From Candidatus Saccharimonadota bacterium (GTDB taxonomy: Bacteria > Patescibacteriota > Saccharimonadia > Saccharimonadales > OFTM59): 64,000 bases of DNA. The first letter of the stretch is position 1, and the number at the start of each line of letters is the position of its first letter. A program made the position numbers and the translations under genes. Positions 1-64,000 of the stretch are shown piece by piece. The stretch covers positions 11,978 through 75,977 of the forward strand of contig JAJDCK010000011.1 of assembly GCA_029260855.1 (NCBI GenBank), read 5' to 3'. The notes beneath the pieces are model-generated. The model was not told where the DNA came from and ran no database searches. It worked only from the letters and a program-made list of their open reading frames with translations.

Positions 1-585
1 CTCTCTTCCGCCGTGTAAATCAGTACGGGATAATCGCCTGTCAGTATCTCTCATATTCACAAACCAATTAACGGACCCGTGTGGTTTGAGGTAATTATAG
101 GTCGTGTAATAATCTAAAGCTCCGCCCAGGGTGTATCCATAGACGTTGTTTAGAGCTTTGTCCAATAGTAGGTCGTAATTGAAATTAATGAACGCACATT
201 CGTCTTTGTCATCTACTTGCGCTAGCTTCTGGAGAAAAGCGTGATACCCGCTTGTATCAGAATATGTGGTAGATATCTGTACCATAGTCCACCAGATATA
301 AAGTGCTAAGTCCCCAAATAACTTCCTGCCAGCCGCTAATGCTTCTTTACCGTGAGGTTCGCCTAATTTTGTCCACCCTTTAGTTAGCCACTCCTCAATA
401 GACTCATCGCCTATGAGTTTTTTGAGTTGCTCAATACGACTCTTACTGACAAATACATCGGACGCATAAGTATGATATTGGCTATCGAAGAGGTTATTAA
501 TTAAAGGTGCGTGAAGCTGCGGCTGTAATTGCGACGTATCTTGAGAACCAAGACTGGCACCTGCACCAAAAATATAGACCTTCAT
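1..585 (-). CDS. SIR2-like (DHS-like NAD-binding) domain protein; N-terminal 195 codons only, C-terminus off the window
   Basis: Own reverse-strand translation (absent from the ORF track because it is open at the edge). ATG at 585-583 and no stop down to position 1. MKVYIFGAGASLGSQ..., FINFNYDLLLD and LKPHGSVNWF match the G-A-G-A-S loop, NYD and HGS motifs of SIR2-like proteins. Confidence 0.6.
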   Translation of the reverse strand, partial: MKVYIFGAGASLGSQDTSQLQPQLHAPLINNLFDSQYHTYASDVFVSKSRIEQLKKLIGDESIEEWLTKGWTKLGEPHGKEALAAGRKLFGDLALYIWWTMVQISTTYSDTSGYHAFLQKLAQVDDKDECAFINFNYDLLLDKALNNVYGYTLGGALDYYTTYNYLKPHGSVNWFVNMRDTDRRLSRTDLHGGRE

Positions 586-687
586 AAGATTATTGTATCG
601 CCTTACTAAATTTTTAGCTTGGTTTGCTGAACACTATCTTGCTACTACATAACATTTACCGACACTTTAGCCTATACTGTTAATACT

Positions 688-2757
688 ATGGGAGCAGCAG
701 AGAAAGAAAAGCAGTTTATTGATACCATCAAAAAAGATGTTTTTCCTGATGCTACATCTATAACCCGTATTGGCTCAAATAATCGAATGAATAGCGATAC
801 ATTTCGCGTACAGCTTCCCGAAGGTGACTCAGTAGTTATCAAGCTCTTGAAAGCCAACCGATACGTTCGACCTGATGAACTCGAGCAAGAACAGAAGGCG
901 CACGAAAGAATAAAGGAATCTGGTAAACAGATACCAGTAAGTGAACTTATTTCCTTTGGAACGGTTAAATTATCGGGTGTAAGTACTCCATACCTAGTTT
1001 TCCCTTTCATTGATGGCTACGACCTGGCACGCACCATAGGAAAATCTGGAACTTTCACGGAGGCTGAGACTCTAAAATTCATAAACTTTGGGGTCGGGGT
1101 AATTGACGACCTTAGAAAACTCGACATCATACATCAGGACATCAAGCCAGGGAACATTATTAAACACGATAAAGGCTATACGATTATTGACCTTGGGATA
1201 GCAAAGTTCATTAACTTCAGTCGCCCCGAACTTGCCAAACCTCAAGGTCCAGCAAGGTACTTATCACCAGAGAAAACAAACTTGGCTCTCGAAAGTTCAC
1301 CAAAAAATGAACGCCAACTAACCTTTGTAAGCGACCTCTACTCACTTGGTGTGGTGTGTTTCGAACTGCTCACTGGCAGTGACTTTGGCAGGCTCTGGGA
1401 TATAAGTAAGCGTCACGAGGTATCAGATAAAATACGCACAGGTGAAGTCCTTGATATTCAGGATAAAGAGTTAAGGGAAAAGCTCGCAGCACTATTAGAG
1501 CTAAGCGTTGCCGATAGACTTCAGCAGTCGTCAAAGCTGTTTGGAATTGAACTTGATGAGAGTACCTTCTTAACGGACTATTGGCTCTATAATCCCTCAC
1601 AGAAAGCCGTAAGGACTGTTTGCAAAGACCTACCAGAGCAAGACTATGGGATTATATTGCCTGCAAAAAAATGTACCGATACAACAAAAAAATTCGTTGC
1701 GCATATGCAGAAGAACGGCTGGTCTGTCATTATTGACCCGCTCACATATCGTATGCAATTCAACAAATCAAATCACGAAGACCCCCTTGCGCGACTACCT
1801 TACTATCTGCAAACAATTAATGAGCATTTTATGACTGACCCCCTTGGTGTTAGTGACTTCACGAATAAAGTAATTGCACATCAGCAAAAATTTAACCCAG
1901 ACTATTACATAGCTCCATACTTCTATATTGAAAAGCCATCTGATAAGCTACTTGACCTTAGTTTCAATACTTACAAGATGGCAAAAGCAATACTCGTTGC
2001 CCAAGACGTAACTAAACCCCTTGCGTTTAGCTTGGTGTTATCGAAACAAGTTTTGATGAACGAGGACTACCTACGAGATATAGCAGACCAAATTATCTTG
2101 CGCCCCGAGTTTGACCATATCTACTTACAAGTCGAGGTTCCTAAGTCTAACCATCTGCCCTTTGCGGATAAAAGAGTCCTGAGTGGCTTGGATAAGTTTC
2201 TAGCAAAGCTTGCTCCAACTAAAGCTATTCTAGTAGCAAATATAGACCAATCAATCTTATGCTCTTTTGCGAAGAATCAGTTCGCTATTGGTATAAATCC
2301 TAAAGACCCGCGCAAGCACGATATAGAGTACCTAATCAAGGAACGCCCACGGGCAGGTATAAAAAGAAAGAAGGAGCATACTCGATATCGTGTGTATCTT
2401 TCGGACCTATTGAGTGACCTGGATATCGACCGCGACATCAATAAACCTGGTTTCGTAACATTAAACTCAAGTCTGAATATGGGTGGAGATACAAAGTACT
2501 CAAGGGGTGTTGGTGGGATTACCAACTTTAAAACCGCTGATGGTGACCTAAGGGTCCAACACTTCATTCAAAGTTTTGGTAAACAGATGACAACTATACG
2601 AAAATTCAAGCCGCAAACCGCTGAACGCAAAGCGCAAGTACTCAAGATGTTTGACCGAGCAGATGACTGCTTCTCACAATTAGATAAAGCTGGTATTGCA
2701 CTTGATGCACAAAATACAGGTGAGTTTATTGATACCTGGCGGGCAATTGTTAGCTAA
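688..2757 (+). CDS. Ser/Thr protein kinase (Hanks type) fused to a ~390-aa uncharacterised C-terminal alpha/beta domain
   Basis: Kinase motifs VVIKLL (catalytic Lys), HQDIKPGN (catalytic loop), DLG, SPE and LYSLGVV lie in residues ~30-290. I could assign no family to residues ~300-689. Confidence 0.8.
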   Translation: MGAAEKEKQFIDTIKKDVFPDATSITRIGSNNRMNSDTFRVQLPEGDSVVIKLLKANRYVRPDELEQEQKAHERIKESGKQIPVSELISFGTVKLSGVSTPYLVFPFIDGYDLARTIGKSGTFTEAETLKFINFGVGVIDDLRKLDIIHQDIKPGNIIKHDKGYTIIDLGIAKFINFSRPELAKPQGPARYLSPEKTNLALESSPKNERQLTFVSDLYSLGVVCFELLTGSDFGRLWDISKRHEVSDKIRTGEVLDIQDKELREKLAALLELSVADRLQQSSKLFGIELDESTFLTDYWLYNPSQKAVRTVCKDLPEQDYGIILPAKKCTDTTKKFVAHMQKNGWSVIIDPLTYRMQFNKSNHEDPLARLPYYLQTINEHFMTDPLGVSDFTNKVIAHQQKFNPDYYIAPYFYIEKPSDKLLDLSFNTYKMAKAILVAQDVTKPLAFSLVLSKQVLMNEDYLRDIADQIILRPEFDHIYLQVEVPKSNHLPFADKRVLSGLDKFLAKLAPTKAILVANIDQSILCSFAKNQFAIGINPKDPRKHDIEYLIKERPRAGIKRKKEHTRYRVYLSDLLSDLDIDRDINKPGFVTLNSSLNMGGDTKYSRGVGGITNFKTADGDLRVQHFIQSFGKQMTTIRKFKPQTAERKAQVLKMFDRADDCFSQLDKAGIALDAQNTGEFIDTWRAIVS

Positions 2758-3400
2758 CTAAAATCGCATTCTCAAAAGCAGTTGCGGAAAAGATGTTTGG
2801 TCTAATCTCTTCACGTTTAGGTTCAGATATAATTTCAAGTCCTGTATCAGTTACCTCAATGAGTCCAACATTGTATTTCTCGAACTCACCAATAAACTTC
2901 CTTGCTCTGTGAATATATGGCGAGTACAGCGCCAAGTAGGACTGATTAGCGTAATCACGATAGCGATAGGCTTGATAAAGACCACGTCTCCAGTCTTTTA
3001 GCTTGGCTTCAATAGCGACTACCTCGCCAAACCCGACCTCATAATCTTTGACCTTTCTGTAGGAATCCTCAAGCTGTTGGATGAAACCATCTTCAAGAAG
3101 GTAGGTTAGCACTTCGTTTCTATTAGAAAACCCAGCCAATCTTTGTTTCAGCATTGTTATGCTTATGACTTCCTCAGCACCGCCTAAGTCATTTAGTAAT
3201 CGGATAATGTCGGCGGACTTAATTGGGGGGGTTCTTTGGCTGACTTTTGAAGTGTCTGGCTTTAGGTTATAAAAAACAACATCCGCGATGCCATAACCAG
3301 ATGATAGTTCCTGTGTTTCAAATTCAAAAGTACCCAGCTTATCTTTATTTGCAGATAAGATTGGCAACATTTGCGATTCGTAGGTTAGCATACGAGGCAC
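2750..3400 (-). CDS. Predicted PD-(D/E)XK nuclease with an inserted winged-helix domain
   Basis: E(TQE)...GIADVVF...[~55-aa wHTH-like insert IIRLLNDLGG..LTYLLEDGFI]...VVAIEAKLKDW...QAYRY gives a D / E-x-K arrangement. Its tail overlaps the kinase gene by 8 nt, in convergent orientation. Confidence 0.5.
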   Translation of the reverse strand: MPRMLTYESQMLPILSANKDKLGTFEFETQELSSGYGIADVVFYNLKPDTSKVSQRTPPIKSADIIRLLNDLGGAEEVISITMLKQRLAGFSNRNEVLTYLLEDGFIQQLEDSYRKVKDYEVGFGEVVAIEAKLKDWRRGLYQAYRYRDYANQSYLALYSPYIHRARKFIGEFEKYNVGLIEVTDTGLEIISEPKREEIRPNIFSATAFENAILVS

Positions 3401-3489
3401 ATTTCTATTATAAGCTTTTTTGTTTAAATTTTGTGCTTAAGCTTATATTAGCACCCGAGGCAAAATCCTACAAAGTATTGAGGTAGTGG

Positions 3490-3756
3490 CTACATATTCT
3501 CGCAAGCTATGCCATCACCATTTTCATCAAGATTATCAACATTATTGGTTTTACTGCCACCTTGAGCCTTGAAGTATCGCTGTGCTTCATCCTGGCTAGG
3601 AAAGTCGATGCAATTATAGTTAGTTCTGTCTGGATGAGGGAAAGCTTTATACGCCACGACTCCAATTCCTCCGATGATAATACAGGCGAATATAATAAGT
3701 CCGCCGAGAGTAACCACTTTTTCTCCTGTTGTGGCGTTGGGGTTGAAAAATGCCAT
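3490..3756 (-). CDS. Membrane-anchored Excalibur calcium-binding domain protein
   Basis: There is one TM helix (LGGLIIFACIIIGGIGVVAY). The C-terminus DFPSQDEAQRYF...DNLDENGDGIACE matches the Excalibur DxDxDGxxCE motif. An AAGGAGG RBS lies 5 nt before the ATG. Confidence 0.7.
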   Translation of the reverse strand: MAFFNPNATTGEKVVTLGGLIIFACIIIGGIGVVAYKAFPHPDRTNYNCIDFPSQDEAQRYFKAQGGSKTNNVDNLDENGDGIACENM

Positions 3757-4014
3757 ATGCCTCCTTAGTTATTAAGGACGGTAATTAAAAAGACCGCCCC
3801 AGTGAGCTTGCGCCCGATAACTCTTTCGAGCTACCACATAGTGAACTAGTCCTGGGACGGACTTTTGTTCACTATGATTTTTGACCATACCTTCTCTTGC
3901 GAGTGGCTTTAGGTCTAAGCCGAAACCGACTTATGCCATCAAGTATAACTTAAAGATATACACAACGGGAAAAACAGAGGTAATTTGAGCAAAAAATACA
4001 TACGAAAGGCTACG

Positions 4015-4040
4015 TTGACGCAAAAATAAGGTGATATAAT
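4015..4040 (+). promoter_or_regulatory. Putative extended -10 promoter (TTGACG ... TGaTATAAT)
   Basis: TTGACG at 4015-4020 and TG-A-TATAAT at 4032-4040. The spacer is only 14 nt, so the call rests on the extended -10 element. The predicted start falls on the first ACACGGCAAGC copy (4047). Confidence 0.35.
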
Positions 4041-4316
4041 GTATGTACACGGCAAGCTCTAAAATAAAGAGATAAAATATAATCTATTAATTTGACTTTT
4101 CTGCTGGAATTAACCAGACAGAGGCTTTCTACACGGCAAGCCAGAAGAAGAAAGGTCTTTTCTTGCCGTGTCTTCACCCAAGAATTTTAGGAAAACTCCG
4201 CCCAAAAAAGCGGATATTAAAAAGCAGTGTGACGACCTCGCCATACTGCTTCTGCGTGTGTACAAAAAGATGAAATTAACAGAGGAAAAAGGTATAATAG
4301 AAGCAGGAGAAAACCA

Positions 4317-5906
4317 ATGATTTCAAAGCAAAAAGCAGTCGCACTTTGTCGAGTATCAACTTCCAAGCAACGGATATTTGGTAACAGTCTAGATGCACAG
4401 GAAGCACGTATAGTTAAGGCTGCTGAACTGCTGGAGGTACTGCTCCCTGATAACTATATTTGGCGGATGGATATCTCCAGCAAAAAGGGTAAAAACATCA
4501 AGAGAAAAGACTTGAAGGAAATACGCGAGCTTTGCCGAAAAGATAAGAGTATCAAGTATTTTATCGTTGATGAACCAGACCGTTTTATGCGCTCAATTAA
4601 AGAGTTTTATTGGTGGAAAGTTGAATTTGAACAAATTGGGGTCGAACTTCGTTTTGCTCATAAGCCTCTTGCAAGTGATAACGACCAACACCACGTTTTT
4701 GATGAGCTTATAGATGTATATCGCGCTGAGTCGAGTAATCACGAACGCACTACTAAGGCGAATGAAAAGATGCAGTCAAGAATTGACTTAGGCTACTACC
4801 CAGGTTATTGCCATACAGGATATATGAAGTCTGACGTTAAAGGTATCCACGTTCCTAGCGAACCACAGTTTAGTTTGCTACAAGAAGCATATCGAGATGT
4901 TGCATCAGGAAAGAAGAGTTTGCGAGAAGCACTGACTTGGCTAGCAAGTGCTGGCTTTAAGTTAAAGAACGGTAAGAGGCTGGATATGATGCAATTCAAG
5001 CGCATCTTAAAAGAGCCTTATTACTATGGTGCAGTCAAAATGGGTGATTTCCAGCAGAACGAAAAAGGGCTTCATAAAGCTATGATAAATAAGGAAGAAT
5101 TTGAGATAGCTTCAAAGATTGCGAAGGGTCAGAAAGCACGGTTTACAGTTAATCGACATAACCCTGAATTTCCAATGAATGGGTTACTCTGCGAGGAATG
5201 CTTCATCAGTAACAAACGTTCTGACGGAAAGTTTACTGGGTACAAACACCACAATGGCAAAAAGGAAAGTTCACGTAAGTACTACAAGCGATATCGTTGT
5301 AGGAGCTGCGGGAATCCATTTACCCAAGAGGAACTGCACAAAAGAGTGAGTGACTACCTTGCGCCTGTTAGGCTTGCCCCAGAAGTGCGCGAAGAGCTTA
5401 TCCATAGCCTCCGCAAAGCGTGGGCTGAAATAGAGCAGGACAGCATAGCTGAGATTACACGACTTCGTACGCGTCTAACTCACGCTAATGAGCAGAAGAT
5501 GAGACTAGTTATATCACTAGCCGATAATCCTGAAAATAAAGCAGACACACAGGAAGCCATTGTTCTTAAAAAAGAAGAAATTGGCATTATCGAGGATGAG
5601 CTTACTAAAGCTCAGGATATAGAAAGTGACTTTAATGAATTCGTAGAGTTTTCACTCGGCTTCGTAGACAACTTAAAAGCAAATTGGTGGAGTCTCGACC
5701 ACGAAGACAGATTGAGGTGCGAAGAGCTTCTTTTCCCACAGTTTTTAAGGATTGATAAAAACAAAAAAGTTAGCACCCCAGAAATAAGCTACATTTACAG
5801 ATACAAGCCATCAAAAAAGACACCCGTAGGTGCCTTAAATGCTATATCTGGAGGGCCAGGAGGGACTCGAACCCTCGACATTCTGCTTAAGAGGCAGACG
5901 CTCTAA
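4317..5906 (+). CDS. Large serine recombinase (resolvase/invertase catalytic domain + recombinase domain + zinc ribbon + coiled coil)
   Basis: N-terminal AVALCRVSTSKQ carries the catalytic Ser motif. CEEC...CRSCG forms a zinc ribbon, followed by a long coiled-coil region. AGGAG RBS is present. The last ~19 codons are antisense to tRNA-Lys. Confidence 0.85.
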   Translation: MISKQKAVALCRVSTSKQRIFGNSLDAQEARIVKAAELLEVLLPDNYIWRMDISSKKGKNIKRKDLKEIRELCRKDKSIKYFIVDEPDRFMRSIKEFYWWKVEFEQIGVELRFAHKPLASDNDQHHVFDELIDVYRAESSNHERTTKANEKMQSRIDLGYYPGYCHTGYMKSDVKGIHVPSEPQFSLLQEAYRDVASGKKSLREALTWLASAGFKLKNGKRLDMMQFKRILKEPYYYGAVKMGDFQQNEKGLHKAMINKEEFEIASKIAKGQKARFTVNRHNPEFPMNGLLCEECFISNKRSDGKFTGYKHHNGKKESSRKYYKRYRCRSCGNPFTQEELHKRVSDYLAPVRLAPEVREELIHSLRKAWAEIEQDSIAEITRLRTRLTHANEQKMRLVISLADNPENKADTQEAIVLKKEEIGIIEDELTKAQDIESDFNEFVEFSLGFVDNLKANWWSLDHEDRLRCEELLFPQFLRIDKNKKVSTPEISYIYRYKPSKKTPVGALNAISGGPGGTRTLDILLKRQTL

Positions 5907-5925
5907 CCAGCTGAGCTACTGGCCC
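5849..5925 (-). tRNA. tRNA-Lys(CTT), CCA encoded
   Basis: GGGCCAGTAGCTCAGCTGGTTAGAGCGTCTGCCTCTTAAGCAGAATGTCGAGGGTTCGAGTCCCTCCTGGCCCTCCA folds as a manual cloverleaf with anticodon loop CT-CTT-AA. Confidence 0.93.
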
Positions 5926-6101
5926 TTGTCGGAACCGATGGTCGGCTTACATATAACAAATAATAACTTGTTATATTACATCCACTAGTCGCTTCCTCCT
6001 TTCAAATTTGCGAATCCCCTCGCAAATTTGTTTAGATGCAAAAAGCGCAACAGGGGAACTTTAGCAAATTACATCTGTTTTTTCAATGGTAGACTGTCAG
6101 T

Positions 6102-6692
6102 ATGAAGATACGTGAGCAGAAAGAGCTATTGCGGCGCGACTTAATAAAACACAGGCAAGCACTTACGCGCAGGGATGTAAATAATATAAGTCAAACAATT
6201 ATCAACCACTGTATTAGTTTTATACCATGGGGAAAAGTACGCTCGCTCCACACATATGGTCCCATTGCTGAGCAGAACGAAATAAATACTTGGCCCCTGC
6301 TGAAATATATTTGGGAAGATCAACCACACGTTACAACTCTAGTGCCCGTCATGGTTAAGCAAAAAATGCTTAACGTAGCGGTCAATGCTAAAACCAAATG
6401 GCGCAAAAATAAATTTGGCATCCCGGAACCCACTAATGCGACCGTGTCGCTTTTGTTTCATCAATTTGACTTCATAATCGTACCTGCGCTGGGCTTTGAC
6501 AAAAACGGATATCGGCTCGGCTATGGTAAGGGCTACTACGACAAATTCCTGGCAAAACAACCACACGCTACAACCATCGGACTTGCCTATGCCAACGCAG
6601 AAGCTAAAACAGGGCTGCCGGTTGAACCGCACGATGTTAAGCTGAACAATATAGTTACCGAGAGCGGCGTAGTGGAACCCATCCCAAGATAA
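6102..6692 (+). CDS. 5-formyltetrahydrofolate cyclo-ligase (MTHFS)
   Basis: The C-terminal motif GYRLGYGKGYYDKFL and the ~195-aa size are typical of the 5-FCL family. Confidence 0.8.
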   Translation: MKIREQKELLRRDLIKHRQALTRRDVNNISQTIINHCISFIPWGKVRSLHTYGPIAEQNEINTWPLLKYIWEDQPHVTTLVPVMVKQKMLNVAVNAKTKWRKNKFGIPEPTNATVSLLFHQFDFIIVPALGFDKNGYRLGYGKGYYDKFLAKQPHATTIGLAYANAEAKTGLPVEPHDVKLNNIVTESGVVEPIPR

Positions 6693-6817
6693 AATTTTGA
6701 GTTACAAGACGACTATTTTAGGCTGCAAACCGTTTATCACTCATCAACGTAATATCTATTACACTTCCTCGCGTTAAACAATTTTCGCTCTAAACTAGCA
6801 CATTTTTACTACCAAAA

Positions 6818-7288
6818 TTATCTTGAAATGCGTTCCAAAACTTCGTTCCAAAACTTAAGGCCATTTTGCTCTTTTATTTCACTATGCCATTTTTGGATAA
6901 AACCTTCTGAGTAATCAGGGAAGAATTGGTCGCAACCAAAATCAGCTTCAATGTGCGTCAAGTAAAGTTCCTCGGCTTGGCTAATCGCTTGGTTATATAC
7001 ATCAGCTCCGCCAATAACCCATACATCACTTAACGTGTTAAGTATTGATAAGTTATTTACTATTTGAGCGCCTGGTATAGGTATATGTCCCTTAGATAAA
7101 ACTAAGTTTCTCCGGCCGGGTAGGGGATGCCCGATTGCGTCATAAGTCCTCTTGCCCATTAATATAACGCCGCCCTTCCCCCTGGTTTGTTCACTAAAAA
7201 AGCGTCTGTCGTCTGGTAGGTCCCACGGTATGGCGCCATTTTTAGCAATACCACGCCTATTATCAATAGCGACAATTAGCCGGATCAC
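6818..7288 (-). CDS. folA: Dihydrofolate reductase
   Basis: IVAIDNRRGIAKNGAIPWDLPDDRRFF...LMGKRTYDAIG...GRRNLVLS are canonical DHFR motifs. Confidence 0.9.
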   Translation of the reverse strand: MIRLIVAIDNRRGIAKNGAIPWDLPDDRRFFSEQTRGKGGVILMGKRTYDAIGHPLPGRRNLVLSKGHIPIPGAQIVNNLSILNTLSDVWVIGGADVYNQAISQAEELYLTHIEADFGCDQFFPDYSEGFIQKWHSEIKEQNGLKFWNEVLERISR

Positions 7289-8556
7289 ACATCGCTCCTG
7301 ATTAATGGCCGAACATGGTTCATTAGATAAAACGACCCAGTGATCAAGAGCAATGGTTCAGAACGTTTTAGAAGTTCACTGAATGCGACTTCTGGACTTT
7401 TAACAACCGTAAGGTTTTTAAACCCCATCTGTCTGCAGTGCTCTGATACTCGTTCAGGATCTACAGAAACTTTTGGCAAGTCCTGCTTGCCGCCGAAACT
7501 AGTCAATATAATGTGGTCAGACAGGTCAATAATAGCCCCCAGGTCTGTGCGAGCCGTGAAATCAGGACTTTCAACGACGGCAAGCAGCGTAGCAATCTTT
7601 TGCCCGCTATATTTTGCTTTTAGGCTTTCGGCCAGAGCCTGCATCTTCTGTGCATTATGCGCCCCGTCCATAATAATTGTCTTGCCCTCGTATTCAACAA
7701 TTTCCATACGCGCCGGAATATAAGTTTTAGCTAATTGTTGGACCACAGAATCATCCAAATGTTTTAAATTGTCCCGTACTTGCAGATACTTGTATACGGC
7801 AAGAGCAAGCTTGAAATTACGCTGCTGATAAAAGGGCAGGGCGGTAGTCGTATTATCCAGCGAGGCCTCTTCTGCTACTGTTAATTCCCCGCTCTGCTCA
7901 ACAACTTTTTCGTTTACTATTTTCATAACTTCATCGGGTTGTTTGTGCATTATTACGCGATTACTCTGCTGGATAATGCCGGCTTTTTGTACGGTAATCT
8001 CTGCGATCGTGTTGCCCAGTACTTCTGTATGGTCCAGATCAATATCTGTAATAGCGCACACTTTATCGCTTCTTGTGATGACGTTTGTGCCGTCCAGCAG
8101 CCCGCCTAGACCTACTTCAATTACGGCATATTCAACCCCTGCCCTTTTAAACTGCCAAAAAGCAAAGGCAACCAAAAGTTCAAAATATGTAGGCTTAATA
8201 TCTATTTTTTCCAACAGGCCCATAAAAATATTAAGTTCGCTGCAAAACTTATTTTCCGGCAGTGGTTTTAGATTTATTTGGACACGTTCATTTACATCAT
8301 CAACGTGTGGCGAAACTGTCAGACCCACCTTTTTGCCCGCCGCTTTAAGCATCGCAGCAATGTAATAGCTCGTCGAAGTCTTACCGCTAGTACCCGCAAC
8401 ATGTATACATTTGTAAAAATCTTGTGGGTTGCCAAGTGCAGCCATAAGACTACGCATCCGGTCAAGTTTATAGGCATCTTTAACAAATTGGCTCGGCTGG
8501 GTTACGTGACGAGACAATAGTTCATTTACGTCTTCAAGGGTTCTTAGCCTATACAT
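7285..8556 (-). CDS. folC: Folylpolyglutamate synthase / dihydrofolate synthase (Mur ligase family)
   Basis: HVAGTSGKTSTSYYIAAML P-loop, DGTNV..., and DGAHN. There is a 4-nt overlap with folA. Confidence 0.85.
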   Translation of the reverse strand: MYRLRTLEDVNELLSRHVTQPSQFVKDAYKLDRMRSLMAALGNPQDFYKCIHVAGTSGKTSTSYYIAAMLKAAGKKVGLTVSPHVDDVNERVQINLKPLPENKFCSELNIFMGLLEKIDIKPTYFELLVAFAFWQFKRAGVEYAVIEVGLGGLLDGTNVITRSDKVCAITDIDLDHTEVLGNTIAEITVQKAGIIQQSNRVIMHKQPDEVMKIVNEKVVEQSGELTVAEEASLDNTTTALPFYQQRNFKLALAVYKYLQVRDNLKHLDDSVVQQLAKTYIPARMEIVEYEGKTIIMDGAHNAQKMQALAESLKAKYSGQKIATLLAVVESPDFTARTDLGAIIDLSDHIILTSFGGKQDLPKVSVDPERVSEHCRQMGFKNLTVVKSPEVAFSELLKRSEPLLLITGSFYLMNHVRPLIRSDV

Positions 8557-8720
8557 CGTTTCACTTCTCTCATAAGATGATACACTGTATTCTGTTCTTT
8601 AAAAATCTCTGAACCAAGCAGGTACCTGCTGTTTAGAAATTTTAAAGGAAGAAGTGACTAGAAGGTGGAACGAAAGCCGCTTTAGCGAATTTCGTGTAAG
8701 CTGACCGTCGTTTCTGACGT

Positions 8721-8797
8721 GCGCCCGTAGCTCAGCGGATTAGAGCATCTGTCTTCGGAACAGAGGGTCGGGGGTTCGAATCCCTCCGGGCGTACCA
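8721..8797 (+). tRNA. tRNA-Arg(TCG), CCA encoded
   Basis: GCGCCCGTAGCTCAGCGGATTAGAGCATCTGTCTTCGGAACAGAGGGTCGGGGGTTCGAATCCCTCCGGGCGTACCA has anticodon stem TCTGT/ACAGA and loop CT-TCG-GA. Confidence 0.9.
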
Positions 8798-8901
8798 TTA
8801 TATTTATGCTCATGCTTGCGTTTGCTTAGAAGTTAATTGATTATAAAAGTATTATGTCTCCTGAAAATCTGGATTACTCTGCTGATAGCCTATAGCACCA
8901 C

Positions 8902-9204
8902 TTGATTTGCGATCTGGCTGAGCAGCTGGATCAAGAAACTTTGGTGATGTCTGGTGGTTTTGATAGGCTGAATAATTTTCGCATATTAATTGGGTTGGGT
9001 GAGCCGGTATTACCAGTACTTTTAGGGGGCGTAGAGAAATCTGGTTGGTGGTGTGTGCGAGCTGTATGCCAAATTGCCGACGAACTTGGCAAGCCCACTG
9101 AATTTCCGAAAGAAGCACCAGGTATTTACGGTGTAGCCAGGGGTGCGATTGCTGAATGGGGCAAACAACATGGCTATCTCGCAGATGAATCGTCGCCAAA
9201 ATAA
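8902..9204 (+). CDS. Hypothetical protein (TTG start)
   Basis: This is the only one of three overlapping ORFs with a globular-looking composition. No recognisable motif was found. Confidence 0.35.
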   Translation: MICDLAEQLDQETLVMSGGFDRLNNFRILIGLGEPVLPVLLGGVEKSGWWCVRAVCQIADELGKPTEFPKEAPGIYGVARGAIAEWGKQHGYLADESSPK

Positions 9205-9205
9205 A

Positions 9206-9646
9206 TCAGAGCTTAACCGGTTCTTCTGGAAATTCATTCGCAAGCGCCAGGTTAATAGCACCTTGTAGCTGGGGAGTGCGAAACGGCAGCCGTGAAAATG
9301 CTTTGGCTTCAACCCAAAGCGGCGTGTGAATGTTTATATCAATCTTGTTCAGAAATGCTTCTTCAGAAGCGTCTTGTATAGCTATAGAGTCATGCGGCGC
9401 CACTTTGCATAGAAAAATATATTGGTCGTTATAGGGCGCTTCATGCTGCTCGGTAAATACAAGCTGCGCTGCCGTTATGTCTAGCCCTGTCTCTTCTTTA
9501 ATTTCCCTTGCCAGCCCTTTCTCAATTGTTTCATCGTCCTTAACTCGCCCGCCAACCAAAGTGTAATATTGACTGCCCCGTTTGTTGCGGTGCATCACCA
9601 ACATCTTGCCGTTTTCAATAATAATCGCCCTTGCTGCTTTTGCCAT
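9206..9646 (-). CDS. NUDIX hydrolase
   Basis: The Nudix box is GGRVKDDETIEKGLAREIKEETGL. Confidence 0.85.
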   Translation of the reverse strand: MAKAARAIIIENGKMLVMHRNKRGSQYYTLVGGRVKDDETIEKGLAREIKEETGLDITAAQLVFTEQHEAPYNDQYIFLCKVAPHDSIAIQDASEEAFLNKIDINIHTPLWVEAKAFSRLPFRTPQLQGAINLALANEFPEEPVKL

Positions 9647-9751
9647 TGACCTTAGTATAACAAGCGACTTTATATTTTGTTGACTAATAAAAATATTGTG
9701 CGCTCGCCTCTTACGCTTGTGTAATAACGACTTATTGCGGAGGATGTTCCC

Positions 9752-11017
9752 ATGGATAGATTATTGGTTGTTGGCGGCGGCGGACGCGAGCACGCACTCG
9801 GTTGGCAGCTACGAAATGACGTGCCAAAGCTGTATTTCGCACCCGGAAATGCTGGAACCGAAACTATAGGCGAAAACGTAAATATTAGTCAAGTAGATAT
9901 ACCGCGACTTGTTGATTTTGCCTACCAAAATAAGGTTGATATGGTCGTAGTCGGACCTGATGATGCTCTGGCAGTAGGATTGGTAGATACACTGCAGGAA
10001 AGAGGAATCCCTGCCTTTGGTCCAACCAAAAAGGCGGCAAGCATAGAGTCATCAAAAAATTATTCAAGAGCTTTGATGCTAGAGGCCAAAGTGCCGACAG
10101 CAGAATATAAAAGTTTTACTACATACGAAGAGACCCTTAAGTACCTGGCCGCTATTGCACTTCCCTGCGTTGTAAAGGCTGATGATCTTTCGCTTGGCAA
10201 GGGCGTATTTGTATGCGACAGGCTTACGGCTGCAGAATCGGCTGTATATAACCTTCTTGTTAAGAAAAATCTGGGGCAAGCAGAAGCAGGGAAAAAGATA
10301 CTTATCGAGTCGTTTGTTGACGGTCCAGAGCTATCCCTTCATGCTTTATGTGACGGCCAAAATTACGTCATGCTACCTCCGGTACGCGACTACAAAACAC
10401 TTAACGGCAAAATAATGACCGGTAGTATGGGTGCTTTTGGACCTGTACCAGGCATTAGCGACAGTGAGACTACAAGCTATGGCGAGAAGTTTGTTGCCCC
10501 ACTATTGAAGGCGTCGTCAGATAAGGATGCACCGTTTCATGGCCTTCTTTTCCCTGTACTAAAGGGATTTAGCGAATGTGAAAAAATGCTAGAAGTTAAT
10601 GCGTGCTGGGGTGACCCAGAAACCCAAGTTCATATGCGACGCCTAAAAAACAGTCTACTAAATAGCTTAGTGGCCTGTATAGACGGCGATATTCGTAAAG
10701 CTCCACCTGAGTGGAGTGATCAGTACGTAGTCTGTGGCGTTATTGCTGCAGAGGGCTACCCAGGCATTCCTGTAAAGGATGACGTAATTGAGGGCTTGGA
10801 TGACGTGGATGACTTAGATGGTGTTGTAGTCTTTCACGCCGGCACAAAACGGAAAGGAAAAGACATAGTCACTAACGGCGGGAAGGTTCTAAGTGTTACT
10901 GTGGCTGCAGACACACTTGAGGAAGCGCACATTAAGCTATACGGGGCAATAGATCGGATACGATTCAGGGGCATGCAACTAAGACGAGATATCGGAAAAG
11001 TGGCCGTCCAATACTAA
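9752..11017 (+). CDS. purD: Phosphoribosylamine-glycine ligase-like ATP-grasp enzyme (divergent PurD)
   Basis: LLVVGGGGREHALGWQL, VKADDLSLGKGV, EVNACWGDPETQ and GGKVLSVT are collinear with PurD. Several conserved blocks are altered. Confidence 0.75.
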   Translation: MDRLLVVGGGGREHALGWQLRNDVPKLYFAPGNAGTETIGENVNISQVDIPRLVDFAYQNKVDMVVVGPDDALAVGLVDTLQERGIPAFGPTKKAASIESSKNYSRALMLEAKVPTAEYKSFTTYEETLKYLAAIALPCVVKADDLSLGKGVFVCDRLTAAESAVYNLLVKKNLGQAEAGKKILIESFVDGPELSLHALCDGQNYVMLPPVRDYKTLNGKIMTGSMGAFGPVPGISDSETTSYGEKFVAPLLKASSDKDAPFHGLLFPVLKGFSECEKMLEVNACWGDPETQVHMRRLKNSLLNSLVACIDGDIRKAPPEWSDQYVVCGVIAAEGYPGIPVKDDVIEGLDDVDDLDGVVVFHAGTKRKGKDIVTNGGKVLSVTVAADTLEEAHIKLYGAIDRIRFRGMQLRRDIGKVAVQY

Positions 11018-11031
11018 AAACGACTAAAAAT

Positions 11032-11619
11032 TTAGTGGTCTGTTTTTTCTTGTGACTTCTTTTTAGATTTAGTCGTGGGCGCTGGCAATGCTTTTGGGGT
11101 AGTACCGTCTAATACGACTTTTAGAACCTCAATCAAGCTTCTTGCATGCTCTTTGCTCATGCCAACACGAGAGATTATCAACGGCTGCCCTGCAGGTCCT
11201 GCTTCTTGCATAAAGTTAATAACAACACCGTATTGATTAGCTGTTGTATGGACTAGATCGGTGTACGAAATACGCGCCTCACTAGGCAGTGCTAGTACAT
11301 TAGATTTACTGGCATCGTGTTGCTGATGTAGAGGCTTTTCGTACTCAGCTAACTCCCAAAGTTTTGTTGCTTCAACCTGCTTAGCTCCAAAGTGACTGAT
11401 CAGTAGCAGCAGTATATCTTCACTGGGTCGTTTAGCTCCCTGCTCAAAACTGCTTAGCGCATCAATCTCTATTTCTACTGCACCGGAAACTTCTGCCAAT
11501 GTTTCTCGCAGTTTTTCTCTCATCACACGCAAGCTTTTGCCAAGAGATCTAAAGGGGTATTGTTGCGTATTTTCATCACTCATGAATTCCATGGTACCCC
11601 GCCTGATGCGGGCATGCAA
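11032..11619 (-). CDS. XRE-family HTH protein with DUF3467-like C-terminal domain
   Basis: The HTH is LGKSLRVMREKLRETLAEVSGAVEIEIDALSSFEQG. The C-terminal pattern ANQYGVVINF...IISRVGMSKEHARSLIEVL resembles DUF3467. The true start may be an internal Met. Confidence 0.6.
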   Translation of the reverse strand: MHARIRRGTMEFMSDENTQQYPFRSLGKSLRVMREKLRETLAEVSGAVEIEIDALSSFEQGAKRPSEDILLLLISHFGAKQVEATKLWELAEYEKPLHQQHDASKSNVLALPSEARISYTDLVHTTANQYGVVINFMQEAGPAGQPLIISRVGMSKEHARSLIEVLKVVLDGTTPKALPAPTTKSKKKSQEKTDH

Positions 11620-11633
11620 GCAGAACCTAAACT

Positions 11634-12683
11634 TTGCTCTATACTATTCTTAGCATGCATATATTAGAAAACGTACCCCTTAGCAGTTATTCTGCCATGA
11701 GGCTCGGTGGCAATGCGCGATACTTGTCGGAGATAAACGACCGGTTTGAGATTGCACCCATAATTAATTGGGCAGCCCAAAATATAGTCCCGGTAATCAT
11801 GGTTGGCGACGGGACTAATATAGTGTGGCGCGACGAAGGCTTCCCGGGCTTAGTGCTGATAAACAAGATTAAACGCTTTGAAACATTTAATGTGGATGAC
11901 GATAACATGTATCTCACAGTTGGTGGTGGCGAAAACTGGGATTCTGTCGTTGAACGCGCTGTTAGCATGGGGTACAGCGGGCTAGAAGAGCTTTCTCTGA
12001 TTCCTGGCACGGCTGGTGCAACACCCGTCCAAAACGTCGGCGCGTACGGCAGAGAGGTAAAAGACATTATGACGACGCTAGAAGCCTACGACATAATGCA
12101 GGGCAAGCTTGTCACTATGCCAGCCAGTGACTGCGCTTTCGGGTATCGGACCAGCCGATTTAAAACTATAGACCGAGGACATTTTTTGATTACCTCAGTG
12201 ACATTTCACTTGGTTCGCAGCAATCCCAAGCCACCTTTTTATGATTCACTCAGATTATATTTTGCCGATAAAAGCATAACCACTTTTACCCCACAGGTGG
12301 TACGTGATGCGGTCATCGCTATTCGCTCTGCAAAACTGCCTGACCCCAAGGTTGTAGCCAACAACGGCTCGTTCTTTTTTAATCCATTTATCTCGTCGGA
12401 AAAGTTATCGCAACTATTAGAGGAATTCCCTACACTTTCATATTCGGTAACATCAGATGACAGAATAAAAGTTTCAGCAGCTTGGCTAGTAGAGCAAGCA
12501 GGGTTCAAAGGTGCACATGACGCAGAAACGGGAATGGCTACATGGGCCAAGCAACCACTAATTCTAGTAAACGAAAAGGCACAAAAAACGGCCGACCTTT
12601 TAAAGTTCAAGCAAAAAATCGTTGATGCGGTCAAGGATAAATTTGGGATAACCCTACAGCAAGAACCCGAGCTGCTGCCATAA
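11634..12683 (+). CDS. murB: UDP-N-acetylenolpyruvoylglucosamine reductase
   Basis: MRLGGNARYL, VMVGDGTNIV, GAYGREV and AAWLVEQAGFKG are MurB motifs. The start is either TTG at 11634 or ATG at 11655. Confidence 0.85.
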   Translation: MLYTILSMHILENVPLSSYSAMRLGGNARYLSEINDRFEIAPIINWAAQNIVPVIMVGDGTNIVWRDEGFPGLVLINKIKRFETFNVDDDNMYLTVGGGENWDSVVERAVSMGYSGLEELSLIPGTAGATPVQNVGAYGREVKDIMTTLEAYDIMQGKLVTMPASDCAFGYRTSRFKTIDRGHFLITSVTFHLVRSNPKPPFYDSLRLYFADKSITTFTPQVVRDAVIAIRSAKLPDPKVVANNGSFFFNPFISSEKLSQLLEEFPTLSYSVTSDDRIKVSAAWLVEQAGFKGAHDAETGMATWAKQPLILVNEKAQKTADLLKFKQKIVDAVKDKFGITLQQEPELLP

Positions 12684-12725
12684 AAAATATATAAAGTTAA
12701 GACAGTGACATCACTTTTTATAATT

Positions 12726-12757
12726 ACAGTTCGTTATTGACGAACTGTTAATTTTTT
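12726..12757 (+). terminator. Rho-independent terminator after murB
   Basis: ACAGTTCG-ttattga-CGAACTGT hairpin, followed by TAATTTTTT. Confidence 0.7.
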
Positions 12758-12773
12758 ATTATAACTTGTATAA

Positions 12774-13397
12774 ATGACCAACTATGAAAAATTGGGGAGT
12801 TTTCCTCTGGAACCACCCGGGCTGGTACCTGCCGAACTTGAGACCATCATAAATGTGGTAGACCAGCTTGCCGTTGCACAAGAGAATTTCTCTGGCAAAA
12901 TACATCGCTATGCCAAAATGCCATGCAGCATAACCCAGACACATCTAGAAAAATCGGCAACCCGGTTAATGAAAACACTTCAAAACTCTTTAACAGTTGT
13001 CGCGGAGTCAGCCGATGAATCTAGCAATAAAGCTGAATTAATATCAGGTATAGTCATTCAGGATTATAGGTTCCGCAAAAACTGCGCAAACAACTTATTT
13101 GGGCTAGAAATACCAGAGGAAGCGGAAGAAGAGAGAGATGAGTTTGTAGAAATGGTTACTGAACTTGCAGAAGACTATGCGGGTCGCCCTAAAGATTTAG
13201 TGACTCATTTGATGGAAGACATCAGCGAAGATTTCGATGATGATTTGAATGAGATAGTCTATAGAGCCGAAAGTACGCGTAAAGGCCGTATGGTATTAGT
13301 CGGCAAAATTATTGGCAGACATACCCTTCGCTTGACTGAGGCGGCCGGGGGAGCTGTGGTAGGCACGTGGTTTTACCACCACTACCTAAGTGGGTAG
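12774..13397 (+). CDS. Hypothetical acidic protein with C-terminal hydrophobic segment
   Basis: Intact 207-codon ORF with no recognisable family. Confidence 0.5.
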   Translation: MTNYEKLGSFPLEPPGLVPAELETIINVVDQLAVAQENFSGKIHRYAKMPCSITQTHLEKSATRLMKTLQNSLTVVAESADESSNKAELISGIVIQDYRFRKNCANNLFGLEIPEEAEEERDEFVEMVTELAEDYAGRPKDLVTHLMEDISEDFDDDLNEIVYRAESTRKGRMVLVGKIIGRHTLRLTEAAGGAVVGTWFYHHYLSG

Positions 13398-14657
13398 TGG
13401 GAAGGCTTGACAGAACTCTTTAACTTCGTTGTTTAACGTGTTAAGTTTCTTATCGTCACCTCTAGCTTGAATGGCCTGCAGCATCCAGTCGGCAATCAAG
13501 CCCATGTGTTCTTCCTTTAAGCCCCGGGTAGTCATTGCAGGTGTCCCTAGCCGGATTCCGCTCGGGCGGAATGGCGGCAACGGGTCGTCTGGAATGGCAT
13601 TTTTATTGAGAGTCAGTCCGATTTTATCTAACGTTTCTTCTACGATTTTACCGTCAATCCCAAAACTGGTATGAACATCTGCCAGTATAAGATGATTGTC
13701 GGTGCCGTTTGTAATTAGTTTGAAGCCCCTTTTCATTAATTCATCGGCAAGCTTTTTGGCATTTTTAACTATTTGCTTTGCATATTCTCGAAATTCTGGT
13801 TGCTGAGCTTCTCCGAATGCGACTGCTTTTGCGGCAATCATGTTCATAAGCGGGCCGCCCTGGAAGCCTGGAAAAACTGTCCGATCAATCAGCGTGGGCA
13901 GATTTTCAATGGTCTTTTCAGGCGCCTTCAACGGATTACCCACTTTGCCCTTGCTCAGAATCATGCCGCCGCGTGGTCCGCGCAGCGTCTTGTGCGTCGT
14001 CGTCAGGATAACGTGAAAGCCGTGATCGAACGGATTAGCTAACACACCACCAGCAATCAGACCGGCGATATGCGCCATATCGGCCATCATAACCGCGTTT
14101 ACCTCTTTACCGATAGCTGCCATTTTGGCATAATCAAGTTCACGTGGATAAGCCGAAAATCCGGCTAGAATAATCTTCGGTTTTTCTTTTAATGCGACTT
14201 CACGAAGTTGCTCATAGTCAATTTCGCCAGTTTCAACATCTTTCATACCGTAGCGTACAAAACGCCAAATCTTAGCGGCCAACGTGACAGGGTGGCCGTG
14301 CGTAAGATGGCCACCATGGCTCAGATCCATACCTAGGATAGTGTCACCCGGGTCAGCCCAAGCGGCGTAACTGGCGATATTAGCTGGCGCACCAGCATGT
14401 GGCTGGACGTTAGCATGGTCAGATCCAAATAGCTTCTTAGCGCGGTCAATAGCTAGTTGCTCTACCTGGTCTGTGTTTTCCTGCCCACCGTAGTATCGCT
14501 TACCCGGAAAACCTTCTGAATATTTATTAGTGAATACACTTCCCATTGCCGCTAGCACATCTTGGCTGACATAATTCTCAGAAGGAATTAACTCAAGCCC
14601 CTCGCGCTGTCGCTTTTCTTCGGCTTTTATTAAGCCTTCAATCAGTTTGTCTTTCAT
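13386..14657 (-). CDS. glyA: Serine hydroxymethyltransferase
   Basis: LELIPSENYVS and TTTHKTLRGPRGG (PLP Lys). I place the start at ATG 14657, with a GGGAGG RBS 7 nt upstream. The track ORF extends to TTG at 14672. Confidence 0.95.
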   Translation of the reverse strand: MKDKLIEGLIKAEEKRQREGLELIPSENYVSQDVLAAMGSVFTNKYSEGFPGKRYYGGQENTDQVEQLAIDRAKKLFGSDHANVQPHAGAPANIASYAAWADPGDTILGMDLSHGGHLTHGHPVTLAAKIWRFVRYGMKDVETGEIDYEQLREVALKEKPKIILAGFSAYPRELDYAKMAAIGKEVNAVMMADMAHIAGLIAGGVLANPFDHGFHVILTTTHKTLRGPRGGMILSKGKVGNPLKAPEKTIENLPTLIDRTVFPGFQGGPLMNMIAAKAVAFGEAQQPEFREYAKQIVKNAKKLADELMKRGFKLITNGTDNHLILADVHTSFGIDGKIVEETLDKIGLTLNKNAIPDDPLPPFRPSGIRLGTPAMTTRGLKEEHMGLIADWMLQAIQARGDDKKLNTLNNEVKEFCQAFPLPT

Positions 14658-14671
14658 TCTAGGGCCTCCCA

Positions 14672-14712
14672 AAATACTTATTTCCTACAATTCCCTTTAG
14701 AAATAAGTATTT
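14672..14712. promoter_or_regulatory. 13-bp perfect inverted repeat (AAATACTTATTTC-N15-GAAATAAGTATTT) in the glyA / HTH-murA divergent intergenic region
   Basis: Read directly from the sequence. It sits immediately upstream of the glyA RBS and ~85 nt upstream of the HTH-murA start. Confidence 0.5.
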
Positions 14713-14795
14713 GTTATATCATCTCCACATTTTAACAGCTATAGAGAGTTAAAAGAATCTTGTTTTTTATATCTCAAAGAGTATAATTTCTGCTT

Positions 14796-16313
14796 GTGCT
14801 AACCACAAACGAAAAAATTGGCCAGCTTATTTATCAGATACGACAAGACAGACGGCTTACCCAGGCTGAGTTTGCCCGTAAACTTGGCACGAGCCAGTCA
14901 GCTGTAAACCGTATCGAACATGGTAAACAAAACTTAAGCCTGGAAACACTCGGCCGCATCAGTGATGTGTTGAATAAGCCGCTTATTAGCATTGCCGGCC
15001 AATCTACCAACTTTAGGGTTGAAGGCGGCCATGAGCTTAAAGGCACAGTTGAGACAAAAACCGCCAAGAACAGTGCCGTTGCGCTGTTATGTGCAAGCTT
15101 GCTGAATAAGGGTAAAACCAAACTACTCAAAGTCCCTAGGATTGAAGAAGTAAATCGCATTATCGAAGTACTCATAAGTATGGGCGTAAAAGTCACTTGG
15201 TACGGTGGCAATAATCTTGAGATTAAGCCACCTACTAAATTGTCTATGGACAACCTTGACGCAAATTCCGCGCGCAGGACAAGAAGCGTAATTATGTTAG
15301 CTGGACCATTAATGCACGAATTCAAAGAATTTAAGATTCCTTATGCTGGCGGCTGCAAGCTCGGTAAGCGTTCTGTTCAAGCGCACTTGTATGGACTAGA
15401 AGAGTTTGGCGTAACGACAGATGTACGAGTAGGCCACTACCACATGTCTGTAAAGCAAAAAACTCCTGAAAAAGTTGTAATGTATGAAATGGGCGAAACG
15501 CCTATTGAGAATATGTTAATGGTCGCCGCACGTCAGACAAATACCGTTTCTATTCATCAATCCTCATCTAATTACAATGTGCAAGATTTGTGTCATTTCT
15601 TACTAAAACTTGGCGTCAAAATAACAGGTATCGGGAGCTCGCGGCTAAATATTACGGGCTTAGCAGATATAAATAAAACGGTTACATATACCGTCGGCGA
15701 GGATCCAGTAGATAGCATGTTTTTTATTGCCGCTGCTGTCGTAACAAACTCAGAGCTCACTATCACCCGCTGCCCGATTGAGTTCTTAGAGTTGGAGCTA
15801 CTGAAGCTAGAGAAAATGGGCTTGAAATTCGCTGTTAGCAAAGAATACTTAAGCGATAACAACCACACTAAGTTAGCCGATATAATAATCCATAAACACG
15901 ACACTTTAGTGGCGCCCAACGATAAAATTCATCCACTACCTTTCCCTGGCCTTTTGCCTGATAACCTGCCGTTCTTTGTTGTGATCGCGGCGGTATGTAA
16001 GGGTCGTACACTCATACATGACTGGATGTATGAAAACCGAGCGATTTACTTTACTGAGCTAAGCCGGCTGGGTGCTAATGTTGAGCTTATTGATGCCCAC
16101 CGGGTATATGTAAGCGGGCCAGCAAACTTTACCAGCGCAGACGTAACTTGCCCACCAGCCCTAAGACCAGCTGCCATATTATTAATCGGAATGCTCCAAG
16201 CAACTGGCACATCCGTACTTAGAAATGTCTACTCTATCAATCGCGGCTACGAAGACATTGCCGAACGGCTTAATAAGCTCGGGGCGCAGATCAACGTCGT
16301 TCACGAAATTTAG
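14796..16313 (+). CDS. murA: UDP-N-acetylglucosamine 1-carboxyvinyltransferase with an N-terminal XRE-type HTH domain
   Basis: Residues 1-65 form an HTH (RLTQAEFARKLGTSQSAVNRIEHGKQN). The rest is MurA/EPSP-synthase fold, including GGCKLGKRSV with the catalytic Cys. GTG start, with TATAAT at 14782-14787. Confidence 0.85.
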   Translation: MLTTNEKIGQLIYQIRQDRRLTQAEFARKLGTSQSAVNRIEHGKQNLSLETLGRISDVLNKPLISIAGQSTNFRVEGGHELKGTVETKTAKNSAVALLCASLLNKGKTKLLKVPRIEEVNRIIEVLISMGVKVTWYGGNNLEIKPPTKLSMDNLDANSARRTRSVIMLAGPLMHEFKEFKIPYAGGCKLGKRSVQAHLYGLEEFGVTTDVRVGHYHMSVKQKTPEKVVMYEMGETPIENMLMVAARQTNTVSIHQSSSNYNVQDLCHFLLKLGVKITGIGSSRLNITGLADINKTVTYTVGEDPVDSMFFIAAAVVTNSELTITRCPIEFLELELLKLEKMGLKFAVSKEYLSDNNHTKLADIIIHKHDTLVAPNDKIHPLPFPGLLPDNLPFFVVIAAVCKGRTLIHDWMYENRAIYFTELSRLGANVELIDAHRVYVSGPANFTSADVTCPPALRPAAILLIGMLQATGTSVLRNVYSINRGYEDIAERLNKLGAQINVVHEI

Positions 16314-16380
16314 ATAATTCAACGGCGGTTCGGTAACGTACATCAATAATACTTTTATTGATGCTATAATTACCCCTGTC

Positions 16381-16455
16381 GCGGGATTCGTATAGCGGTT
16401 AATATAAAAGTTTTCCAAACTTTGGACACCGGTTCGACTCCGGTATCCCGCACCA
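16381..16455 (+). tRNA. tRNA-Gly(TCC), CCA encoded
   Basis: GCGGGAT...AAAGT-TTTCCAA-ACTTT...ATCCCGCACCA, with T-arm CCGGTTCGACTCCGG. Confidence 0.9.
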
Positions 16456-16507
16456 CACAGCAGTTCACGTTCAGTGATCTAGTCTGCAAGTTTTGTTAAG
16501 GCCACAA

Positions 16508-16583
16508 GCCCCAGTAGCTCAGCGGATAGAGCAAGACGGTTCTAACGTCAAGGTCGGGGGTTCGATTCCCTCCTGGGGTACCA
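16508..16583 (+). tRNA. tRNA-Arg(TCT), CCA encoded
   Basis: GCCCCAGTAGCTCAGCGGATAGAGCAAGACGGTTCTAACGTCAAGGTCGGGGGTTCGATTCCCTCCTGGGGTACCA has anticodon loop GT-TCT-AA. Confidence 0.85.
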
Positions 16584-16678
16584 AATTATAATTCTCACAC
16601 CTTTTGAAATAATTTTGGCACTTTGGCACTTGGTGTGGTTGTGCAAACAGGGGTGGTGTGGTAGTATTTTGTGGTTAT

Positions 16679-16754
16679 GGTGCCCGTAGCTCAGTGGTTA
16701 GAGCGCTGGTTTGTGGATCCGGATACGGGAGTTCGATTCTCCTCGGGCACCCCA
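16679..16754 (+). tRNA. tRNA-His(GTG) with encoded G-1 and CCA
   Basis: G-GTGCCCG...TT-GTG-GA...CGGGCAC-C-CCA. The extra 5' G opposite C73 is the tRNA-His hallmark. Confidence 0.9.
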
Positions 16755-16769
16755 GTTTATTTTAGGTTT

Positions 16770-17309
16770 TTAGCTTATGATCATGCGCTCAAGTACATTT
16801 CCTACGAAGTAAGCAAAAAGTGCAGCGATTATACCAAGCGTCACAGTTTCGGATACGCCACGTGTAACTGATGTCTCGGCAACGCGACTCTTAAGCACAC
16901 CAATACCAATGAACGCAATCGCTGTAAGCAAACAAGCAAGACCGAATAAATTATCAAGCCTCAGATTGAACATCATGTCAATTACATATGCCAACAAAGG
17001 CACAAGGCCCACTAGTATAAAAGCAACATAGGTCATCAAGCCGTTCATAACCGATGAGGGGGAGAGTTCTGTAGATTGTCCGTGTTTTTCTAACAGCTGT
17101 TGCTCGGATTTGGTAGATAAATATGAGCCCACGCCCATAGAGAAACCATCAGCAATAAGATTTGCAAAGCCAAGTACAAGAAGAATTTTGGCATCAAATC
17201 CGGCACCAGTCGCACCAGCTACGACTGCAAATGTAGTAACCGCGCCGTCTATGCCACCATAAACAAACTCGCTTAAATAGTCTTCAATATGGCGTGTTTT
17301 TTTGGGCAT
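16770..17309 (-). CDS. VIT1/CCC1-family iron/manganese transporter
   Basis: YLSEFVYGGIDGAVTTFAVVAGATGAG and multiple TM helices. Confidence 0.8.
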   Translation of the reverse strand: MPKKTRHIEDYLSEFVYGGIDGAVTTFAVVAGATGAGFDAKILLVLGFANLIADGFSMGVGSYLSTKSEQQLLEKHGQSTELSPSSVMNGLMTYVAFILVGLVPLLAYVIDMMFNLRLDNLFGLACLLTAIAFIGIGVLKSRVAETSVTRGVSETVTLGIIAALFAYFVGNVLERMIIS

Positions 17310-17319
17310 AATTATCAGT

Positions 17320-17982
17320 TTAGTATAACAGCATACCTAGTTCAGCGATCTGGTTCAGAATTAGTGTCACGAATAAGGGAACAAAAATATTGTCCGTGCC
17401 TCTAACCGATAAATTTTCTACGCTGGTTGCAATCAACGGCACCAATACTATCAGCTGCCAGTAGAAATCTTTGAAAAGAGCCGGACCGAAAAGGACCAAG
17501 CAGCCCATTATCAACACTGAAAGGCCTAAAAACGTGAGACTTCCGGCGACTGATTTTGCCTCGCCCCATATCTTGTAGCGATTCTTTTTCCCGAACCTGT
17601 CACCCACCACAGCTGCCATGCCGTCGGCAAGCCCAAGATGCAACATCGCCACAGCAAAAATCCAATCAGAAGCAGCAACACCAGCAATAATCGCCACCGT
17701 GACCGGGAACAATACGTCACCGATGGTACGACGCCGTACACCGTGAATACCCTGAAAAATATTAAACACACGAGATAACAGTACGACCGCAATCATCCCA
17801 ACGCTAAGAATTTGTATCATGCTAAATGACATCAACCACGGCCAGTAAGCAATAAAGGTTCCGGCTAAGACATGAATAAGCTTACGAGCTCTCTCGCCCC
17901 TAAGTCGCTTTGTGCGCCACAAGTACTCAGACACTACGAGCAATAAAAAAACCGGGCCTATGCCCAAAAATACGTCAGCCAT
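17320..17982 (-). CDS. Polytopic membrane protein of the CdsA / dolichol(polyprenol)-kinase superfamily
   Basis: RKLIHVLAG... and GDRFGKKNRYKIWGEAKSVAGSLTF resemble the CTP-transferase/kinase signature. Confidence 0.5.
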   Translation of the reverse strand: MADVFLGIGPVFLLLVVSEYLWRTKRLRGERARKLIHVLAGTFIAYWPWLMSFSMIQILSVGMIAVVLLSRVFNIFQGIHGVRRRTIGDVLFPVTVAIIAGVAASDWIFAVAMLHLGLADGMAAVVGDRFGKKNRYKIWGEAKSVAGSLTFLGLSVLIMGCLVLFGPALFKDFYWQLIVLVPLIATSVENLSVRGTDNIFVPLFVTLILNQIAELGMLLY

Positions 17983-18025
17983 GGACTATATTGTAGCCTA
18001 TCCGTACATATAAGCACGAGAAAAA

Positions 18026-18102
18026 TGGTCGGGGTGAAAGGATTCGAACCTTCGACCTCGCGGTCCCAAACCGCGCGCGCTAGCCAACTGCGCCACACCC
18101 CG
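18026..18102 (-). tRNA. tRNA-Pro(TGG), CCA encoded
   Basis: The reverse complement CGGGGTGTGGCGCAGTTGGCTAGCGCGCGCGGTTTGGGACCGCGAGGTCGAAGGTTCGAATCCTTTCACCCCGACCA has anticodon stem CGCGG/CCGCG and loop TT-TGG-GA. Confidence 0.92.
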
Positions 18103-18160
18103 TAACCTAAGTCAACTTACGAGAGGGATTATAGCGGATAACAGATAGGATTACTAGAAG

Positions 18161-19219
18161 CTACGGAATCCAGCGCTGGTTAAGGCCGCCGTGGCAATCC
18201 CAAACAATAATTTGTGTTCCGTTTGCTGTTCCTGGGCCAGCGGCGTCAAGGCAACGACCACTAGCGTGTGAAGCAAGAAGCGTGCCGGTACTGTCATCGC
18301 TGCCACCCCATTTCTGGTTTGCCCCGCCGTGGCAATCATAAATCTCAACAGGTGACCTGTTGTGTCCGCCAAATGCCGCGTCTACATCTAAACACTTACC
18401 GCTATGAACTGAGCGCAGCATCCCGCCACTTGCTACCCACTGCTGGTTTGCCCCGCCGTGGCAATCCCATAAGATAACCTGGGTGCCGTTTACGGTGCCC
18501 CAGCCTGAGACGTCAAGGCAACGATTGCCTGCACCAGCCGTTCTTATACGAAACCCCTGGACCTGTGCTGAAGCACTGCCGCTTCCCGGCTGCCCTGCTG
18601 CGCCTGAACTGCTCGTACCCGGGCTGCTGGTTCCCTGCGAACCACTAGTTCCGGTTCCATTACTGCCACTTGAACCGCTGCAACCACTACCTACGCAACT
18701 GCCGCTTCCACCCGCACCGCCAGCTCCGCCGTTTGACGCTTGCTGACCTGCTTGGCCGTTGTTGCCGCCACCGGTTCCGCCCTGAGTGGCACTTTCGTTG
18801 CTAGTCGAACTTTGTTGCTCAGAAGTTTTCAGTGCTTTTAATGCAACTTTGTGACGCGCTTTCATGGCGTCTTCTTCGGCTTCGTTATTGTCTTTCAATA
18901 CCTTGAGTTCATCTTCACAAATGTCTTCCTGACGGCCTGACATGGCGTCACACTGATCATCCTTGGTGTCTTCGGCTACTTCATGCCTGTCCTTTAGCGC
19001 CCTTAGTTCAGCCTTTTGTGTGTCCTTAAGGTTTTTGACAGCTGGGCTCACAGCAAACGAGGGTACAATCAATAAAGTGGCCACAATAGCAAACGCAACG
19101 ATGAACAACCATTTTCTTTGCTGACGGCTAGTAGCAACCTTTTTGGAGCGAGACGACCCAGTACGGTTGTTTGGTTTAGTATTTCTTTTTGCAGTAGTTT
19201 TCTTAGCGGTTTTTGCCAT
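18161..19219 (-). CDS. Membrane-anchored/secreted protein: charged coiled region + Gly/Ser linker + C-terminal ricin B-type (QxW)3 lectin domain
   Basis: Basic N-terminus plus TM (WLFIVAFAIVATLLIV). There are three repeats of CLD...G..V...DCHGG(A/L)NQ(Q/K/R)W. Confidence 0.8.
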   Translation of the reverse strand: MAKTAKKTTAKRNTKPNNRTGSSRSKKVATSRQQRKWLFIVAFAIVATLLIVPSFAVSPAVKNLKDTQKAELRALKDRHEVAEDTKDDQCDAMSGRQEDICEDELKVLKDNNEAEEDAMKARHKVALKALKTSEQQSSTSNESATQGGTGGGNNGQAGQQASNGGAGGAGGSGSCVGSGCSGSSGSNGTGTSGSQGTSSPGTSSSGAAGQPGSGSASAQVQGFRIRTAGAGNRCLDVSGWGTVNGTQVILWDCHGGANQQWVASGGMLRSVHSGKCLDVDAAFGGHNRSPVEIYDCHGGANQKWGGSDDSTGTLLASHASGRCLDAAGPGTANGTQIIVWDCHGGLNQRWIP

Positions 19220-19292
19220 TTAAAAGCCTTTTTATATTACTTATTAGATATTCTTATATAAGTATATAGATGCTTATGCTTAAAGTGTCAAG

Positions 19293-20437
19293 CTAAAGAA
19301 GGCCACTAGCTAACTCCTCGGAGCCACTGCTAAAGTTAGCTATAGTAACATCGCTGTCTAATGGCAGCTGAACAGGAGTTTGTGATTGTGCATGTTTAAG
19401 GTCGGCTGCTAGGTGTTTTTTCGTATACTCACGGTCATTCACGGCGGCCCTATTAGCAACAGTGCTCTGAGCTAACAATACGTTAGTAATTTTACCGTTT
19501 TCGTCGAGTATATAAGCCGTAGCACCGCTGGACCCTGCAAATGGCACGTACGATCTGACACCTTTAACCCACACTCTTTCTTCGCCGTACCCTTTCACGT
19601 CTGTTCCCGGCCCTAAATACACGCCGTGATAAATATTCAATTGTTGATTAGAGTCTACTCTCACTACTAACGCTTGCGACCCAGGCATGGGAGCTTCGCT
19701 ACCTAGTTGGGTTGGCTCAACCTCATCAAGGGCAGGCGATGCGTTCTTAGGCTCTACTAGAAGTAAATCGGCTTTCATGCTGCCTGCGTTTGCGATCATG
19801 GCGCCAGCTTCAGCCACTGGCTGTGTTGGGCTGCCACCCGGCTGGGTAAAGACTATATCCCACTGGGAAGCTTCAGCTAAATTCACTGGCCTTACTGCGA
19901 CATCCGGGCTATCAAACCTATCTAAAAGGCCTGTTGTTTTGCCGGCTTCATCCCTATCAAGGCAGTGGAAGGCGGTGCTGAATACGTTTTGGCTATCACC
20001 CTTTTCGTCGGTAATACGAATGTAGTTGCTAGACAATATGGCGCGTATGCTTCACTTGAGCCTTTTTGCTTCCGCCACAGAACGAAAGTGCTCTGTTTCA
20101 GTTTATCCTCCGGGGTCAGCACTTCTACGCCCTTTTCACGCTGTTCCTTGTTATCTTCTACATGCTTTAGCCCAATATCCGTTAGCGCATCTTCAACAGT
20201 TGTGGTGTAGCCGTTACCTGGGTCAGATAATTCACCAGTATCTATATCACCGCCAGGGTGTGCGGCAGGCTTTTCGCCGCTAAAAGCTTGTACTAAGGGG
20301 TTCATAGAAGCTGCCAATGCAAGCACCAGAGCTATCTGCCCAAGCCGACTCCTTAGGAAACCTGGCTGATGAGGGTTTTGTTGTCTTTCTACTGTTTGTG
20401 GATCGGACATTTGTGTTTCGCCGTCTGTGGCTGTCAT
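19293..20437 (-). pseudogene. Secreted trypsin-like serine protease split into two overlapping frames (19922-20437 signal/N-terminal part; 19293-20051 protease part)
   Basis: The upstream ORF has a signal-like IALVLALAASMNPLVQA. The downstream frame has STAFHCL (His motif) and FAGSSGATAY (Ser motif) but no signal peptide. The two frames overlap at 19922-20051. Confidence 0.5.
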
Positions 20438-20491
20438 GCTAGTATGATAGCATAAGCATGTTGTTATGTCAAATCTGTTATGTGGGTAATT

Positions 20492-22744
20492 TTACCAGGT
20501 GCCCCACTTTTGATTTTTGGCCCCACTGACACAATCCCAGACCTGGAGGTTGGCGCCATTATCTATTTTGTTGTCTTTTACGTCTAAACACCTGCCAGTA
20601 GCAGCCGACCTGATCGTTCCGTCGCTGTTCCACTGCCATCTTTGATGAGAGCCACCGTTACAGTCGTAAATTTGTACATCAGTACCGTTCTTGGTCTTGC
20701 CTCCTTCAACCTCCAAACATAATCCGCTGGCGGCAAGTCGTATAGTTCCATCGGTAGCAAGCCCCCACTTCTGGTTGGTGCCACCGTGACAGTCCCAGAT
20801 CTGTGTGTCTTTACCTGCCTTGATGCCGTCCGCATCCATACATCGGCCGCTGGCGTGACTCCTGATTACATACTGTGCAACTGCGGGGGGTTTATCTGTA
20901 GACGAGGCTGCGCTTGTGGTTGTAGTTTTTCCGTCAGGAGTAGTTGTGGTACAAGTGCCGTTCTTGCAAGACGTCTTAGTAGAGCCACTATAGCTACTGC
21001 CTTGGGATTGACCACCTATAGAGACTCCGCCCTGTGAACCCTTGGAGCCTTGCTGGCCACTTGTGCCTGAGGTGCCCGATGAGCCCTGCGCGCCTGATGC
21101 TCCTGGTGAACCAGGGGAACCTTGGGTAGCAGTACCTGGATTACTTGTTCCTGGTTGGCCTGGGGTGCTTGTTCCTGATTGACCAGGCTTACAGCCCCCG
21201 GTACAAGCGCCTGAGCCACCGGCTCCTCCATCACCACCCACCGTGTTGTTGCCAGTAGCTGTACCACCAGCACCACCTTGACCACCGGTCCCTTGCCCGA
21301 TGCTAGCCCCTGCTTGACCAGGTGTTCCCGGTTGAGGAGGTTTTACAATAATTGCATTTGGATCATAATCACCCCCTATCCCGCCTGGGCGAGGTACGAC
21401 TTTTGGTCCTAGATCAGCAACCGCGCCTGTGTCTAGAGGGTCGACATTGAGGAACATTTTATCGTGCATAACAACCCACATATCACGGGTAACAACCCCG
21501 CTACAGCCGGAATAGGTTGCTGCGGTACATTTTGCTGTACTAAACAAATCTTTATTTTCAAATTTAAACTTCTTTACAGCTAATTCTGTACCTAGGCCAA
21601 AAATTCCGTCAATGCGTGTTTCGCGGTCAGGTCCAAGCTCAGGGCCGTAACCAAGATCTTGCAGATGGGCTTGTATGTGTTCAACGCATAAACCTTTTTC
21701 ACCCCTCTTCCACTCTTCTCTGTGACACTCCACTTGGGTTACTATCGTAGGAGGCGGACCACCTGTGACTGGCGTACTTGAGCCACCACCCCCACAACTA
21801 CGATAATGGGGTGCTGGGTCTTGTAGTATATTGCCCTTTCTCATTTCAAAATGTAAGTGAGAACCCGTGACAGCGCCACTAGAATCAGTGTAGCCTAGAA
21901 GTTGACCGGCTGTCACGTTAGGATTAGCGAGAACTTTTGGATTTATCCGCAGTAAGTGTGCGTATTTAAAGTTATAGCTGCTACCGTTTAAGTCTATCTG
22001 GAGACCGTATCCGCTCGTATCGCTCACCCTGCCTGATATAGAAACTCTACCGCTCTGCGCAGCATATATGCCGTCGCCATCTCCAGCAGCTATATCAATC
22101 CCGTGGTGCGCTTTTTTACTACCAGTTATGGGATGTGGCCTAGGATCGGTGTGAAAAACCCTGGTAATTCCACGAGACTTGCTGATTGGACAGTGTATGG
22201 ATGCGTTGACGCTGGCGATTACTAAAGGCGCTTCGTCACCGAACGACGGTCCATTTTTGAGACTGCCCCCAGGATATGCCCAGCAAGCTACACTCGCTGG
22301 ATCCGCTATCCAATGACTCTTCCCTGATCCATTGTTGAAAATTTCTGCAAATCTCGCATCTTGAACATCCCTTGGGGCACTTTTAGCGGTAGGATATCCA
22401 CGATAGTTACCCCATGTACCATTTATAAACTGGTAAGCGCCACTCGCGGTTGAGAATGAGCTTTGAGCTGTATAATCTTCACTGCCGTAGGTACCATCAC
22501 CGCTTTCGCAAGCCCGAATTCGAGGTGCCATAAAGCCGGTGTTATTGTTCGCGGCGTGGCTAGTATCACTAGAGGCATAGCTTGTTATAAGCATAACCGT
22601 GCCGACAACTGCAAAGCCTGTCACAAAAAGAATCATAACCTGTTTTTTGTCTCGTAATTTAAAAACTCTTTTCATGAGACCCCTGGAAGCCGGTGGCCTT
22701 ACGTATGATTTCTTGGCAGAAGTTTTTTTACCCATTTGATTCAT
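20492..22744 (-). CDS. Multidomain cell-wall hydrolase/lectin: TM anchor, Rpf-like transglycosylase domain, M23 peptidase, PG_binding_1 domain, Gly-rich linker, ricin B lectin
   Basis: ACESGDG...GAYQF..TW (transglycosylase-like); HHGID...GSHLHFE (M23 HxxxD/HxH); LQDLGYGP...DGIFGLGTELAVKKF (PG binding); three C..D....(W/Y)DC.(G/S)G..Q(K/R)W lectin repeats at the C-terminus. Confidence 0.85.
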   Translation of the reverse strand: MNQMGKKTSAKKSYVRPPASRGLMKRVFKLRDKKQVMILFVTGFAVVGTVMLITSYASSDTSHAANNNTGFMAPRIRACESGDGTYGSEDYTAQSSFSTASGAYQFINGTWGNYRGYPTAKSAPRDVQDARFAEIFNNGSGKSHWIADPASVACWAYPGGSLKNGPSFGDEAPLVIASVNASIHCPISKSRGITRVFHTDPRPHPITGSKKAHHGIDIAAGDGDGIYAAQSGRVSISGRVSDTSGYGLQIDLNGSSYNFKYAHLLRINPKVLANPNVTAGQLLGYTDSSGAVTGSHLHFEMRKGNILQDPAPHYRSCGGGGSSTPVTGGPPPTIVTQVECHREEWKRGEKGLCVEHIQAHLQDLGYGPELGPDRETRIDGIFGLGTELAVKKFKFENKDLFSTAKCTAATYSGCSGVVTRDMWVVMHDKMFLNVDPLDTGAVADLGPKVVPRPGGIGGDYDPNAIIVKPPQPGTPGQAGASIGQGTGGQGGAGGTATGNNTVGGDGGAGGSGACTGGCKPGQSGTSTPGQPGTSNPGTATQGSPGSPGASGAQGSSGTSGTSGQQGSKGSQGGVSIGGQSQGSSYSGSTKTSCKNGTCTTTTPDGKTTTTSAASSTDKPPAVAQYVIRSHASGRCMDADGIKAGKDTQIWDCHGGTNQKWGLATDGTIRLAASGLCLEVEGGKTKNGTDVQIYDCNGGSHQRWQWNSDGTIRSAATGRCLDVKDNKIDNGANLQVWDCVSGAKNQKWGTW

Positions 22745-22788
22745 ATCAATCTCGGTTTACGTTTATCATGTTCTTTAAGTATCCTGTT

Positions 22789-23430
22789 TTACTCATCATG
22801 ACCATGGGCCTCTTCTGGCACCTCTGGATACCCAAACTCTTCATCGCAACAATAGTCTATAGCATCAGGATCTTCAATTACTTGATCTAACTGGAATCTG
22901 TTTATCTCTTCATTAGTTGGGTTCTTGGGAACAGGTAAACATGGAGCCCCTTTGATGGTGCCTGCTGGTTTCCAGCATTCCATAGTACTTTTCCATCGAG
23001 TACTACCGGTGGCGGGATCGTTCCAGTCGGTGGTAAACTTATCGTTTTGCACAACTGCGGGAGCTAGTCGAGCTTCACTAAAGCCACCAAAATTATTCCA
23101 TTCCTTTATATTATAATTAAAAGCCCCGCTGCGTGAACCTTCTCCCTTTGCCTCATAATCCCCTTGGCCCCATATACCCTGACCGGTTTCACACGCGATA
23201 ACTCTAACAATCCAGTAGTCTGCATTGCCGAAATAACGTGGCTTAGCGGCTGCGAACGAAGAAGTGACTAAATAGGTACCGATAAGAGCAACTCCTATCA
23301 CAAAAATTAACTTAACTCTTTGCTTACCGTTTCTATTCATTCCGCGGAACCAGTTTTTGATAAAGCCTCGTTGATTATTGCTCCGGCTAGTCGCTCTTGT
23401 GTTGCTCCGCTTCAGTGTTTTCTTTTTCAT
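22789..23430 (-). CDS. Membrane-anchored protein with divergent Rpf-like transglycosylase domain
   Basis: Basic N-terminus plus TM; IACETGQG...SGAFNYNIKEW. Confidence 0.6.
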   Translation of the reverse strand: MKKKTLKRSNTRATSRSNNQRGFIKNWFRGMNRNGKQRVKLIFVIGVALIGTYLVTSSFAAAKPRYFGNADYWIVRVIACETGQGIWGQGDYEAKGEGSRSGAFNYNIKEWNNFGGFSEARLAPAVVQNDKFTTDWNDPATGSTRWKSTMECWKPAGTIKGAPCLPVPKNPTNEEINRFQLDQVIEDPDAIDYCCDEEFGYPEVPEEAHGHDE

Positions 23431-23441
23431 AATTTTTAGGC

Positions 23442-24035
23442 TTACTCTGCTTCCTGTTCATAGGCGCAGGAGCTACCTAGACCTAGTTCACTCGCGCTAG
23501 GTGCGGGAGTCTGGGCAACAGGAGTTTTGTCGTTGCTAGGTGCCGGCGATTGCGCAGGAGCTATTGATTGATTTTGGGGGGTAGTCGGTTTTTCTGATTG
23601 ATTGGCCTGATCGGGCGCGTCAGATTCTTCCGCAGCAGCAGACTGTGTGTTGACATCACCGAACAGTGATGAGTCAGGTAGGGTCAGTTTGACCTCTTCT
23701 GGAGGAGCAGGCAAGTTGACGGGTTGTATCCATTCTGGGTTGTCTTTTTTTCTACTAACTATGAAGTTGAGACGGCTAAACGTATCGTTTACTCTTAGCC
23801 CAACGCGCTCGCGGAGGCTGTCGCCTCGTGAATCAAGTGTTTTTCGGTCTAAATTTTCTCCGTAATTAACTGGCGCGAATGCAGTCACGACTAGATAAAT
23901 ACCAATCAACCCTAAGGCAAACACCAGAACTGAAGCAAGCTGTGATTTACGTGAATGCCGTAGGCGTAGTATGAACTTTTCAGATACACTGTTTTGTTGC
24001 TTGGCCATTCTTTTCCTGGTAGTTTTCTTTTTCAT
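23442..24035 (-). CDS. Membrane-anchored protein with Pro/Ala/Gln/Ser-rich tail
   Basis: Basic N-terminus plus TM (LASVLVFALGLIGIYLVVTAFA), then a low-complexity C-terminal half. Confidence 0.6.
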   Translation of the reverse strand: MKKKTTRKRMAKQQNSVSEKFILRLRHSRKSQLASVLVFALGLIGIYLVVTAFAPVNYGENLDRKTLDSRGDSLRERVGLRVNDTFSRLNFIVSRKKDNPEWIQPVNLPAPPEEVKLTLPDSSLFGDVNTQSAAAEESDAPDQANQSEKPTTPQNQSIAPAQSPAPSNDKTPVAQTPAPSASELGLGSSCAYEQEAE

Positions 24036-24135
24036 ACGTACAAACTGTCCCTGTGGTAGTTTGTTATTTTTAACGAGCCTGTGTTCAGTTGTACGCGCTT
24101 ATGTTTTATATGTCAAGGTTGGAAGAAGTGAGGTG

Positions 24136-24591
24136 CTAGCGACTTATAGAACCGCTCGGGGCACTAGGTGCGCTTGGAGAAGTCGACGACCCTGACTGCC
24201 CTGGAACACTTGGAGAGCCGGATGTACCCGGGGTGCCTGGTGCGCTTGAGCCGGGTGCGCCGCTACCAGGAGCACCCGAAGAGCCGGTACCTGGACTACC
24301 AGAGCTACCCCCGCAGCCACTGCCGGTACAACTGCTGCTACCACCCGCGCCACCCGCACCTCCGTTAGCCCCAGGCTGACCAGAACTGCCATTATTAGAG
24401 TTCGGGGGACACAAGCTAGCAGCCAATACGCTTACTACAAAGTACAAGCCAATTAGTGCAAAAGTGGCTACAAAAAGTGCTTTTCTGGGTGAATTTTTAA
24501 GGTTTGCGATAAAACTCATCGTACCTTTTCCTGGTCTTTTAGAGGTTTTACTACGATTAGGTGCTGCTTTTCTTATAGTTTTTTTAGTCAT
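24136..24591 (-). CDS. Membrane-anchored Gly/Ser/Pro-rich protein
   Basis: Basic N-terminus plus TM; NGGAGGAGGSSSCTGSGCGGSSGS motif is shared with the 18161 and 20492 genes. Confidence 0.6.
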   Translation of the reverse strand: MTKKTIRKAAPNRSKTSKRPGKGTMSFIANLKNSPRKALFVATFALIGLYFVVSVLAASLCPPNSNNGSSGQPGANGGAGGAGGSSSCTGSGCGGSSGSPGTGSSGAPGSGAPGSSAPGTPGTSGSPSVPGQSGSSTSPSAPSAPSGSISR

Positions 24592-24592
24592 T

Positions 24593-25366
24593 TTATAGCC
24601 CCAACCAGCCAGATACCCTAGTGTTAAATGTCTGAACTACGGCCAGCACCCCTCCGGTCTTGGGGCAAAAGATACTGCTATCGCCAGTACCACTTGTCGT
24701 GCTGGAGCTACCACCGGTACCAGCAGAGTCACTGTCGCTTGATCCTTGATTGCTTGAGCCAGAGTTGCTGCTACCAGAGCTGCCGCTAACGCCCGTGCCG
24801 AATTGTCCGGACTGTCCTGTGCCCGTGCCAAGCCCGCCTACACCACCCTGACCGCCACCTGTTCCACTTCCCGCTTGACCGGCTGGTCCGCTTGAACCGG
24901 CGCTATCACTAGAGCCCTGCCCGGTTTGGCCGCTTGCTGTCGTACCAGCTGAGCCGCTTGATCCTTGATTGCTTGAGCCAGGGTTGCTGCTACCAGCGCT
25001 GCCGCTAGCGCCCGTGCCGTCGCTGCCCACCGCACCGCTGCCAGTCCCTATGCCATCCGCACCATCCTGCCCGTTCGCGTCCGTTTGTGATGCACCAGTG
25101 TTTTGGTTAATACCAGCTAAGCTGTTGAAGAAACCACCTACGCGTTCTTGAAACGTAAGGTTTTGGTCTGCGTCACCCCCTATCAATGTATTGCCGCGAC
25201 TTGCTGAACGGTAAGCTGACACTGAAGAAGCTATTAGGTAGAATCCAACCACAGCTACTGTAAGCATGATCAATGGAGCCTTGCTACTGGAGCCTCGCCA
25301 GTTGTCTAGCAAACTTTTTGAGCTAGTGGGGTTTTTTGTTGTCTTGCGTATGTTTGTGTTTTTCAT
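24593..25366 (-). CDS. Membrane-anchored Gly/Ser-rich protein with internal duplication
   Basis: Basic N-terminus plus TM. A 65-nt near-identical repeat lies at 24736-24800 and 24955-25019 (period 219 nt). Confidence 0.6.
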   Translation of the reverse strand: MKNTNIRKTTKNPTSSKSLLDNWRGSSSKAPLIMLTVAVVGFYLIASSVSAYRSASRGNTLIGGDADQNLTFQERVGGFFNSLAGINQNTGASQTDANGQDGADGIGTGSGAVGSDGTGASGSAGSSNPGSSNQGSSGSAGTTASGQTGQGSSDSAGSSGPAGQAGSGTGGGQGGVGGLGTGTGQSGQFGTGVSGSSGSSNSGSSNQGSSDSDSAGTGGSSSTTSGTGDSSIFCPKTGGVLAVVQTFNTRVSGWLGL

Positions 25367-25388
25367 TTATCCCAATACCGCCCTGAGG

Positions 25389-25994
25389 TTATTGGCACGA
25401 ATTACCGTTACTGCCGGAGGTGCCACTTGCGCCATTACTACCGCCAGCACCCCCCGAGGCACCCGCGCTACTACTACTGTTACTACCGCTGCCGCTTGCA
25501 CCCGAGCTGCCGGTACCGCTTGAGCCGTTGCTGCCGGAGCTACTACCAGACCCTGGAGCACCATCATGTCCTTGGTTGTTTATGTGTGTAGCGACAGTGC
25601 TAACTCCACACACATTACTTTGCGCTTTGTTTTGTCTCTTAAATGAGTCTTTCAGATTGTCATAGACGTCATCATTGCGGTTTTTCAGGTCTTTCAACTG
25701 GTCCTTACAGGTCCTCTCGGCTGCCCGGTTTTCAATTTGTTTACATTGAGCTTTCTTAGCGTCTTCGGTATTCTCATGCTGTTGCTTGAGGATTGTAAGC
25801 TGGCTTTTTTGGGCGTTAGTTAGAGAAGCTGCTTCCGAGGTTACGGCCAAAATGCTGCCGAGCGCTGCAAAAAGCAGCACCAAAACTAATATGCGTTGTT
25901 TGCTGGATAAAGCCCGGAGTTTGCCCATTATCCCCTGGGCGGGTTTACTAGCTGCTCTAGTTTTTCGGGCGGTTGAAACTTTTGATTTTGGCAT
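25389..25994 (-). CDS. Membrane-anchored protein: charged Cys-containing helical region + Gly/Ser tail; paralogue of the N-terminal half of 18161-19219
   Basis: LTILKQQHENTEDAKKAQCKQIENRAAERTCKDQLKDLKNRND compares with LRALKDRHEVAEDTKDDQCDAMSGRQEDICEDELKVLKDNNE. Confidence 0.6.
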   Translation of the reverse strand: MPKSKVSTARKTRAASKPAQGIMGKLRALSSKQRILVLVLLFAALGSILAVTSEAASLTNAQKSQLTILKQQHENTEDAKKAQCKQIENRAAERTCKDQLKDLKNRNDDVYDNLKDSFKRQNKAQSNVCGVSTVATHINNQGHDGAPGSGSSSGSNGSSGTGSSGASGSGSNSSSSAGASGGAGGSNGASGTSGSNGNSCQ

Positions 25995-26113
25995 TATATT
26001 TCCCTTATTTTTGTTTTTGTTAACTTACCGTATAAACATAAGCTTATTCCGAATATACCTACTGTGTCAACTCAATAGCTCGCATTTTATAACCGGACTA
26101 GGTAGGTTGCTTG

Positions 26114-26536
26114 CTAAATTGATTTACAGGTTTTAATGCCATTTTTAGTTGTGCAGACAGTCCCTGTAGCAGGAGCGCCGGGAGCACTTGGTGCACTAGG
26201 AGCGCTTGATTTCCCTGGTGCGCCGGGAGCACTGGAACTGCCGTCCGCACCACGACTACCAGGCGCAGTTTTGACATCTTCACCTTGGCCAGGCGCACCT
26301 GGCTGGCCGACGGCATCTTTGCCTGGTGTACCGTTACAATTGTTGTTATTATTGCTGCTGGCAACGCAGGTGTTGTCCGTACCGGTGGCTCCGTCTGCTC
26401 CCTTACTATTCAGTCCTTCGGGTGGAGGGCATAGTGCAAGCGCGCCAATCACTAGTAGCGTACCGGCCGCCGCAAAGGTCAGGATGAATAATGCTTTCTT
26501 GGGTGAGCGCTTTATCCAGACCCCTAAACGCTGCAT
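26114..26536 (-). CDS. Membrane-anchored Gly/Pro/Ser/Ala-rich Cys-containing protein
   Basis: TM (ALFILTFAAAGTLLVIGALALC), low-complexity body, and a C-terminal CTTKNGIKTC motif. The start overlaps the ymdB stop by 13 nt. Confidence 0.55.
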   Translation of the reverse strand: MQRLGVWIKRSPKKALFILTFAAAGTLLVIGALALCPPPEGLNSKGADGATGTDNTCVASSNNNNNCNGTPGKDAVGQPGAPGQGEDVKTAPGSRGADGSSSAPGAPGKSSAPSAPSAPGAPATGTVCTTKNGIKTCKSI

Positions 26537-27339
26537 AAGGCCGCTGGAATAATCTGATTTATGTGCTGGATTGAGGTTGCGCTGTGAGAGCTATTTGATG
26601 TGATTAGGGTGGCGTTGAACTGCAGAGGGCCGTCGGTTTCTAGCTGGTTACGGCTGGGGTGACCATCATACCAGCGTTTTGTAGTTACAGATAATTTAAC
26701 ACCAAGGCTGGAGTGCAACGTTCCGCACATACCGACATCTGTTATGTGCGCTGTACCTTTTGGCAAAATCATAGCGTCTGCGGTTGGGACATGCCAATGA
26801 TCTCCAATGACTGCAGTGACTCGTCCGTCCAAGTAATAGCCGATCATGCGTTTTTCGCTACTGAAGTCCCCGTGAAAATTTACAATCGTTGCGTCTCGCT
26901 GGACATCTTCATTCTCTAGCAGAATTTGATCAACGATTTTCAACGGATTATTCATAGGGTCTTCTGCTTTTTTACCAACAATACTGCCTCTTAAGCTAAT
27001 TACCAGTACGCTACCCGTAGCGGTTTCAATGTATTTCCACCCCAACCCTGGTGTGCCTTCAGGGTAATTAGCCGGCCGAATTACAGGCTGGCTAGGGTCG
27101 TCCAGATAGTCATAAATCTCTGGTAGGTGCATAGACCAGTCCCCCCCTGTGCAAAAATCCACGCCCAGCCTCAACAATCTGTCAAGGTCCGTCCTTGACA
27201 GACCCTTGCCGTTCGTGGTGTTTTCGGCTTGGGCAATCACTAGATCTGGCTTGTACTGTTTTCTCACTTCGGGCAATACGCAACTTACAGCCTCAATACC
27301 GGGCTCTCCCATTATGTCCCCTACGTAAAGAATGTTCAT
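26524..27339 (-). CDS. ymdB: YmdB-family metallophosphoesterase (2',3'-cyclic-nucleotide phosphodiesterase)
   Basis: MNILYVGDIMGEPG...VIAQAENTTNGKGL...NFHGDFSSEK...GDHWHVPTAD. It has the conserved position downstream of rny. Confidence 0.85.
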   Translation of the reverse strand: MNILYVGDIMGEPGIEAVSCVLPEVRKQYKPDLVIAQAENTTNGKGLSRTDLDRLLRLGVDFCTGGDWSMHLPEIYDYLDDPSQPVIRPANYPEGTPGLGWKYIETATGSVLVISLRGSIVGKKAEDPMNNPLKIVDQILLENEDVQRDATIVNFHGDFSSEKRMIGYYLDGRVTAVIGDHWHVPTADAMILPKGTAHITDVGMCGTLHSSLGVKLSVTTKRWYDGHPSRNQLETDGPLQFNATLITSNSSHSATSIQHINQIIPAALCSV

Positions 27340-27499
27340 AAGTTAATTGTAACTGACTATTTAGCTGACAAATAATGTTGGTTGTGCTGCAAGACAAGCG
27401 AGTGGCTCCGTTCGAACCTTGTCTGTAAGCGCTCTTCAAGGAATCGACTGTAAGCAATTTCTCGGCTGAAAAGCGCCTGTAACGATAAGACTACAAACT

Positions 27500-29014
27500 C
27501 TATTTGGCGAACTCTATCGCGCGGGTTTCGCGGATGACGTTAATCTTAATCGTACCTGGGTACTGCATGGTAGATTCAATCTTAGTCGCTACGTCACGAG
27601 CCAGTTTAATAGCACCTAAATCATCAATATCTGTCGGTTTAACAAAGATGCGAACCTCGCGACCCGCACTGATTGCGTAGGCTTTTTCAATCCCATTAAA
27701 TCCTAGTGCTACGTTTTCTAGGTCTTTCATGCGCTCTGCAAAGTTTTCTGCTGAGATATTGCGCGCACCAGGGCGGGCAGCGCTCATGGCGTCAACTACA
27801 CGTACTATGTGCGCTTCAGTTGTGTTGGCATCCACGTCATCATGATGAGCCTCAACAGCATGACAAATCTCTTCTGGTACACCGTATTTGCGCAGCATAT
27901 CGGCACCGATATGATGATGCTTGCCTTCTATTTTGTGCGTCAGGGCTTTGCCGATGTCGTGAACCAGCGTAGCATATTTGACAACCTTAACGTTTGACCC
28001 TAATTCCTCAGCAATAATCCCAGCCATGTGTGCCATTTCGGTACTGTGCTTAAGAACGTTCTGGCCATAAGATGTGCGAAACTTTAATTCACCAAGCAGC
28101 TGCAAGACTTCTTTGGGGATACCGATAATACCGACTTCACGGGCGGCGTCTTCGCCAGCGCGAACAACTTCTTTTTGCACTACAGCTTGTGCCTTCTCAA
28201 CGACTTCTTCAATACGTCCTGGGTGAACTCGACCGTCTTTAAGAAGCATTTCAAGCGCCTGGCGCGCTACCTCACGTCGAACAGGGTCAAAAGAACTCAG
28301 TATGATCATGCCTGGAGTGTCGTCAACCATAATGTCTACGCCAGTGGCGCGCTGTAGGGCCTGGATATTGCGACCCTCTTTGCCGATGATCCGACCCTTC
28401 ATTTCTTCGTCTTCTAGCTTGACAGCTGTGACGGTACGCTCAGCTGTCACCTCGCTGGCCATGCGCTCCATCGCCTCAACAATAATTACTGCGCCCTTTT
28501 CTTCGGCGGTTTCGCGGGCTTCATTCTCGAGCTTTGATATAAGCCCAAGGAGATCTTGGCGGATATCGCGTTCGGTCATCTGCATCAGCTTGCCTGCTGC
28601 ATCTTCCTTGGTCAGCTTTGCGATTTTTTCTAACTTATCCTGCTGTTTAGTACGGATAGAACGAATCTCATCTTTCAGCTGTTCTGATTCGGTTTCGCTG
28701 GAGCGCAGCTTTTCTGCACGCTTATCCAGATCATCTAGTTTTTTATCCAAAGATAACTCGCGGTCAAGAAGCCGCTGCTCAATCTCTTTAATCTCCTTAC
28801 GGCGAGAAGTCTCTTCCTGCCGTGCCTTGTCAGATAATTTTGCTGCTTCTTCGCGGGCTTCATCCAGAGCCTTTTCGCCCTCTTTTTTGGCCTTCTTCAG
28901 TTCTTTCTCTACAGCTTCTGCAGCTGAGCCTATCTTGTTTTTAGTAATGACATTATTGGCAGCAAAGCCAGCACCTACGCCGACCAATGCCAGCACAATG
29001 GTAATTGGATCCAT
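27500..29014 (-). CDS. rny: Ribonuclease Y
   Basis: N-terminal TM, coiled coil, KH domain (GRIIGKEGRNIQALQRATGVD) and HD domain (HSTEMAHMAG...LVHDIGK). I prefer the ATG at 29014 (AAGGA RBS) over the track start at 29056. Confidence 0.92.
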   Translation of the reverse strand: MDPITIVLALVGVGAGFAANNVITKNKIGSAAEAVEKELKKAKKEGEKALDEAREEAAKLSDKARQEETSRRKEIKEIEQRLLDRELSLDKKLDDLDKRAEKLRSSETESEQLKDEIRSIRTKQQDKLEKIAKLTKEDAAGKLMQMTERDIRQDLLGLISKLENEARETAEEKGAVIIVEAMERMASEVTAERTVTAVKLEDEEMKGRIIGKEGRNIQALQRATGVDIMVDDTPGMIILSSFDPVRREVARQALEMLLKDGRVHPGRIEEVVEKAQAVVQKEVVRAGEDAAREVGIIGIPKEVLQLLGELKFRTSYGQNVLKHSTEMAHMAGIIAEELGSNVKVVKYATLVHDIGKALTHKIEGKHHHIGADMLRKYGVPEEICHAVEAHHDDVDANTTEAHIVRVVDAMSAARPGARNISAENFAERMKDLENVALGFNGIEKAYAISAGREVRIFVKPTDIDDLGAIKLARDVATKIESTMQYPGTIKINVIRETRAIEFAK

Positions 29015-29210
29015 GATTGTTCCTTTCAGCCCACAGTAAGCCGACATCACTATCACTTCTTTAGCCGTACTTTACCGTAGAAAATCAAAAATTAAATTGT
29101 AAGAATTGTGGTACTTCATGTACCGACGGATTTTGCTCCCAAAAAGCTGCATAATCCTACGCCTAACTATACGCGGATTTAGTTATCTAGGTCAATCAAT
29201 ATGTCTGTTC

Positions 29211-30182
29211 CTAGTTATTCGCTGGCGTCGATGAGTTCTTCTGGATGGCGTAGACCACCAAGCGCTTGTTGTAGGAGTTGGATTTGGTATCATAGGCGCC
29301 CGTCTCCGTAACCAGATTCAGTCCTGGTACGCCAGGCACGGCTGTTGCCAGCATAGGCTCCAGAGGATCAACGTCCCTAAAGGCCTGGAGTTTTGCCACA
29401 TAATATATGTACGTTTTGCCATCACCAGTCTCCAACCTAATCTCATCGCCTGGCTTAAGCTCTGCTAAATCGTGGAAGATCCCGGGCTTACTCGGGCCAG
29501 ACGCGTGGCCAGTCAAAACAACTGCGCCCACCTCCCCCGGCTTGACACTACCTTCATACCAGCCTGCGTCGTATATATTTGATGGCAGCCTGATTTCTGT
29601 TTCGGTGCCGACACCTACTCTGCGAACTCGGGCTGAAAGGCCCATATCATCAATATGAAATATGCGAGGCAAATTACCAGCGACCTGGTAGCTTTGTATG
29701 TTGGTAGGGCGACGTTCAGTAATTTCATTACCGTTATCAATCATCGGCTCTATGCTCGCCCTGCTGTAGGACCGGTTTGCCTCCGCATGATTACCTGAAC
29801 GTAAACTACTAAACCCAGCGACAGAGATAAACAGTATTAAAGCCAAACAAATTACTGGTAAGTAGGCCTTTACTGGAACAAGCTTCGGAGATACCGGACC
29901 CAATAAGTGGCCGAGTTTAATGCCGAAGATATTATCGGGACCATTGGCTTCAGTGGGTAGCCTAGAAATACCAGACGACAGCCTAGCTGATCCTCGCACC
30001 AACGGTTCTAAGGGCTCGCCCTGCTTTGTCGCTAGATGTTTTGCAGAGCGCTCGCTTATACCTTCAATACTGCGCGCTTGTATGCGTGGAACCGGCCGCC
30101 GATAGTAAGGTAGCTGCTTACCGCCAGGCAGATGCTGTGTGTTATTGAATAACCTATTGGTGATTGGCCGTTTTGGCGCCAT
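29211..30182 (-). CDS. Sortase-fold protein with the catalytic Cys replaced by Glu
   Basis: PGEVGAVVLTGHAS...F..L..LKPGDEI...YIYYV...LNLVTETGAYD...NKRLVVYA is collinear with sortase His / TLxTC / Arg motifs. The TLxTC position reads LVTET (GAG codon). Confidence 0.65.
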   Translation of the reverse strand: MAPKRPITNRLFNNTQHLPGGKQLPYYRRPVPRIQARSIEGISERSAKHLATKQGEPLEPLVRGSARLSSGISRLPTEANGPDNIFGIKLGHLLGPVSPKLVPVKAYLPVICLALILFISVAGFSSLRSGNHAEANRSYSRASIEPMIDNGNEITERRPTNIQSYQVAGNLPRIFHIDDMGLSARVRRVGVGTETEIRLPSNIYDAGWYEGSVKPGEVGAVVLTGHASGPSKPGIFHDLAELKPGDEIRLETGDGKTYIYYVAKLQAFRDVDPLEPMLATAVPGVPGLNLVTETGAYDTKSNSYNKRLVVYAIQKNSSTPANN

Positions 30183-30251
30183 AGTTTACTAACTTTTTTG
30201 GGTTTTAGTTTCCTGTTTATGACTATAGTCGTGTGTGCTCTTATGTCAAGG

Positions 30252-30644
30252 TTAGCGCTTGGGCAGAGTGATATGGGCGTCCGCCCCATAATCAGGAGTA
30301 ATTTGCTTGTGGTTTTTACCCGCAAGCAGCATTTTGATTCCCATAGATCCCCAACCCTCGCTTGACGTCCCCACAATCGGAACACCCAGACTGTCTGCCA
30401 TAGAGTTGGCTGTGGCAATGCCGATTCTTAGACCGGTGAAGCTCCCTGGACCCTTATAAACTACTATACCCTGCACATTCGCAAAGGTTTTGGATTTCGC
30501 TTTTAGAATTGTGGCGATTTGCATGTGGATAGTCTCAGCAAGTTTGCGGTGGGCCAGCCAATCAAACCCGTCCAGCAAAGCTTCGTCCTCGTATAGACCA
30601 AGTTCGGCTTCTGGCTTATCTGTTCGTAATGTCAGTATTAGCAT
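30252..30644 (-). CDS. tsaB: tRNA t6A biosynthesis protein TsaB (short form)
   Basis: IVVYKGPGSFTGLRIGIATANSMADSLGVPIVG. It is only 130 aa. Confidence 0.75.
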   Translation of the reverse strand: MLILTLRTDKPEAELGLYEDEALLDGFDWLAHRKLAETIHMQIATILKAKSKTFANVQGIVVYKGPGSFTGLRIGIATANSMADSLGVPIVGTSSEGWGSMGIKMLLAGKNHKQITPDYGADAHITLPKR

Positions 30645-31102
30645 ATATCCGCCACCAGGTATGATAATTTATCGGGAAGCGACACCGTTAAATGACGCTC
30701 CGTTTCACCGCTAGGCCTGAGCGTTATGGTGACACGTTCGTCCGGCAAGGCATCACTAACAACTCCACCCCATTCTACAATGGTAATTATATTGGCCTGG
30801 CCGATGATTTCCACCAACTCGTCGGCGACAATACCAGCCTCGCCAAGCCTGTAAAAATCAAAGTGGTAGAGCTCAAGACCGTCAGCCCTATATACGTTAC
30901 TGAGCTTGAAGGTTGGGGACGAAACGTGGTCTGTGCTGCCAAAACCGCGGACTAGGCCACGAACAAATGTCGTTTTGCCGCCGCCCAGGTCGCTGACCAG
31001 CTCGAGCACCTCCCCGCCACGTAGGCGCTTGCCAAGTTGCTCAGCGATCTGCTCAGTTTGTTCGGCACTATTTGTAGTAATCTCTGCAGTGGCTAGGTTC
31101 AT
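30638..31102 (-). CDS. tsaE: tRNA t6A biosynthesis ATPase TsaE
   Basis: Walker A is LVSDLGGGKTTFVRGL, followed by SPTF and HFDFYRL. Confidence 0.85.
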   Translation of the reverse strand: MNLATAEITTNSAEQTEQIAEQLGKRLRGGEVLELVSDLGGGKTTFVRGLVRGFGSTDHVSSPTFKLSNVYRADGLELYHFDFYRLGEAGIVADELVEIIGQANIITIVEWGGVVSDALPDERVTITLRPSGETERHLTVSLPDKLSYLVADIC

Positions 31103-31104
31103 GA

Positions 31105-31653
31105 TTGAAGTATACTAGAATAGTCATGCTACAACTCAGTACAACATTTATAGATAAACCCATTATGAGCTTGCGGACCGGTGCAAAAGTAGCAACGGTT
31201 GTTAGCCCATTAATTAATCCTAACAACCTCAAAATTGAGGCATTTTACTGTCAAGATACACGTAGTCGGCAACAGCTAGTTCTGTTAACACAAGATATTC
31301 GCGATATTATCAGTCAAGGCTTAGTGATCAATGACCACGACGTGCTTTCTGAGCCTGAGGACCTTGTGCGACTTAGAAAAGTAATGGAAATTGACCTGCA
31401 GATTATGGGGATGTCTGTTGTGACAGTTAATAAGCGCAAGATTGGAAAAATTAATGACTACGCTGTTGATACTCTGACACTTTATATACAAAAACTTTAC
31501 GTTGCTCAACCCTTGATGAAATCATTAAGTGGCGGCCAGCTTAGTGTTGACCGAAATCAAATAGTCGAGATCACTAGCCGTAAGATTGTTGTTCAAGAGC
31601 CCTTGCAGCCAACCAAGGCTCGTATACAAGCCACCGCTCCCGCCACTTCCTAG
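31105..31653 (+). CDS. PRC-barrel-like domain protein (two repeats)
   Basis: KPIMSLRTGAKVATVVSPLINPNNLKIEAFYC and MSVVTVNKRKIGKINDYAVD resemble PRC-barrel strands. The assignment is tentative. Confidence 0.45.
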   Translation: MKYTRIVMLQLSTTFIDKPIMSLRTGAKVATVVSPLINPNNLKIEAFYCQDTRSRQQLVLLTQDIRDIISQGLVINDHDVLSEPEDLVRLRKVMEIDLQIMGMSVVTVNKRKIGKINDYAVDTLTLYIQKLYVAQPLMKSLSGGQLSVDRNQIVEITSRKIVVQEPLQPTKARIQATAPATS

Positions 31654-31657
31654 TGAG

Positions 31658-32263
31658 CTAATATTTGTCTTCGGCCAAAGTCGCTTTAATGTCATCGTAG
31701 CTAAAGCCTTGGCGAGCAAGGTATTGCATGAGTTTTAGGTTGTCCTTATATTTGACTTGTTTACGTTTTCGTTCAATCAGCTCGGCTAACACTGCACGCT
31801 CATCCGTCTCATCATTGCTGAGAGCTTGATCAATAATTTCATCAGAAACACGTTTTTGCCTAAGTTCCTGGGTTAGGCGCCTTTTGCTTGTAGGTTTAAG
31901 AAGCCTTCTGTTATTAATCCAGCGTTTTGCAAAATCCAGATCATCAACGTATCCTAACTCACTTAACGCGTTAAGTGTCTGTTCAATAACTTCTGATTCA
32001 AACTCTTTTCGCTTCAGATAATCTTCTAGCTCCCATCTGCTTCGGGGCCGTCTAGCTAATTGGTCAAAGGCTTTAGTACGGGCCTTGTCAAGCACTGCGT
32101 CATTTTTGAGTTGCGCCATCTCTTCTGGCGTTATTTCTTGATGTACACGCAGCCCAATCCTCAGTAGCGTAGACTCTGAAAACGAACATACATACCTTGA
32201 GTCAATAAATATAGAGTAACGATCCGGTCGCTTAACTTGCTGCTTGATCGCGGATATTTTCAT
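31658..32263 (-). CDS. recX: RecX regulatory protein
   Basis: Three-helix repeat pattern (ARRPRSRWELEDYLKRK...LGYVDDLDFAKRW...), located downstream of recA. Confidence 0.8.
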   Translation of the reverse strand: MKISAIKQQVKRPDRYSIFIDSRYVCSFSESTLLRIGLRVHQEITPEEMAQLKNDAVLDKARTKAFDQLARRPRSRWELEDYLKRKEFESEVIEQTLNALSELGYVDDLDFAKRWINNRRLLKPTSKRRLTQELRQKRVSDEIIDQALSNDETDERAVLAELIERKRKQVKYKDNLKLMQYLARQGFSYDDIKATLAEDKY

Positions 32264-32266
32264 CCA

Positions 32267-32728
32267 TCACGGCCAAAGGTTGATTAAAATGACGCTCACT
32301 ACTAGTAAATACGCAATCTCAATATATATACCAGAAGGTCGTTCTTGGCTTTGAATGCGTTCATGGAAATCATTAAAAGCATTGTGCGGCTTGTCCTCGC
32401 TCATCTCTAACTGGCGGTTGACTATGAACTGGTAAACCCACGCTAAATCAGGTGAAAAAGCCACAAACCCAGCAATGTAAAACAAAGTTGGTGCGCCCTG
32501 GACTATAAACAGAATAAGTAGCAGGACGATAAGGGCGACATCAGCAGTAATTACGCCATGAATTAATCGCTTTTGTTTCCGCCTCGCTTTGTCCCAGTTT
32601 TGGAATCCAAAATGCGGCATAGAATCAAGAACAAGATGTGATGCAAACGCCAACGGCAAAACTAGAACTGGCTGGTGCACAAACCCGGCAATCACGGCAC
32701 CTGTAACCATATGGTTTATGCCTGTCAT
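32267..32728 (-). CDS. DUF457/YdjM-like membrane-bound metal-dependent hydrolase
   Basis: GINHMVTGAVIAG...FASHLVLDSMPH, with 4 TM segments. It sits between recA and recX. Confidence 0.5.
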   Translation of the reverse strand: MTGINHMVTGAVIAGFVHQPVLVLPLAFASHLVLDSMPHFGFQNWDKARRKQKRLIHGVITADVALIVLLLILFIVQGAPTLFYIAGFVAFSPDLAWVYQFIVNRQLEMSEDKPHNAFNDFHERIQSQERPSGIYIEIAYLLVVSVILINLWP

Positions 32729-32731
32729 TTC

Positions 32732-33760
32732 CTATATATCCGCTAGCTTGTCAGCGGAGTCCATGACTTTTTTGGCCAATTCGTCCATGACTTTAGGGTT
32801 TTTCTGCAAATACTCTTTGGCTGCCTCTCGCCCTTGACCAATTTTGTCTCCCTTGTAGCTAAACCAAGCACCTGATTTCTCCACAACATCCTGCTTGGTC
32901 GCAAGATCTAATATATCGCCAGCCCTACTGATACCTTCGTTATACATAATATCAAACTCAGCTTCGCGGAATGGCGGGGCAATCTTGTTTTTGACCACCT
33001 TGACGCGGGTGCGATTGCCAACAACCTCATCTCCATTTTTGATTTGCCCGATACGCCGTATATCCATCCTTAAACTAGCATAGAACTTCAACGCATTTCC
33101 ACCTGTAGTGGTTTCGGGGTTACCAAACATGACACCGATTTTCATGCGTATTTGGTTGATGAATATAACAGTGGTGTTGCTCCGTGATATAACCCCCGTC
33201 AGTTTTCGTAAGGCTTGGCTCATCAGGCGCGCCTGAAGCCCCATGTGGCTATCGCCCATCTCACCTTCAATTTCAGCCCTTGGTACCAGCGCAGCAACAG
33301 AATCCACTACTATAAGATCGACCGCACTACTTCGGACGAGTGTTTCGGTAATTTCTAGGGCCTGTTCACCGTTATCCGGCTGACTCAACAACAGGTTGTT
33401 TACGTCTACACCAATACGTTTTGCGTAAGAAGGGTCCAAAGCGTGCTCGGCATCGATAAAAGCCGCCGTCCCACCGCGCTTTTGGACTTCTGCGATCGCA
33501 TGCAGGGTTAGGGTGGTCTTGCCTGAACTCTCGGGCCCATAAACTTCAATGATACGACCCTTTGGGATGCCACCGCCAAGGGCTAAGTCCAGGGATACGC
33601 TGCCAGTCGGCGTACACTCAACCGCACCTTGCTGGCTGGTGCCTAGTTTCATAATCGAGCCCTTGCCAAACTGCTTTTCGATTTGTTCTAATGCCAAGAT
33701 TAACGCCTTACCCTTGCCGTCGTTGCCACCACTACTGTCACTACTGTCTTTCGCAGTCAT
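32732..33760 (-). CDS. recA: Recombinase A
   Basis: [24 protein letters not shown], and the L1/L2 loop regions. Confidence 0.97.
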
Positions 33761-33872
33761 TCTACCCTCCTATAGTTGTGGCATTAGTATAGCTCGTCGC
33801 AAGGTATCATGACAATGAGTATCTGGCTATAGTTTTTATGCTTGTAAGTAGCTATAATCTGTACTAAGTATT

Positions 33873-35627
33873 ATGCGAGTTTCTGATGCCTTTGTTGAGC
33901 AACTATTAAAAAAATCCGGCAAGGTCAATGACCAACAGCTGGCGGATTTACGTGAGCAAGAAAAAAATGAGAAGAAACCCCTACAAGACCTAGCGGTCGC
34001 ATCCAACCTAATCTCTGAAGCCGAGCTCACAAAGGCATACGCAGAAGAGATTGACGTACCTTTCGTTGAGATAGACACAAAGGCATTGTCAAAGGAACTT
34101 CTACACTTGGTCCCCGAACGTATAGCCAGACAGTACCGCGCTATTTTGTACGGAATCGATAAGGGCGGCAACAAACAACTGGCAATGGCCGACCCCGATG
34201 ACGTCCAAGCAATCAGCTTCTTACAAAAGCAGCTAGGCTCGGGCTTAAGAATTTACGTTGCTACACAGTCAAATATCTTGGCGGCACTTGACCAGTACCG
34301 CGGCAACATCGGTACAGAAATTAGTAAAGTAGCTTCGGAGAGCGACAGTGATAGCGAAGGAGACGAAGAGGTTAGTGAAGAGGACCTCGCCGAGGACTCG
34401 CCCATCGCCCAGACAGTCAACCTAATCATTGAATATGCGGTTAATTCTGGTGCAAGTGATATACACATTGAACCCCGTGAAAAGTTCGTACAGATTCGCT
34501 ACCGCGTAGACGGTGTTCTGCGCGAAGCCAACAAGCTCCCTAAAAGGACTCTGGCAGCGATGGTCTCTCGCATAAAGATTCTGTCTGGTCTGAAGATTGA
34601 CGAACGGCGGGTGCCGCAGGATGGTCGCTTCAAGCTCAACATGAATGGCCGAATATTTGCCTTTCGCGTCTCAACCCTCCCCGTAACTGAAGGCGAAAAG
34701 GTCGTCATGCGTGTACTAGACGAATCCAGTGACCCGTTGACGCTAGAAAAACTCGGCTTCTGGGGGCTTGCTCTAGAAAATATTCAGTCAGCAATCAAGC
34801 AGCCACACGGTATGGTTTTAGTAACCGGACCTACGGGTTCAGGTAAGTCCACCACGCTTCACAGTGTGCTTAATATTCTAAACCGACCGGATGTCAATAT
34901 TTCTACAGTTGAAGACCCGGTTGAGTACCGGCTAGAAGGCGTTAACCAGACTCAGACCAATAATACTGCTGGTATGACCTTTGTTAACGGGCTGCGGGCC
35001 CTACTTAGGCAGGACCCTAATGTGATCATGGTCGGGGAGATCCGCGACGGCGAGACAGCCGGACTAGCTGTACAGGCTGCCCTAACAGGGCACCTGGTGT
35101 TTTCAACTTTGCACACCAACAATGCCGCCACCTGCCTTCCTCGACTCCTTGATATGAGTATAGAGCCGTTTCTTATAGCTTCAACGGTGAGAGTTGTAAT
35201 CGGACAAAGGCTAGTCAGGCGCCTGGTCCCTGAGGAGTGTGAACAATACACACCGGACGATAAAGAACGCAAAGAAATTGAACGAGCTTTTGCCGTTAAG
35301 TCAAACGAAGACTGGAAGCGGATACTTGACCTTGCTGCTGAAGCCCAGACCACATTTGACAGGCCAAAAAGCAATAAGCTTACCTTCTGGCGACCCAAAA
35401 AAGATCTAAGCGAAGGACACACCGGTTACAGAGGACGAATGGGGATTTATGAGGTCCTTAGCGTGTCGACGGAAATACAAAAGATGATAGTAACAAATGC
35501 CACCAGCGAGCAGATCCAGGATGCAGCAGTTAAAGAAGGTATGGCTACCATGCAGCTTGACGGGCTGATCAAGGCCATGCTTGGTATGACTTCAATAGAA
35601 GAAATATTAAGAGTAACGAGGGAGTAG
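33873..35627 (+). CDS. pilB: Type IV pilus assembly ATPase (GspE/PilB family)
   Basis: T2SSE N-terminal domain, Walker A VTGPTGSGKSTTL, Asp/His boxes, and GEIRD. Confidence 0.92.
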   Translation: MRVSDAFVEQLLKKSGKVNDQQLADLREQEKNEKKPLQDLAVASNLISEAELTKAYAEEIDVPFVEIDTKALSKELLHLVPERIARQYRAILYGIDKGGNKQLAMADPDDVQAISFLQKQLGSGLRIYVATQSNILAALDQYRGNIGTEISKVASESDSDSEGDEEVSEEDLAEDSPIAQTVNLIIEYAVNSGASDIHIEPREKFVQIRYRVDGVLREANKLPKRTLAAMVSRIKILSGLKIDERRVPQDGRFKLNMNGRIFAFRVSTLPVTEGEKVVMRVLDESSDPLTLEKLGFWGLALENIQSAIKQPHGMVLVTGPTGSGKSTTLHSVLNILNRPDVNISTVEDPVEYRLEGVNQTQTNNTAGMTFVNGLRALLRQDPNVIMVGEIRDGETAGLAVQAALTGHLVFSTLHTNNAATCLPRLLDMSIEPFLIASTVRVVIGQRLVRRLVPEECEQYTPDDKERKEIERAFAVKSNEDWKRILDLAAEAQTTFDRPKSNKLTFWRPKKDLSEGHTGYRGRMGIYEVLSVSTEIQKMIVTNATSEQIQDAAVKEGMATMQLDGLIKAMLGMTSIEEILRVTRE

Positions 35628-35628
35628 G

Positions 35629-36849
35629 ATGCCGACATTTAACTACACCGCAATCGACAAAACAGGCAAACGTGTAGCAGGCACGACTGAGGCAGCGAGC
35701 GCCGCTGTTGCAACCGCCAACCTTAAGTTACGCGAGCTAAGGCCAGTTGAAGTCAAGCCAGCAAACGGTAGCCTGATGAGTAAGATACCGTTTGGGCCAG
35801 GAAAACAAAAAGTTAAGTCTAAAGACCTCGTTGTTTTTACCCGGCAACTTGCAACTATGATCAACGCTGGCGTGCCCCTGGTAAGATCCCTGGCAACCCT
35901 TCAGGCTCAAACTGAGAATCCGAACCTCAAGCACCACATCGTAGATGTTACAAAAGAGGTCGAGGGCGGGGCAACTTTCGCTGATGCACTGGAAAAACAT
36001 TCTGCGGTATTTTCGCCAATTTACATAAACATGGTCCGGGCCGGGGAAGCCGGAGGTATCCTGGATGAAATCCTAAAGAAACTGGCCACACAACAAGAAA
36101 AGGATGAGAAGATCAAGGGCAAGTTCAAGAGCGCCATGACCTATCCTGTAATTTTGCTGAGTATTACTACGCTGGTCTTTTTGGCGTTGATGGTCATTGT
36201 TATGCCAAAGATCGGCAAGATTATCCAAGACCTAGCTGGTCCGGAAGCTCAACTTCCACCCTTAACCCAGGTCATGCTTGGTATAAGTGGCTTCATGGTG
36301 AGCAGATGGTATGTGTTGGTTGGTGGCGGCTTTATTATTGCCTTCTTTTTGGCCAGATCGCTTCGCACGCCGGCGGGTCGCCGAAAAAGAGACCAGCTAT
36401 TACTTAAACTGCCGGTAGTAAAAACAATTGTTATTAAAGTTGCGGTTGCCCGATTCGCTCGTATCTTTGCCTCTTTAATGAGCGCTGGTGTCGCTGTTAT
36501 TGACTCAATTGAGGTGACAGCCAAGGCTGTCGGCAATAGCGTTATTGAAGAAGAGCTTAAATCTGCCTCAAAGACTGTTGCAAACGGAAAACAATTATCT
36601 ATTCCGATCACTGAGAGTAAGGTGTTCCCGCCTATTGTGGGACAGATGCTATCCGTGGGCGAAGAAACAGGCAAAACAGATGAGATCCTAGTCAAGGTAG
36701 CCGAGTTTTACGAAGAAGAGGTGGACGCCGTTGTAGATAGCCTAAGCTCAATCCTGGAGCCGATTATGATTGTAGTCATGGGTACAATGGTGGGCCTAAT
36801 TGCAGCTAGCGTGATCGGACCGATAAGCAATCTTTCCAACCAGATTTAA
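35629..36849 (+). CDS. pilC: Type IV pilus platform protein (GspF/PilC family)
   Basis: Duplicated T2SSF domains (FTRQLATMINAGVPL / FARIFASLMSAGVAV). Confidence 0.9.
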   Translation: MPTFNYTAIDKTGKRVAGTTEAASAAVATANLKLRELRPVEVKPANGSLMSKIPFGPGKQKVKSKDLVVFTRQLATMINAGVPLVRSLATLQAQTENPNLKHHIVDVTKEVEGGATFADALEKHSAVFSPIYINMVRAGEAGGILDEILKKLATQQEKDEKIKGKFKSAMTYPVILLSITTLVFLALMVIVMPKIGKIIQDLAGPEAQLPPLTQVMLGISGFMVSRWYVLVGGGFIIAFFLARSLRTPAGRRKRDQLLLKLPVVKTIVIKVAVARFARIFASLMSAGVAVIDSIEVTAKAVGNSVIEEELKSASKTVANGKQLSIPITESKVFPPIVGQMLSVGEETGKTDEILVKVAEFYEEEVDAVVDSLSSILEPIMIVVMGTMVGLIAASVIGPISNLSNQI

Positions 36850-37015
36850 AACACCGCCTGAAGGCTACGACTTGTATTGGTGGGGTCGTCACACCTAGTA
36901 CTCGTAGGGAAAAGTATTGCACGAGATGAAACTTGTGATAATGTATAACCATAAGCTGTAAAAAGCTTGAAATACTAATTCACAATTCACTAAATAAGAA
37001 GGGTGGGCATATTAA

Positions 37016-37519
37016 ATGTTCAAGGCACTTAAAAAAGCACAAGAAGGCTTCACGATTATCGAACTTTTGATCGTAATCGCGATTATTGCCGTTTTAGCAG
37101 GACTCGTACTTAACAACTTCCAAGGCGCACAAGCCAAGGCTCGTGACTCACAGCGCCTCACTGACATCAACAACGTACACAGTAAACTAGAAGAGTTTTA
37201 CAACGAGAAGGGTTTCTACCCTGATACTTTTGATGCAGATGATTTCCCTGGTATTGATGAAAACAGCCTGCTTGACCCGGACGGTAATCTCATAGTCATC
37301 AGCTCACCAGTGACTGACGAAGCTGCCGCTGAAGCTGCAGCAGCACCGGGCAGTATAAATGAATACGTTTACATACCGTTCCCCGCCAGCTGTACAACTG
37401 CAGCCGAAAGCTGTGAGGGTTACGTCCTAAAGACATACATTGAAAAGCCAACAGGCTCTACAACAAACCCATATATCAAGAAGGGCTTGAACAATCCTAC
37501 ACCTACTCCAACTCCATAG
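37016..37519 (+). CDS. pilA: Major type IV pilin (prepilin)
   Basis: Leader MFKALKKAQEG / FTIIELLIVIAIIAVLAG gives G-1, F+1 and E+5. It has its own terminator. Confidence 0.9.
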   Translation: MFKALKKAQEGFTIIELLIVIAIIAVLAGLVLNNFQGAQAKARDSQRLTDINNVHSKLEEFYNEKGFYPDTFDADDFPGIDENSLLDPDGNLIVISSPVTDEAAAEAAAAPGSINEYVYIPFPASCTTAAESCEGYVLKTYIEKPTGSTTNPYIKKGLNNPTPTPTP

Positions 37520-37544
37520 TTTAGGTTTGTAGAAAACTTTCCAA

Positions 37545-37585
37545 AGAACCCTGCCCAGTTTAAATGGCAGGGTTCTTTCTTTATT
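37545..37585 (+). terminator. Rho-independent terminator after the pilin gene
   Basis: AGAACCCTGCC-cagtttaaat-GGCAGGGTTCT followed by a T-rich tail. Confidence 0.8.
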
Positions 37586-37622
37586 GGTTATGCTATAATT
37601 CCCTCAAGTAGAGTGGGCCTTA

Positions 37623-38684
37623 ATGAATAAAATCCTCTTGTATAAAGACAAACCAGTATTCGGACTTGATATCGGCTTCAGCAGTCTAAAGGTCATGCAG
37701 ATTGAACGCGCAGGTAAAAAGCGTGTAGTCAGCGGCTACGGTGTAGCCAACTTTGATCCAAGCGCTGTCGTAGACGGCGTTATAATGGACCCAGAAGTTC
37801 TTGCAAAAGCAGCGCACGAATTATTTAATAAAAATCTAGTGGGTGATATCACTACTCGCCGTGTAGCACTAGCAATTCCTGCTGCTCGTACATTTAACCG
37901 TACCGTTCAACTCCCTAAGATGGGCAGCAAACAACTCGATGAAGCTGTTAGGATAGAGGCTGAACAATATATCCCACTTGCCCTAGACAGCTTATACCTA
38001 GACTATGAAATAATAAGGCAAACTAGCGAAGAGCTAGAGCTACTTGTTGTCGCCACACCCCGCGCGGTAGTGGACTCATATATAACTTTGACACGCCTGA
38101 TAGGCCTGGAAGTGGCCGCGATTGAAACGACTATTGGGTCGGGTAGTCGACTATTCGTTCAGGCAGAAGATAGTAGCGTCCCTACTGTCCTGATAGACTT
38201 CGGATCCGTGTCTTCTGATATTAGCATTTATGACCAAACACTTGTTGTAACTGGCACCGTACCAGGCGGGGGAGATAGCTTTAGCAGCCTAATAGCTGAC
38301 TCACTAATGGTCACGAAACAAGAAGCGCAGGTAATCAAAACAAAGTACGGCCTAGGGGTTAGCAAAAAACAGAAAGAAATATCCGAGGGCCTTTCACCTC
38401 TCCTAGAGCAACATATTAAGGAAATAAGGCGCATGATTCGTTACTATGAAGAACGCTCTGATACAAATCGCAAAATCGGACAAGTAGTTACAATGGGCGG
38501 CGGAGCCAATATGCCTGGCCTGTCAGAGCACTTAACTAACCAGCTCCGCTTACCGGTTAGAATGTGTAGCCCTTGGCAAAAACTAAACTTTGGAGGGCTT
38601 CAACCGCCTAATTCCATAGAGAGGTCTATGTACATAACAGTGGCGGGGCTGAGTCTAGTTGAGCCGGGTGAAATATTCGCATGA
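37623..38684 (+). CDS. pilM: Type IV pilus assembly protein PilM (actin-like ATPase fold)
   Basis: FGLDIGFSSLKVMQ..., with typical length and operon position. Confidence 0.85.
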   Translation: MNKILLYKDKPVFGLDIGFSSLKVMQIERAGKKRVVSGYGVANFDPSAVVDGVIMDPEVLAKAAHELFNKNLVGDITTRRVALAIPAARTFNRTVQLPKMGSKQLDEAVRIEAEQYIPLALDSLYLDYEIIRQTSEELELLVVATPRAVVDSYITLTRLIGLEVAAIETTIGSGSRLFVQAEDSSVPTVLIDFGSVSSDISIYDQTLVVTGTVPGGGDSFSSLIADSLMVTKQEAQVIKTKYGLGVSKKQKEISEGLSPLLEQHIKEIRRMIRYYEERSDTNRKIGQVVTMGGGANMPGLSEHLTNQLRLPVRMCSPWQKLNFGGLQPPNSIERSMYITVAGLSLVEPGEIFA

Positions 38685-39283
38685 TTAATTTAGTACCTCC
38701 TGAACTCAAAGAAACTCTAATTTACGCGCGACGTAACCGTATGCTTGTTAGGTGGGTATTGGCCTTCTCTGTTGGCATGATAGGTATTGGCTCTGTTGTA
38801 TTGGCAAGCAATATGTATATTAATCAGTCTAGGCTGCACTACAAGCAGAGTGTCGAGCGTCAAAAAACACAATTGGCCACACAGAAGCTAGAGGAAACCA
38901 AACAACGCACAGAAGATATAAGCACAAGTACTAAGCTAGCTTTTCAGGTTCTGTCTCGTCAGGTTCTATTCTCAGAACTATTGCAACAAGTTGGGGCCGT
39001 GATGCCGTCGGGTGCAGTATTACAGTCTCTCAGTATCAGTAAGCTTGAGGGGGCTTTGGACCTTCAGGCTATATCTGGGGATTATCAAACCGGGACACAG
39101 GTACAGATAAACTTAGCCGACCCAGAGAATAGGATTTTTGATAAAGCCGATATTGTCAGCATAAACTGCACAACAGCCACGCCTGATGACCGCTACCCGT
39201 GCAGGGTAAGTATTCGCGCGCTATTCTCAAAAAACAGTACGTTTCTCTTTACTAACGCTGTGAAGAACGGGGATGCAAGATGA
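38681..39283 (+). CDS. pilN: PilN-like bitopic pilus alignment protein
   Basis: INLVPPE N-terminus plus a single TM. ATGA overlap with pilM. Confidence 0.6.
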   Translation: MINLVPPELKETLIYARRNRMLVRWVLAFSVGMIGIGSVVLASNMYINQSRLHYKQSVERQKTQLATQKLEETKQRTEDISTSTKLAFQVLSRQVLFSELLQQVGAVMPSGAVLQSLSISKLEGALDLQAISGDYQTGTQVQINLADPENRIFDKADIVSINCTTATPDDRYPCRVSIRALFSKNSTFLFTNAVKNGDAR

Positions 39284-39915
39284 CCAGCAAGCGTCTCTTC
39301 TATGTACTCTGCATAACCCTGCTGTTGTTAAGCTGTATTAGTATCGGTGGAGCGGTTATTGGTAATATGTATATTAAACAAGAGGCGCAGACTATAGTCG
39401 CCCTAAAAGCAGAGGGTTTAGCACTGGACGAACAGAGTCGCTCATTAGTGCAGGCCAAAAAGGATATCAAAAAATATGAAGAGCTAGAACGCATCTCAAA
39501 ATCCATCGTACCGCAGGAAAAAGATCAAGCCAGGACTGTCAGGGAGATTATCGTGTTGGCAGAGCAAAGTGGTGTTCCAATCTCTAGTATCACATTCCCC
39601 GACTCAAATCTTGGCCAGGCATCTGCAAAATCCACAACCTCATCAGCAGGCAACGCTGCTTCAGCAACAACTGCTTCATCAGCAACGACACAAGTTAAAC
39701 CGGTAGATGGGATCCCGAGTGTATTCCAGCTTGAGATATCTATTCAGTCAGAATCAGCTCAACCAGTACCATACAAAAGTATGTTAAATTTTTTGTCAAA
39801 ACTTGAACAGAACCGGAGGACCGCACACATCACCAGTCTTTCTGTCACACCATACGACAATGATCGTAATCGCGTCACGTTTAATCTAAATGTAAACGCT
39901 TACATAAAGCCATGA
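39280..39915 (+). CDS. pilO: PilO-like bitopic pilus alignment protein
   Basis: Single TM, coiled coil, operon position, and ATGA overlap. Confidence 0.5.
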   Translation: MTSKRLFYVLCITLLLLSCISIGGAVIGNMYIKQEAQTIVALKAEGLALDEQSRSLVQAKKDIKKYEELERISKSIVPQEKDQARTVREIIVLAEQSGVPISSITFPDSNLGQASAKSTTSSAGNAASATTASSATTQVKPVDGIPSVFQLEISIQSESAQPVPYKSMLNFLSKLEQNRRTAHITSLSVTPYDNDRNRVTFNLNVNAYIKP

Positions 39916-40211
39916 ATAAATATATTGTAGCCATAACCACAAAATTTCATCCCCTAGCTAATGCACTCAGACGTTACAGAATCGCTATTTTTGTTATTTC
40001 CTTCCTCGGCATATATACCTTTTTAATCATGCAGGTTAATATGCTCAGCAGCAAGGAGCCGGACCCTGCTACGGTTAACTCTCAACAGCAAACCACAAAA
40101 CGACTAACTATAGACCAGGGCTCTATTGACAGAATCCTTGAATTGGAAGAACAAAATATTGATGTCAGGTCACTTTTTGAGCAGGCACGACAAAACCCGT
40201 TTAACGAATAG
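39912..40211 (+). CDS. Small bitopic membrane protein of the pilus operon
   Basis: One TM (IAIFVISFLGIYTFLIM). Translationally coupled by an ATGA overlap. Confidence 0.5.
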   Translation: MNKYIVAITTKFHPLANALRRYRIAIFVISFLGIYTFLIMQVNMLSSKEPDPATVNSQQQTTKRLTIDQGSIDRILELEEQNIDVRSLFEQARQNPFNE

Positions 40212-40826
40212 TTAGTTGCCGTAGAGCTTTAGGTTTTCCTCGTGTGCATGAACAATTGATTTAGAGGCATCGTATGGCTTAGGCACATAACTAAAGGTGT
40301 AGTTCTGCTGCTCCCCCGCTGTCTCAACCACCAGCGTCCCATAATCAAAAATACGGGCCAGTATGCCAACCTGGTTAACAGTCACGTCCTGGACATCCCC
40401 AATACTAAGCTGGGATATTTTTCTGTCAAAAATTGTCCGGTATACTACTTGCGTAATTTTTTCGCTGGTGACTAAGACGACGTTACTTTGGTAAATATAG
40501 GCACCAAGGAAAGTTAAAAGCAAAGAAAGAAGTATCAGAATAGTTCCTAATAAGATTATAGGCGTACGTAGCGAACTCCCCTGCACGCTCGTATTAAGCG
40601 AATCATTGTCCAGGATAAAAGTGGCACCAAAGAACACAACCGTCAATACGGCAGCGATGAATAGTCCGGTCAGATAAATCAGAAAAAGCCCTAGCGGGTG
40701 TTTACGTATTTCGCGTATAAGCTTTTCGTCATCGTCAAATTCAATAAGTTTAAAAAGTTTTTGACCGACGCTTGAAAGGCTAGTTGGCTCCATGCGTATC
40801 ATTATACCAGCCCGAATGATATACAA
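40212..40826 (-). CDS. Bacterial PH-domain (YdbS/YdbT-like) membrane protein
   Basis: Two TM hairpins followed by a bPH-like C-terminal domain. Confidence 0.5.
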   Translation of the reverse strand: MYIIRAGIMIRMEPTSLSSVGQKLFKLIEFDDDEKLIREIRKHPLGLFLIYLTGLFIAAVLTVVFFGATFILDNDSLNTSVQGSSLRTPIILLGTILILLSLLLTFLGAYIYQSNVVLVTSEKITQVVYRTIFDRKISQLSIGDVQDVTVNQVGILARIFDYGTLVVETAGEQQNYTFSYVPKPYDASKSIVHAHEENLKLYGN

Positions 40827-40837
40827 TAGACAGCAAT

Positions 40838-41248
40838 ATGCTTGTGTTTCGTAGAAAACCCGTAAAAAGCCACCAAGGCTTTACCATCATTGAGTTGCTA
40901 GTAGTGATTGCTATATTTGCTATTGTGATGCCTACGCTTGCAGCCGGGATAAATAATTTAACAGTGATAAATAACCGCTCTCGCGATTTAGCACTTGCTA
41001 ATTTGATTGCCGAAAGTAAAGCTGAGCAGCTACGTAATGCTGGCTATAACAGCCTTTCACCGGGCATTGTAAGTTTTAGCGATGACCTACCCGCTGAACT
41101 AGCTCCGCCTAAAACTGGCACATATACAGTCACAAACCCAGCTGCTGGCCTGGCTGAAATATCAATTGAGATTAGCTACAAGGATTATAGCCAAATAAAA
41201 ACCGTCTCATACAAGACTGTGGTCAGCGAGCTGGGAGTAGGCCAGTGA
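40838..41248 (+). CDS. Minor pilin (prepilin-type N-terminus)
   Basis: KSHQG / FTIIELLVVIAIFAIV. Confidence 0.8.
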   Translation: MLVFRRKPVKSHQGFTIIELLVVIAIFAIVMPTLAAGINNLTVINNRSRDLALANLIAESKAEQLRNAGYNSLSPGIVSFSDDLPAELAPPKTGTYTVTNPAAGLAEISIEISYKDYSQIKTVSYKTVVSELGVGQ

Positions 41249-41904
41249 AGAGTTTAGGCCAAAACGGTGTGACCATTTTTGAGCTCTTAATATCCGTTGG
41301 TATCGCAGCTGTTCTTATAACCGTACTAATGTCGATTTCGCTGGGATTTTATGGCAGCACGATACGGAGTCAAGTAACTGCAGAAATGGCGATTGACTCA
41401 CATTTTATGCTGCGTGCAATGGTAGAAGATTTACGCTTAGGCCATAACATAGGCGTGACCAGCGTTCTGCCGGACCCAAACGCTCCAGGCGGAGGCTGGG
41501 CCACCAGTGATCCAGACAATGTGCTGATCATCAATAAGCCAGCCACAACAGCAGACAATGACATAGTGTATGACAGCAGCACTGGCGACCCCTACAACAA
41601 TGAATACATATATTTTATTGAGAGCAATACGCTTAAGAAAAGATTAATAAAAAATGCCAGCGCTCCTGGCAACAACATAGCCTCTACGTGTCCGACATAC
41701 GCCACAAGCAGCAGCTGCCCGTCAGATCGGATATATTCTTCGTATGTTGATAACATGTCGTTTACCTTCTATGATGAGAACAATGCCACGACAACTAGTG
41801 TTAGTCTTGCGCGCTCAGTAGCCATCAAACTCTCAATGTCACGCAAGATATTTGGCAAAACAGTAACATTCAATAATTCAATCCTAACGAAACTAAGGAA
41901 CTGA
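41245..41904 (+). CDS. Minor pilin-like protein
   Basis: GQNG / VTIFELLISVGIAAVLI. Confidence 0.7.
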   Translation: MKSLGQNGVTIFELLISVGIAAVLITVLMSISLGFYGSTIRSQVTAEMAIDSHFMLRAMVEDLRLGHNIGVTSVLPDPNAPGGGWATSDPDNVLIINKPATTADNDIVYDSSTGDPYNNEYIYFIESNTLKKRLIKNASAPGNNIASTCPTYATSSSCPSDRIYSSYVDNMSFTFYDENNATTTSVSLARSVAIKLSMSRKIFGKTVTFNNSILTKLRN

Positions 41905-41905
41905 A

Positions 41906-43351
41906 ATGACCAACACCCAGCAAGCAGAAGGCGAACAAAACGGATTTATAATGCCCGTACTGTTGTTTACTATAACTCTCATCGTAACTATGATGGCGTT
42001 CGTCGCCTCGCTTTCGCTAACCACATATAATCTAGCCACGCGCGAAGCATATAAAGTCAACGCACAACTTGCTGCCGATGCCGGACTAGATGTAGGTATT
42101 CACGAGTTTAATCTGGATAATGCATGGGTTGGGACAAATAGCTCCGACCCGAACTGGTCTGGCGTGGGTGATGAAATCAATCTTCTCAATACCTCAAATC
42201 TGCGTACCACCTACGAAACAGAAATACTACCAGGTGCAAGTGAAGACCGTAGAATCATTGCAGTTGTAGCACGGAGCTACTCGCCAGCCACCTCGACCAC
42301 TCCTAAAATTACTCGTCGGTATGAAATAGACTTGCAGTCGGTAACTGCCGGGTACGGCCCCTCTTCGGTGGTTAGCGGTGTAGGCGGCTTGGTGCTAAAT
42401 AATAACGCAAAAATAACTGGAGGCGATGTCGTCGTAAACGGCACCATAGCTCTGGGCAATAATGCCCAGATAGGTTTGTCGAGTACGTCTACTGAAAATG
42501 CAGTTAATGTCCGAGTGTCACACATCAACTGCCCCAACCCTCCCGACAGCACCTATCCGCGAATTTGTGGTTGGGGCGAAAATGGTGAGCCAATATCTGT
42601 TGGAAACAACTCAAAGATCTATGCTGATGTACGCGCAACCAACCAAACAAACGGTGCTAGCATGTTCAACCCAGGACTAATCCCTGACCAGACTTTTCCC
42701 CCAATTATATTGCCAGATTATGACCGGCAAGCCCACAAGGATGCAGTGGCCGCTGAGCGAGCCCCCAGCCACACTGATATATCGTGTGGAAGTAATGGTA
42801 CGAAGACATGGCCGGGAAATGTCAAAATCACAGGGAACGTGAATCTTGGGAATAACTGCACCGTAACATTGTCGGGTAACGTATGGATAACGGGTAATCT
42901 GGCGTTTGGGAATAACGCAAAAATGAAGATCCCCAACTCCGCAGGCACCAGTCCGCCCGTAATAATGGTTGACGGTTCTAATGGAGTTTCATTTGGTAAC
43001 AACAGCGCAATACAAGCCAATAACGTCAATACCGGCGCATATGTTATAGCGTACTGGAGCGCAGACAGTTCGTGTAGCCCAGAATGTGTAAATGTAACTG
43101 GGGTGAACTTAGCCAATAGTCAGAATGTCGTAAAAATTAACTTAAGCAATAATGGTAGTGCGCCGGGTAGCATTCTTTACGCCCGCTGGTCACGAGTGCG
43201 TATATCCAATAATGGCGCCGTCGGAGCCTTAGCTGGACAGTCAATTGAGCTTGGTAATAATGCTGTGGTTAACTTCACTTCCTCGTTACCGGACAGCGAC
43301 AATATGGTGGTGACCTGGGTCAAGCGCGGCTATATGCGGGTCTTTGAATAG
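41906..43351 (+). CDS. Pilin-like N-terminus fused to a large beta-helix-type repeat domain (candidate pilus tip/adhesin, PilX-like)
   Basis: GEQNG / FIMPVLLFTITLIV N-terminus. There are at least 8 copies of a G-N-N-(A/S/C)-x-(I/V) turn motif (LNNNAKITGG, LGNNAQIG, VGNNSKIY, LGNNCTVT, FGNNAKMK, FGNNSAIQ, LSNNGSAP, LGNNAVVN). Confidence 0.65.
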   Translation: MTNTQQAEGEQNGFIMPVLLFTITLIVTMMAFVASLSLTTYNLATREAYKVNAQLAADAGLDVGIHEFNLDNAWVGTNSSDPNWSGVGDEINLLNTSNLRTTYETEILPGASEDRRIIAVVARSYSPATSTTPKITRRYEIDLQSVTAGYGPSSVVSGVGGLVLNNNAKITGGDVVVNGTIALGNNAQIGLSSTSTENAVNVRVSHINCPNPPDSTYPRICGWGENGEPISVGNNSKIYADVRATNQTNGASMFNPGLIPDQTFPPIILPDYDRQAHKDAVAAERAPSHTDISCGSNGTKTWPGNVKITGNVNLGNNCTVTLSGNVWITGNLAFGNNAKMKIPNSAGTSPPVIMVDGSNGVSFGNNSAIQANNVNTGAYVIAYWSADSSCSPECVNVTGVNLANSQNVVKINLSNNGSAPGSILYARWSRVRISNNGAVGALAGQSIELGNNAVVNFTSSLPDSDNMVVTWVKRGYMRVFE

Positions 43352-43359
43352 ACGAATAG

Positions 43360-44391
43360 TTAGAGGATTGTCTGCTGTGAATCTGTTGTTGTAGGCTTGC
43401 GACCAAGATGCTGGTAGGTTTTTGGTGTAACCTTACGACCACGTGGTGTGCGTTCTAAAAGGCCGATCTGCATCAGGTAAGGTTCATAAAAGTCTTCTAT
43501 GGTACCACGCTCGTCCCCAGTCAGTGCAGCCAAAGTTTCTACACCTACAGGGCCACCATTATGATTTTCAATTATGGCTGTTAGTAGCATCCTGTCGGCT
43601 GGGTCCAGGCCGAGCTCGTCAATCTCAAGCAACTCAAGCGCCTTTAGCCCAGTAAGGTGGTCAATAATGCCGTCACCGTTAACATCAGCATAGTCACGCA
43701 CCCTTTTTAGTAAACGGTTAGCAATTCTGGGAGTCAATCTAGCCCGTACGGCCAAGGTTTCAGCTGCTTTTTTGTCTATCTTGATAGACAAAATCTTAGC
43801 GGCACGTTCGATGATCTTTCTGACTTCTTCAGGCCTATAAAATTCCAGACGATGAACAAGCCCGAAACGATCACGTAATGGCGCTGCTAATGATCCGGTC
43901 CTCGTAGTAGCGCCAATCAAGGTAAACCTAGGCAGGTCTAGTCGCAGGCTACGCGCCGAAGGTCCTTTGCCAAGCATTATGTCTAGCTTAAAATCTTCCA
44001 TCGCGCTGTAAAGCACCTCTTCAACGCTCCTGTGTAAGCGGTGAATTTCATCAATGAACAAGATGTCGTTATCCTGAAGATTGGTCAGTATACTGGCCAG
44101 ATCGCCAGCACGCTCAATGGCTGGACCACTGGTTACACGGATCGTTGTGCCCATCTCATTGGCTATAACCGTAGCCATGGTTGTCTTACCGAGTCCAGGC
44201 GGGCCATAAAGCAATACATGATCTAGCGGTTCGCCGCGTTTCTTTGCAGCCGAAATCGCTAGTTGTAGGTTTTGTTTGAGACGGTCTTGGCCGATATAAT
44301 TAGCGAAGTCCCGCGGTCTGATGGTTTGCTCTATCTCTTGTTCGGGTATGTCTTTATCATCAGTCGCCGGGTTAACTATGCGCTCTATCAT
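43360..44391 (-). CDS. ruvB: Holliday junction helicase RuvB
   Basis: [20 protein letters not shown], and the sensor motifs. Confidence 0.97.
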
Positions 44392-44990
44392 GCCCTGCCA
44401 CCCCTAAGGACTTGTCTGATACGATCCTCGGTTGATATCTGGGAGTCAATATCAGTAAGCGCTTTTACTGCGTCCGGCAGGGAATAGCCTAAAACAACCA
44501 ATCCCTGCACAGCTTCGTCCTGCTCGGCCTGCGCGCTACCAACAAACAATGCATTTGAGTCAGCCGTACTCACCAGCCCAACCTTGTCTTTTAGCTCTAC
44601 AACAATCCTTTCGGCCACCTTCTTGCCCACACCAGTGGCGCTCTGGATAAATTTGGTGTCGCCTGCCGCAATCGCCTGCCGTACAGTGTCAGCAGAGCCC
44701 ACGCCAAGCACATTAAGCGCCATTTTAGGCCCTACTCCAGTCACGTCTAGCAGCTGCTCAAATAACTTCTTAGCGCCTAGTTTGGTAAAACCGTATAAAT
44801 CATGGCTATTTTCGCGTATATGCTCATAGACATAAACCCTTATAGGGTCGCCAGTATTAGCCGCAGCAAGATCTTCAAGTGGCACGTAAACACCATAACC
44901 CACGCCACCAACGTCAACAACCACAACCTCGGCCAATTTTTCGGCAACCCTACCACTTAATTTCGCAATCACACCCCCATTATCCCACAC
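44388..44990 (-). CDS. ruvA: Holliday junction DNA-binding protein RuvA
   Basis: [11 protein letters not shown], with HhH motifs ([28 protein letters not shown]). Confidence 0.93.
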
Positions 44991-45025
44991 ATCCAGTTGC
45001 TCAGGGTCCGTCCTTGTGTATATAA

Positions 45026-45646
45026 TTGTATATGCCTGGCAAGAACATTATTAAACACTATGGTGCTGAGCAGTACTATCATATTTATTCTAGAGGGGTT
45101 GCTAAGCAGACGATCTTTCTGGACGAAGATGATTATTTCTACTTCTTGAGTGCCTTGAAGCGATATCTTTCGCATAAACCCGCAAAACATCCCGGGCACG
45201 GCAATTATCCTCATTACGGAGAACGGTTGACTCTTTTGGCATACTGCCTAATGCCCAGCCATGTTCATCTGCTCGTATACCAAAAAGACCAACAAGCAAT
45301 GGTCGAATTCATGCGTAGTGTGATGACTAGCTATAGTATGTATTTCAATCGAAAATATAAACGTGTTGGCCCGGTATTCCAGAGCCGTTATAAAGCAAGC
45401 CGTATTACCCAAGACAGTTACCTTGAGCATATATCCCGTTACATTCATCTTAATCCAAATAGTTGGGACCATTATCCTTATTCAAGTCTTAAATATTATC
45501 TAGGTGACGCATGGGCTGAATGGATTAGACCAGACAGCATATTGGAGATATTCCCCTCACCTCAGCAATATCTAGAATTTGTGCAAGATTACGAAGGCCA
45601 TAAGCAAATGCTGGATGAGATACACTGGGAACTGGCCGATCAATAA
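45026..45646 (+). CDS. Y1 (HUH) transposase, IS200-like / REP-associated tyrosine transposase family
   Basis: LMPSHVHLLV (HUH motif), VGPVFQSRYKA (catalytic Tyr region), and SRYIHLNP. Confidence 0.8.
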   Translation: MYMPGKNIIKHYGAEQYYHIYSRGVAKQTIFLDEDDYFYFLSALKRYLSHKPAKHPGHGNYPHYGERLTLLAYCLMPSHVHLLVYQKDQQAMVEFMRSVMTSYSMYFNRKYKRVGPVFQSRYKASRITQDSYLEHISRYIHLNPNSWDHYPYSSLKYYLGDAWAEWIRPDSILEIFPSPQQYLEFVQDYEGHKQMLDEIHWELADQ

Positions 45647-45653
45647 ATAACTA

Positions 45654-46440
45654 GGCTCTAGTACAGCAAAACTTCTAGTTTAGACTAGAAGAGACATGAA
45701 ATTACAGATACCATACGGCAAGATTAGCGGCAACAAAGTCGGAAAAATCCTGAAACACTTCATAGTCCATGTCGAGGCGGCCAAAGCCGCCGAGCTGCTA
45801 GGATTACATAGGCATATTATTGAGGATTACTACACGCTGTTCCGCACCCTCATCTACGCTAACCAGCTGGGTGACTTCCATCAATTATCCGGCGTCATCG
45901 AGCTGGATGAAAGCTACTTTGGAGCTAGGCGCATCCGTGGGCACCACGTGAAGCTGAAGCGTGGCAGAGGCACCCGCAAGCAACCCGTCTTCGGCATCTA
46001 TGAACGTGGCGGCAGAGTCTACACTGAGGTCATCCAGAACTGCTCTGGCGCTACGCTCCAGGCTATCATTGAGCACGCGTGGTAGCCCTTAACAGCGAGT
46101 TGAACAGTGACGGCTGGCGTGGCTATGACGGCCTGGTGGATGTGGGTTACGGACAAACACTACCGGGTCAACCATGCCAAGGACGAGTTCAGCGACTTCA
46201 AAGGGCATCACGTCAACGGCATCGAAGCCTTCTGGAGCTTTACTAAACGCCGTTTAGCTATGTTCAACGGCGTACGTAAGACCCACTTCGAGATATTCCT
46301 CAAAGAATGTGAATGGCGTTACAATAGAGGCCATGAAGAACTGGAGCGAGAGCTTAAACAGTTGCTTGGCCAACATCTCAAAGTCGTATCTAAAGCACGA
46401 GGAAGGAGTAGGTCTAGGTAGGTTTTGCTAGACTAGAGCC
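45654..46440 (+). mobile_element. IS1595-family insertion sequence with terminal inverted repeats and 7-bp direct flanking repeat
   Basis: IRL GGCTCTAGTACAGCAAAAC (45654-45672) matches IRR GTTTTGCTAGACTAGAGCC (46422-46440) at 17/19 positions. ATAACTA flanks both ends (45647-45653 and 46441-46447). Confidence 0.75.
45696..46421 (+). pseudogene. IS1595-family (ISXO2-like DDE) transposase, disrupted
   Basis: The conserved ...VIELDESYFG...VFGIYERGG..., then SDGWRGYDGLVDVGY (a different frame, 46109 onward), then KHYRVNHAKDEF..NGIEAFWS. TAG at 46083 and at least two frame changes are needed to join the blocks. Confidence 0.7.
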
Positions 46441-46516
46441 ATAACTAATACTCAGACGCTCAGGGTCCGTCCTTGCGCACTTGCGCACCATTGTGTACTC
46501 GTATGTGGCTTTGTGC

Positions 46517-46999
46517 TTATGCGCCGGGTTGGCGCTGCATGCTGTGACAGATAGCGGCTGCAAGAGCATCAGCGCAATCATCTGGCTCCGGGGTAGTCTT
46601 GAGACCCAGAACCACTCGAACCATCTCCTGCATTTGTTTTTTTTCAGCACGACCATAACCAGTCAAGGCCTGCTTGATCTGTAGGGGTGTGTATTCAAAT
46701 ATCGCCATTTTATGCTTCATGCCAAGCAACAACACCACTCCTCGGGCTTGGGCTACGGTCATTGCGGTTGTGACGTTTTGCGCAAAAAAAAGCTTTTCCA
46801 CAGCCATAACTTCAGGTTTTAATTCTTTAATCACCTGTTTAAGCTCGTCGTAAATGATCAATAGCCGTTCAGCGTCCGGGTGCTTAATTGGTGTCCTGAT
46901 AACTCCTCCGTCAATTAAGGTCGCCCTGCCGCCTGGCACTACATCAATAACCCCAAAACCCAAAATCCCTGTTCCTGGATCAATCCCAAGTATACGCAT
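46517..46999 (-). CDS. ruvC: Holliday junction resolvase RuvC
   Basis: MRILGIDPGTGILGFGVI and the catalytic acidic residues pattern. Confidence 0.92.
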   Translation of the reverse strand: MRILGIDPGTGILGFGVIDVVPGGRATLIDGGVIRTPIKHPDAERLLIIYDELKQVIKELKPEVMAVEKLFFAQNVTTAMTVAQARGVVLLLGMKHKMAIFEYTPLQIKQALTGYGRAEKKQMQEMVRVVLGLKTTPEPDDCADALAAAICHSMQRQPGA

Positions 47000-47140
47000 G
47001 ATGTTGTAGTTTACTTAAAGTTTTCGCCGTACAAGTCACGAAGCCCGACCAAAAACTCAATTCCACACAGAAAAGATCTCGTCTTATTATAAATCCTGCT
47101 AAAAGTACGCTAAAAAGCGTCGATGCCCTCTTGGCTAATT

Positions 47141-47875
47141 TCATAATGTATTGTGCAATTCTTCTGCTATATCAAAGTTGGTGTGCGTCGCAGAGACATC
47201 ATCTATCACTTCAAGCGCATGCATTAGGCGCACGACCTTTCCGGCGGTTTCTTGGTCTGTGATTGCTACCATGTTATTCGCAACAAATGTCAGCTCAGCC
47301 TCTAGAATTTCTACCCCAGCTTCACGTAACGTGTCCCTAACTTTGGCTAGATTCTTCGGCCCAGTATAAATAACCGATTCGTCATCTTCTTCTTCCATAT
47401 CTTCGGCACCGGCATCAATGGCCTGGAGCATCAAATCATCGCCCTTGCCCTTTACGCGGATCATGCCTTTTTGATCGAATTGAAATGCCACCGCGCCTTT
47501 TTCGGCCATATTGCCGCCATGCTTAGAAAATGCCAACTTAACTTCCGGGTATGTACGGTTAAGGTTGTCTGTGGCACACTCGACGATGATAGCCGCACCG
47601 CCCGGCCCATAACCTTCATACAGCACCTCTTGGATCTGTTCACCGCCCAGCCTGCCACTGCCTCGGTCGATCGATCGCTCTATGTTGGCTAGTGGCATAT
47701 TGGCTGCCTTGGCTTTATCAATTGCCAGCCGGAGCGTAAAGTTCATTTCTGGGTCCGCACCACCTCGGGCAGCAACTGCTATGGCATTGCCAAGCTTCGT
47801 AAAAACCGCACCCCGGGCCGCGTCTTTGGCCCCCTTCTGCCGTTTTATGGTTGACCATTTACTGTGTCCGGACAA
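47141..47875 (-). CDS. yebC: YebC/PmpR-family DNA-binding regulator
   Basis: MSGHSKWSTIKRQKGAKDAARG. Confidence 0.92.
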   Translation of the reverse strand: MSGHSKWSTIKRQKGAKDAARGAVFTKLGNAIAVAARGGADPEMNFTLRLAIDKAKAANMPLANIERSIDRGSGRLGGEQIQEVLYEGYGPGGAAIIVECATDNLNRTYPEVKLAFSKHGGNMAEKGAVAFQFDQKGMIRVKGKGDDLMLQAIDAGAEDMEEEDDESVIYTGPKNLAKVRDTLREAGVEILEAELTFVANNMVAITDQETAGKVVRLMHALEVIDDVSATHTNFDIAEELHNTL

Positions 47876-47889
47876 GGCTTAAACTCCTC

Positions 47890-49353
47890 TTACTCAATAA
47901 TATTCTTATCTGTTATTGTACCATATCTAGTCTTTGCCTTGTGGGCAAACACCAACATACAAGTAATTACAAGGCTATAGGCCAGCAACATTCCAAACAA
48001 CGACAAGCTCAACTCAACCTTTGCGTAGGGTATGCGGGAAAATAGGTTTACTATATCAAGCATATATGTCATTAAAATCGTGCCCGGCCAAGCAAATAAG
48101 CCTGACACGACAGGTGCCAGCATACCGGCTATACCTGCGACAACCGAAAAAATCATCGCAAACGGCACTAATGGCACGACAATTACGTTACTGGGAAGCG
48201 CTATTAGGGATGCTTCACTAAAAATATAAAGAATCAACGGTGTGACCATAATTTGAGCAGATATGCTTTCCAGCACAACCTGACCTAAAAATTTTTGTTC
48301 TTTCATGCCGAAAATGCAGGTCTTTAAAAGAGGAGCTAGGATCAGGACGCCAAAAAACGCCAAAAACGAAAGATACCAGCCTATATCCGACCACAAATAA
48401 ACTGGATTCCCCATAGCAGTTACAGCCGCCGTCAAAGATATTAGTAGCAGTGGCTTAAACTTTCGGCCGTAATACCAAGCCGCCAAGCTCAGACTCGTGA
48501 CCATTGAGGCCCTTACTATAGAGGCGCTAAAACCGGTTAGCAGTAGGAAGCCCGCCATTAGCACTAGCGAAAGTACGGTTGATTGATACTTAGAAAGTCG
48601 GCTCAATTTACGCCGCACACCCCTAATGATAATAGTCAAGTTATAGCCAGAAACCGCTATGATGTGTGTCAGGCCGACTATGGACAACTGTTCGCTTAGA
48701 TCATCCGGCAATGTAGTCCTTTGCCCGATAAGAATACCCAAGCCAAAAGATGCCAACGGTTCCGGCAGTGCCGTTTGCATACCCGCTACGAACTTTCGTC
48801 GTATAGATTCAACCAATGAGCCACTCCTGCCTACTACCCGAATTTCTGCAAAACTAATCCTGCCCTGTCGAGCGCCGCCAGTAGGATACATACTACCAGT
48901 CACCTCCACAATATCCCCCCTGTATACAATCGGCACTCCGCGGCCGCGGACCTGAATCTTGCCTGGCAATTTTAAATTTATTGGCCTCAAAATCTCTACG
49001 TGGTAAGCGTCAAACTCTAACTGCCCGCCATTAGCATAAACTGCATCCGTTCCAGCCTGCACCCTTATTGTTGACTCTTCGCCATACAGAGTTTCGTATG
49101 GCTGTAGCTGACTTAAAAATGCGTGGCCACGCAGAATACCACCGCATAATCCCAGCAGCGCGGCAGAAGCGACCAGGATCAGCGTTTTTCGCCTCCAGCT
49201 AAAAGCAAAAAGCAAGACTATCGGTAGCAGCCAACTAATGTGCAGATCATTGTCGTTGCGCGCTAGCGCTAACCCAACTAAGAAACTCGAAAAGATGACA
49301 GTCAACACTGTCGTTTGTTTAAACCTGATTGTTAGCTTCATAGCGTTAACCAT
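47890..49353 (-). CDS. comEC: ComEC/Rec2-family competence channel (core membrane domain only)
   Basis: LGILIGQRTTLPDDL...GLTHIIAVSGYNLTII. Polytopic, with no C-terminal metallo-beta-lactamase domain. Confidence 0.8.
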   Translation of the reverse strand: MVNAMKLTIRFKQTTVLTVIFSSFLVGLALARNDNDLHISWLLPIVLLFAFSWRRKTLILVASAALLGLCGGILRGHAFLSQLQPYETLYGEESTIRVQAGTDAVYANGGQLEFDAYHVEILRPINLKLPGKIQVRGRGVPIVYRGDIVEVTGSMYPTGGARQGRISFAEIRVVGRSGSLVESIRRKFVAGMQTALPEPLASFGLGILIGQRTTLPDDLSEQLSIVGLTHIIAVSGYNLTIIIRGVRRKLSRLSKYQSTVLSLVLMAGFLLLTGFSASIVRASMVTSLSLAAWYYGRKFKPLLLISLTAAVTAMGNPVYLWSDIGWYLSFLAFFGVLILAPLLKTCIFGMKEQKFLGQVVLESISAQIMVTPLILYIFSEASLIALPSNVIVVPLVPFAMIFSVVAGIAGMLAPVVSGLFAWPGTILMTYMLDIVNLFSRIPYAKVELSLSLFGMLLAYSLVITCMLVFAHKAKTRYGTITDKNIIE

Positions 49354-49631
49354 TAATCAATACAGTTTATCCTAAATTGACTTTTCTCTGTAAATACGGA
49401 TAATGTAAGGAGTTATTTTTCCTTATTGTTTTCAGGGAAAAGAGCAGCTCGGCTTGGTCCTTTAGGGCTCGGCTATGCCGACCGAGCAATGAGAAAAACC
49501 GTAGGTTTGTCTCAGTTTCTAGAAAACAAATTCGTGAGAGGATTCACGAATTTGAGAGGAAGAGGGAGTGCCGTAAAACGAAACTCTGCGAGTTTACTCG
49601 TCAGAGCGAGTCCAAGGCCTCGCTCTGACGA

Positions 49632-49708
49632 GGGCCCATAGCTCAGCCGGTTAGAGCACCTGCCTTTTAAGCAGGGTGTCGTGAGTTCGAGTCTCACTGG
49701 GCCCTCCA
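49632..49708 (+). tRNA. tRNA-Lys(TTT), CCA encoded
   Basis: GGGCCCATAGCTCAGCCGGTTAGAGCACCTGCCTTTTAAGCAGGGTGTCGTGAGTTCGAGTCTCACTGGGCCCTCCA has anticodon stem CCTGC/GCAGG and loop CT-TTT-AA. Confidence 0.93.
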
Positions 49709-49715
49709 AAATAAG

Positions 49716-49743
49716 AACTCCCGTGCTTGGGAGTTTTTATTTT
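49716..49743 (+). terminator. Rho-independent terminator after tRNA-Lys(TTT)
   Basis: AACTCCC-gtgctt-GGGAGTT followed by TTTATTTT. Confidence 0.8.
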
Positions 49744-49948
49744 GCTAGGAGCTATGTAGAACTCGAATCCACAACACGCCAAAAGGGTGTCGGGGGTGAA
49801 GATTGCCGCCGGCAATCTGCAAGGAAACCTTCCGATGAAAACTTGTTTTCTATCGCGAAGTTTCGGGGTCGCTGAAAGTGACCGAGTCCCACTGTGCCAA
49901 GTGTTCCTGTTTCTAGGGATTCCATTTAACCCCTGTTATCATAGAGCT

Positions 49949-51886
49949 ATGAGTACTACTGTTTTTCCACTAAGCAAGATAAGCGAAGTAAACGCTTCAC
50001 TAGTAGGCGGTAAAGCAGCAAACCTAGCTAAACTCATCCAAGCCAACTTACCAGTACCAAGTGGTATTGCTGTAGGCTTAGGCTCATTTGATAACAATGG
50101 CGAACTAACTGATGTCGCTAAAGAGCAGATAAAAGCTCATCTTGAACAGAGTAAGCTTTATGCTGTGCGTTCATCAGCTCTAGCCGAGGACGCAGAAGGT
50201 GCTTCTTGGGCAGGACAATTTGAAACATTTTTAGAAACCAAACCGGGTGATGTCATTGCCAAAGTTGAAGAATGCCACAACTCAACTAAGAATCGTGCAA
50301 AAGCTTATGCCGAAGATAAGGCTGATAGCGAAAACTTTTACATAGGTGTAGTTGTACAAGAAATGCTAAAGCCAGAATATGCTGGCGTTTTATTCACAAA
50401 AAACCCGCTTACTGGACAAGAACAACTGGTTACTGAATACGTTGAAGGGCTTGGCGAGGAACTAGTAAGTGGTCGTGCCGACCCTAGGCGTGTAGTAATT
50501 GACGTACGCCAGGGGCTTGAACTTGAGTTTGATTATAAGAAACTTGTAGAGCTTGCGCAGAAAACAGAGGAACTCTTTGGAGTGCCACAAGATATTGAAT
50601 GGGTATGGGCTGACGGTAAGATGTGGCTCGTACAGGCACGTCCTATTACTGCTACTCAGGAAAAACATGAAGGTTATTACTTAGGCGAGCCTGGCGAATT
50701 ATTCTACTGGGGTCCGTCACGCACTAAGCCCATGTATATGAGCGACTTTATGGCTGCTGCCGAACGTCTATTCATAGAAATGGCGAATGACCCTCAGCTG
50801 CCGACACCACCTAAGACCGTAGTACTTTTTGACGAAGGTAAAATGGTTTGGCTATGTAACGCTCAGGACTTCGCAGATTTTACAGAACAGGCATTTGTAG
50901 CCTATGAAAAACGCAATCAACTAGACCAAGACATTGCGAGCTGGGAACTTGCATCTAGTGAGCTAGAAAACCTTAGCGGAAAAGAGCTAAACGACAAGAT
51001 TGTTGAGGCTTGGTACTATACCGAGTTTGCCGAGTTCTCACTTTATGGCGCAGAAACCTCTTTAATTAGACGCTTGGAACGATTTAACCCAGAAACACGC
51101 CAAAACATTTGGAGCGCATTTACTACTCCTGATACCCAGACTTTCTTAGCTCGCATAGATAGTGAACTAGCAACTTCACAAGACCCGTCGGCACTTGTAG
51201 AAAAATATCCTTGGGTACAAGACGGCTATGACGGTTTATCTAATAATGCAAATCAGTATTTTGAGGATAGGTTGAAGATTGTAGGCACTGAACCAGCCAA
51301 AGCACCCGATAATCAACAAAGGCGTAAAAAGCTAGTTGAAGAGCTGCAACTTAGTAATGATGAAGTCAGCGCACTGACACTAGCACGTATGCTCGCAGAG
51401 TTTATGGACAATCGCAAAGCATGGATGATGAAAACACGACGCTTGCTAACCTCGTCAGTTGGCGATATTGAGCATGGCTGGTTTTTTAATCAGGGCAATG
51501 TTTCAAAGATTGACCAAGAAACTACGCACGAACTATGGCAACGCTATGTTGATTTCAAAGCTTCTAGTAGCGCAGTTGTTGGCGTAGTTGCTAGTAATGG
51601 CGGTAAGCACTTTGTGAATGGCGAAGTAGTAGTCGTAGCCAGCCCAACTGATAATGTTGAAGACGGGAAGATAATTGTAGTACCGTCAACTAGCCCAAGC
51701 TACGTGCCTTTAATGCGGAAAGCTAAGGCACTAGTAACTGACCACGGCGGAATGATGTCCCATGCTGCAATTGTCGCAAGAGAGTTTAATCTGCCTTGTA
51801 TTGTCGGCACTAAGCAAGCTACAAAAGTTCTAACAACTGGCGATAAAGTTGTACTAGATTTAGTCAAGGGTGAAGTTGGTCGTTAA
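49949..51886 (+). CDS. PEP-utilising enzyme family protein: N-terminal PPDK-type ATP-grasp + C-terminal phosphohistidine swivel domain; no PEP/pyruvate TIM barrel (rifampicin-phosphotransferase-like architecture)
   Basis: LVGGKAANLAKL...YAVRSSALAEDA...DIEWV (ATP-grasp) and VTDHGGMMSHAAIVAREFNLPCIVG (swivel His). I place the start at ATG 49949 rather than the track start at 49787. Confidence 0.8.
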   Translation: MSTTVFPLSKISEVNASLVGGKAANLAKLIQANLPVPSGIAVGLGSFDNNGELTDVAKEQIKAHLEQSKLYAVRSSALAEDAEGASWAGQFETFLETKPGDVIAKVEECHNSTKNRAKAYAEDKADSENFYIGVVVQEMLKPEYAGVLFTKNPLTGQEQLVTEYVEGLGEELVSGRADPRRVVIDVRQGLELEFDYKKLVELAQKTEELFGVPQDIEWVWADGKMWLVQARPITATQEKHEGYYLGEPGELFYWGPSRTKPMYMSDFMAAAERLFIEMANDPQLPTPPKTVVLFDEGKMVWLCNAQDFADFTEQAFVAYEKRNQLDQDIASWELASSELENLSGKELNDKIVEAWYYTEFAEFSLYGAETSLIRRLERFNPETRQNIWSAFTTPDTQTFLARIDSELATSQDPSALVEKYPWVQDGYDGLSNNANQYFEDRLKIVGTEPAKAPDNQQRRKKLVEELQLSNDEVSALTLARMLAEFMDNRKAWMMKTRRLLTSSVGDIEHGWFFNQGNVSKIDQETTHELWQRYVDFKASSSAVVGVVASNGGKHFVNGEVVVVASPTDNVEDGKIIVVPSTSPSYVPLMRKAKALVTDHGGMMSHAAIVAREFNLPCIVGTKQATKVLTTGDKVVLDLVKGEVGR

Positions 51887-52178
51887 GGTGGTTGAATGCC
51901 AGCAGTAAAGATTGTCAGAACCGCAGAAGAAGCTTGCTCAAATATACAAGGTCGGTTACTTTGTTAAGCTGTTCTTGTCTGTAGCTGTTATCAAGTAGTT
52001 GACGCCAGCGTATCAGTTCGTCAACATAAGTATATAAATTAAACTCTTGGTCCACCTCCAATGTAATGGCTTCACTACAAAGCGGGGTCTTTCCATTAGA
52101 TAGTTAGATGCTTGCCTCAAGCGGGCAAAAGCCTTAAGCTTAGTGTGAAGATTTTAACTTAATAATAAAGGATCTTAT

Positions 52179-52388
52179 ATGTCACTCTTTTCAAAGCTTT
52201 TCGGTAGAAAATCCGGCAGTACCGCCACTCCAAGTACAGATGTTACCCCAACCCAAACATTTACGGAGCCACCAACACAACCCGACATACCACCACAACC
52301 ATCTCCAACACCTTTAGAGCAATCAACTCCGCCGGCTCCAGAACAAAACGAAACTCCAGACCAAACACCACCTTCGCCAAGCGTCTAG
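52179..52388 (+). CDS. Small Pro/Thr/Gln-rich protein with amphipathic N-terminus
   Basis: AAGGA RBS. MSLFSKLFGRK is followed by a disordered P/T/Q-rich tail. Confidence 0.45.
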   Translation: MSLFSKLFGRKSGSTATPSTDVTPTQTFTEPPTQPDIPPQPSPTPLEQSTPPAPEQNETPDQTPPSPSV

Positions 52389-52864
52389 CGTTTTTTGCCG
52401 TGTTCGTGTGAGCGACTCATTACCCATAGCGTAATGAGCTGAATAAACACGACCGCGCCCACTATTGCCTCGCTACTCTCAAGTAGACGCTGGCCAGCGT
52501 GTACACTACGCACTTCCTGCTGCAGGGCTTCCGGTAATAAAGGTAATGCAAATGCGGCCAGCACAAAACCGGTGATTAAAAACGGGATTATGTAGAAAAA
52601 TAGTTTTCCTTTGCTGAGCGTTTTACGCAAAAATATAGCAGTCAAAACAACCGGCACTACTAAAAGGGCCAGTTCTGAATAAACCAGCACCGATTCCTGC
52701 CTAGTTACAAGCCTAGTTACCAGCTCCGTATCATCACTGAAATATCGGGCCAACAACTCGCCCGCCAGCATACTAAAAAAGAGGTATGAGGAATTAACCC
52801 TGAAAATAATACCGAGCAACAGCGGCAACCCCAGGACTATGCCCAGAATAATATAAGCAGTCAT
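52385..52864 (-). CDS. Hypothetical polytopic membrane protein
   Basis: 4-5 predicted TM helices and no motif. Confidence 0.55.
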   Translation of the reverse strand: MTAYIILGIVLGLPLLLGIIFRVNSSYLFFSMLAGELLARYFSDDTELVTRLVTRQESVLVYSELALLVVPVVLTAIFLRKTLSKGKLFFYIIPFLITGFVLAAFALPLLPEALQQEVRSVHAGQRLLESSEAIVGAVVFIQLITLWVMSRSHEHGKKR

Positions 52865-52885
52865 ATGCTCATCATACCATGAGCG

Positions 52886-53446
52886 TTATAGATTGAGATG
52901 GTCGCCTATATGAAAACCAGTCGCATTAGCTACGCCGGCTTTTACTTCTAAGACGTATAGTGCCGGCTCCGCGCCGCAAAAGCTTTGCGGAAACGTCTTG
53001 GGACTAACATTTTCTTCAATATGTATAATTTCTTTTTCGCTACTTAGCCATATAATATCGATATTAAAATTCATATCCTTCATCCACATACATTGACGAC
53101 CAGGACTGTCAAAAACAAATAACACGCCGGTGTTAGCAACTATATCTTTTCGGCCAGATAGCCCTTGCTGACGCTTCTCCGGCGTATCCGCTTTTTCAAG
53201 CGTTAATGTGCAGTCGGTGGGATTGCCTCCGCCTGTAACATATTGTGATTTACCCGCCATTAGATCCGGATAAGGCGCATAGCAGATGGCGTTTGGTGCA
53301 ATCGCTTTATTGTTGGTTATAAGAATTGTAAGACCAATCGTTGATACCAGAAAAAACAAGGCACCAAATAGAAACAGAGCTCTTTGGAGCCGAGTTTTAG
53401 GCGCCAACACGGTCTTTACGCCGTTTACCGCGTGCATTTTGCTCAA
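52886..53446 (-). CDS. DUF192 domain protein (TM-anchored)
   Basis: GLSGRKDIVANTGVLFVFDSPGRQCMWMKDMNFNIDIIWL is the DUF192/COG1430 pattern. Confidence 0.7.
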   Translation of the reverse strand: MSKMHAVNGVKTVLAPKTRLQRALFLFGALFFLVSTIGLTILITNNKAIAPNAICYAPYPDLMAGKSQYVTGGGNPTDCTLTLEKADTPEKRQQGLSGRKDIVANTGVLFVFDSPGRQCMWMKDMNFNIDIIWLSSEKEIIHIEENVSPKTFPQSFCGAEPALYVLEVKAGVANATGFHIGDHLNL

Positions 53447-54299
53447 TATAATCTACGATTACACTGGCCACATTGCGACCAGTTACTTTTTCAATAATAA
53501 ATCCTGGGCTAGAATTAACCTCTAACACCAAAGGGCCACGATCACTACGCATCATATCTACACCACAAATGGTTAGCCCCATGGCTTTAGCAGCCTTCTG
53601 AGCAGTTTTGCGCTCTTCATCAGTTAATTTGATGGATGTCCCTTCACCCCCTTGGTGCAAGTTAGACCTGAAATCATCGTCCAAACTCTGGCGCTTCATA
53701 CTGGCTACTACCTTGCCACCGACTACAATTGCTCGTATGTCGGTACCTGCGCTCTCTGCTATATACTCTTGGACCAAAAAGCTTACGCCCTCAACATAGA
53801 AAGCCTGCATTACTGCTTTTGCCGCCTTGTTGGTTTCTGCCAGCACGACGCCGTTACCATGGGTCCCACGCGCCACTTTAATAACCAAAGGAGCGCCACC
53901 AGCTAACTGTATGACGTCGTCAAGGTCGGCCGTCTCACGAGCAAATACAGTCTTAGGGATACCTACGCCTGCGCGAGCTAATAGTTGAGTGCTTCTTAGC
54001 TTATCGCGTGAGCGCACAATCGCAATCGAACTCGAAGTCGTAAATACCCCTTGCATTTCGAACTGCCGCACAATAGAAGTACCGTACTTTGTAAGACTAG
54101 CTGCAATTCGCGGAACAATGACGTCAACATCACGGATTTCTTGACCCTCGTAACGAATAACAGGGTTACCACTTTCAACGGTTACATAACACTTCGCATA
54201 GTTAATAACCCGAACTTCATGACCGCGCGCCAAAGCTTCTTCCTTTAGCCTTTTAGTTGAATAATTAGCTGAACCTTTGGATAAGATAGCAATTTTCAT
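53397..54299 (-). CDS. rimK: RimK-family alpha-L-glutamate ligase (ATP-grasp)
   Basis: MKIAILS...; VIKVARGTHGNGV; RSNLHQGG; GVDMMRSDRGPLVLEVNSSPG. Confidence 0.85.
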   Translation of the reverse strand: MKIAILSKGSANYSTKRLKEEALARGHEVRVINYAKCYVTVESGNPVIRYEGQEIRDVDVIVPRIAASLTKYGTSIVRQFEMQGVFTTSSSIAIVRSRDKLRSTQLLARAGVGIPKTVFARETADLDDVIQLAGGAPLVIKVARGTHGNGVVLAETNKAAKAVMQAFYVEGVSFLVQEYIAESAGTDIRAIVVGGKVVASMKRQSLDDDFRSNLHQGGEGTSIKLTDEERKTAQKAAKAMGLTICGVDMMRSDRGPLVLEVNSSPGFIIEKVTGRNVASVIVDYIEQNARGKRRKDRVGA

Positions 54300-54314
54300 A
54301 GTAGCTCCTAACGT

Positions 54315-55631
54315 TTACGCCAATTTCCGCTCTAAATAACTGGCAAAGGCGGCATGCTTTTCCGCTGTAAAACTGCCGGATGCCAGCTGCGGACCATCGT
54401 TAACTTCAAGACAGTACCACAAACCGGTATCTTTGTCCTTTACAATATCTACGCCAGCAACCTGACGTTCTAAAAGTTTAGCCCCCTTGGCACACATGGT
54501 TTGTATACTAGGCGGCAGCTCTGTAGCGGGCACAATTATTGAGTGGGCTCCTTGAGATGTATTATTCAGATGAGTTTTATTGCTGAGTCGTGTGCGCTTA
54601 ATAACAAGCGATATTCTGTTGCCGAAGACCAGCACACGGTAGTCACAATCATTAGGGATAAAAGCCTGAGCGATACACTTTACACCGGCTTCAGACATTT
54701 GTTTAATCGCTTTATTAAACCCTGCCTCGTTTTTAATATAATAATTATATTCGCCCTTGTTGCCGTGTATATCTTTGATGACGAAAGGTAGACCAAGTTC
54801 ACTTTTAATCAAATTAAACGACTTGGCTAAAGCATCTGGTAATAGAAATATTGATTTTGGCACAGTAACGCCATTAGCGTTTAAAATAACGTACTGATAG
54901 AGTTTACTGGTAGCCGGAAAATGCTTAATCGCTTCATCGATAAACTGCACGTTTCTCTGTTCAAGATAGCGAGCTGTTGCTGCCGCCACATCCATTAAGC
55001 GAGCTGTGGTCTTGAAATGAACTAAATCAAAGCTAGCAATGTCACGACCGGTATTCTGCAAGATTATCTGATCCTTAGGCGAACCAATCTTAAAATATAA
55101 ATCCTCATATGCCGCATAAGTTACCCTTAACTTCTGGCCGCTTTTTTGTACGTTTTTTGCAAACGTTTGTGTGACCTCAGTACGCTTGGTAGATAACATT
55201 AAAATGCGCAGTTCATTTTTGCCTGATTTCTTAGTGACATCTACCAGAAACTTTCCATGCAAGGTTTTACGGCCAATTAATATTGGGTAGCGATTCGTCC
55301 TTCGGTTGGCCAAAGTACAGTTGACGCGGATGACCTTGCCGCCCAGTTTAATGCGTAGCTTCACGCGGTAACGAAATTCTGACTGACCAAAAGAGTTCTT
55401 GATTGATATAAGTTCATAATTACTAGTGGTATGCACTTTACCTGTATAAAAAGGCGATAATTTATCAAATAGGATGAATGATAACTGATTATTCTGTTCA
55501 AATATGCTGCTAGCCCAAATCGCTGAGCTGTCGGCACCGGTATCAATCTTGGCGGGTACGTCACTAACAGACTCGTCTGGAAATGAAATTAACTCAACAG
55601 TACCGATGCGTGTTAATGGTTTTTCGGTCAT
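54315..55631 (-). CDS. Fusion of a retropepsin-like (COG4067 'ATP-dependent zinc protease') domain with a second RimK-like ATP-grasp domain
   Basis: The N-terminus VELISFPDESVSDVPAKIDTGADSSAIWAS contains D-T-G-A. The C-terminal half carries ATP-grasp motifs (FVIKDIHGNKG..., GVDIVKDKDTGLWYCLEVNDGP). Confidence 0.7.
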   Translation of the reverse strand: MTEKPLTRIGTVELISFPDESVSDVPAKIDTGADSSAIWASSIFEQNNQLSFILFDKLSPFYTGKVHTTSNYELISIKNSFGQSEFRYRVKLRIKLGGKVIRVNCTLANRRTNRYPILIGRKTLHGKFLVDVTKKSGKNELRILMLSTKRTEVTQTFAKNVQKSGQKLRVTYAAYEDLYFKIGSPKDQIILQNTGRDIASFDLVHFKTTARLMDVAAATARYLEQRNVQFIDEAIKHFPATSKLYQYVILNANGVTVPKSIFLLPDALAKSFNLIKSELGLPFVIKDIHGNKGEYNYYIKNEAGFNKAIKQMSEAGVKCIAQAFIPNDCDYRVLVFGNRISLVIKRTRLSNKTHLNNTSQGAHSIIVPATELPPSIQTMCAKGAKLLERQVAGVDIVKDKDTGLWYCLEVNDGPQLASGSFTAEKHAAFASYLERKLA

Positions 55632-55867
55632 AAGATTTCCTGTTATTTTTGTCCGCTAGACCTAAATTAAATAATAACTAATATTCACTGCTTAATTATA
55701 TACTATTAGGGTAAATTAGTCAACTGTTATTGGCCTTGAGAATACGCATATATACAAAGACAATTGTACTCGCCACTATAATAATAAGTAGCACAATCAT
55801 GGTGATAAATCCGTCTTGGCGGTGATTCAAAGTTTTCATATTAAATAAATTATACCCTAGTAAACCG

Positions 55868-57229
55868 TTAGCTTTTTGTTTTTTTGCCGCCAGACTCTTC
55901 TTCGTATAGGCTTTGACTGCCGAATGACTCGGGGTGCTGGTTGGCAAGCTCAAACATATCTGGTGTGTTTTTTGCCTCAAGGTTTTTATCGCCATGTGCT
56001 ATACGCTCTGCCTGCTCTTTACGAATTTCGCCCCATGTCTGTCTAATCGCCAGGCCAGATATCGGCTGAGCGGCATGATGCGATTTACCGGGAGCTTCGA
56101 CTACAGGTGGCAGTGGAGCTGTTTGCGTTTTAGCCGTCAAAGTCGGAGGTGGCGGCAAAACCACGGGCTGCACTGGTGCTTGAGGCGCTGTTGGCGGTGA
56201 CGCAAGATGGGCTACAGGATCAAGGTCAGAATCAGCTCTGACTGGTGACTTATTAGAGATAGGCCGACTTTTAGTTTTGCGCTTTCGGTAATACAAGAAG
56301 AATATTCCGTCCGCTATAAGAATCATCGTGCCTACAATTGCAGCAGGTGGGATGGAAGCGCTCTCGTTTTGTGTCTGCTCTTCAGAAGATATACCGCTTA
56401 AAAAGTCCCCTAATGTAGGTTGTCCCTCACTTGCGCTGCTATCTTCGCTATTTGAGTCGTCCTGTGATGAGCTTGGATTTTCGACAGATGAAGGTGAGCC
56501 TGGGGCAGTCGGAGCAGGCTGCCCTGGAGACGCCGGCGAACCAGGGCTAGAGGTAGTACCTGATCCCGGAGAGGATGGAGCAGGAGGAGAGGCAGGAGAC
56601 GAGGGAGACGATGGCGACGACGGAGAAGAGGGCGCAGGCGGCGATGGTGCTGGAGATGGTGAAGGCGGCGATGGTGGTGGTGCAGCCGGACCAGTAATCG
56701 TTATAGAGGCCGAGAGACTTGATACCGGGTAATACTCAGGTCTGCTTCTGCCCTCATATGCAGCCGCACTTCCCGTGAGGGTGGTAGCATGAGTGCCAGA
56801 GACAGATTTGGTCACAAACCCTATATTCGCAAGATTAAAGTAGCCATCCGTGCCACCATTGTCAGTGCTTTCATATTCAAAAATAACAGAATTTGCTGTC
56901 ACCTGTTGCTGGATAATACGAAAGTCGCCACCTCCGTTACTAAGCGAATTAAAGCTAAGCCTCCCGGAATCAAAATTGACCTGTACCGATCCGCCGTTAA
57001 CGTCTTTCGTTCCACTGTTCAGCTGAACGCTTACGGTTTTAATCTGATTAGGTCCCGCACTCTGAGTACTAGGCGAAAGCGAAATACCGATATAGGGCGC
57101 GGCGAGCAGCTGTACCAAACCGACGGACGTCATTAGGGCACCAAAACACAGCGCGAACACCAAGCCACGTCGCATATGCATATGCCGCCTATGATGAGAA
57201 ATCTTTTTTTGCTTGTGGATTTTACGCAT
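55868..57229 (-). CDS. Type-I membrane protein: signal/TM, cohesin-like beta-sandwich, Pro/Ser stalk, TM, cytoplasmic tail
   Basis: VSVQLNSGTKDVNGGSVQVNFDSGRLSF...NLANIGFVTKS has a cohesin-like pattern (tentative). It also has a PPPSPPSPSPAPSPPAPSSPSSPSSPSSP stalk and the TM segment IVGTMILIADGIFFLYY-RKRK. Confidence 0.6.
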   Translation of the reverse strand: MRKIHKQKKISHHRRHMHMRRGLVFALCFGALMTSVGLVQLLAAPYIGISLSPSTQSAGPNQIKTVSVQLNSGTKDVNGGSVQVNFDSGRLSFNSLSNGGGDFRIIQQQVTANSVIFEYESTDNGGTDGYFNLANIGFVTKSVSGTHATTLTGSAAAYEGRSRPEYYPVSSLSASITITGPAAPPPSPPSPSPAPSPPAPSSPSSPSSPSSPASPPAPSSPGSGTTSSPGSPASPGQPAPTAPGSPSSVENPSSSQDDSNSEDSSASEGQPTLGDFLSGISSEEQTQNESASIPPAAIVGTMILIADGIFFLYYRKRKTKSRPISNKSPVRADSDLDPVAHLASPPTAPQAPVQPVVLPPPPTLTAKTQTAPLPPVVEAPGKSHHAAQPISGLAIRQTWGEIRKEQAERIAHGDKNLEAKNTPDMFELANQHPESFGSQSLYEEESGGKKTKS

Positions 57230-57279
57230 TATTCAACTTCAGCATAACCGATTATAGCTCACCACACCACACATAGTAG

Positions 57280-58386
57280 TTAAGAACGACTGAAGAAAGG
57301 TTTTTTATCATCCGACTCTTTAGCGAGCTCTTCCCAAAGTTCTTTTTGCCGTTTTGTAAGCTTTGTTGGTGTTTGTACATGGATCGTAACTATATGGGCG
57401 CCGCGTGTACCGCTTTTAAGATGAGGCACGCCATGTTCAGAAAGCTTGAAATCAGTTCCGCTCTGAGTACCTGCAGGTATTTTCATGCGCACAGGTCCGT
57501 CAACAGTCTCTACGTCTATTTCGGTTCCCAGAGCCGCGGCAACCATGCCAATTGTTTCTTCGCTTAGAATGATATCGCCTTCGCGGGTAAATCGCTTATG
57601 TGGCTTTACTCGGATATTTACATATAAATCACCCTTTGGACCGTTAGCGACCGCTTCGCCGTGTTCTCTTAGACGAATCGTTGCGCCATCATCGACTCCA
57701 GCTGGAATTTTTAAGCCGATAGCTTGAGAACTGCGTTGCGTGCCCTTCCCGCTACAAACTGTGCAAACTTTTTCGGGGATTTTGCCTTTGCCACGACACC
57801 TAGGGCAGATACTTGCCTGCTGTATGTTGCCAAAGATCGTGCGTGTTACGCTAACTACCTGGCCCGAGCCTTTGCATTCGTCACAAGTTTTAAGCTCATG
57901 CCCAGGTTCAACCGTTGTTCCCTTGCAGTGTGTACAAGTATCTTCTAGGTTTAAGTTAAGGTCAGTTTCTGTGCCAAACACCGCTTGCTCAAACGTTATT
58001 TCTACCATCGTTTCTACGTCGCGTCCGCGGGCTTGGCGTTTACCTCTGGGGTTGCCACCGCCAAAGAAGCTGCCAAAAATATCACCAAGGCCTAGGTCTC
58101 CAAAATCAAAGTGTACTTCCTGCCCGTTGCCAAAGCCGGCAAACGGGTTGCCACCGCCAGCTCCATTACCACCCACTCCAGCATGACCAAATTGATCATA
58201 GCGCTGGCGCTTGGATGGGTCCTTTAGAACCTCATAGGCTTCGTTGAGCTCTTTGAACTTGGTTTCATCCCCACCCTCTTTGTCGGGATGATGCTGCACA
58301 GCTTGCCTACGGAATGCTTTTTTAATCTCATCCGCACTGGCATTCTTGCCAACCCCTAAAACTTCGTAATAGTCACGCTTAGTCAT
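57280..58386 (-). CDS. dnaJ: Chaperone DnaJ
   Basis: J domain with HPD (VQHHPDK), a G/F region, and four CxxCxGxG zinc motifs. Confidence 0.96.
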   Translation of the reverse strand: MTKRDYYEVLGVGKNASADEIKKAFRRQAVQHHPDKEGGDETKFKELNEAYEVLKDPSKRQRYDQFGHAGVGGNGAGGGNPFAGFGNGQEVHFDFGDLGLGDIFGSFFGGGNPRGKRQARGRDVETMVEITFEQAVFGTETDLNLNLEDTCTHCKGTTVEPGHELKTCDECKGSGQVVSVTRTIFGNIQQASICPRCRGKGKIPEKVCTVCSGKGTQRSSQAIGLKIPAGVDDGATIRLREHGEAVANGPKGDLYVNIRVKPHKRFTREGDIILSEETIGMVAAALGTEIDVETVDGPVRMKIPAGTQSGTDFKLSEHGVPHLKSGTRGAHIVTIHVQTPTKLTKRQKELWEELAKESDDKKPFFSRS

Positions 58387-58388
58387 AA

Positions 58389-58691
58389 TTATTTCTTCAC
58401 TCTATAGAGTAACCGATTCAGAGCTACAAGGATAACACTGAGGGCAAAAAGCACGAATATTATAGAAATTACACGAGACGCTGCCAGCGGCCAGCCCCCT
58501 GCACAACCAAAATCTACAAGGCCAGGCCCACTACACGGATACTGGTCAGATTTCCGATTACCAAATAGCCAGATAAAAAGCGGGGGGAGTAGCCATGCAC
58601 CGAAAACTACTAAAACTATTACGTCTGGCCACGGGCTTGTGTTAGACGCTGGCCTCAATAGTGGCCTAAATCTCGTGGCCTCTTTAGACAT
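58389..58691 (-). CDS. Small membrane protein inserted between dnaK and dnaJ
   Basis: Two or three TM segments, tightly packed (a 2-4 nt gap on each side). Confidence 0.5.
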   Translation of the reverse strand: MSKEATRFRPLLRPASNTSPWPDVIVLVVFGAWLLPPLFIWLFGNRKSDQYPCSGPGLVDFGCAGGWPLAASRVISIIFVLFALSVILVALNRLLYRVKK

Positions 58692-58695
58692 AAGT

Positions 58696-60606
58696 TTATT
58701 TTTCCTCTTTGTCGTCGACTACTTCGCCTTCTACGGGTTCGTCTTTTTTGCCTTCGCTATCTTCAGACTTCGGGCTTTCATCTTCTGCGGGCTTGGCCTG
58801 TTCGTACATTTTGGCACCGATTGGCATCATCTTGTCGCTTAGTTCTTTTGCAGCAGCTTCAAGTGTTTCCTTGTCGGCTTTGTCATCTTTTAGGGCCTTT
58901 TTGGCAGCTTCTACTGCATCATCTAAGATTTTAACGTCTTCTTTGGCTAACTTGTCTTTGTGCTCAGACTTCAGTTTTTCAGCTTGGTAAATCGTGCTGT
59001 CTAGAACGTTTCGGGCATCGATGCTTTCGCGCTTTTTCTTGTCTTCTTCAGCGTGGGCTTCGGCTTCTTTGGCCATTTTCTCAACTTCTTCTTTGGATAA
59101 GCCGCTGCTGTTTTGGATTGTGATGCTCTGCTCTTTGCCAGAACCCTTGTCTTTGGCAGATACGTTCAAAATACCGTTGGCGTCAAGGTTAAACGTAACC
59201 TCAATCTGCGGCACGCCGCGCGGTGCCGATGGGATTCCGTCCAGCACAAACCGGCCAAGTGATTTGTTGTCGGCAACCATTTCGCGTTCACCCTGGACCA
59301 CATGGATTTCTACCTGCGGTTGGTTGTCAGCAGCGGTTGAAAATGTTTCGCTTTTGCTGGTCGGGATAGTGGAGTTTCGCTCGATCAGTTTAGTAGCTAC
59401 GCCACCTAGAGTTTCAATTCCAAGTGACAACGGGGTTACATCAAGTAACAAAACATCCTTAACGTCACCCTGCAGCACGCCACCCTGGATGGCGGCACCA
59501 ATAGCTACGACCTCGTCGGGGTTAACACCCTTCATAGGCTCTTTACCAAAGATTTTCTTAACCTTTTCTTGTACGGCTGGCATACGTGTCATACCACCAA
59601 CCAGCACGACGGCATCAATATCGCTTGCTTTTATGCCTGCATCTTTTAACGCTTTCTCGCATGGCGCGGCAGTTTTATCAATCAGATCACCTACCAGGCT
59701 TTCCAACTTTGCACGGGTCAGCTTAGTCTCAAAATGCTTTGGACCATCTGCATCGGCCGTTAAAAACGGCAGATTAATATCTACTTCGTTAGTAGTTGAA
59801 AGCTCAATCTTGGCCTTCTCCGCTTCGTCACGCAGACGTTGCATGGCAGCCTTGTCTTCAGTAATGCTAATGCCGTGTTCTTTTTTGAACTCGTCTGCAA
59901 AGTAATTTACTAATATTCGGTCAAAGTCGGCACCACCAAGGTGTGTGTCGCCGTTAGTAGACTTAACTTCAAATACGCCGTCGCCCAGTTCAAGAATAGA
60001 TACGTCAAATGTACCTCCACCAAGGTCATACACAGCAATCTTCTCGTCTTTCTTGGATTCTTTGTCCAGTCCGTACGCCAAGGCAGCTGCAGTTGGTTCG
60101 TTGATAATACGCTTTACCTCAAGCCCGGCAATCTTACCGGCGTCTTTGGTTGCTTGGCGCTGGCTATCGTCAAAGTAAGCAGGCACAGTAATAACAGCTT
60201 CTGTTACTGGCTCGCCCAGGAAACTTTCGGCGTCAGACTTCAGTTTACCCAGTATCATAGCGCTGATTTCTTCCGGGCTGTATTCTTTGTCGCCCATCTT
60301 GACCTTTACGCCGTTGCCGCTCTTGACCATTTCGTAACCCATCAGTTTGATATCGCGCTGGACTTCTTTGTCTTCCCAACGGCGGCCGATAAGGCGCTTG
60401 ACTTCATAAATCGTGTTTTTAGAGTTAGTAACCTGCTGGCGCCGGGCTACCTGGCCAACTAAGCGCTCGCCGTTCTTATTAACGGCCACTACGCTAGGGG
60501 TAGTGCGTGCACCCTCAGAATTAGCAATAATCTCAGGCTTACCAGCCTGCATAACGGCCATCGCCGAATTAGTAGTACCTAAATCTATTCCAATAATCTT
60601 CCCCAT
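58696..60606 (-). CDS. dnaK: Chaperone DnaK (Hsp70)
   Basis: [27 protein letters not shown]. Confidence 0.98.
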
Positions 60607-60608
60607 AA

Positions 60609-60794
60609 TTAATCCTCCTCTCTAAGTTGTGTTCTGAAAGCACTCATCATATAGCGAAAACCTGCATTAATATCATGCAGCCCATCTATCACTCCTTGAG
60701 TGCCTTCGTCAAGTTTCTCATTAGGGTTCGGTAGTGGTGGCACTTTGAAATAAGGCTCGCCAGTTTCAGGATCGTAATTAAGTATTTCTGTCAT
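60609..60794 (-). CDS. Small hypothetical protein upstream of dnaK
   Basis: 61 codons, 2 nt from the dnaK start, with a 4-nt overlap with the upstream gene. Confidence 0.45.
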
Positions 60795-61108
60795 TGCTTC
60801 TCCTTATTAAAAGTCAATTTATTAACAGCCATGCTTTTCTTCCATGCTTCATACGTATAACGTTCACACACGAATCGATCAATTGGTCTCCATATTCCGA
60901 TAAAAAGAACTATGAGTGTCATGAATCCCACAAAAAACCCTAGTTTTACTTGAAGATATACTCCTGCCAAGATTGCGGGCAAAAATAACATAGCGCCAAT
61001 GCACGCAACAATAATTTTACCCTTTGGCATAAGGTCATTAAGCCGTGAGTCTCTTTCAAACAATTTGCGTTGTGGTGATTTACCCATACTTTTCTCCATA
61101 ATTAGCAC
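60791..61108 (-). CDS. Small membrane protein, first gene after the CIRCE at 61149
   Basis: Two TM helices (IIVACIGAMLFLPAILAGVYL / FFVGFMTLIVLFIGIW). Confidence 0.5.
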   Translation of the reverse strand: MLIMEKSMGKSPQRKLFERDSRLNDLMPKGKIIVACIGAMLFLPAILAGVYLQVKLGFFVGFMTLIVLFIGIWRPIDRFVCERYTYEAWKKSMAVNKLTFNKEKQ

Positions 61109-61148
61109 CTTCCATTATTGAGTGCCAGTACAATTCTAGCATAAAAAA

Positions 61149-61175
61149 TTAGCACTCACATGTCAAGAGTGCTAA
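61149..61175. promoter_or_regulatory. CIRCE operator (HrcA binding site), perfect
   Basis: TTAGCACTC-ACATGTCAA-GAGTGCTAA matches the consensus TTAGCACTC-N9-GAGTGCTAA exactly. Confidence 0.9.
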
Positions 61176-61465
61176 TTAGAATGTTGCTTTTGTTTTTCTA
61201 AAAGCAGTCGTACTTCCGCTAAATTGAGTAGCTGCATCACTTCAACTTGCCCTATACCGTCCGTTAATGCATCGTTGCCGATATCTAAAAATTCCTGCTG
61301 AAGTTCAGCCGTATCAAGTCTGCCTGACGAACCAGCTAACAGTTCATAAAACCTGCCCGCCACGCTATAAAACGGCTGTTCTTCAGCAGGATACTGTCCA
61401 GATTTCCATACATCAATTTCATGACTGGTCTCCGGATCAACTTGTGGCTCGTGGGATTCTTGCAT
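61172..61465 (-). CDS. Hypothetical acidic protein
   Basis: Intact 97-codon ORF whose stop overlaps the CIRCE. Confidence 0.45.
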   Translation of the reverse strand: MQESHEPQVDPETSHEIDVWKSGQYPAEEQPFYSVAGRFYELLAGSSGRLDTAELQQEFLDIGNDALTDGIGQVEVMQLLNLAEVRLLLEKQKQHSN

Positions 61466-61540
61466 ATTTACTTCTACCTTTATCTTTTATATAGCTTTAC
61501 GCATAGGCGGAAAGTTTTCTATAAAATTTCTATCCCGTTG

Positions 61541-61863
61541 TCAAACTTGTCGCCCTTCTAGGGTTGCGCGCTCATCTGTTTCATTCAATGAATTTACTGC
61601 AAAGTTATACGCATTAGTTATTTCTTCATTAGAAAATCCTATATCCTCGGCTGCCTGGCTTATTGCACTAAGCGCTCGCTAAACTCATCTTCAGTGATTA
61701 AATTATGCTTTAAGTCTTCAACAATAAGTGCATAGCTCCATCTAATCGCAAAAAGGTGGCCATCCCTAATGGACGTAACTACCGATACATTATCTTATAG
61801 CTGCTGTTCCGGCAACCTCTCAACTGTTTCGCGGCCTCTATAAAAATCAATGACATCGCCCAT
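61541..61863 (-). pseudogene. Decayed gene directly downstream of grpE (in-frame TAA, second TAA, frame change)
   Basis: Own translation: MGDVIDFYRGRETVERLPEQQL*DNVSVVTSIRDGHLFAIRWSYALIVEDLKHNLITEDEFSERLVQ*, then shifted AISQAAEDIGFSNEEITNAYNFAVNSLNETDERATLEGRQV*. Confidence 0.4.
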
Positions 61864-61865
61864 AA

Positions 61866-62342
61866 TTACTGCAAGCTTACTTTTACCATGGCATGGCGAA
61901 TAACTTCATCTCCCAGTTTGTAACCGGATTGTAATTCTTCGGCTACTACCTCAGTAGTTCCTTCACCTTCTTCCATGGTAACTGCTTCATGTAGTCGCGG
62001 GTCAAAGATCTCACCTACAGTCTTGATGCGCTCAACACCCATCTGTCCCAAGGTTTTCTCGAACTGTTTAACCACGCCTTGTACCCCTTTGACATAATCA
62101 TTATCTTCCAGGTCTGCTGGCACATGCTTAAGCGCACGTTCAAAATTATCTATGACTGGTAATAATTCGCGGACAATATTGGCTTTGACTAAATTCTTGA
62201 GTGAACTAATCTGTTCATCATGACGACGACGGATATTTTCGGAATCCGCCCGCTCCCGCTTCAGCGCCTCAGTTAAATCTACTATCTGCTTTTCCCAATC
62301 CTCTTTGTGAAAGGATAAACCTTTCACGCTCTTCTTCGTCAT
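61866..62342 (-). CDS. grpE: Nucleotide exchange factor GrpE
   Basis: ENIRRR...LLPVIDNFERAL...GYKLGDEVIRHAMVKV. Confidence 0.93.
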   Translation of the reverse strand: MTKKSVKGLSFHKEDWEKQIVDLTEALKRERADSENIRRRHDEQISSLKNLVKANIVRELLPVIDNFERALKHVPADLEDNDYVKGVQGVVKQFEKTLGQMGVERIKTVGEIFDPRLHEAVTMEEGEGTTEVVAEELQSGYKLGDEVIRHAMVKVSLQ

Positions 62343-62394
62343 GAACTTACCTCTATAAAATTATAGTTATGTGAAAGGATAAACCTTTCACGCT
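62306..62394 (-). repeat. Exact 25-nt direct duplication, each copy a hairpin (GTGAAAGG-TTTAT-CCTTTCAC on the mRNA strand), bracketing the grpE RBS/start
   Basis: tgtgaaaggataaacctttcacgct occurs at 62306-62330 (grpE codons ~5-12) and at 62370-62394 (immediately after the hrcA stop). Confidence 0.85.
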
Positions 62395-63098
62395 TATTCA
62401 TAAAATGCCTCTTCTAGCGCCTGGCCAGTACGTTGAACCAAATGCATAACATCGCGGTATTGCTGACGGGTTGGCCCAAGTACGCCTACGTAACTATTGT
62501 CCGAATACTGGCTGCGGAAACGGCTGATAATCAGCGTTGCGCCAGCGCTACGACCAATCGGGTTCTCGTGGCCTATATAAACACTGAGCGGCTTGTTAGG
62601 TACGACCTCCTGGAGCCAGGGCTCAAGATTATCCAGCAACCTAGCGACTTGCTGGGCCTGGCCAGCTTGCACAAATTCTGGTTGACCAAATAAGTTTGAT
62701 AACCCGCTCATATAAAGCTGATTACCGATGGTAGCTAGGCCTAGATTGTGTGTTAGATCTACGAGTGTATCTACCGCATTGCGGATAGTGCGCTCTGGTA
62801 ATCCGCCGCTATTAACGCGAGCGGCAAGTGCCCGCTCGGCCCGGCGCTCGCTCTGGGTCTCGTCACCTGCCTGTAAATGATTGACGTAGTGCCTGTAACC
62901 TTTATCTGTTGGTACACGGCCTGCGCTCGTATGAGGCTGCATAATAAAGCCCAGTCTTTCAAGTTCTGCCATCTCAGCCCTGATGGTTGCCGAAGAGACA
63001 CTGAACACCTTGGCCAACAACGAAGAGCCTACAGGGCTTGCGACCTCTGCATATTGCTCCACAATAGCTGCAAGTATCTTCAGTTGCCTAGGACTCAT
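62394..63098 (-). CDS. hrcA: Heat-inducible repressor HrcA (short, 234 aa)
   Basis: N-terminal wHTH LKILAAIVEQYAEVASPVGSSLLAK...IRAEMAELERLGFI. It is preceded by a CIRCE. Confidence 0.85.
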   Translation of the reverse strand: MSPRQLKILAAIVEQYAEVASPVGSSLLAKVFSVSSATIRAEMAELERLGFIMQPHTSAGRVPTDKGYRHYVNHLQAGDETQSERRAERALAARVNSGGLPERTIRNAVDTLVDLTHNLGLATIGNQLYMSGLSNLFGQPEFVQAGQAQQVARLLDNLEPWLQEVVPNKPLSVYIGHENPIGRSAGATLIISRFRSQYSDNSYVGVLGPTRQQYRDVMHLVQRTGQALEEAFYE

Positions 63099-63119
63099 AA
63101 CAGATGTTATTTTAACTAT

Positions 63120-63146
63120 TTAGCACTCGCTCGTCAAGAGTGCTAG
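63120..63146. promoter_or_regulatory. CIRCE operator upstream of hrcA (one mismatch at the last base)
   Basis: TTAGCACTC-GCTCGTCAA-GAGTGCTAg. Confidence 0.85.
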
Positions 63147-63868
63147 TTGAGGGATAAATGTTTGTCCAAGTCTGTTACTAGATGCCGAGCCACCTTACGG
63201 GCAGTAGTGTTTTTCTCTATTGAGTAGTTTCCGTGAGCAATCTTGTCAATAACGTTTATCGTTGTATCAAGGTCCTCGTTAATGACGTATTCAAAGTACG
63301 GTTTAGTGAGCGCTTCCCGCAACTCTAGTCTTGCAGTTTCCAGTCGCTTTCTTAATTCCTCAGGATTAATCCCGATATTGCCATATCGTTTTTTTAAACG
63401 CTGCTGCCAAGCAGTAAAGTCGGGGGGAAGCAAAAAGATCGGCACAACATTTTCTGAGATATTCCTGTACTCAACAACACCTTGTACCTCTATGTCGGTA
63501 ATTGCAATTTTGCCCTCATCGTGAGCGGTTTGTATCTCGGCAACACTTGTACCGTAGACATTATCACTAAATATTTTGGCTTCCACGTAGTCGCCGTTGT
63601 CGAGCATCCGTTCTGCAGTCAGCATGCTAACAAAATGATAATCGATACCGTCACGCTCAAGGACACCGTGGTTTCTCCGTGGTTTGCGAGTAGTATGCGA
63701 AACAATGTGATGATAGCCAGGTTTTTGTAGCAGCTTGTGGAGCACGGTATCTTTACCTGCGGCAGTAATACCAACAAGAAATGTGATGTGGGTGTTCTGA
63801 ATCAGGCTCACTACACTCTTAGGGGTTTTGTAGTCGTGAAGTTTTTTTATAAGTTCTGGGTCCATCAA
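63143..63868 (-). CDS. Guanylate-kinase-like P-loop kinase
   Basis: GITAAGKDT P-loop variant, SHTTRKPRRNHGVLERDGIDYHFVS, and DIEVQG. The terminal extensions and atypical Walker A keep this at family level only. Confidence 0.6.
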   Translation of the reverse strand: MMDPELIKKLHDYKTPKSVVSLIQNTHITFLVGITAAGKDTVLHKLLQKPGYHHIVSHTTRKPRRNHGVLERDGIDYHFVSMLTAERMLDNGDYVEAKIFSDNVYGTSVAEIQTAHDEGKIAITDIEVQGVVEYRNISENVVPIFLLPPDFTAWQQRLKKRYGNIGINPEELRKRLETARLELREALTKPYFEYVINEDLDTTINVIDKIAHGNYSIEKNTTARKVARHLVTDLDKHLSLN

Positions 63869-64000
63869 TAAATTATACTGTATATAAAGCTTACTGTTCA
63901 GGGAAGCAACTATTTAACTTTTTGGTAAACCGTTTATCTGTCTTATTGTTAATAATTCATGCTAGTGATTCTTATACTAGCTTCAAGGGTGACAGACTGG

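Follow-up and report, generated by a model that had tools for sequence, protein, structure and literature searches.

A nine-gene island encoding putative wall-cleaving and glycan-binding exoproteins at the ymdB-tRNA-Pro locus of a Saccharimonadales bacterium

Organization of the island

Nine consecutive open reading frames (ORFs; G1 to G9), all on the minus strand, fill the 8.4-kb interval between ymdB and tRNA-Pro(TGG) (positions 18161 to 26536) of the 64-kb window, by which we mean the whole stretch of DNA that was analyzed (Table 1). Intergenic gaps range from -13 to 119 nt, and the start of G1 overlaps the ymdB stop by 13 nt. These coordinates agree with the initial annotation, which had described nine same-strand genes with short gaps, the first overlapping the ymdB stop. 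The island is probably one or a few operons, whose genes would be co-transcribed. The bordering YmdB is 78% identical to that of the metagenome-assembled genome (MAG) OFTM59.

Table 1. Coordinates of the island genes, their domains, and the flanking features
Feature	Position	Strand	Description
tRNA-Pro(TGG)	18026..18102	-	Downstream border of island
G9	18161..19219	-	352 aa: leader, two-Cys helical domain, Gly/Ser linker, ricin lectin
G9 ricin lectin	18164-18553	-	PF00652
G9 Gly/Ser linker	18554-18844	-	With CxGSGC loop
G9 two-Cys helical domain	18845-19051	-	Paralogous to G2 domain
G9 leader	19052-19219	-	
G8	19293..20437	-	Candidate serine protease, frameshifted in window; own non-basic N-terminal signal-like segment
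G8 promoter-like site	20472-20444	-	
G7	20492..22744	-	750 aa: leader, Rpf-type, M23, PG_binding_1-like, linker, ricin lectin
G7 ricin lectin	20495-20872	-	PF00652
G7 Gly/Ser/Thr linker	20873-21364	-	
G7 PG_binding_1-like	21554-21718	-	Sub-threshold PF01471
G7 M23 peptidase	21794-22189	-	PF01551
G7 Rpf-type domain	22235-22567	-	CESG at residue 79
G7 leader	22574-22744	-	
G6	22789..23430	-	213 aa: leader, divergent Rpf-type transglycosylase domain, acidic tail
G6 Rpf-type domain	22936-23244	-	CETG at residue 80
G5	23442..24035	-	197 aa: leader with invariant RHSRK, conserved ~70-aa domain, acidic/Pro-rich tail ending CxYE
G4	24136..24591	-	151 aa: leader, LCPP motif, Gly/Ser/Pro region with CxGxGC loop; G1 paralog
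G3	24593..25366	-	257 aa: leader, 155-aa Gly/Ser/Thr-rich region, CPKTG-plus-19-aa C-terminal tail
G2	25389..25994	-	201 aa: leader, two-Cys helical domain (paralogous to G9 N-domain), Gly/Ser tail
G1	26114..26536	-	140 aa: short leader, then Gly/Ser/Pro/Ala-rich, 4 Cys
ymdB	26524..27339	-	Upstream border of island; PF13277 on identical Logan gene
rny	27500-29056		Beyond ymdB
Sortase gene	29211-30182		Beyond rny

The shared leader and the encoded domains

Alignment of the products revealed a conserved leader of ~58 aa common to eight of the nine (all but G8). It opens with Met-x-Lys and ~20 polar or basic residues, followed by a motif of the type G[FL][IM]xx[LW][RK]xSxK, a hydrophobic stretch of 20 residues with Gly at its center, and, at the end, small-x-Ala, which reads SFA, SYA, AFA, VLA, VSA, or SEA in the alignment. 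A long basic N-terminal segment had previously been ascribed to every product; this holds for G2 to G7 and G9 (31 to 40 aa, net charge +6 to +14) but not for G1, in which the segment is only 14 aa, or for G8, whose N-region has a net charge of -1. The G1 ortholog of the related locus L003 possesses the full-length leader. The products had also been described as anchored. Because the leaders end in a conserved small-x-Ala, however, cleaved Sec signal peptides appear at least as likely as membrane anchors, and the island products may be exported with cleavage of the leader.

A hidden Markov model (HMM) of the leader matched 17 proteins among 1.84 billion (1.84e9) representatives, 16 of them at the very N terminus; the matches that were fetched were island-type proteins or proteins with Rpf or unknown cargo. 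Since this model finds eight of the nine island genes and nothing else in the window, the originally claimed clustering of exported genes is far beyond chance. A leader-bearing protein was also observed away from the locus, on contig L084, which comes from the same sample as the related locus L002.

The leader resembles the YSIRK-G/S and KxYKxGKxW extended signal peptides in having a long N-region and a conserved basic motif before the hydrophobic core. The likeness to YSIRK, a class known from surface proteins of Gram-positive bacteria, was judged by eye only, as in RHSRKSQLxS of G5. The motif itself differs, no accessory Sec genes were seen, and no island protein matched a YSIRK-type or KxYKxGKxW-type model in Pfam or NCBIfam at E<=0.1, so that membership in either class is unsupported.

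The two ricin-type (QxW)3 lectin domains named in the initial annotation score well above the PF00652 cut-off of 29 bits when tested for PF00652/PF14200: 111 bits (E = 5.8e-32) for residues 625 to 747 of G7 and 96.8 bits (E = 1.4e-27) for residues 223 to 350 of G9. Each contains three QxW motifs separated by 43 to 46 residues (QKW658, QRW701, and QKW745 in G7; QQW259, QKW302, and QRW348 in G9), and the subdomain repeats are detectable even at the DNA level. The M23 endopeptidase likewise stands, with residues 212 to 310 of G7 matching PF01551 at 67.6 bits (cut-off 28.7, E = 1.2e-18). Both zinc-ligand motifs are kept (HxxxD as HHGID at 213 and HxH as HLH at 296) and are also intact in the L003 and L002 orthologs. 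The reported peptidoglycan-binding domain falls below the Pfam cut-off in G7 (PG_binding_1, 21.7 versus 23 bits, E = 2.3e-4); PG_binding_1 annotations exist for the L083 ortholog of G7 (weak) and for the G9-like protein of L002.

Identification of the Rpf-type domains was less direct. Pfam scans of G6 and G7 gave no PF06737 match at E<=0.1, and a profile of four island-type Rpf domains alone did not reach the Rpf chains in the PDB. Among 5.8e9 proteins, the profile of island-type domains matched P0136 and P0137 (5e-14 and 1e-12), which are themselves PF06737-positive (42 and 47 bits, cut-off 27), and with one PF06737 member added it matched RpfC at 2e-6. For the AlphaFold2 (AF2) model of the G6 domain (pLDDT 81.7), the 12 best Foldseek matches in the PDB were all RpfB, RpfE, or RpfC (probability 0.89 to 1.0, TM to target up to 0.77, rmsd 2.2 Å), with E-values of only 0.02 to 0.5. 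Within CE[ST]G the catalytic Glu is invariant, and a 5- to 6-residue insert follows CESG in the island Rpf domain. Together, the profile link and the G6 fold match bear out the two Rpf-like domains proposed earlier (in G6 and at the G7 N terminus), albeit without a direct Pfam call. The Rpf module is missing from the G7 orthologs of L002, L003, and L083, and G7 has a single close homolog in the 5.8e9 proteins.

G8 is a probable serine protease, judging by its conserved residues. It had been annotated as a split trypsin-like protease. The split traces to one missing A at ~20025 (GCAA-CTAC versus GCAAACTAC), relative to the 99.97%-identical Logan contig L001, in which G8 runs uninterrupted to the contig end; reinserting the base gives a single frame of 381 aa. 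The trypsin-like character depends on H46, D112, and S192-G193, which are among only 10 invariant columns in five homologs (18 to 41% identity) and follow the His-Asp-Ser sequence of a catalytic triad, in motifs of the TAAHC, D[LIV], and GxSG types, and on one sub-threshold match, that of the L002 ortholog to nearly the full Trypsin_2 model (PF13365, 19.3 versus 27.6 bits, E = 0.002). The window protein itself had no Pfam, NCBIfam, or PDB match. An alignment with neuropsin, at chance level (E = 0.54), placed the invariant Asp at a D-I-M-L stretch, which we take to be the catalytic-Asp motif of trypsin-family proteases. The AF2 model of G8, from a two-sequence alignment, is unusable for the fold (pLDDT 35.2).

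Of the five proteins previously called mostly low complexity, the description fits G1, G3, and G4 (60 to 67%) but not G2 (36%) or G5 (27%). The CxxxxGxKTC motif at the C terminus of G1 is also found in a G4-like gene of L083, and the G4 tail (...SAPSAPSGSISR) is matched by the tail of the PF06737 protein with which the L002 island ends. The helical domain of G2 had no relative in the PDB or Pfam; G5 has orthologs in L002, L003, and L083 (42 to 51% identical). The Gly/Ser/Thr-rich region of G3 holds an internal 219-nt duplication, and its C-terminal tail is kept in L003 and L083. G3 was considered as an LPXTG sortase substrate and rejected, as it has only CPKTG, followed by a 19-residue tail that is weakly hydrophobic (KD 1.03) and lacks a K/R end; canonical sortase signals (LPXTG-like motif, hydrophobic span, and basic tail) were found in none of the island proteins, G3 alone having CPKTG.

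Distribution and divergence

The spacer between ymdB and tRNA-Pro measures 20 to 140 nt in ~45 of 70 other Saccharibacteria loci, and the island is missing from this locus in 78 of 80 related Saccharibacteria species. Its protein families are extremely rare in 5.8 billion proteins, although poor sampling and fast divergence may account for part of this rarity. The initial annotation had itself named absence of the cluster genes from relatives of like lifestyle as counting against its proposal, and what we find is such absence: given this distribution, the island is a clade-specific accessory and not a general episymbiont device. On balance, we regard it as a chromosomally resident accessory block of a narrow, uncultured environmental (soil-type) Saccharimonadales lineage. 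The same spacer carries other insertions in other lineages, and the locus encodes a leader-CAP-ricin protein in L015 and a leader-bearing BSP-type peptidase in L003.

The order of G2 to G9 recurs in L003 (MAG OFTM59), in L083, and partially in L002, with domains shuffled between genes. Rpf, for example, is fused to M23 in the window and to PG-binding and ricin modules in L002. Because relatives distribute the same modules differently among neighboring genes, the comparison indicates that the island genes would act together. Relative to L003, the closest relative, identity is 46 to 81% for island proteins and 67 to 94% for flanking proteins. The lectin domains are 84 to 93% identical to their L003 counterparts (93% for that of G9), above the housekeeping YmdB (77%).

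Possible functions and known systems

We favor, with moderate confidence, the view that the island is an accessory exoprotein operon for extracellular peptidoglycan cleavage and glycan targeting, from which a paralog-rich set of Sec-exported proteins would be made. Outside the membrane, the Rpf-type domains of G6 and G7 would cleave glycan strands and the M23 domain of G7 would cleave peptide cross-links, muralytic activities that we infer from their domain families. The PG_binding_1-like module and the two lectins, which are placed after 100- to 160-residue Gly/Ser/Thr linkers, would target the substrate. The probable protease G8 would complete the exported set together with G1, G3, and G4, Gly/Ser/Pro proteins that are largely disordered and have conserved Cys loops.

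The target is proposed more tentatively: of those weighed, a wall belonging to another (host) bacterium, or the glycans of that wall, seems most likely, with the cell's own wall next and wall debris third. A role toward another cell fits the accessory status, the divergence faster than that of the flanks, and the conservation of the lectin domains above YmdB. The unusual long leader shared by eight products marks the island as a candidate toolkit for host interaction. CPR epibionts have been proposed before to act on hosts with secreted peptidoglycan hydrolases and with surface proteins that bind glycans (PMC8080830; PMC10633639), glycan-binding envelope proteins are essential in Southlakia epibionticum (PMC10633639), and host wall polysaccharides and arabinogalactan govern Saccharibacteria-host interactions (bioRxiv 10.64898/2026.09.08.750141; PMC11880426). 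The initial annotation had envisaged a surface apparatus that opens another cell's wall. The predicted inventory agrees (glycan binding, two peptidoglycan-cleaving activities, disordered linkers, and export), but the evidence indicates a set of co-located exoproteins rather than an assembled apparatus, and a host target is plausible. We found no description of a cluster of this kind in the literature, in keeping with the earlier statement that it had not been described as a unit.

Gram-positive-type bacteria routinely apply M23 and Rpf/Sps-type enzymes with wall-binding modules to their own wall, and M23, Rpf/Sps, and PG_binding_1 are classical families of self-wall remodeling. The island might be an autolysin and wall-protein locus, in which the Rpf-type and M23 enzymes remodel the cell's own peptidoglycan in growth and division, the ricin and PG-binding modules hold these enzymes on the cell's own wall glycopolymers, and the Gly/Ser/Pro proteins are structural and associated with the wall. 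The G1-ymdB overlap downstream of rny, which suggests co-transcription with housekeeping genes, the nearby sortase gene, and the native-like GC3 would all suit such a role. Nonetheless, we consider it less likely: absence at this locus from 78 of 80 related species and the extreme rarity of the families rule out a part in the core machinery of division, divergence of the proteins outpaces that of the flanks, the modules are shuffled, and canonical sortase signals are lacking. Nutrient scavenging, in which lectin-tagged muralytic enzymes and the protease digest wall debris and proteins of dead neighbors and so nourish an auxotrophic cell with amino sugars and amino acids, is less probable still. 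Necromass use has been proposed for soil Saccharibacteria (PMC6031116), and the L015 and L003 proteins at the same locus are compatible with it. The island contains no muropeptide or amino-sugar uptake or catabolic genes, however, and half of its genes encode nonenzymatic, disordered, or unknown proteins. A ricin/CBM13 module joined to a Gly/Ser/Thr linker recalls secreted polymer-degrading enzymes. Rpf-type domains are not known to act as bulk degraders.

It is very unlikely that the island is what remains of a mobile element or prophage lysis module that inserted beside tRNA-Pro, even though it adjoins a tRNA gene, its M23 domain has matches among phage endolysin and tape-measure families, and the spacer holds other insertions elsewhere. 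No integrase or recombinase was found in 18161-26536 by reading the nine products or by scanning Pfam, NCBIfam, and PHROGs; structural and replication genes are likewise absent from the nine, and the scans gave wall-enzyme, lectin, and other nonmobile matches only, with PHROGs phage families matched solely via the generic M23 and ricin domains. The tRNA end is not repeated (no 11-mer is common to the tRNA region and 18171-30000), and the GC3 of the island (0.375 to 0.49) lies within the range of the flanks (0.466 +/- 0.05). An integrative island or prophage at the tRNA gene was thus rejected, and recent acquisition is likewise not indicated. Different species retain the gene order, island divergence scales with that of the flanks, a scan of viral contigs gave no relative, and the products carry secretion leaders rather than following holin/endolysin logic.

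To return to an exoprotein operon aimed at a host, a more elaborate version of it strikes us as doubtful: that the leader is a dedicated sorting signal, like YSIRK/GS or accessory-Sec, delivering a co-evolving set of muralytic enzymes, lectins, and disordered proteins to a single place on the episymbiont, such as the host-contact pole, where the lectins would recognize the wall glycans of actinobacteria while the Rpf-type and M23 activities would breach the host sacculus locally. Were it true, the Rpf-type enzymes might even let the parasite manipulate the growth state of its host, as such enzymes are growth and resuscitation factors in Actinobacteria.

Several known systems share parts of this inventory. 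Like the island, mycobacterial RpfB/RpfE-RipA couples glycan cleavage by an Rpf-type domain to an endopeptidase that cuts cross-links; RpfB, RpfE, and RpfC are the best PDB matches of the G6 model, and the catalytic Glu is kept. The mycobacterial endopeptidase is NlpC/P60, whereas that of the island is M23, fused to Rpf in the single G7 chain; the island Rpf domain is too divergent for a direct PF06737 call and has the insert noted above, and ricin lectins and a special leader are additions. Host organism and role differ as well, the mycobacterial Rpf proteins serving self-growth and resuscitation in actinobacteria. G7 also resembles lysostaphin/LytM-type enzymes, which combine an exported M23 domain (HxxxD/HxH) with a separate targeting module that could set specificity. 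That module is SH3b in lysostaphin/LytM-type enzymes but a ricin beta-trefoil plus a PG_binding_1-like module in G7, where an Rpf domain and a Gly/Ser/Thr linker of 160 residues are also present; no immunity gene was recognized. In PrgK/CwlT-type hydrolases of monoderm conjugation (type IV secretion systems [T4SS]), as in G7, one exported chain combines glycan-strand cleavage (by a lytic transglycosylase) with peptide cleavage for local wall opening, but the endopeptidase is NlpC/P60-CHAP rather than M23, the lectins belong to the island, and no T4SS genes were seen beside it among the ORFs read or scanned. The same logic has been proposed for Vampirococcus lugosii (PMC8080830) and S. epibionticum (PMC10633639), whose predicted secreted peptidoglycan hydrolases and glycan-binding envelope proteins would be directed at the envelope of the host. 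Their genes are scattered and encode other domains (VCBS, dockerin, FN3, and DD-endopeptidases), whereas the island is a contiguous nine-gene block with a common leader, ricin lectins, and Rpf-type domains, found in one small clade.

The island and its insertion site

The window derives from an environmental bacterium of the Saccharibacteria (Saccharimonadales). Its YmdB is 58 to 78% identical to YmdB of 80 Saccharibacteria MAG species, and a Logan contig, L001 (SRR15505513), matches the window at 99.97% identity across 9.4 kb. As the initial annotation described, nine consecutive minus-strand open reading frames, G1 to G9, fill 18161-26536 and make up the island, with gaps of -13 to 119 nt and with G1 overlapping the ymdB stop.

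Features of the island, its flanks, and the rest of the window
Feature	Coordinates	Strand	Remarks
Ser/Thr protein kinase	688-2757
LOOT RNA	3804-3915	-	Rfam RF03000; 65.8 bits vs gathering score 46.4
Large serine recombinase	4317-5906	+	Resolvase and Recombinase domains
tRNA-Lys(CTT)	5849-5925	-	overlapped by recombinase 3' end on opposite strand
HTH/MurA-like fusion	14796-16313	+	505 aa; N-terminal HTH_3 DNA-binding domain, EPSP-synthase-fold (MurA-like) enzyme
tRNA-Pro(TGG)	18026-18102	-	end of minus-strand run sortase-rny-ymdB-island-tRNA-Pro
G9	18161-19219	-
G8	19293-20437	-
Promoter-like site	20444-20472	-	sigma-70-like, 11/12, extended -10 TG
G7	20492-22744	-
G6	22789-23430	-
G3	24593-25366	-
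G3 conserved C-terminus	24593-24670	-
G3 direct repeat	24736-24800 / 24955-25019		65 nt, 95% identical, 219 nt apart
G1	26114-26536	-
ymdB	26524-27339	-	upstream neighbour of island
rny	27500-29056	-	between sortase gene and ymdB
Sortase gene	29211-30182	-	PF04203, 1e-16; directly upstream of rny
Type IV pilus cluster	33873-43351	+	about 7 kb upstream of island
Orphan	55868-57229	-	453 aa

In about 45 of 70 informative Saccharibacteria loci, tRNA-Pro follows ymdB after 20 to 140 nt, and the island occupies exactly that spacer. Insertions recur in this spacer, making it a hotspot. Those of other lineages are unrelated and mostly encode an opposite-strand protein of ~520 aa; one further locus, L015, has a two-gene mini-version of the island that includes a leader-CAP-ricin protein. 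Across loci L003 to L082, inserts of ~2 kb coding for the ~520-aa protein occur in at least 12 species; this protein bears a GGVYVKFLQGVL motif and is ABC1/UbiB-like by eye. The remaining inserts, of 3 to 5 kb, hold unrelated genes.

Although the island matches some phage families, it does so only through generic M23 and ricin domains. No integrase was seen on reading the nine products, no repeat of the tRNA end was found near the island, and island GC3 lies inside the range of the flanks. A mobile or phage origin was rejected on these grounds as unlikely; a pattern-limited viral scan also returned no relative of the island. The region's best match to a sigma-70-like promoter is found immediately upstream of G8 and suggests an internal transcription start inside the island.

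Elsewhere in the window, the recombinase, tRNA-Lys, and kinase region may form the border of an integrated element. The pilus cluster holds pilB-like, pilC-like, and pilM/N/O-like genes, a pilin with a class-III signal, and three minor-pilin-like genes, assigned only from N-terminal sequence and conservation with the locus of MAG OFTM59 (L003). The 453-aa orphan has a basic N terminus and one hydrophobic segment, lacks a Pfam match, lies in a locally GC-rich kilobase (0.525), and gives no match to the HMM of the island leader.

Predicted wall-cutting and lectin domains and a candidate protease

The two ricin beta-trefoil lectin domains noted earlier form the C termini of G7 and G9, are recognized by Pfam and NCBIfam, and have three QxW motifs apiece. 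The M23 peptidase of G7 is likewise matched by both databases, and its HxxxD and HxH motifs are intact. The PG-binding domain claimed for the island corresponds to PG_binding_1 in G7, which at 21.7 bits falls just under the cut-off of 23, with the family on record in orthologues.

The Rpf-like domains, in G6 and at the N terminus of G7, had no match in a Pfam scan, and a profile built from the island domains alone did not reach Rpf structures by sequence. We accept both as predicted, divergent Rpf-type transglycosylase domains on three kinds of evidence. When run against 5.8 billion sequences, the domain profile recovered bona fide PF06737 members (E 5e-14 and 1e-12); neither the Glu of CE[ST]G nor the motif GAYQ[FY]..W varies; and an AlphaFold prediction for the G6 domain (pLDDT 81.7) has as its twelve best PDB matches RpfB, RpfE, and RpfC, followed by lysozymes and MltF. 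Scanning a genome collection with the alignment of Rpf-type domains gave nothing, but its degenerate patterns would, by eye, miss even the L003 orthologue, which the collection contains.

G8 had been called a split, trypsin-like protease. Its frame is indeed broken in the window, but by one missing A (~20025) relative to the near-identical L001, whose frame is open past this point to the contig end; with the base restored, the window has a single 381-aa frame. This indel is the sole difference between the two within the island, and the split may reflect faulty assembly or a pseudogene at strain level. As for the family, the window protein has no Pfam, NCBIfam, or significant PDB profile-search match, and an AF2 model from a 2-sequence alignment had a pLDDT of 35, too low to be used. 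However, an alignment of five G8 homologues (18 to 41% identity) has only ten invariant columns, and these include His, Asp, and Ser-Gly in chymotrypsin order; the orthologue in L002, another Saccharibacteria locus with the island, covers nearly the whole Trypsin_2 model at a sub-threshold E of 0.002. We regard G8 as a probable serine protease, at the level of a candidate.

A shared leader and the likely route of export

Eight of the nine island proteins and their relatives align across about 58 N-terminal residues. This leader opens with MxK and ~20 polar or basic residues; a G[FL][IM]xx[LW][RK]xSxK-type motif comes next, then a hydrophobic stretch that has a Gly at its centre, and small-x-Ala closes it. 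The long basic segment reported at every start holds for seven genes, but the N-region of G1 is short and that of G8 is not basic. Every G5 orthologue keeps the motif RHSRK in its N-region, an invariance uncommon in ordinary signal peptides.

The leader HMM matches no ORF in the 64-kb window beyond the island genes. Scanned over a further 1.3 Mb of Saccharibacteria loci, it picks up essentially island loci only; the exceptions are L015 and, with weak matches, L004 and L024. A profile of the eight window leaders gave 17 matches in 1.84 billion representative proteins, all but one at the extreme N terminus; the 14 that were checked are island-type proteins or carry Rpf-type or unrecognized cargo. 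Similarly built leaders appear here and there in other Saccharibacteria (L004, L009, and L040), so the type may extend beyond the reach of the HMM. Leader-bearing proteins also lie outside the island in relatives, at 3562-5028 of L084, a contig from the same sample as L002, and at 559-1821 of L086. One non-island protein, between ftsK and rpsF, joins a G6-type Rpf domain to a ~300-aa domain without a Pfam match, and another has a canonical PF06737 domain and two repeated beta-rich domains.

The products had been described as anchored or secreted. Export is in keeping with the leaders, but since these end in an AxA-like motif preceded by Ser/Thr/Pro, cleavage with release, or non-covalent surface retention, appears more likely than permanent anchoring. 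The "LC" that follows the leaders of G1 and G4 might suggest lipoproteins, but this was set aside, as Leu at position -1 is off the canonical lipobox by eye; a sortase-substrate reading was rejected because no canonical signal is present. The C terminus of G3, its orthologues, and a BSP peptidase of L003 share [LF]CP[KR]T[GNT]G and ~19 further residues; it resembles a sorting signal, but without the usual hydrophobic span and basic tail.

Of five proteins thought to be mostly low complexity, G1, G3, and G4 are so (60 to 67%), but G2, G5, G7, and G9 reach only 22 to 36%. The direct repeat in the Gly/Ser-rich part of G3 points to a recent internal duplication. NCBIfam matches to VirB10 (E 0.057) and SclB (E 3e-7) scored far under the cut-offs and were dismissed as low-complexity artefacts.

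Relatives, likely target, and known systems

Gene order is retained in L003 (ymdB, leader-BSP peptidase, G1 to G9) and in L083 (ymdB, G2 to G9, including a G4/G1 hybrid), while L002 has G5 to G9 and a canonical PF06737 protein. The Rpf module sits on G7 in the window only; in L002 it is on a G9-like protein with PG_binding_1 and ricin. Such alternative domain fusions among relatives suggest that the island genes are functionally linked in the Rosetta-stone sense. Compared with L003, island proteins are 46 to 81% identical, a range at which synonymous sites are saturated, and flanking proteins 67 to 94%; the G8 of L003 is a very divergent subtype replacing the window type. The ricin domains are the best-conserved island parts (84% and 93%; YmdB, 77%). 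Close homologues among 5.8 billion proteins number one each for G7 and G8. Pattern-limited metagenome scans with the G5 and G6 family alignments found no relatives, and a PDB profile search with the G2/G9 helical domain gave no significant match.

Taken together, these results support an accessory block, specific to one clade, of proteins predicted to be Sec-exported. Glycan strands would be cleaved by the Rpf-type domains and cross-links by M23, with two kinds of targeting, a PG-binding-like module and ricin lectins on long flexible linkers; the probable serine protease would be a further member, as would several disordered proteins with Cys loops. In place of the surface apparatus initially proposed for opening another cell's wall, the evidence indicates co-located exoproteins, for which a foreign wall is the favoured but still putative target. 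It is favoured because the island is accessory and fast-evolving, its lectins are strongly conserved, and Saccharibacteria biology points the same way: susceptibility is set by host wall polysaccharides and arabinogalactan (bioRxiv 10.64898/2026.09.08.750141; PMC11880426), and in S. epibionticum the essential proteins include glycan-binding ones of the envelope (PMC10633639). Remodelling of the cell's own wall and scavenging of debris by the same enzymes are both serious rivals to a host-wall target.

Cultivated Saccharibacteria have Actinobacteria as hosts, and besides type IV pili we know of almost no molecules that recognize or breach the host envelope. The island offers a compact candidate set for host interaction: two lectins, a bifunctional wall-cutting enzyme, and a leader that marks a family. 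The ligand of the G7 and G9 lectins could reveal the host glycan, the leader sequence can be searched to mark more members of the exported family, and the ymdB-tRNA-Pro hotspot can be used to find lineage-specific accessory genes elsewhere in Saccharibacteria. The impact is limited by a narrow, uncultured clade and by well-known building blocks.

Wall hydrolases secreted by epibionts have been proposed before (PMC8080830), and M23, Rpf, and ricin are well-known families. In agreement with the suggestion that the cluster had not been described as a unit, literature on Saccharibacteria combined with ricin and peptidoglycan, Rpf, or M23 and lytic transglycosylase yielded no such description. New are the block itself, nine contiguous genes kept in order at a defined hotspot; the fusion of Rpf, M23, PGB, and ricin; the extended leader shared within the block; and, as orphan families, G5, the G8 family, and the helical domain of G2 and G9.

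Follow-up and report, generated by a model that had tools for sequence, protein, structure and literature searches.

Eight consecutive genes on the minus strand of a Saccharimonadales genome share one composite N-terminal leader. They occupy positions 18161-26536 of the window, the 64,000-nucleotide stretch of DNA analysed here. Judged by its sequence features, the leader is probably an extended signal peptide of the Sec type that is specific to the Saccharibacteria/Saccharimonadales lineage, with a likely signal peptidase I cleavage site behind S-x-A. It lies at the extreme N-terminus and combines a positively charged n-region, an uninterrupted h-region and small residues at -3 and -1, all traits of Sec/signal peptidase I substrates. 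The short n-region of such substrates (a few to about 10 residues) is absent. We class the leader as a variant of this type because its n-region comprises 29-40 residues in seven of the eight genes.

The n-regions of the window contain 7-14 Lys/Arg and 0-1 Asp/Glu, for example 13 Lys/Arg and no acidic residue within 36 residues in g1 and 12 Lys/Arg within 34 residues in g3. The exception in length is g9 (14 residues, 5 Lys/Arg), which begins at the membrane-proximal motif. It still matches the leader HMMs with 36-48 bits, and its orthologue P0007 carries a full leader with an n-region of 36 residues. The "30-45 basic residues" of the original prediction hold in so far as the n-region is long and basic; the figure itself has to be corrected to the lengths and charges given here. 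Across 38-41 leaders, the n-region has a median of 33 residues, 12 Lys/Arg and 0.34 Asp/Glu, with a length range of 14-53 residues in 41 leaders. Its distal segment of about 15-25 residues starts with M-x-K-K-T, is rich in K/R/T/S/N, disordered and almost devoid of acidic or hydrophobic residues. Next come a short proximal motif of partly hydrophobic character, G-h-h-x-x-W/L/F-+, and a second basic patch, often S-P/R-K-K. The hydrophobic core of about 16 residues reaches Kyte-Doolittle values of 2.3-3.0 in the best 17-residue stretch of each window leader and is uninterrupted. It conserves F at -18 (27/41 leaders), F-A at -14/-13 (25/41 and 32/41), G at -10 (28/41) and Y at -8 (20/41). The c-region is polar and S/T-rich and ends in S-x-A, and the sequence from +1 onwards is variable. 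In the aligned -1 column, A is found in 36 of 38 leaders and S in the remaining two; sites assigned by script have S (22), V (9), A (4), T (3) or G (2) at -3. Taken together as one uncharged stretch, h-region and c-region have a median length of 21 residues (38-41 leaders). The AF2 model of g4 shows residues 1-21 disordered, a helix at 22-31 and a second helix at 35-62, with low confidence at the proximal motif. An amphipathic helix at this motif was considered, and is not claimed here given a marginal test result (p=0.06).

The similarity between the leaders exceeds their composition. When residues were permuted within segments and pairwise alignment scores were summed, the real leaders scored higher than 300 of 300 shuffles, with z=5.0 for the n-region and z=23 for the h+c region. 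We searched 4,669 ORFs from the window and 80 related loci with a leader HMM, which matched these eight ORFs alone in the window and 3-4 Saccharibacteria N-termini elsewhere. With an HMM restricted to h+c, every match among the 4,669 ORFs also carried a long basic n-region, g9 excepted. The n-region and the h/c region are one composite unit. Shuffle tests and HMM searches thus bear out the original prediction of a discrete, positionally conserved N-terminal module whose length and basic character far exceed those of the usual Sec n-region. The similarity is not mere Lys/Arg richness, as shuffles and the h+c HMM agree, and the proteins found by the leader HMM included no cytoplasmic ones, only N-termini of extracellular-type proteins.

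The leader genes form an operon flanked by ymdB and tRNA-Pro (Table 1), in which the start of g9 overlaps the stop of ymdB. Their products are cell-wall-cutting enzymes, ricin lectins and glycine/serine-rich proteins. The starts and leader-coding segments had been placed correctly by the original prediction, as had the strand, and the N-termini and helices it quoted are accurate. Its description of the genes as paralogous applies to g1 and g3 (ricin domain), g1 and g8 (coiled-coil; 38% identity, E 6e-11) and g3 and g4 (Rpf-like domain). It fails for g5 and g7, which have no paralogue in the window; g6 and g9 match in the leader and a few residues beyond it, and not in the rest of their mature parts. 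The mature part of g6 is 30% Gly and 30% Ser, and its orthologues are 82-91% identical in the h/c region. The orthologues of g5 retain the leader 5' of miscalled starts. In gX, tblastn with the intact orthologues changes frame. Its leader is a variant in which the proximal motif GFLRSRLGQ, the h-region and VQAFS are kept and the distal part is acidic/neutral; the Trypsin_2 match of its L083 orthologue is weak (0.002, below cutoff). Mature parts of the cluster proteins have no second TM segment and no LPXTG, and contain 1-18 Cys. A sortase gene lies nearby, yet we rejected these proteins as sortase substrates as they have neither LPXTG nor a C-terminal TM segment. The operon was present only in three closer relatives, on contigs reached through g4, and in none of the 80 related genomes that were collected by their RNase Y.

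Table 1. Genes of the leader operon, with leader-coding segments, mature parts and related sequences (L and P numbers are labels of this analysis).
Gene	Length	Coordinates	Strand	ATG	Leader (nt)	Features	Orthologues
g1	352 aa	18161..19219	(-)	19219	~19046-19219 (aa 1-58)	coiled-coil, G/S-rich linker, ricin-B lectin domain (Pfam Ricin_B_lectin, 1.4e-27)	L082 8027-9160
gX (ninth operon gene)		19293..20437	(-)			trypsin-like; two overlapping ORFs, frameshift near 19996	L083 3248-4399, L082 6915-7883 (intact)
g3	750 aa	20492..22744	(-)	22744	~22574-22744	Rpf-like domain, peptidase M23, PG_binding_1, G/S/T-rich linker, ricin-B lectin (Pfam)	
g4	213 aa	22789..23430	(-)	23430	~23251-23430	Rpf-like (lytic transglycosylase fold) domain	P0001-P0004 (homologues)
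g5	197 aa	23442..24035	(-)	24035	~23874-24035	conserved domain of unknown function; site A-F-A|P	L081, L082, L083, P0015
g6	151 aa	24136..24591	(-)	24591	~24421-24591	G/S/P-rich low-complexity protein with GGAGGAGGS..C.G..C motif	L081 1367-1819, L082 2896-3420
g7	257 aa	24593..25366	(-)	25366	~25214-25366	G/S-rich protein, internal 65-nt direct repeat	L081 463-1365, L082 1998-2894
g8	201 aa	25389..25994	(-)	25994	~25830-25994	g1-related coiled-coil segment, G/S-rich tail	L082 1001-1849 / P0010
g9	140 aa	26114..26536	(-)	26536	~26435-26536 (truncated, n-region 14 aa)	G/S/P-rich protein	P0007

The tentative Rpf assignment of g4 comes from the fold search alone, since its sequence has no Pfam match and the g4-family profile found no PDB match. 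The AF2 model has pLDDT 87-94 across residues 70-140. Its best 15 Foldseek matches in the PDB are all Rpf catalytic domains (probability 0.63-0.99, at least 0.90 in the first 14, best TMt 0.75), with weak E values of 0.06-0.7. Domains of this type have a lysozyme-like fold and place their catalytic Glu in a C-E-S/T-G context; the g4 family alignment contains an R..CE motif with invariant R76, C80 and E81. The N-terminal domain of g3 is related to g4 with 29% identity over the N-terminal 166 residues of g3 (E 8e-19), and a leader-bearing neighbour in L083 matches PF06737 with 2.7e-18.

The leader is not confined to this family, contrary to the suggestion of the original prediction. In other Saccharibacteria it is found on unrelated cargo; domains of leader-bearing proteins comprise GH26, Beta_helix, F5/8-C (discoidin), CBM60, DUF5648, fn3/Big_7 (fn3/Ig), PA14/CARDB, Transglycosylas (Rpf-like), M23, PG_binding and ricin, all of extracellular type. 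Matches of the leader profile start at residues 1-21 of the protein, with one exception among 20, an internal TM segment that is probably a false positive. Both organism-named profile matches and three leader genes in named genome loci are of Saccharibacteria/Saccharimonadales origin, and the RNase Y of the window is 75-82% identical to that of Saccharimonadales MAGs. Ordinary chromosomal genes surround P0009, P0018 and P0022; around P0022 they follow the pilus-ruv-dnaK gene order of the window itself. Ordinary short n-regions are commoner: among about 233 proteins with a single N-terminal TM segment in the 80 related loci (about 1.4 Mb of DNA), 152 have n-regions of up to 10 residues and 3-4 have this leader, which is a minority class. 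The degenerate DNA pattern [LIVMF]F[LIVMF]..FA..G.Y[LIVMF].....A gave at least 120 matches in metagenome contigs; none among the matches listed is leader-like, and we take these as chance. In the literature searched on signal peptides of Saccharibacteria, Patescibacteria and CPR we found no account of such a leader, an absence that is not proof.

For the extended Sec-type signal peptide we propose the following mechanism, each step of which is inferred. The hydrophobic core would bring the nascent chain to SecYEG, probably through SRP, a route for which we rely on pure inference. The n-region, with a charge of +10 to +14, would keep the N-terminal end on the cytoplasmic side, in line with the positive-inside rule, and may serve as a binding site for anionic lipid, SRP RNA or SecA. 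Cargo would be threaded outward, cleaved by signal peptidase I behind S-x-A, as the -3/-1 pattern alone suggests, and freed into the wall or medium of the single-membrane epibiont. Peptidoglycan hydrolases of the Rpf-like and M23 types would be exported in this way, along with ricin lectins, G/S-rich proteins and a protease-like protein. Since g9 starts at the proximal motif, the C-terminal half of the leader resembles a complete ordinary signal peptide, and the N-terminal extension may add timing, efficiency or localisation of export. Proline at +1 blocks signal peptidase I. In the g5 subfamily this residue directly follows the putative site (A-F-A|P, S-L-A|P), and such members may therefore stay anchored or be cut elsewhere.

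The leader might also be nothing special, namely a module inherited by tandem duplication, a generic Lys/Arg stretch before a generic TM segment, or a helix preceded by an untranslated basic stretch with the start downstream. The eight genes are adjacent and have several modules in common, some leaders contain an internal Met close to this motif at the membrane-proximal side, and in several orthologues internal starts were taken by gene callers. However, these internal Met residues are not conserved among orthologues, and g1 and g7 have none before the helix. The basic ORF stays open and basic in orthologues, even 5' of miscalled starts, and substitutions between orthologues number 134, 119 and 198 at codon positions 1, 2 and 3. 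From this conservation and the third-position excess we conclude that the basic part is translated. No DNA-level repeats occur among the leader-coding segments, and we rejected on this ground that the leaders were recently duplicated or arose by gene conversion. With pure composition rejected by the shuffles and the leader present on unrelated cargo in other genomes, this explanation is highly improbable. Even less credence is due to a Tat signal peptide. The long n-region, A at -1, RR within 14 residues of the h-region in 8 of 38 leaders and a basic c-region residue in some relatives (F-R-S-F-A, W-K-S-Y-A) recall Tat substrates, but [ST]RRx[FLIVM][LIVM], a relaxed form of the twin-arginine consensus S/T-R-R-x-F-L-K, is missing in 37 of 38 leaders and fits one, the place being taken mostly by KN, RH, KK or SK. 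The h-region, with the Kyte-Doolittle values given above, is too hydrophobic for a Tat h-region, which is weakly hydrophobic, no Tat-signal model of NCBIfam or Pfam matched, and the G/S-rich low-complexity proteins that make up much of the cargo need no folding in the cytoplasm.

Alternatively, the helix could remain in the membrane as an uncleaved type II signal-anchor. Its polybasic tail would then lie in the cytoplasm, while the G/S/P-rich linkers would be stalks that display hydrolases and lectins on the surface. The uncharged stretch of about 21 residues is long enough to span the bilayer and counts against cleavage, as does the +1 Pro of the g5 subfamily. In many cargoes, leader and globular domain are separated by long G/S/T/P-rich spacers, and with neither LPXTG nor a C-terminal anchor nothing else would retain them; TM7x and Parcubacteria are rich in TM-helix proteins with few recognisable signal peptides (PMC4508563). 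A mere anchor, however, needs no conserved S-x-A followed by variable sequence, and the core proper of about 16 residues runs into a polar S/T-rich c-region, like cleavable Gram-positive signal peptides. The near-invariant A at -1 and the small or aliphatic residue at -3, mostly S, favour signal peptidase I cleavage over the anchoring signal of the original prediction, and we hold the uncleaved form to be unlikely. About equally doubtful is a dedicated sorting signal, in which, in addition to Sec entry, a specific partner would recognise the polybasic extension together with the conserved residues of the h-region. By analogy to YSIRK-G/S and KxYKxGKxW of Firmicutes, candidates for this partner would be a specialised signal peptidase, a factor for localisation, or a secretion site at the septum or at the contact with the host. 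Conservation is position-specific across unrelated folds and across species with RNase Y 75-82% identical to that of the window, the long n-region and h-motif always occur together, the leader exists beside ordinary short signal peptides, and its cargo is enriched in glycan-binding and -cutting domains. Against this, in none of the contexts examined are the leader genes linked to a candidate gene for such a partner, and common descent of a shuffled N-terminal module under ordinary signal-peptide constraints could suffice. The residue conservation in the h-region across unrelated cargo, unlike ordinary Sec signal peptides, hints at a more specific role. One speculative form of it, to which we give little weight, is a Saccharibacteria address tag: a factor reading the polybasic extension and the F/F-A/G/Y helix face would route a small set of glycan-cutting and -binding proteins to a particular place, for instance where the cell touches its actinobacterial host, or time their release. 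If true, the leader would define the host-interaction secretome of the epibiont.

Like other CPR bacteria, Saccharibacteria live attached to a bacterial host, and which proteins such organisms export, and by what route, is poorly known. A sequence-defined, lineage-specific leader offers a handle to list an exported subset. The leader cargo seen here consists in every case of glycan- or wall-directed enzymes and lectins, and the Rpf-like and M23 hydrolases could act on the wall of the actinobacterial host. Leader proteins may be mis-called as membrane proteins or with truncated starts, as with the internal Met residues picked in several orthologues. CPR surveys report unusually few recognisable signal peptides (PMC4508563).

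Signal-peptide models in scans of Pfam and NCBIfam (E<=1) did not match the leader. In the extended Sec-type signal peptide proposed here, the N-terminal position, basic n-region, h-region, polar c-region with small -3/-1 residues and extracellular cargo agree with monoderm Sec/signal peptidase I signal peptides, whereas the h-region of these leaders has conserved position-specific residues common to unrelated cargo. Long signals of autotransporters and two-partner secretion (ESPR) also reach about 55-65 residues and consist of an extension of about 25 residues before a normal signal peptide, N1-H1-N2-H2-C (PMC2805444). This extension has a charged part and a small hydrophobic/aromatic part ahead of a normal-looking signal peptide, comparable to g9, and such signals are likewise a minority class marking a particular secreted set. 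In contrast, our leaders have no ESPR Pfam match, the Saccharibacteria cargo has no beta-barrel and the extension is far more basic; Saccharibacteria are classed as monoderm without outer membrane, while ESPR hosts are diderm. YSIRK-G/S signals of Firmicutes resemble the leader in a conserved n/h-boundary motif, conserved G/S in the h-region, use by a subset of secreted/surface proteins and a possible localisation role, but the YSIRK motif occurs in 0 of 38 leaders, NCBIfam gave no match at E<=1 and the cargo has no LPXTG. A role in targeting, if borne out for the extension, would make it the monoderm/CPR equivalent of YSIRK or ESPR extensions. KxYKxGKxW leaders of accessory Sec systems share a long basic n-region, a glycine in the h-region and several Ser/Gly-rich low-complexity cargoes; here the motif is absent, NCBIfam gave no match and the cargo includes ordinary enzymes. 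SecA2/SecY2 genes were found neither in the gene map of the window nor in the related loci and contexts. A lipoprotein signal was rejected, with the lipobox [LVI][ASTVI][GAS]C in 0 of 38 leaders; g6 (A-S-L-C) and g9 (L-A-L-C) have Leu at -1. A type IV pilin (class III) signal was likewise rejected, its G|F-T-L-I-E motif occurring in 0 of 38 leaders. The window does encode genuine pilins with this motif, but outside the leader operon (37016-37519 and 40838-41248).

Re-reading of the ORFs reproduced all eight start codons, and the N-terminal sequences, of the original prediction. The genes concerned belong to nine minus-strand genes (g1, gX and g3 to g9; gX carries a variant of the leader), which are flanked by ymdB and tRNA-Pro and separated by gaps of 1-119 nt, and therefore form an operon-like array (18161-26536). 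The n-region, the basic segment preceding the hydrophobic core (h-region) and the c-region, comprises 29-40 residues with 7-14 K/R and 0-1 D/E in seven of the eight leaders, while that of g9 counts only 14 residues. All eight continue with a stretch of strong hydrophobicity (Kyte-Doolittle 2.3-3.0 across a 17-residue window) and then S-x-A. When residues were permuted inside each leader segment, none of 300 shuffles reached the observed score, neither for the n-region (z = 5.0) nor for the h+c region (z = 23). The likeness is thus positional and not only compositional, and the objection that it might reduce to K/R richness does not apply. Since the leader-coding segments share no repeats at the DNA level, the likeness is not a product of recent duplication or gene conversion.

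Coordinates of the leader operon and of further features in the window
Feature	Position	Strand	Description
g1	18161-19219	-	coiled-coil segment, G/S-rich linker, ricin-B lectin
gX	19293-20437	-	trypsin-like, frameshift-split
gX ORFs	19922-20437; 19293-20036	-	overlapping; frameshift near 19996
Promoter-like site of gX	20472-20444		near-consensus TTGACA-17-TATCAT, with TG
g3	20492-22744	-	Rpf-like domain, peptidase M23, PG_binding_1, linker, ricin-B
g4	22789-23430	-	Rpf-like domain
g5	23442-24035	-	domain of unknown function
g6, g7, g8, g9	24136-26536	-	mostly low-complexity proteins rich in G/S/P
g6	24136-24591	-	g6/g9 subfamily
g9	26114-26536	-	g6/g9 subfamily
Linker mini-motif	~18690-18740; ~21220-21190; ~24370-24310		in g1, g3 and g6
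Direct repeat in g7	24736-24800 / 24955-25019		65 nt, 95% identity
tRNA-Pro	18026-18102		operon flank
ymdB	26524-27339		operon flank
Sortase-domain gene	29211-30182	-	upstream of rny/ymdB
Large serine recombinase	4317-5906	+	3' end overlaps tRNA-Lys(CTT)
tRNA-Lys(CTT)	5849-5925	-
HTH_3-MurA fusion	14796-16313	+	Cro/C1-type DNA-binding domain
Transposase ORFs	45026-46421	+	between ruvA and ruvC
699-aa ORF	49787-51886		in comEC-DUF192 gap
453-aa protein	55868-57229	-	no Pfam match

The leader is present in every operon ortholog of the three closer contigs fetched through g4 (L081, L082 and L083). In orthologs whose called start is an internal Met, the reading frame continues open upstream of it, and this part codes for the same basic segment. 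Substitutions between n-region orthologs number 134/119/198 on codon positions 1/2/3 over 400 codons (chi-square ~23, 2 df, our own calculation); the segment therefore evolves as coding sequence. Constraint on the n-region is weaker than on the sequence after it, with an ortholog identity of 27-85%, about equal to or below that of the mature parts; length and charge are kept throughout. In g9, which begins with an ATG overlapping the stop codon of ymdB, the distal basic half of the leader is missing and no remnant of it is found upstream in any frame. The g9 ortholog P0007 has a complete leader with an n-region of 36 residues. g9 is thus a natural truncation, starting at H1/N2, and still resembles a complete signal peptide.

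Positions were numbered from the conserved Ala at -1 in 41 leaders with script-assigned sites. The signature consists of L/I at -19, F at -18 (27/41), V/I at -17, F at -14 (25/41), A at -13 (32/41), G at -10 (28/41), Y at -8 (20/41), L at -7 and S at -3 (22/41; else V, A, T or G), with variable sequence from +1 onward. The invariance of Ala -1 was taken from an alignment of 38 leaders, where it occurs in 36. The n-region is bipartite, with 13% hydrophobic residues in the distal part and 29% in the proximal 16 residues, which carry a loose motif G-h-h-x-x-W/L/F-+ and then S-P/R-K-K. AF2 places residues 1-21 in disorder and 22-31 in a short helix, with low confidence for this part; the hydrophobic-moment test of the proximal part was marginal (p=0.06). 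The resulting layout of charged N1, small hydrophobic/aromatic H1, basic N2, then H2 and C is the same as that of the long signal sequences of autotransporters, in which an extension of ~25 residues stands ahead of an otherwise normal signal peptide (PMC2805444).

Apart from the short n-region, the leader has every sequence feature that defines a Sec/SPI signal peptide, and the ~16-residue hydrophobic core with a polar c-region of 5-6 residues fits the Gram-positive type. Conserved small residues at -3 and -1 followed by variable sequence are the pattern that SPI recognition would maintain. We therefore read the leader as most likely an extended Sec signal peptide. An uncleaved signal-anchor seems unlikely to us. 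In its favour, the uncharged stretch is long enough to cross the membrane, stalk-like linkers are common among the cargoes, many of which lack any other retention signal, and the g5 subfamily carries Pro at +1; against it, nothing in a plain membrane anchor would call for small residues at -3 and -1. That helix residues are conserved specifically across unrelated cargo suggests a dedicated sorting function, with the leader as a true sorting tag; no linked partner gene was seen, however, and we give this reading a low to modest probability. With its very hydrophobic core, such an extended Sec signal peptide may plausibly be targeted by SRP. An n-region of +10 to +14 would fix the N-in orientation and could bind anionic lipids, SRP RNA or SecA.

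A Tat signal was rejected, with its consensus in one of 38 leaders, a too hydrophobic h-region and no model match; motif and model tests ruled out lipoprotein, pilin, YSIRK and KxYKxGKxW signals. The shuffle test, the open upstream frames, the codon-position bias, the absence of DNA repeats and the unrelated cargo speak against explanations by paralogy alone, by composition alone or by a mis-annotated start, which are rejected. In the g6/g9 subfamily (the two window genes, L081 1367-1819, L082 2896-3420 and P0007) a Cys is conserved two residues past the predicted site, in the context A-A-S-L-C-P-P / A-L-A-L-C-P-P. Although this resembles a lipobox, Leu at -1 sets it apart from a canonical one. 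The 453-aa protein has a long basic n-region of a different kind (MRKIHKQKKISHHRRHMHMRR...), 21 residues with 9 K/R and 5 H, and the leader HMM does not match it.

Among 4,669 ORFs of the window and 80 related loci fetched through RNase Y, the leader HMM matches all eight window genes and, in other Saccharibacteria genomes, the N-termini of three further ORFs (L003, L011 and L070), and a fourth weakly (L045). Searched with a profile, a set of 1.84 billion representative proteins yielded 20 matches at E<=0.001, 19 of them N-terminal; the two named ones are Candidatus Saccharibacteria/Saccharimonadales. Cargo of these proteins (GH26, right-handed beta-helix, F5/8 type C, fn3/Big_7, PA14/CARDB, CBM60, DUF5648, a PF06737 transglycosylase-like domain and PG_binding_1) is unrelated to that of the window. 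The original prediction had considered a family-specific signal; a restriction to this one paralog set falls with these unrelated cargoes in other Saccharibacteria. Neither search placed it on a cytoplasmic-type protein, so the proposed refutation by such proteins does not apply either. With an HMM restricted to the h+c part, no other TM protein was matched among the 4,669 ORFs, so that the special helix goes together with the long basic n-region as one unit. In related loci, 152 of ~233 single-N-terminal-TM proteins have an n-region of <=10 residues even with the longest possible ORF, and the leader occurs on only 3-4 proteins in about 1.4 Mb (our estimate of the DNA sampled), a minority class. 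No Pfam or NCBIfam model covering the leader and no description of it in the literature were found. It can serve to mark part of the Saccharibacteria secretome, and warns of start-codon and TM mis-annotation.

On the contigs of the database proteins P0009, P0018 and P0022 the genes are ordinary chromosomal ones, and the P0022 contig shows the pilus-ruv-dnaK gene order of the window. In two relatives, P0022 is a single leader-bearing gene between comEC and DUF192/rimK genes (L207 10001-10726 and L208 8330-9055); in the window the comEC-DUF192 gap instead contains tRNA-Lys, a small membrane ORF and an unrelated ORF of 699 aa. It seems that the slots taken by leader genes vary within a conserved backbone.

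Orthologs of g4 are 66% (L081), 50% (L082) and ~46-58% (L083) identical, and these contigs share the order g8-g7-g6-g5-g4-g3-gX-g1 as far as each extends. The L082 operon lies directly after ymdB, which only this contig of the three includes. The operon was not found in any of the 80 genomes fetched through RNase Y, and is thus a lineage-restricted island. Its G+C of 0.50-0.52, compared with 0.44-0.46 on the upstream side, probably reflects Gly/Ala/Ser-rich coding. The operon encodes Rpf-like and M23 wall hydrolases, a PG-binding domain and ricin lectins, besides a protease-like protein and small G/S-rich proteins in which Cys pairs are conserved. This set suggests a toolkit, secreted or wall-associated, that acts on peptidoglycan and glycans and whose target may be either the organism's own wall or that of the host. 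The AF2 model of g4 is confident across residues 70-140, and Rpf catalytic domains make up all of its best 15 fold matches in the PDB, but with weak E-values; an R..CE motif is invariant in the family. The split gX, the seventh gene in transcription order and preceded by a strong promoter-like site, represents a pseudogene or else an error of the assembly. Its orthologs in L082 and L083 are unbroken (322-383 aa) and weakly trypsin-like.

The N-terminal Rpf-like domain of g3 resembles g4 and is additional to the M23-ricin architecture of its orthologs (L081 3169-4926, L082 4820-6745, L083 1441-3186), which indicates a fusion or domain gain within the window's lineage. A mini-motif with a Cys pair, GGAGGAGGS..C.G..C, recurs in the G/S-rich linkers of g1, g3 and g6 and is conserved in the ortholog P0013 and in g6 of L081/L082; g7 contains an internal direct repeat. 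The sortase-domain gene lies directly upstream of rny/ymdB and the leader cluster, and an LPXTG-type signal is absent from every cluster protein.

The RNase Y encoded beside the cluster shares 75-82% identity with its counterparts in 80 MAGs of Saccharimonadales (Candidatus Saccharibacteria, TM7), and the remainder of the window is typical for Saccharibacteria (type IV pilus operon, recA, ruvABC, dnaK/dnaJ/grpE, sortase). An unusual architecture fuses the HTH_3 domain to a full-length MurA/EPSP-synthase-fold enzyme. The overlap of the serine recombinase gene with tRNA-Lys(CTT) may mark the edge of an integrated element. Between ruvA and ruvC lie an IS200-like ORF (Y1 transposase) and, after it, two short ORFs that carry fragments of an ISXO2-like transposase.

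Follow-up and report, generated by a model that had tools for sequence, protein, structure and literature searches.

Within the window, a 64,000-nucleotide stretch of a Candidatus Saccharimonadota contig, a single 750 amino acid open reading frame spans positions 20492..22744 of the minus strand exactly, to which all coordinates given below refer. The gene encodes a multi-module peptidoglycan hydrolase-lectin with a predicted export leader, as indicated by the open reading frame list of the window, by domain matches along the full length and by an identical 750 amino acid protein in the independent Logan assembly L001 (SRR15505513). From N- to C-terminus the modules are a basic leader, an Rpf-like module, an M23 peptidase, a putative PG_binding_1 domain, a segment rich in Gly, Ser and Thr, and a ricin lectin with three lobes. 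An earlier note on this DNA had described one five-module protein at this position, in agreement with the reading frame and domain matches, and every motif it listed is found: ACESG (residues 78-82), GAYQF (102-106), GTW, HHGID (213-217) and HLHFE (296-300). The source organism belongs to the Saccharimonadales (TM7/Patescibacteria), its DnaK sharing 88-93% identity with named Saccharimonadales/Saccharibacteria proteins. Its own peptidoglycan synthesis genes, encoding MurA, MurB and a Mur ligase, lie within the window, so the organism's own wall could serve just as well as the substrate, an observation that speaks against a host-wall reading.

The gene lies on the chromosome in a run of nine genes for predicted exported proteins. 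RNase Y/YmdB and a tRNA form the flanks, and RecA and TsaE are encoded close by. The adjacent paralogue (22789..23430, 213 amino acids), which has a syntenic counterpart in assembly L002, consists of a leader and an Rpf-like module only (ACETG...) and aligns with residues 1-166 of the 750-residue protein (BLASTP E 5e-22, 29% identity). The downstream gene (19293..20437) encodes an exported protease-like protein with weak Trypsin_2 similarity. A 1-bp deletion near 20027, where L001 carries one extra A, interrupts this gene in the window, and the repaired frame of 381 amino acids is 27% identical to L002 3248-4399, the L002 homologue matching Trypsin_2 at E 0.002. This frameshift hints at a decaying island or at errors in the assembly and weighs against a host-wall reading. 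Two further paralogues are a 352-residue protein (18161..19219) with a leader and coiled-coil-like region, a Gly-rich segment (GGAGGAGGSGSCVGSGC) and a ricin lectin (Pfam ricin 96.8 bits), and a 151-residue protein (24136..24591) with a leader and a Gly-rich segment containing CTGSGC that is 50% identical to the C-terminus of a classical-Rpf protein of L002. Module shuffling is evident against the syntenic L002 island. The G+C content of the island is about 0.50-0.52, while the rest of the window lies mostly at about 0.41-0.50; this could result from Gly/Ala/Pro-rich coding and was not counted as a sign of foreign origin. A VirB1-like hydrolase of a type IV secretion system was considered and rejected: the annotated open reading frames of the window, all but several small ones, comprise housekeeping and type IV pilus genes and include no VirB4/VirD4-type gene.

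The gene context also bears on a possible phage origin, the protein having earlier been likened to phage endolysins. The M23 module does match PHROG endolysin and tape-measure families, and mycobacteriophage LysA proteins mix M23, Rpf-type transglycosylase and PGBD modules (PMC3314691). However, the PHROG matches fall on the M23 segment, with one short match to the PGB segment and another to the ricin segment, and none of eight neighbouring genes matches a phage structural, lysis or known-function PHROG; only the ricin paralogue at 18161..19219 matches one PHROG of unknown function, through its ricin domain. A tblastn search of 50,697 phage genomes yielded one 14% ricin-only match, viral contigs contained no relatives, the flanking genes are chromosomal and the protein carries its own Sec-type leader. 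We consequently reject derivation from a prophage or phage, whether as endolysin or as virion-associated lysin, as extremely improbable, and the phage analogy is abandoned here.

Modules and predicted activities

The leader (22577..22744) combines a very basic n-region of 35 amino acids, with 12 K/R and one D/E by charge analysis, with a hydrophobic helix at residues 36-56 and an AxA-like site (SYA/SS) at which it may be cleaved. According to hydropathy and charge analysis, leaders of this type are present on nine consecutive genes including this one. The protein contains 18 cysteines, found on inspection to be arranged as module-local pairs. This arrangement and the basic leader with its hydrophobic helix support export, and we infer that the protein is exported. 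A leader that stayed uncleaved as an anchor would place the catalytic modules beside the cell's own membrane with only the lectin reaching outward, which would speak against a host wall as the substrate.

The Rpf-type lysozyme-like (transglycosylase-like) module (residues 67-166; 22247..22546) was assigned through a subthreshold PF06737 match, a profile search against the PDB, AF2 modeling and Foldseek. Scanned alone the module scores 24.2 bits against a cutoff of 27 bits, and a Pfam scan of the full 750-residue protein returns no PF06737 match. The relatives P0198 (26.5 bits) and P0135 (17.9 bits) are likewise subthreshold. In view of these scores the module is filed as Rpf-like, that is as a putative divergent representative of the lysozyme superfamily, and is not counted as a true member of PF06737. 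A nine-sequence profile of the module matches the solved structures of RpfC (E 4e-5) and RpfE (E 4e-3), its ESGG aligning on the CESGGNW of Rpf, and Glu80, invariant in alignment A4, is the candidate catalytic residue. The Rpf-type disulfide residues are kept, with Cys79 directly preceding Glu80 and Cys154 as its candidate bonding partner, and the same holds for the paralogue (ACETG ... ECW). The AF2 model has a mean pLDDT of 69 with a core at 81-95, and its best 14 Foldseek PDB matches are all M. tuberculosis RpfB, RpfE or RpfC (probability 0.85-1.0, E only 0.01-0.15), with target-normalised TM values of 0.49-0.75 against isolated catalytic domains and 0.27-0.35 against multi-domain RpfB entries. 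Motifs, Glu80, the RpfC/RpfE profile and the Rpf fold all favor the glycan-strand cleaving module proposed earlier, while the score below the PF06737 threshold tempers that assignment.

The M23 zinc endopeptidase module (residues 185-316; 21797..22192) is bracketed by Cys185 and Cys317 and matches Peptidase_M23 (PF01551) over residues 212-310 with 67.6 bits against a cutoff of 28.7 bits (E 1e-18). Its motifs H213xxxD217, H263 (YAHL) and H296-L-H298 are intact when aligned with Csd3, Csd1/2 and the ShyA-type/Vibrio peptidase, and are invariant across the five-member family. As judged from these motifs, the zinc site would be formed by H213, D217 and H298, with H263 and H296 in addition. The AF2 model reaches pLDDT 87-97 and yields Foldseek E values of 4e-9 to 1e-6 against Csd1/2, ShyA, lysostaphin and LytM. 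Profile, motifs and fold are in agreement on a predicted peptide cross-link cleaving module, as the earlier note had read it. That note had let its case hang on functional catalytic residues, and those of both enzymatic modules appear intact on sequence inspection.

The peptidoglycan-binding repeat described previously is instead a single predicted PG_binding_1 domain (residues 339-432; 21449..21730) containing a loop insertion bounded by Cys406 and Cys414. The PG_binding_1 (PF01471) match at residues 354-394 falls just short of threshold (21.7 versus 23 bits), and homologues exceed it over the same segment (P0121 34.5, P0123 25.3, P0216 51.9, P0135 43.5 and P0198 71 bits). AF2 performs poorly over this domain and the region preceding the Gly-rich segment (pLDDT 30-54), rendering the model unusable there. 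That both the Rpf-like and the PG_binding_1 module lie below the curated Pfam thresholds in this protein counts against a host-wall reading.

The C-terminal ricin-type beta-trefoil lectin (CBM13-like, residues 623-750; 20495..20878) is recognized with confidence. Ricin_B_lectin matches residues 625-747 (E 6e-32), PF00652 and PF14200 score 111 and 117.9 bits, far over their thresholds, and the best PDB match is the CBM13 of a Streptomyces xylanase (1knl, E 4e-24). Each of the three lobes contains a QxW motif (QKW 658-660, QRW 701-703, QKW 745-747) and one cysteine pair. Sugar-binding lobes of ricin B are expected to show a D / Q-x-W / N-Q pattern. That pattern is kept in the alpha and gamma lobes (D...Q-x-W...N-Q), and the beta lobe has E678 and H700. 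The carbohydrate-binding beta-trefoil of the earlier note is therefore a canonical ricin trefoil by Pfam and by its structural match to CBM13, with sugar binding as a predicted property.

Family rarity, fusion origin and constraint on the Gly-rich segment

Relatives sharing the M23-PGB-Gly-ricin body form only four other clusters among 1.84 billion cluster representatives, which amounts to a family of about five clusters in 15 billion proteins. All four lack the Rpf module, leaving the five-module form without a second example among them. No family members are found in 185,579 GTDB species-representative genomes, where the only matches are unrelated M23 proteins in Clostridia, or in JGI metagenome contigs. 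Close Saccharimonadales relatives are plentiful in the searched protein collection, DnaK matches at the identity given above filling the match list. The 750-residue protein is accessory, not core, and with so few clusters the family cannot represent a general Saccharibacteria mechanism.

This distribution weighs on a self-directed role, in which an autolysin anchored by its N-terminal helix would remodel the cell's own wall for growth, budding or daughter separation, or to let type IV pili through. The lectin and stalk would then bind the cell's own surface layer or serve only as an adhesin. Such a role would suit an organism that synthesizes its own murein and a chain whose enzymes lie proximal to the anchor and its lectin distal; RpfB/RipA-type pairs work in cell division (PMC2262848), and many M23 proteins are housekeeping endopeptidases, with matches named MepM/NlpD. 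A core division enzyme, however, should be conserved, and the family is very rare even though DnaK relatives abound. The catalytic modules also evolve fast (30-35% identity) and have been shuffled from gene to gene, and a ricin/CBM13 lectin is unusual on housekeeping autolysins. We regard an autolysin as possible but rather unlikely, and the view that the protein is not a housekeeping autolysin is borne out as far as conservation is concerned.

The five-module chain is, by sequence comparison, a gene fusion that placed a leader and Rpf-like module onto an M23-PGB-Gly-ricin gene. In the four relatives the mature chain begins at CP[IL] directly after the signal anchor, and the fusion junction (residues 167-184, SFGDEAPLVIASVNASIH; 22193..22246) seems to preserve a relic, the end of the signal peptide once encoded by the ancestral M23 gene, as seen when 'MLVFASRAETVPMSCPIS' of P0002 is compared with 'PLVIASVNASIHCPIS' of the fused protein. 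The absence of the Rpf module from relatives starting at CP[IL], together with this relic, indicates the fusion origin. The Rpf module itself is 44-51% identical to genes of the P0135/P0198 type. Whatever its function, the locus offers a clear case of exported wall-active modules shuffled and fused within an accessory island.

Constraint within the family is strongest in the Gly-rich segment, above that on the enzymes it joins. The segment comprises a conserved Gly-rich module (residues 469-588; 20981..21340) and a Ser/Thr-rich spacer (residues 589-622; 20879..20980) with the pair Cys593/Cys598 (CKNGTC). The module contains the block GASIGQGTGGQGGAGGTATGNNTVGGDGGAGGSGACTGGC, a CxGGC motif at residues 514-518 and, following the block, 11 in-register Gly-X-Y triplets from residue 542 (GSPGSPGASG...GSQG; about 21023-21121). 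This register is common to all five members, with 10-11 triplets in the four relatives (shuffle P = 2e-4). The module is 54-85% identical to relatives compared with 30-35% for M23, and shows a pN of 0.10 at a pS of 0.74, corresponding to a dN/dS of about 0.03 at saturated dS. Recent horizontal exchange of the Gly-rich/ricin cassette is ruled out because its synonymous sites are saturated (pS 0.74-0.89), and the similarity is thus due to purifying selection. The segment matches no Pfam family, with no Collagen (PF01391) match even at E <= 10, and no PDB family beyond weak, composition-driven collagen matches; for these reasons we would not file it as a collagen family member despite its Gly-X-Y run. 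The roughly 150-residue Gly-rich segment (residues 469-622) reported as a flexible linker is real, but its conservation, the strongest in the family, argues against a passive, flexible role. It represents a glycine-rich module without a described family, more tightly constrained than the enzymes to which it is joined.

By far the highest conservation in the ricin and Gly-rich modules, combined with drift of the enzyme modules, would fit a protein that acts mainly as an adhesin, with vestigial enzymes and lectin-mediated host attachment. Yet all M23 zinc and catalytic residues and the Rpf glutamate are kept, the M23 motifs are invariant in the family, and the gain of a new Rpf module points to selection for enzymatic function, making a pure adhesin very improbable.

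Proposed function

We propose, with a probability of about 0.5, that the protein is an exported, lectin-targeted, dual-activity peptidoglycan hydrolase and an accessory factor that probably acts on the actinobacterial host wall at the attachment site. The Sec-type leader with its long basic n-region would take the protein across the membrane, with cleavage presumably after SYA. The Rpf-type module, through Glu80, would cut glycan strands while the M23 endopeptidase would cut peptide cross-links, and the presence of both in one chain may produce a glycan-plus-peptide synergy of the kind described for RpfB with RipA (Hett et al., 2008; PMC2262848). PG_binding_1 would keep the enzymes on murein. 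At the far end of the conserved Gly-rich stalk, the ricin beta-trefoil may bind a wall-associated glycan and set target specificity. The five-module form would have arisen by fusion inside an accessory island of exported proteins that shows module shuffling between related genomes. Of the conceivable targets, the actinobacterial host wall at the site of attachment is the most likely, and the purpose would be breaching, feeding or lysis.

Cultured Saccharibacteria are obligate epibionts on Actinobacteria (PMC10633639), which makes the effector logic suggested by the earlier note reasonable. For one cultured Saccharibacterium, essential envelope proteins have been suggested to target host glycans, and the genetic evidence to date implicates, only in general terms, envelope proteins that carry glycan-binding domains (PMC10633639). 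The means by which Saccharibacteria and other Patescibacteria breach or lyse host walls, "physical or chemical", is acknowledged as an open question, and for Ca. Mycosynbacter the mode of Gordonia lysis is described as unknown (PMC11880426). Literature searches on the LOOT motif and on Saccharibacteria with M23, ricin, Rpf or collagen-like proteins returned nothing directly relevant.

A more specific and doubtful version, offered tentatively, is a 'collectin-lysin', a host-wall-breaching effector in which the CxGGC knot and short Gly-X-Y helix would oligomerize the chain into a stalk, so that multiple ricin heads face a glycan of the actinobacterial wall, such as galactan or arabinogalactan, and two complementary murein hydrolases are delivered at the contact site. 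If true, it would provide a chemical mechanism for the currently unexplained host penetration or lysis by cultured Saccharibacteria. The gene is a concrete, clonable candidate with two separable predicted enzyme activities, its lectin ligand could reveal a host determinant, and the relatives without an Rpf module are available as natural controls.

A target other than the host is proposed in a further alternative, a secreted lysostaphin/zoocin-type weapon against rival epibionts or non-host bacteria. An M23 peptidase with a targeting domain is the design of lysostaphin and zoocin A, whose PDB chains are among the M23 matches, and the gene is accessory, patchily distributed and equipped with an export leader. 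No adjacent immunity-type gene is recognized, however, the neighbors lacking family matches, and nothing separates competitors from hosts as the target. We consider such a bacteriocin-like lysin improbable and retain the host-wall hydrolase as the preferred reading.

Comparison with known systems

Like lysostaphin and zoocin A, the protein would be an exported M23 endopeptidase with a separate wall-targeting domain that sets specificity, but it uses a ricin lectin and PGB instead of SH3b, has a second, glycan-cleaving enzyme and has no recognized immunity gene. VirB1-like bifunctional hydrolases of the PrgK, TraG and CwlT type can have NlpC/P60 domains. These enzymes of monoderm type IV secretion systems are membrane-anchored and combine glycan- and peptide-cleaving domains, described with CHAP as the peptidase (PMC12102498). 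The present protein has M23 instead, and no type IV secretion genes are found among the annotated open reading frames of the window.

Collagen-stalk lectins (collectins, and BclA/Scl among bacterial collagen-like proteins) may serve as an analogy only. As in these, a Gly-X-Y run lies directly upstream of a putative carbohydrate-binding head, but it amounts to only 10-11 triplets with few prolines and no Pfam Collagen match, the head is a ricin trefoil rather than a C-type lectin or C1q, and a trimer is hypothetical.

The uncharacterized proteins P0054, P0087, P0088 and P0026 carry an Rpf-like module followed by M23 in one chain, as does the protein described here, and P0115 has the reverse order. 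All five share its divergent Rpf-like motif ESGGxY...SASGAYQxIDSTW...APPAVQD, and two of these uncharacterized proteins carry PF06737 and PF01551 annotations. They are only 28-31% identical over about 30% of the query, lack any PGB, Gly-rich or ricin part and have a longer helical spacer between the modules; their composition suggests an origin in high-GC actinobacteria.

Mycobacteriophage LysA proteins use the same vocabulary of M23, TG (pfam06737) and PGBD (pfam01471) modules in many arrangements aimed at actinobacterial walls (PMC3314691). In contrast, the present protein has no phage context, would be exported by its own leader and not by a holin, and has a ricin lectin as well as the conserved Gly-rich module.

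The RpfB-RipA system of Mycobacterium tuberculosis likewise combines an Rpf-type domain with a peptide-cleaving wall hydrolase, the two acting synergistically on peptidoglycan (PMC2262848), and RpfB, RpfC and RpfE are the best structural and profile matches of the N-terminal module. Here both predicted activities reside in one polypeptide, the peptidase is of the zinc-dependent M23 type instead of NlpC/P60 and the Rpf-like module is divergent and below the Pfam threshold, with a lectin and a Gly-rich stalk added in a Saccharibacterium rather than an actinobacterium.

Architecture and enzyme modules of the 750-residue protein

The region 20492-22744 (-) is a single 750-aa open reading frame in the window ORF list, and a residue-identical protein is encoded on an independently assembled Logan contig (SRR15505513) that is 99.97% identical to the window across 9.4 kb. 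The five-module chain described in an earlier note is thus real and not peculiar to one assembly. Pfam comparison identified Ricin_B_lectin at residues 625-747 (E = 6e-32, with RicinB_lectin_2 also matched) and Peptidase_M23 at residues 212-310 (E = 1e-18). PG_binding_1 (residues 354-394) scores 21.7 bits, just under the 23-bit Pfam threshold, and is credible because the homologues P0121, P0123, P0216, P0135 and P0198 pass the threshold over the aligned segment. The peptidoglycan-binding "repeat" of the earlier note is instead a single domain carrying an inserted loop bounded by Cys residues. The ricin domain shows three QxW lobes, each with one Cys pair, and its closest solved relative is a Streptomyces xylanase CBM13. 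All 18 cysteines lie as pairs within single modules, the pattern anticipated for a protein located outside the cytoplasm.

Both proposed enzyme modules are borne out. The M23 residues H213xxxD217, H263 and H296xH298 line up with their counterparts in active enzymes and are invariant among the protein and its four relatives (P0002, P0121, P0122 and P0123). The AlphaFold2 (AF2) model of this module (pLDDT 87-97) matches Csd1/2, ShyA, lysostaphin and LytM. Scanned alone against PF06737, the N-terminal module reaches 24.2 bits, under the 27-bit cutoff. A subfamily profile built from nine sequences matches solved RpfC (E = 4e-5) and RpfE (4e-3) and sets an invariant ESGG onto CESGGNW of Rpf. The best 14 structural matches of the AF2 model are exclusively M. 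tuberculosis RpfB/E/C, above classical lytic transglycosylases. With the catalytic Glu (E80) and the flanking Cys pair 79/154 intact, sequence and model indicate an Rpf-like, divergent lysozyme-superfamily module.

Gene island and putative fusion origin

The gene is one of nine consecutive genes on the minus strand (18161-26536). Eight products carry a basic n-region of 31-40 residues with 0-1 acidic residues and 10-14 K/R in most (7 in one), the exception being 26114-26536 (-) with 14 residues and 5 K/R. The n-regions lead into a single hydrophobic helix followed by an AxA-like site, and the long basic n-region may represent a Sec signal typical of the lineage or a tag dedicated to export. 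Further members are a stand-alone Rpf-like paralogue (22789-23430 (-), E = 5e-22 to residues 1-166 of the fused protein), a Gly-rich protein (24136-24591 (-)), a Gly-rich and ricin protein (18161-19219 (-)) and a candidate protease with weak trypsin similarity (19293-20437 (-)). The protease-like gene is split in the window: relative to SRR15505513, a 1-bp deletion (AAA to AA) at 20020-20035 (~20027) breaks a 381-aa exported protein into two overlapping ORFs, reflecting recent pseudogenisation or an error in sequencing or assembly. Of the promoter-like sites in the region, the strongest (20444-20472 (-), TTGACA-17-TATCAT with upstream TG, 11/12) falls after the stop codon of the five-module gene and ahead of the protease-like gene, so that the latter may be transcribed from a promoter of its own.

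Apart from the protein itself, word-indexed searching of 5.8 billion proteins recovered a single homologue, P0002; exhaustive phmmer against 1.84 billion cluster representatives added P0121, P0122 and P0123. All four relatives share the order leader, M23, PG_binding_1, Gly-rich segment and ricin, lack the Rpf-like module, and open their mature chain with a conserved CP[IL] immediately after the signal anchor. The corresponding IHCPIS is located at residues 183-188, directly preceded by PLVIASVNAS, which resembles the signal-peptide tail of the relatives (P0002: MLVFASRAETVPMSCPIS). The leader and Rpf-like part is closest (44-51% identity) to P0135 and P0198, which represent a different gene type, leader, Rpf-like and PG_binding_1 with or without ricin. 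A related organism has a syntenic island (Logan SRR33230311, 1-6844) that terminates at the same tRNA as that of the window and holds the module sets as separate genes: Rpf-like only, M23-PG_binding_1-Gly-ricin, a protease, Rpf-like-PG_binding_1-ricin, and a classical PF06737 Rpf with a Gly-rich part. Because of the Rpf-less relatives, the signal-tail resemblance at the junction and these separate genes, the protein is best explained as a gene fusion with its breakpoint inside a former signal peptide, probably arising in an island with repeated module reshuffling. The five-module architecture was found solely in this genome lineage. The dual-enzyme core alone is not unique, since the uncharacterised P0054, P0087, P0088 and P0026 also place M23 after a module of the Rpf-like subfamily.

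The glycine-rich segment

Identity to the four relatives is 30-35% in M23, 9-41% in PG_binding_1, 54-85% in the Gly-rich segment and 72-84% in ricin. The C-terminal cassette (Gly-rich and ricin) is the unusual part, as syntenic neighbour genes of the window and SRR33230311 are 27-55% identical. At the codon level, synonymous divergence from SRR33230311 is saturated in all modules (pS 0.68-0.89), which rules out recent exchange as the cause of the similar Gly-rich segments. Non-synonymous divergence rises from 0.10 in the Gly-rich segment through 0.17 (ricin) and 0.43 (M23) to 0.54 in PG_binding_1. This combination of saturated synonymous sites and low non-synonymous divergence points to long-term purifying selection on the Gly-rich segment (dN/dS about 0.03, at saturated synonymous sites), and the passive spacer implied by "flexible linker" is not borne out.

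The segment contains a conserved block (GASIG[QE]GTGG.GGAGGTATG.NTVGGDGG.GG.G.C.GGC) and a Gly-X-Y run of 10-11 triplets whose register is held in 5/5 proteins while X and Y vary; a run of such length occurred in 4 of 20,000 shuffles (0.0002). No Pfam family matches the segment, and PDB comparison gave just weak, collagen-like, composition-driven similarities. A short collagen-like stalk, possibly disulfide-stapled, is an attractive reading that is far from assured because the run has only 10-11 triplets and is proline-poor. Two window paralogues carry related motifs of the form GGAGG...C.G.GC. Two small exported proteins of the island, 25389-25994 (-) and 26114-26536 (-), which have no family matches, end in Gly/Ser-rich tails with terminal Cys residues (…GSNGNSCQ and …CTTKNGIKTCKSI, respectively) that echo the Cys-pair motifs of the putative stalk.

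Chromosomal setting, proposed role and known systems

The window is ordinary chromosome. Its DnaK shares 88-93% identity with proteins named Candidatus Saccharimonadales, Saccharibacteria or Patescibacteria, and it carries RecA, RecX, TsaE, RNase Y, YmdB, a sortase, SHMT, PurD, DnaK/J, RuvB, ComEC, the type IV pilus genes PilB/C/M and the wall-synthesis genes MurA, MurB and a Mur ligase. The MurA ORF (14796-16313 (+), GTG start as listed) combines an XRE/HipB-type helix-turn-helix (residues 7-60) with the MurA domain (residues 72-502), either a real fusion or a small upstream gene read through in frame. At 54315-55631 (-), a 438-aa protein joins a putative ATP-dependent zinc protease domain to a RimK-like ATP-grasp domain. 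A match to the LOOT RNA (Rfam RF03000) is located at 3804-3915 (-), scoring 65.8 bits against a gathering score of 46.4 bits; the literature collection searched for this motif turned up nothing. The 3' end of a 529-aa serine-recombinase-like ORF with weak XisF similarity (4317-5906 (+)) overlaps a tRNA gene (5852-5925 (-)), possibly the edge of an integrated element.

The phage-endolysin logic of the earlier note found no phage context behind it. In the PHROG comparison the neighbours gave no match to any phage family with a known function, and among them only the ricin paralogue 18161-19219 hits a PHROG at all, one of unknown function, via its ricin domain. Phage genomes gave a sole match (14% identity, ricin only) and viral contigs no relatives. 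No T4SS genes are present among the annotated window ORFs.

Rpf-type enzymes cut glycan strands, and M23 enzymes cut peptide bridges or stems. The protein is of exported type and of accessory distribution; its two wall hydrolase modules complement each other, are apparently active and are joined to a domain that binds murein and to a canonical lectin. Synergy between glycan- and peptide-cleaving enzymes is known for RpfB-RipA (PMC2262848). Saccharibacteria in culture live as obligate epibionts on Actinobacteria, and host glycans are the proposed target of essential envelope proteins with glycan-binding domains in a cultured Saccharibacterium (PMC10633639). Ca. Mycosynbacter lyses Gordonia by unknown means, and one resistance mutation hits arabinan synthesis (PMC11880426). 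We propose that the protein would be secreted or surface-displayed, that the lectin would dock it onto wall glycan, and that it would then open peptidoglycan locally, most likely that of the host. A self-directed autolysin is the chief alternative, supported by the organism's synthesis of its own murein and by enzyme modules positioned next to the anchor; against it, the family is extremely rare although Saccharimonadales are otherwise well sampled, and the enzyme modules drift fast and get shuffled. A bacteriocin-like role against competitors is not separable by sequence from the host-directed role.

Multi-domain peptidoglycan hydrolases are already known as a kind; the individual modules are familiar, and the function given here is a proposal. 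Lineage, fusion and a constrained Gly-rich module make the protein a useful candidate that can be tested for a part in epibiont-host wall interaction. Its nearest known counterparts are the RpfB-RipA pair, whose RipA peptidase type differs from M23, the modular mycobacteriophage LysA endolysins, phage enzymes with a common vocabulary of M23, pfam06737 TG and pfam01471 PGBD (PMC3314691), lysostaphin-type targeted M23 bacteriocins, and the VirB1-like bifunctional hydrolases of monoderm T4SS. The protein works like these four systems but, given its lack of phage or T4SS context, its non-RipA peptidase and the addition of a conserved Gly-rich module and ricin head, is a member of none.
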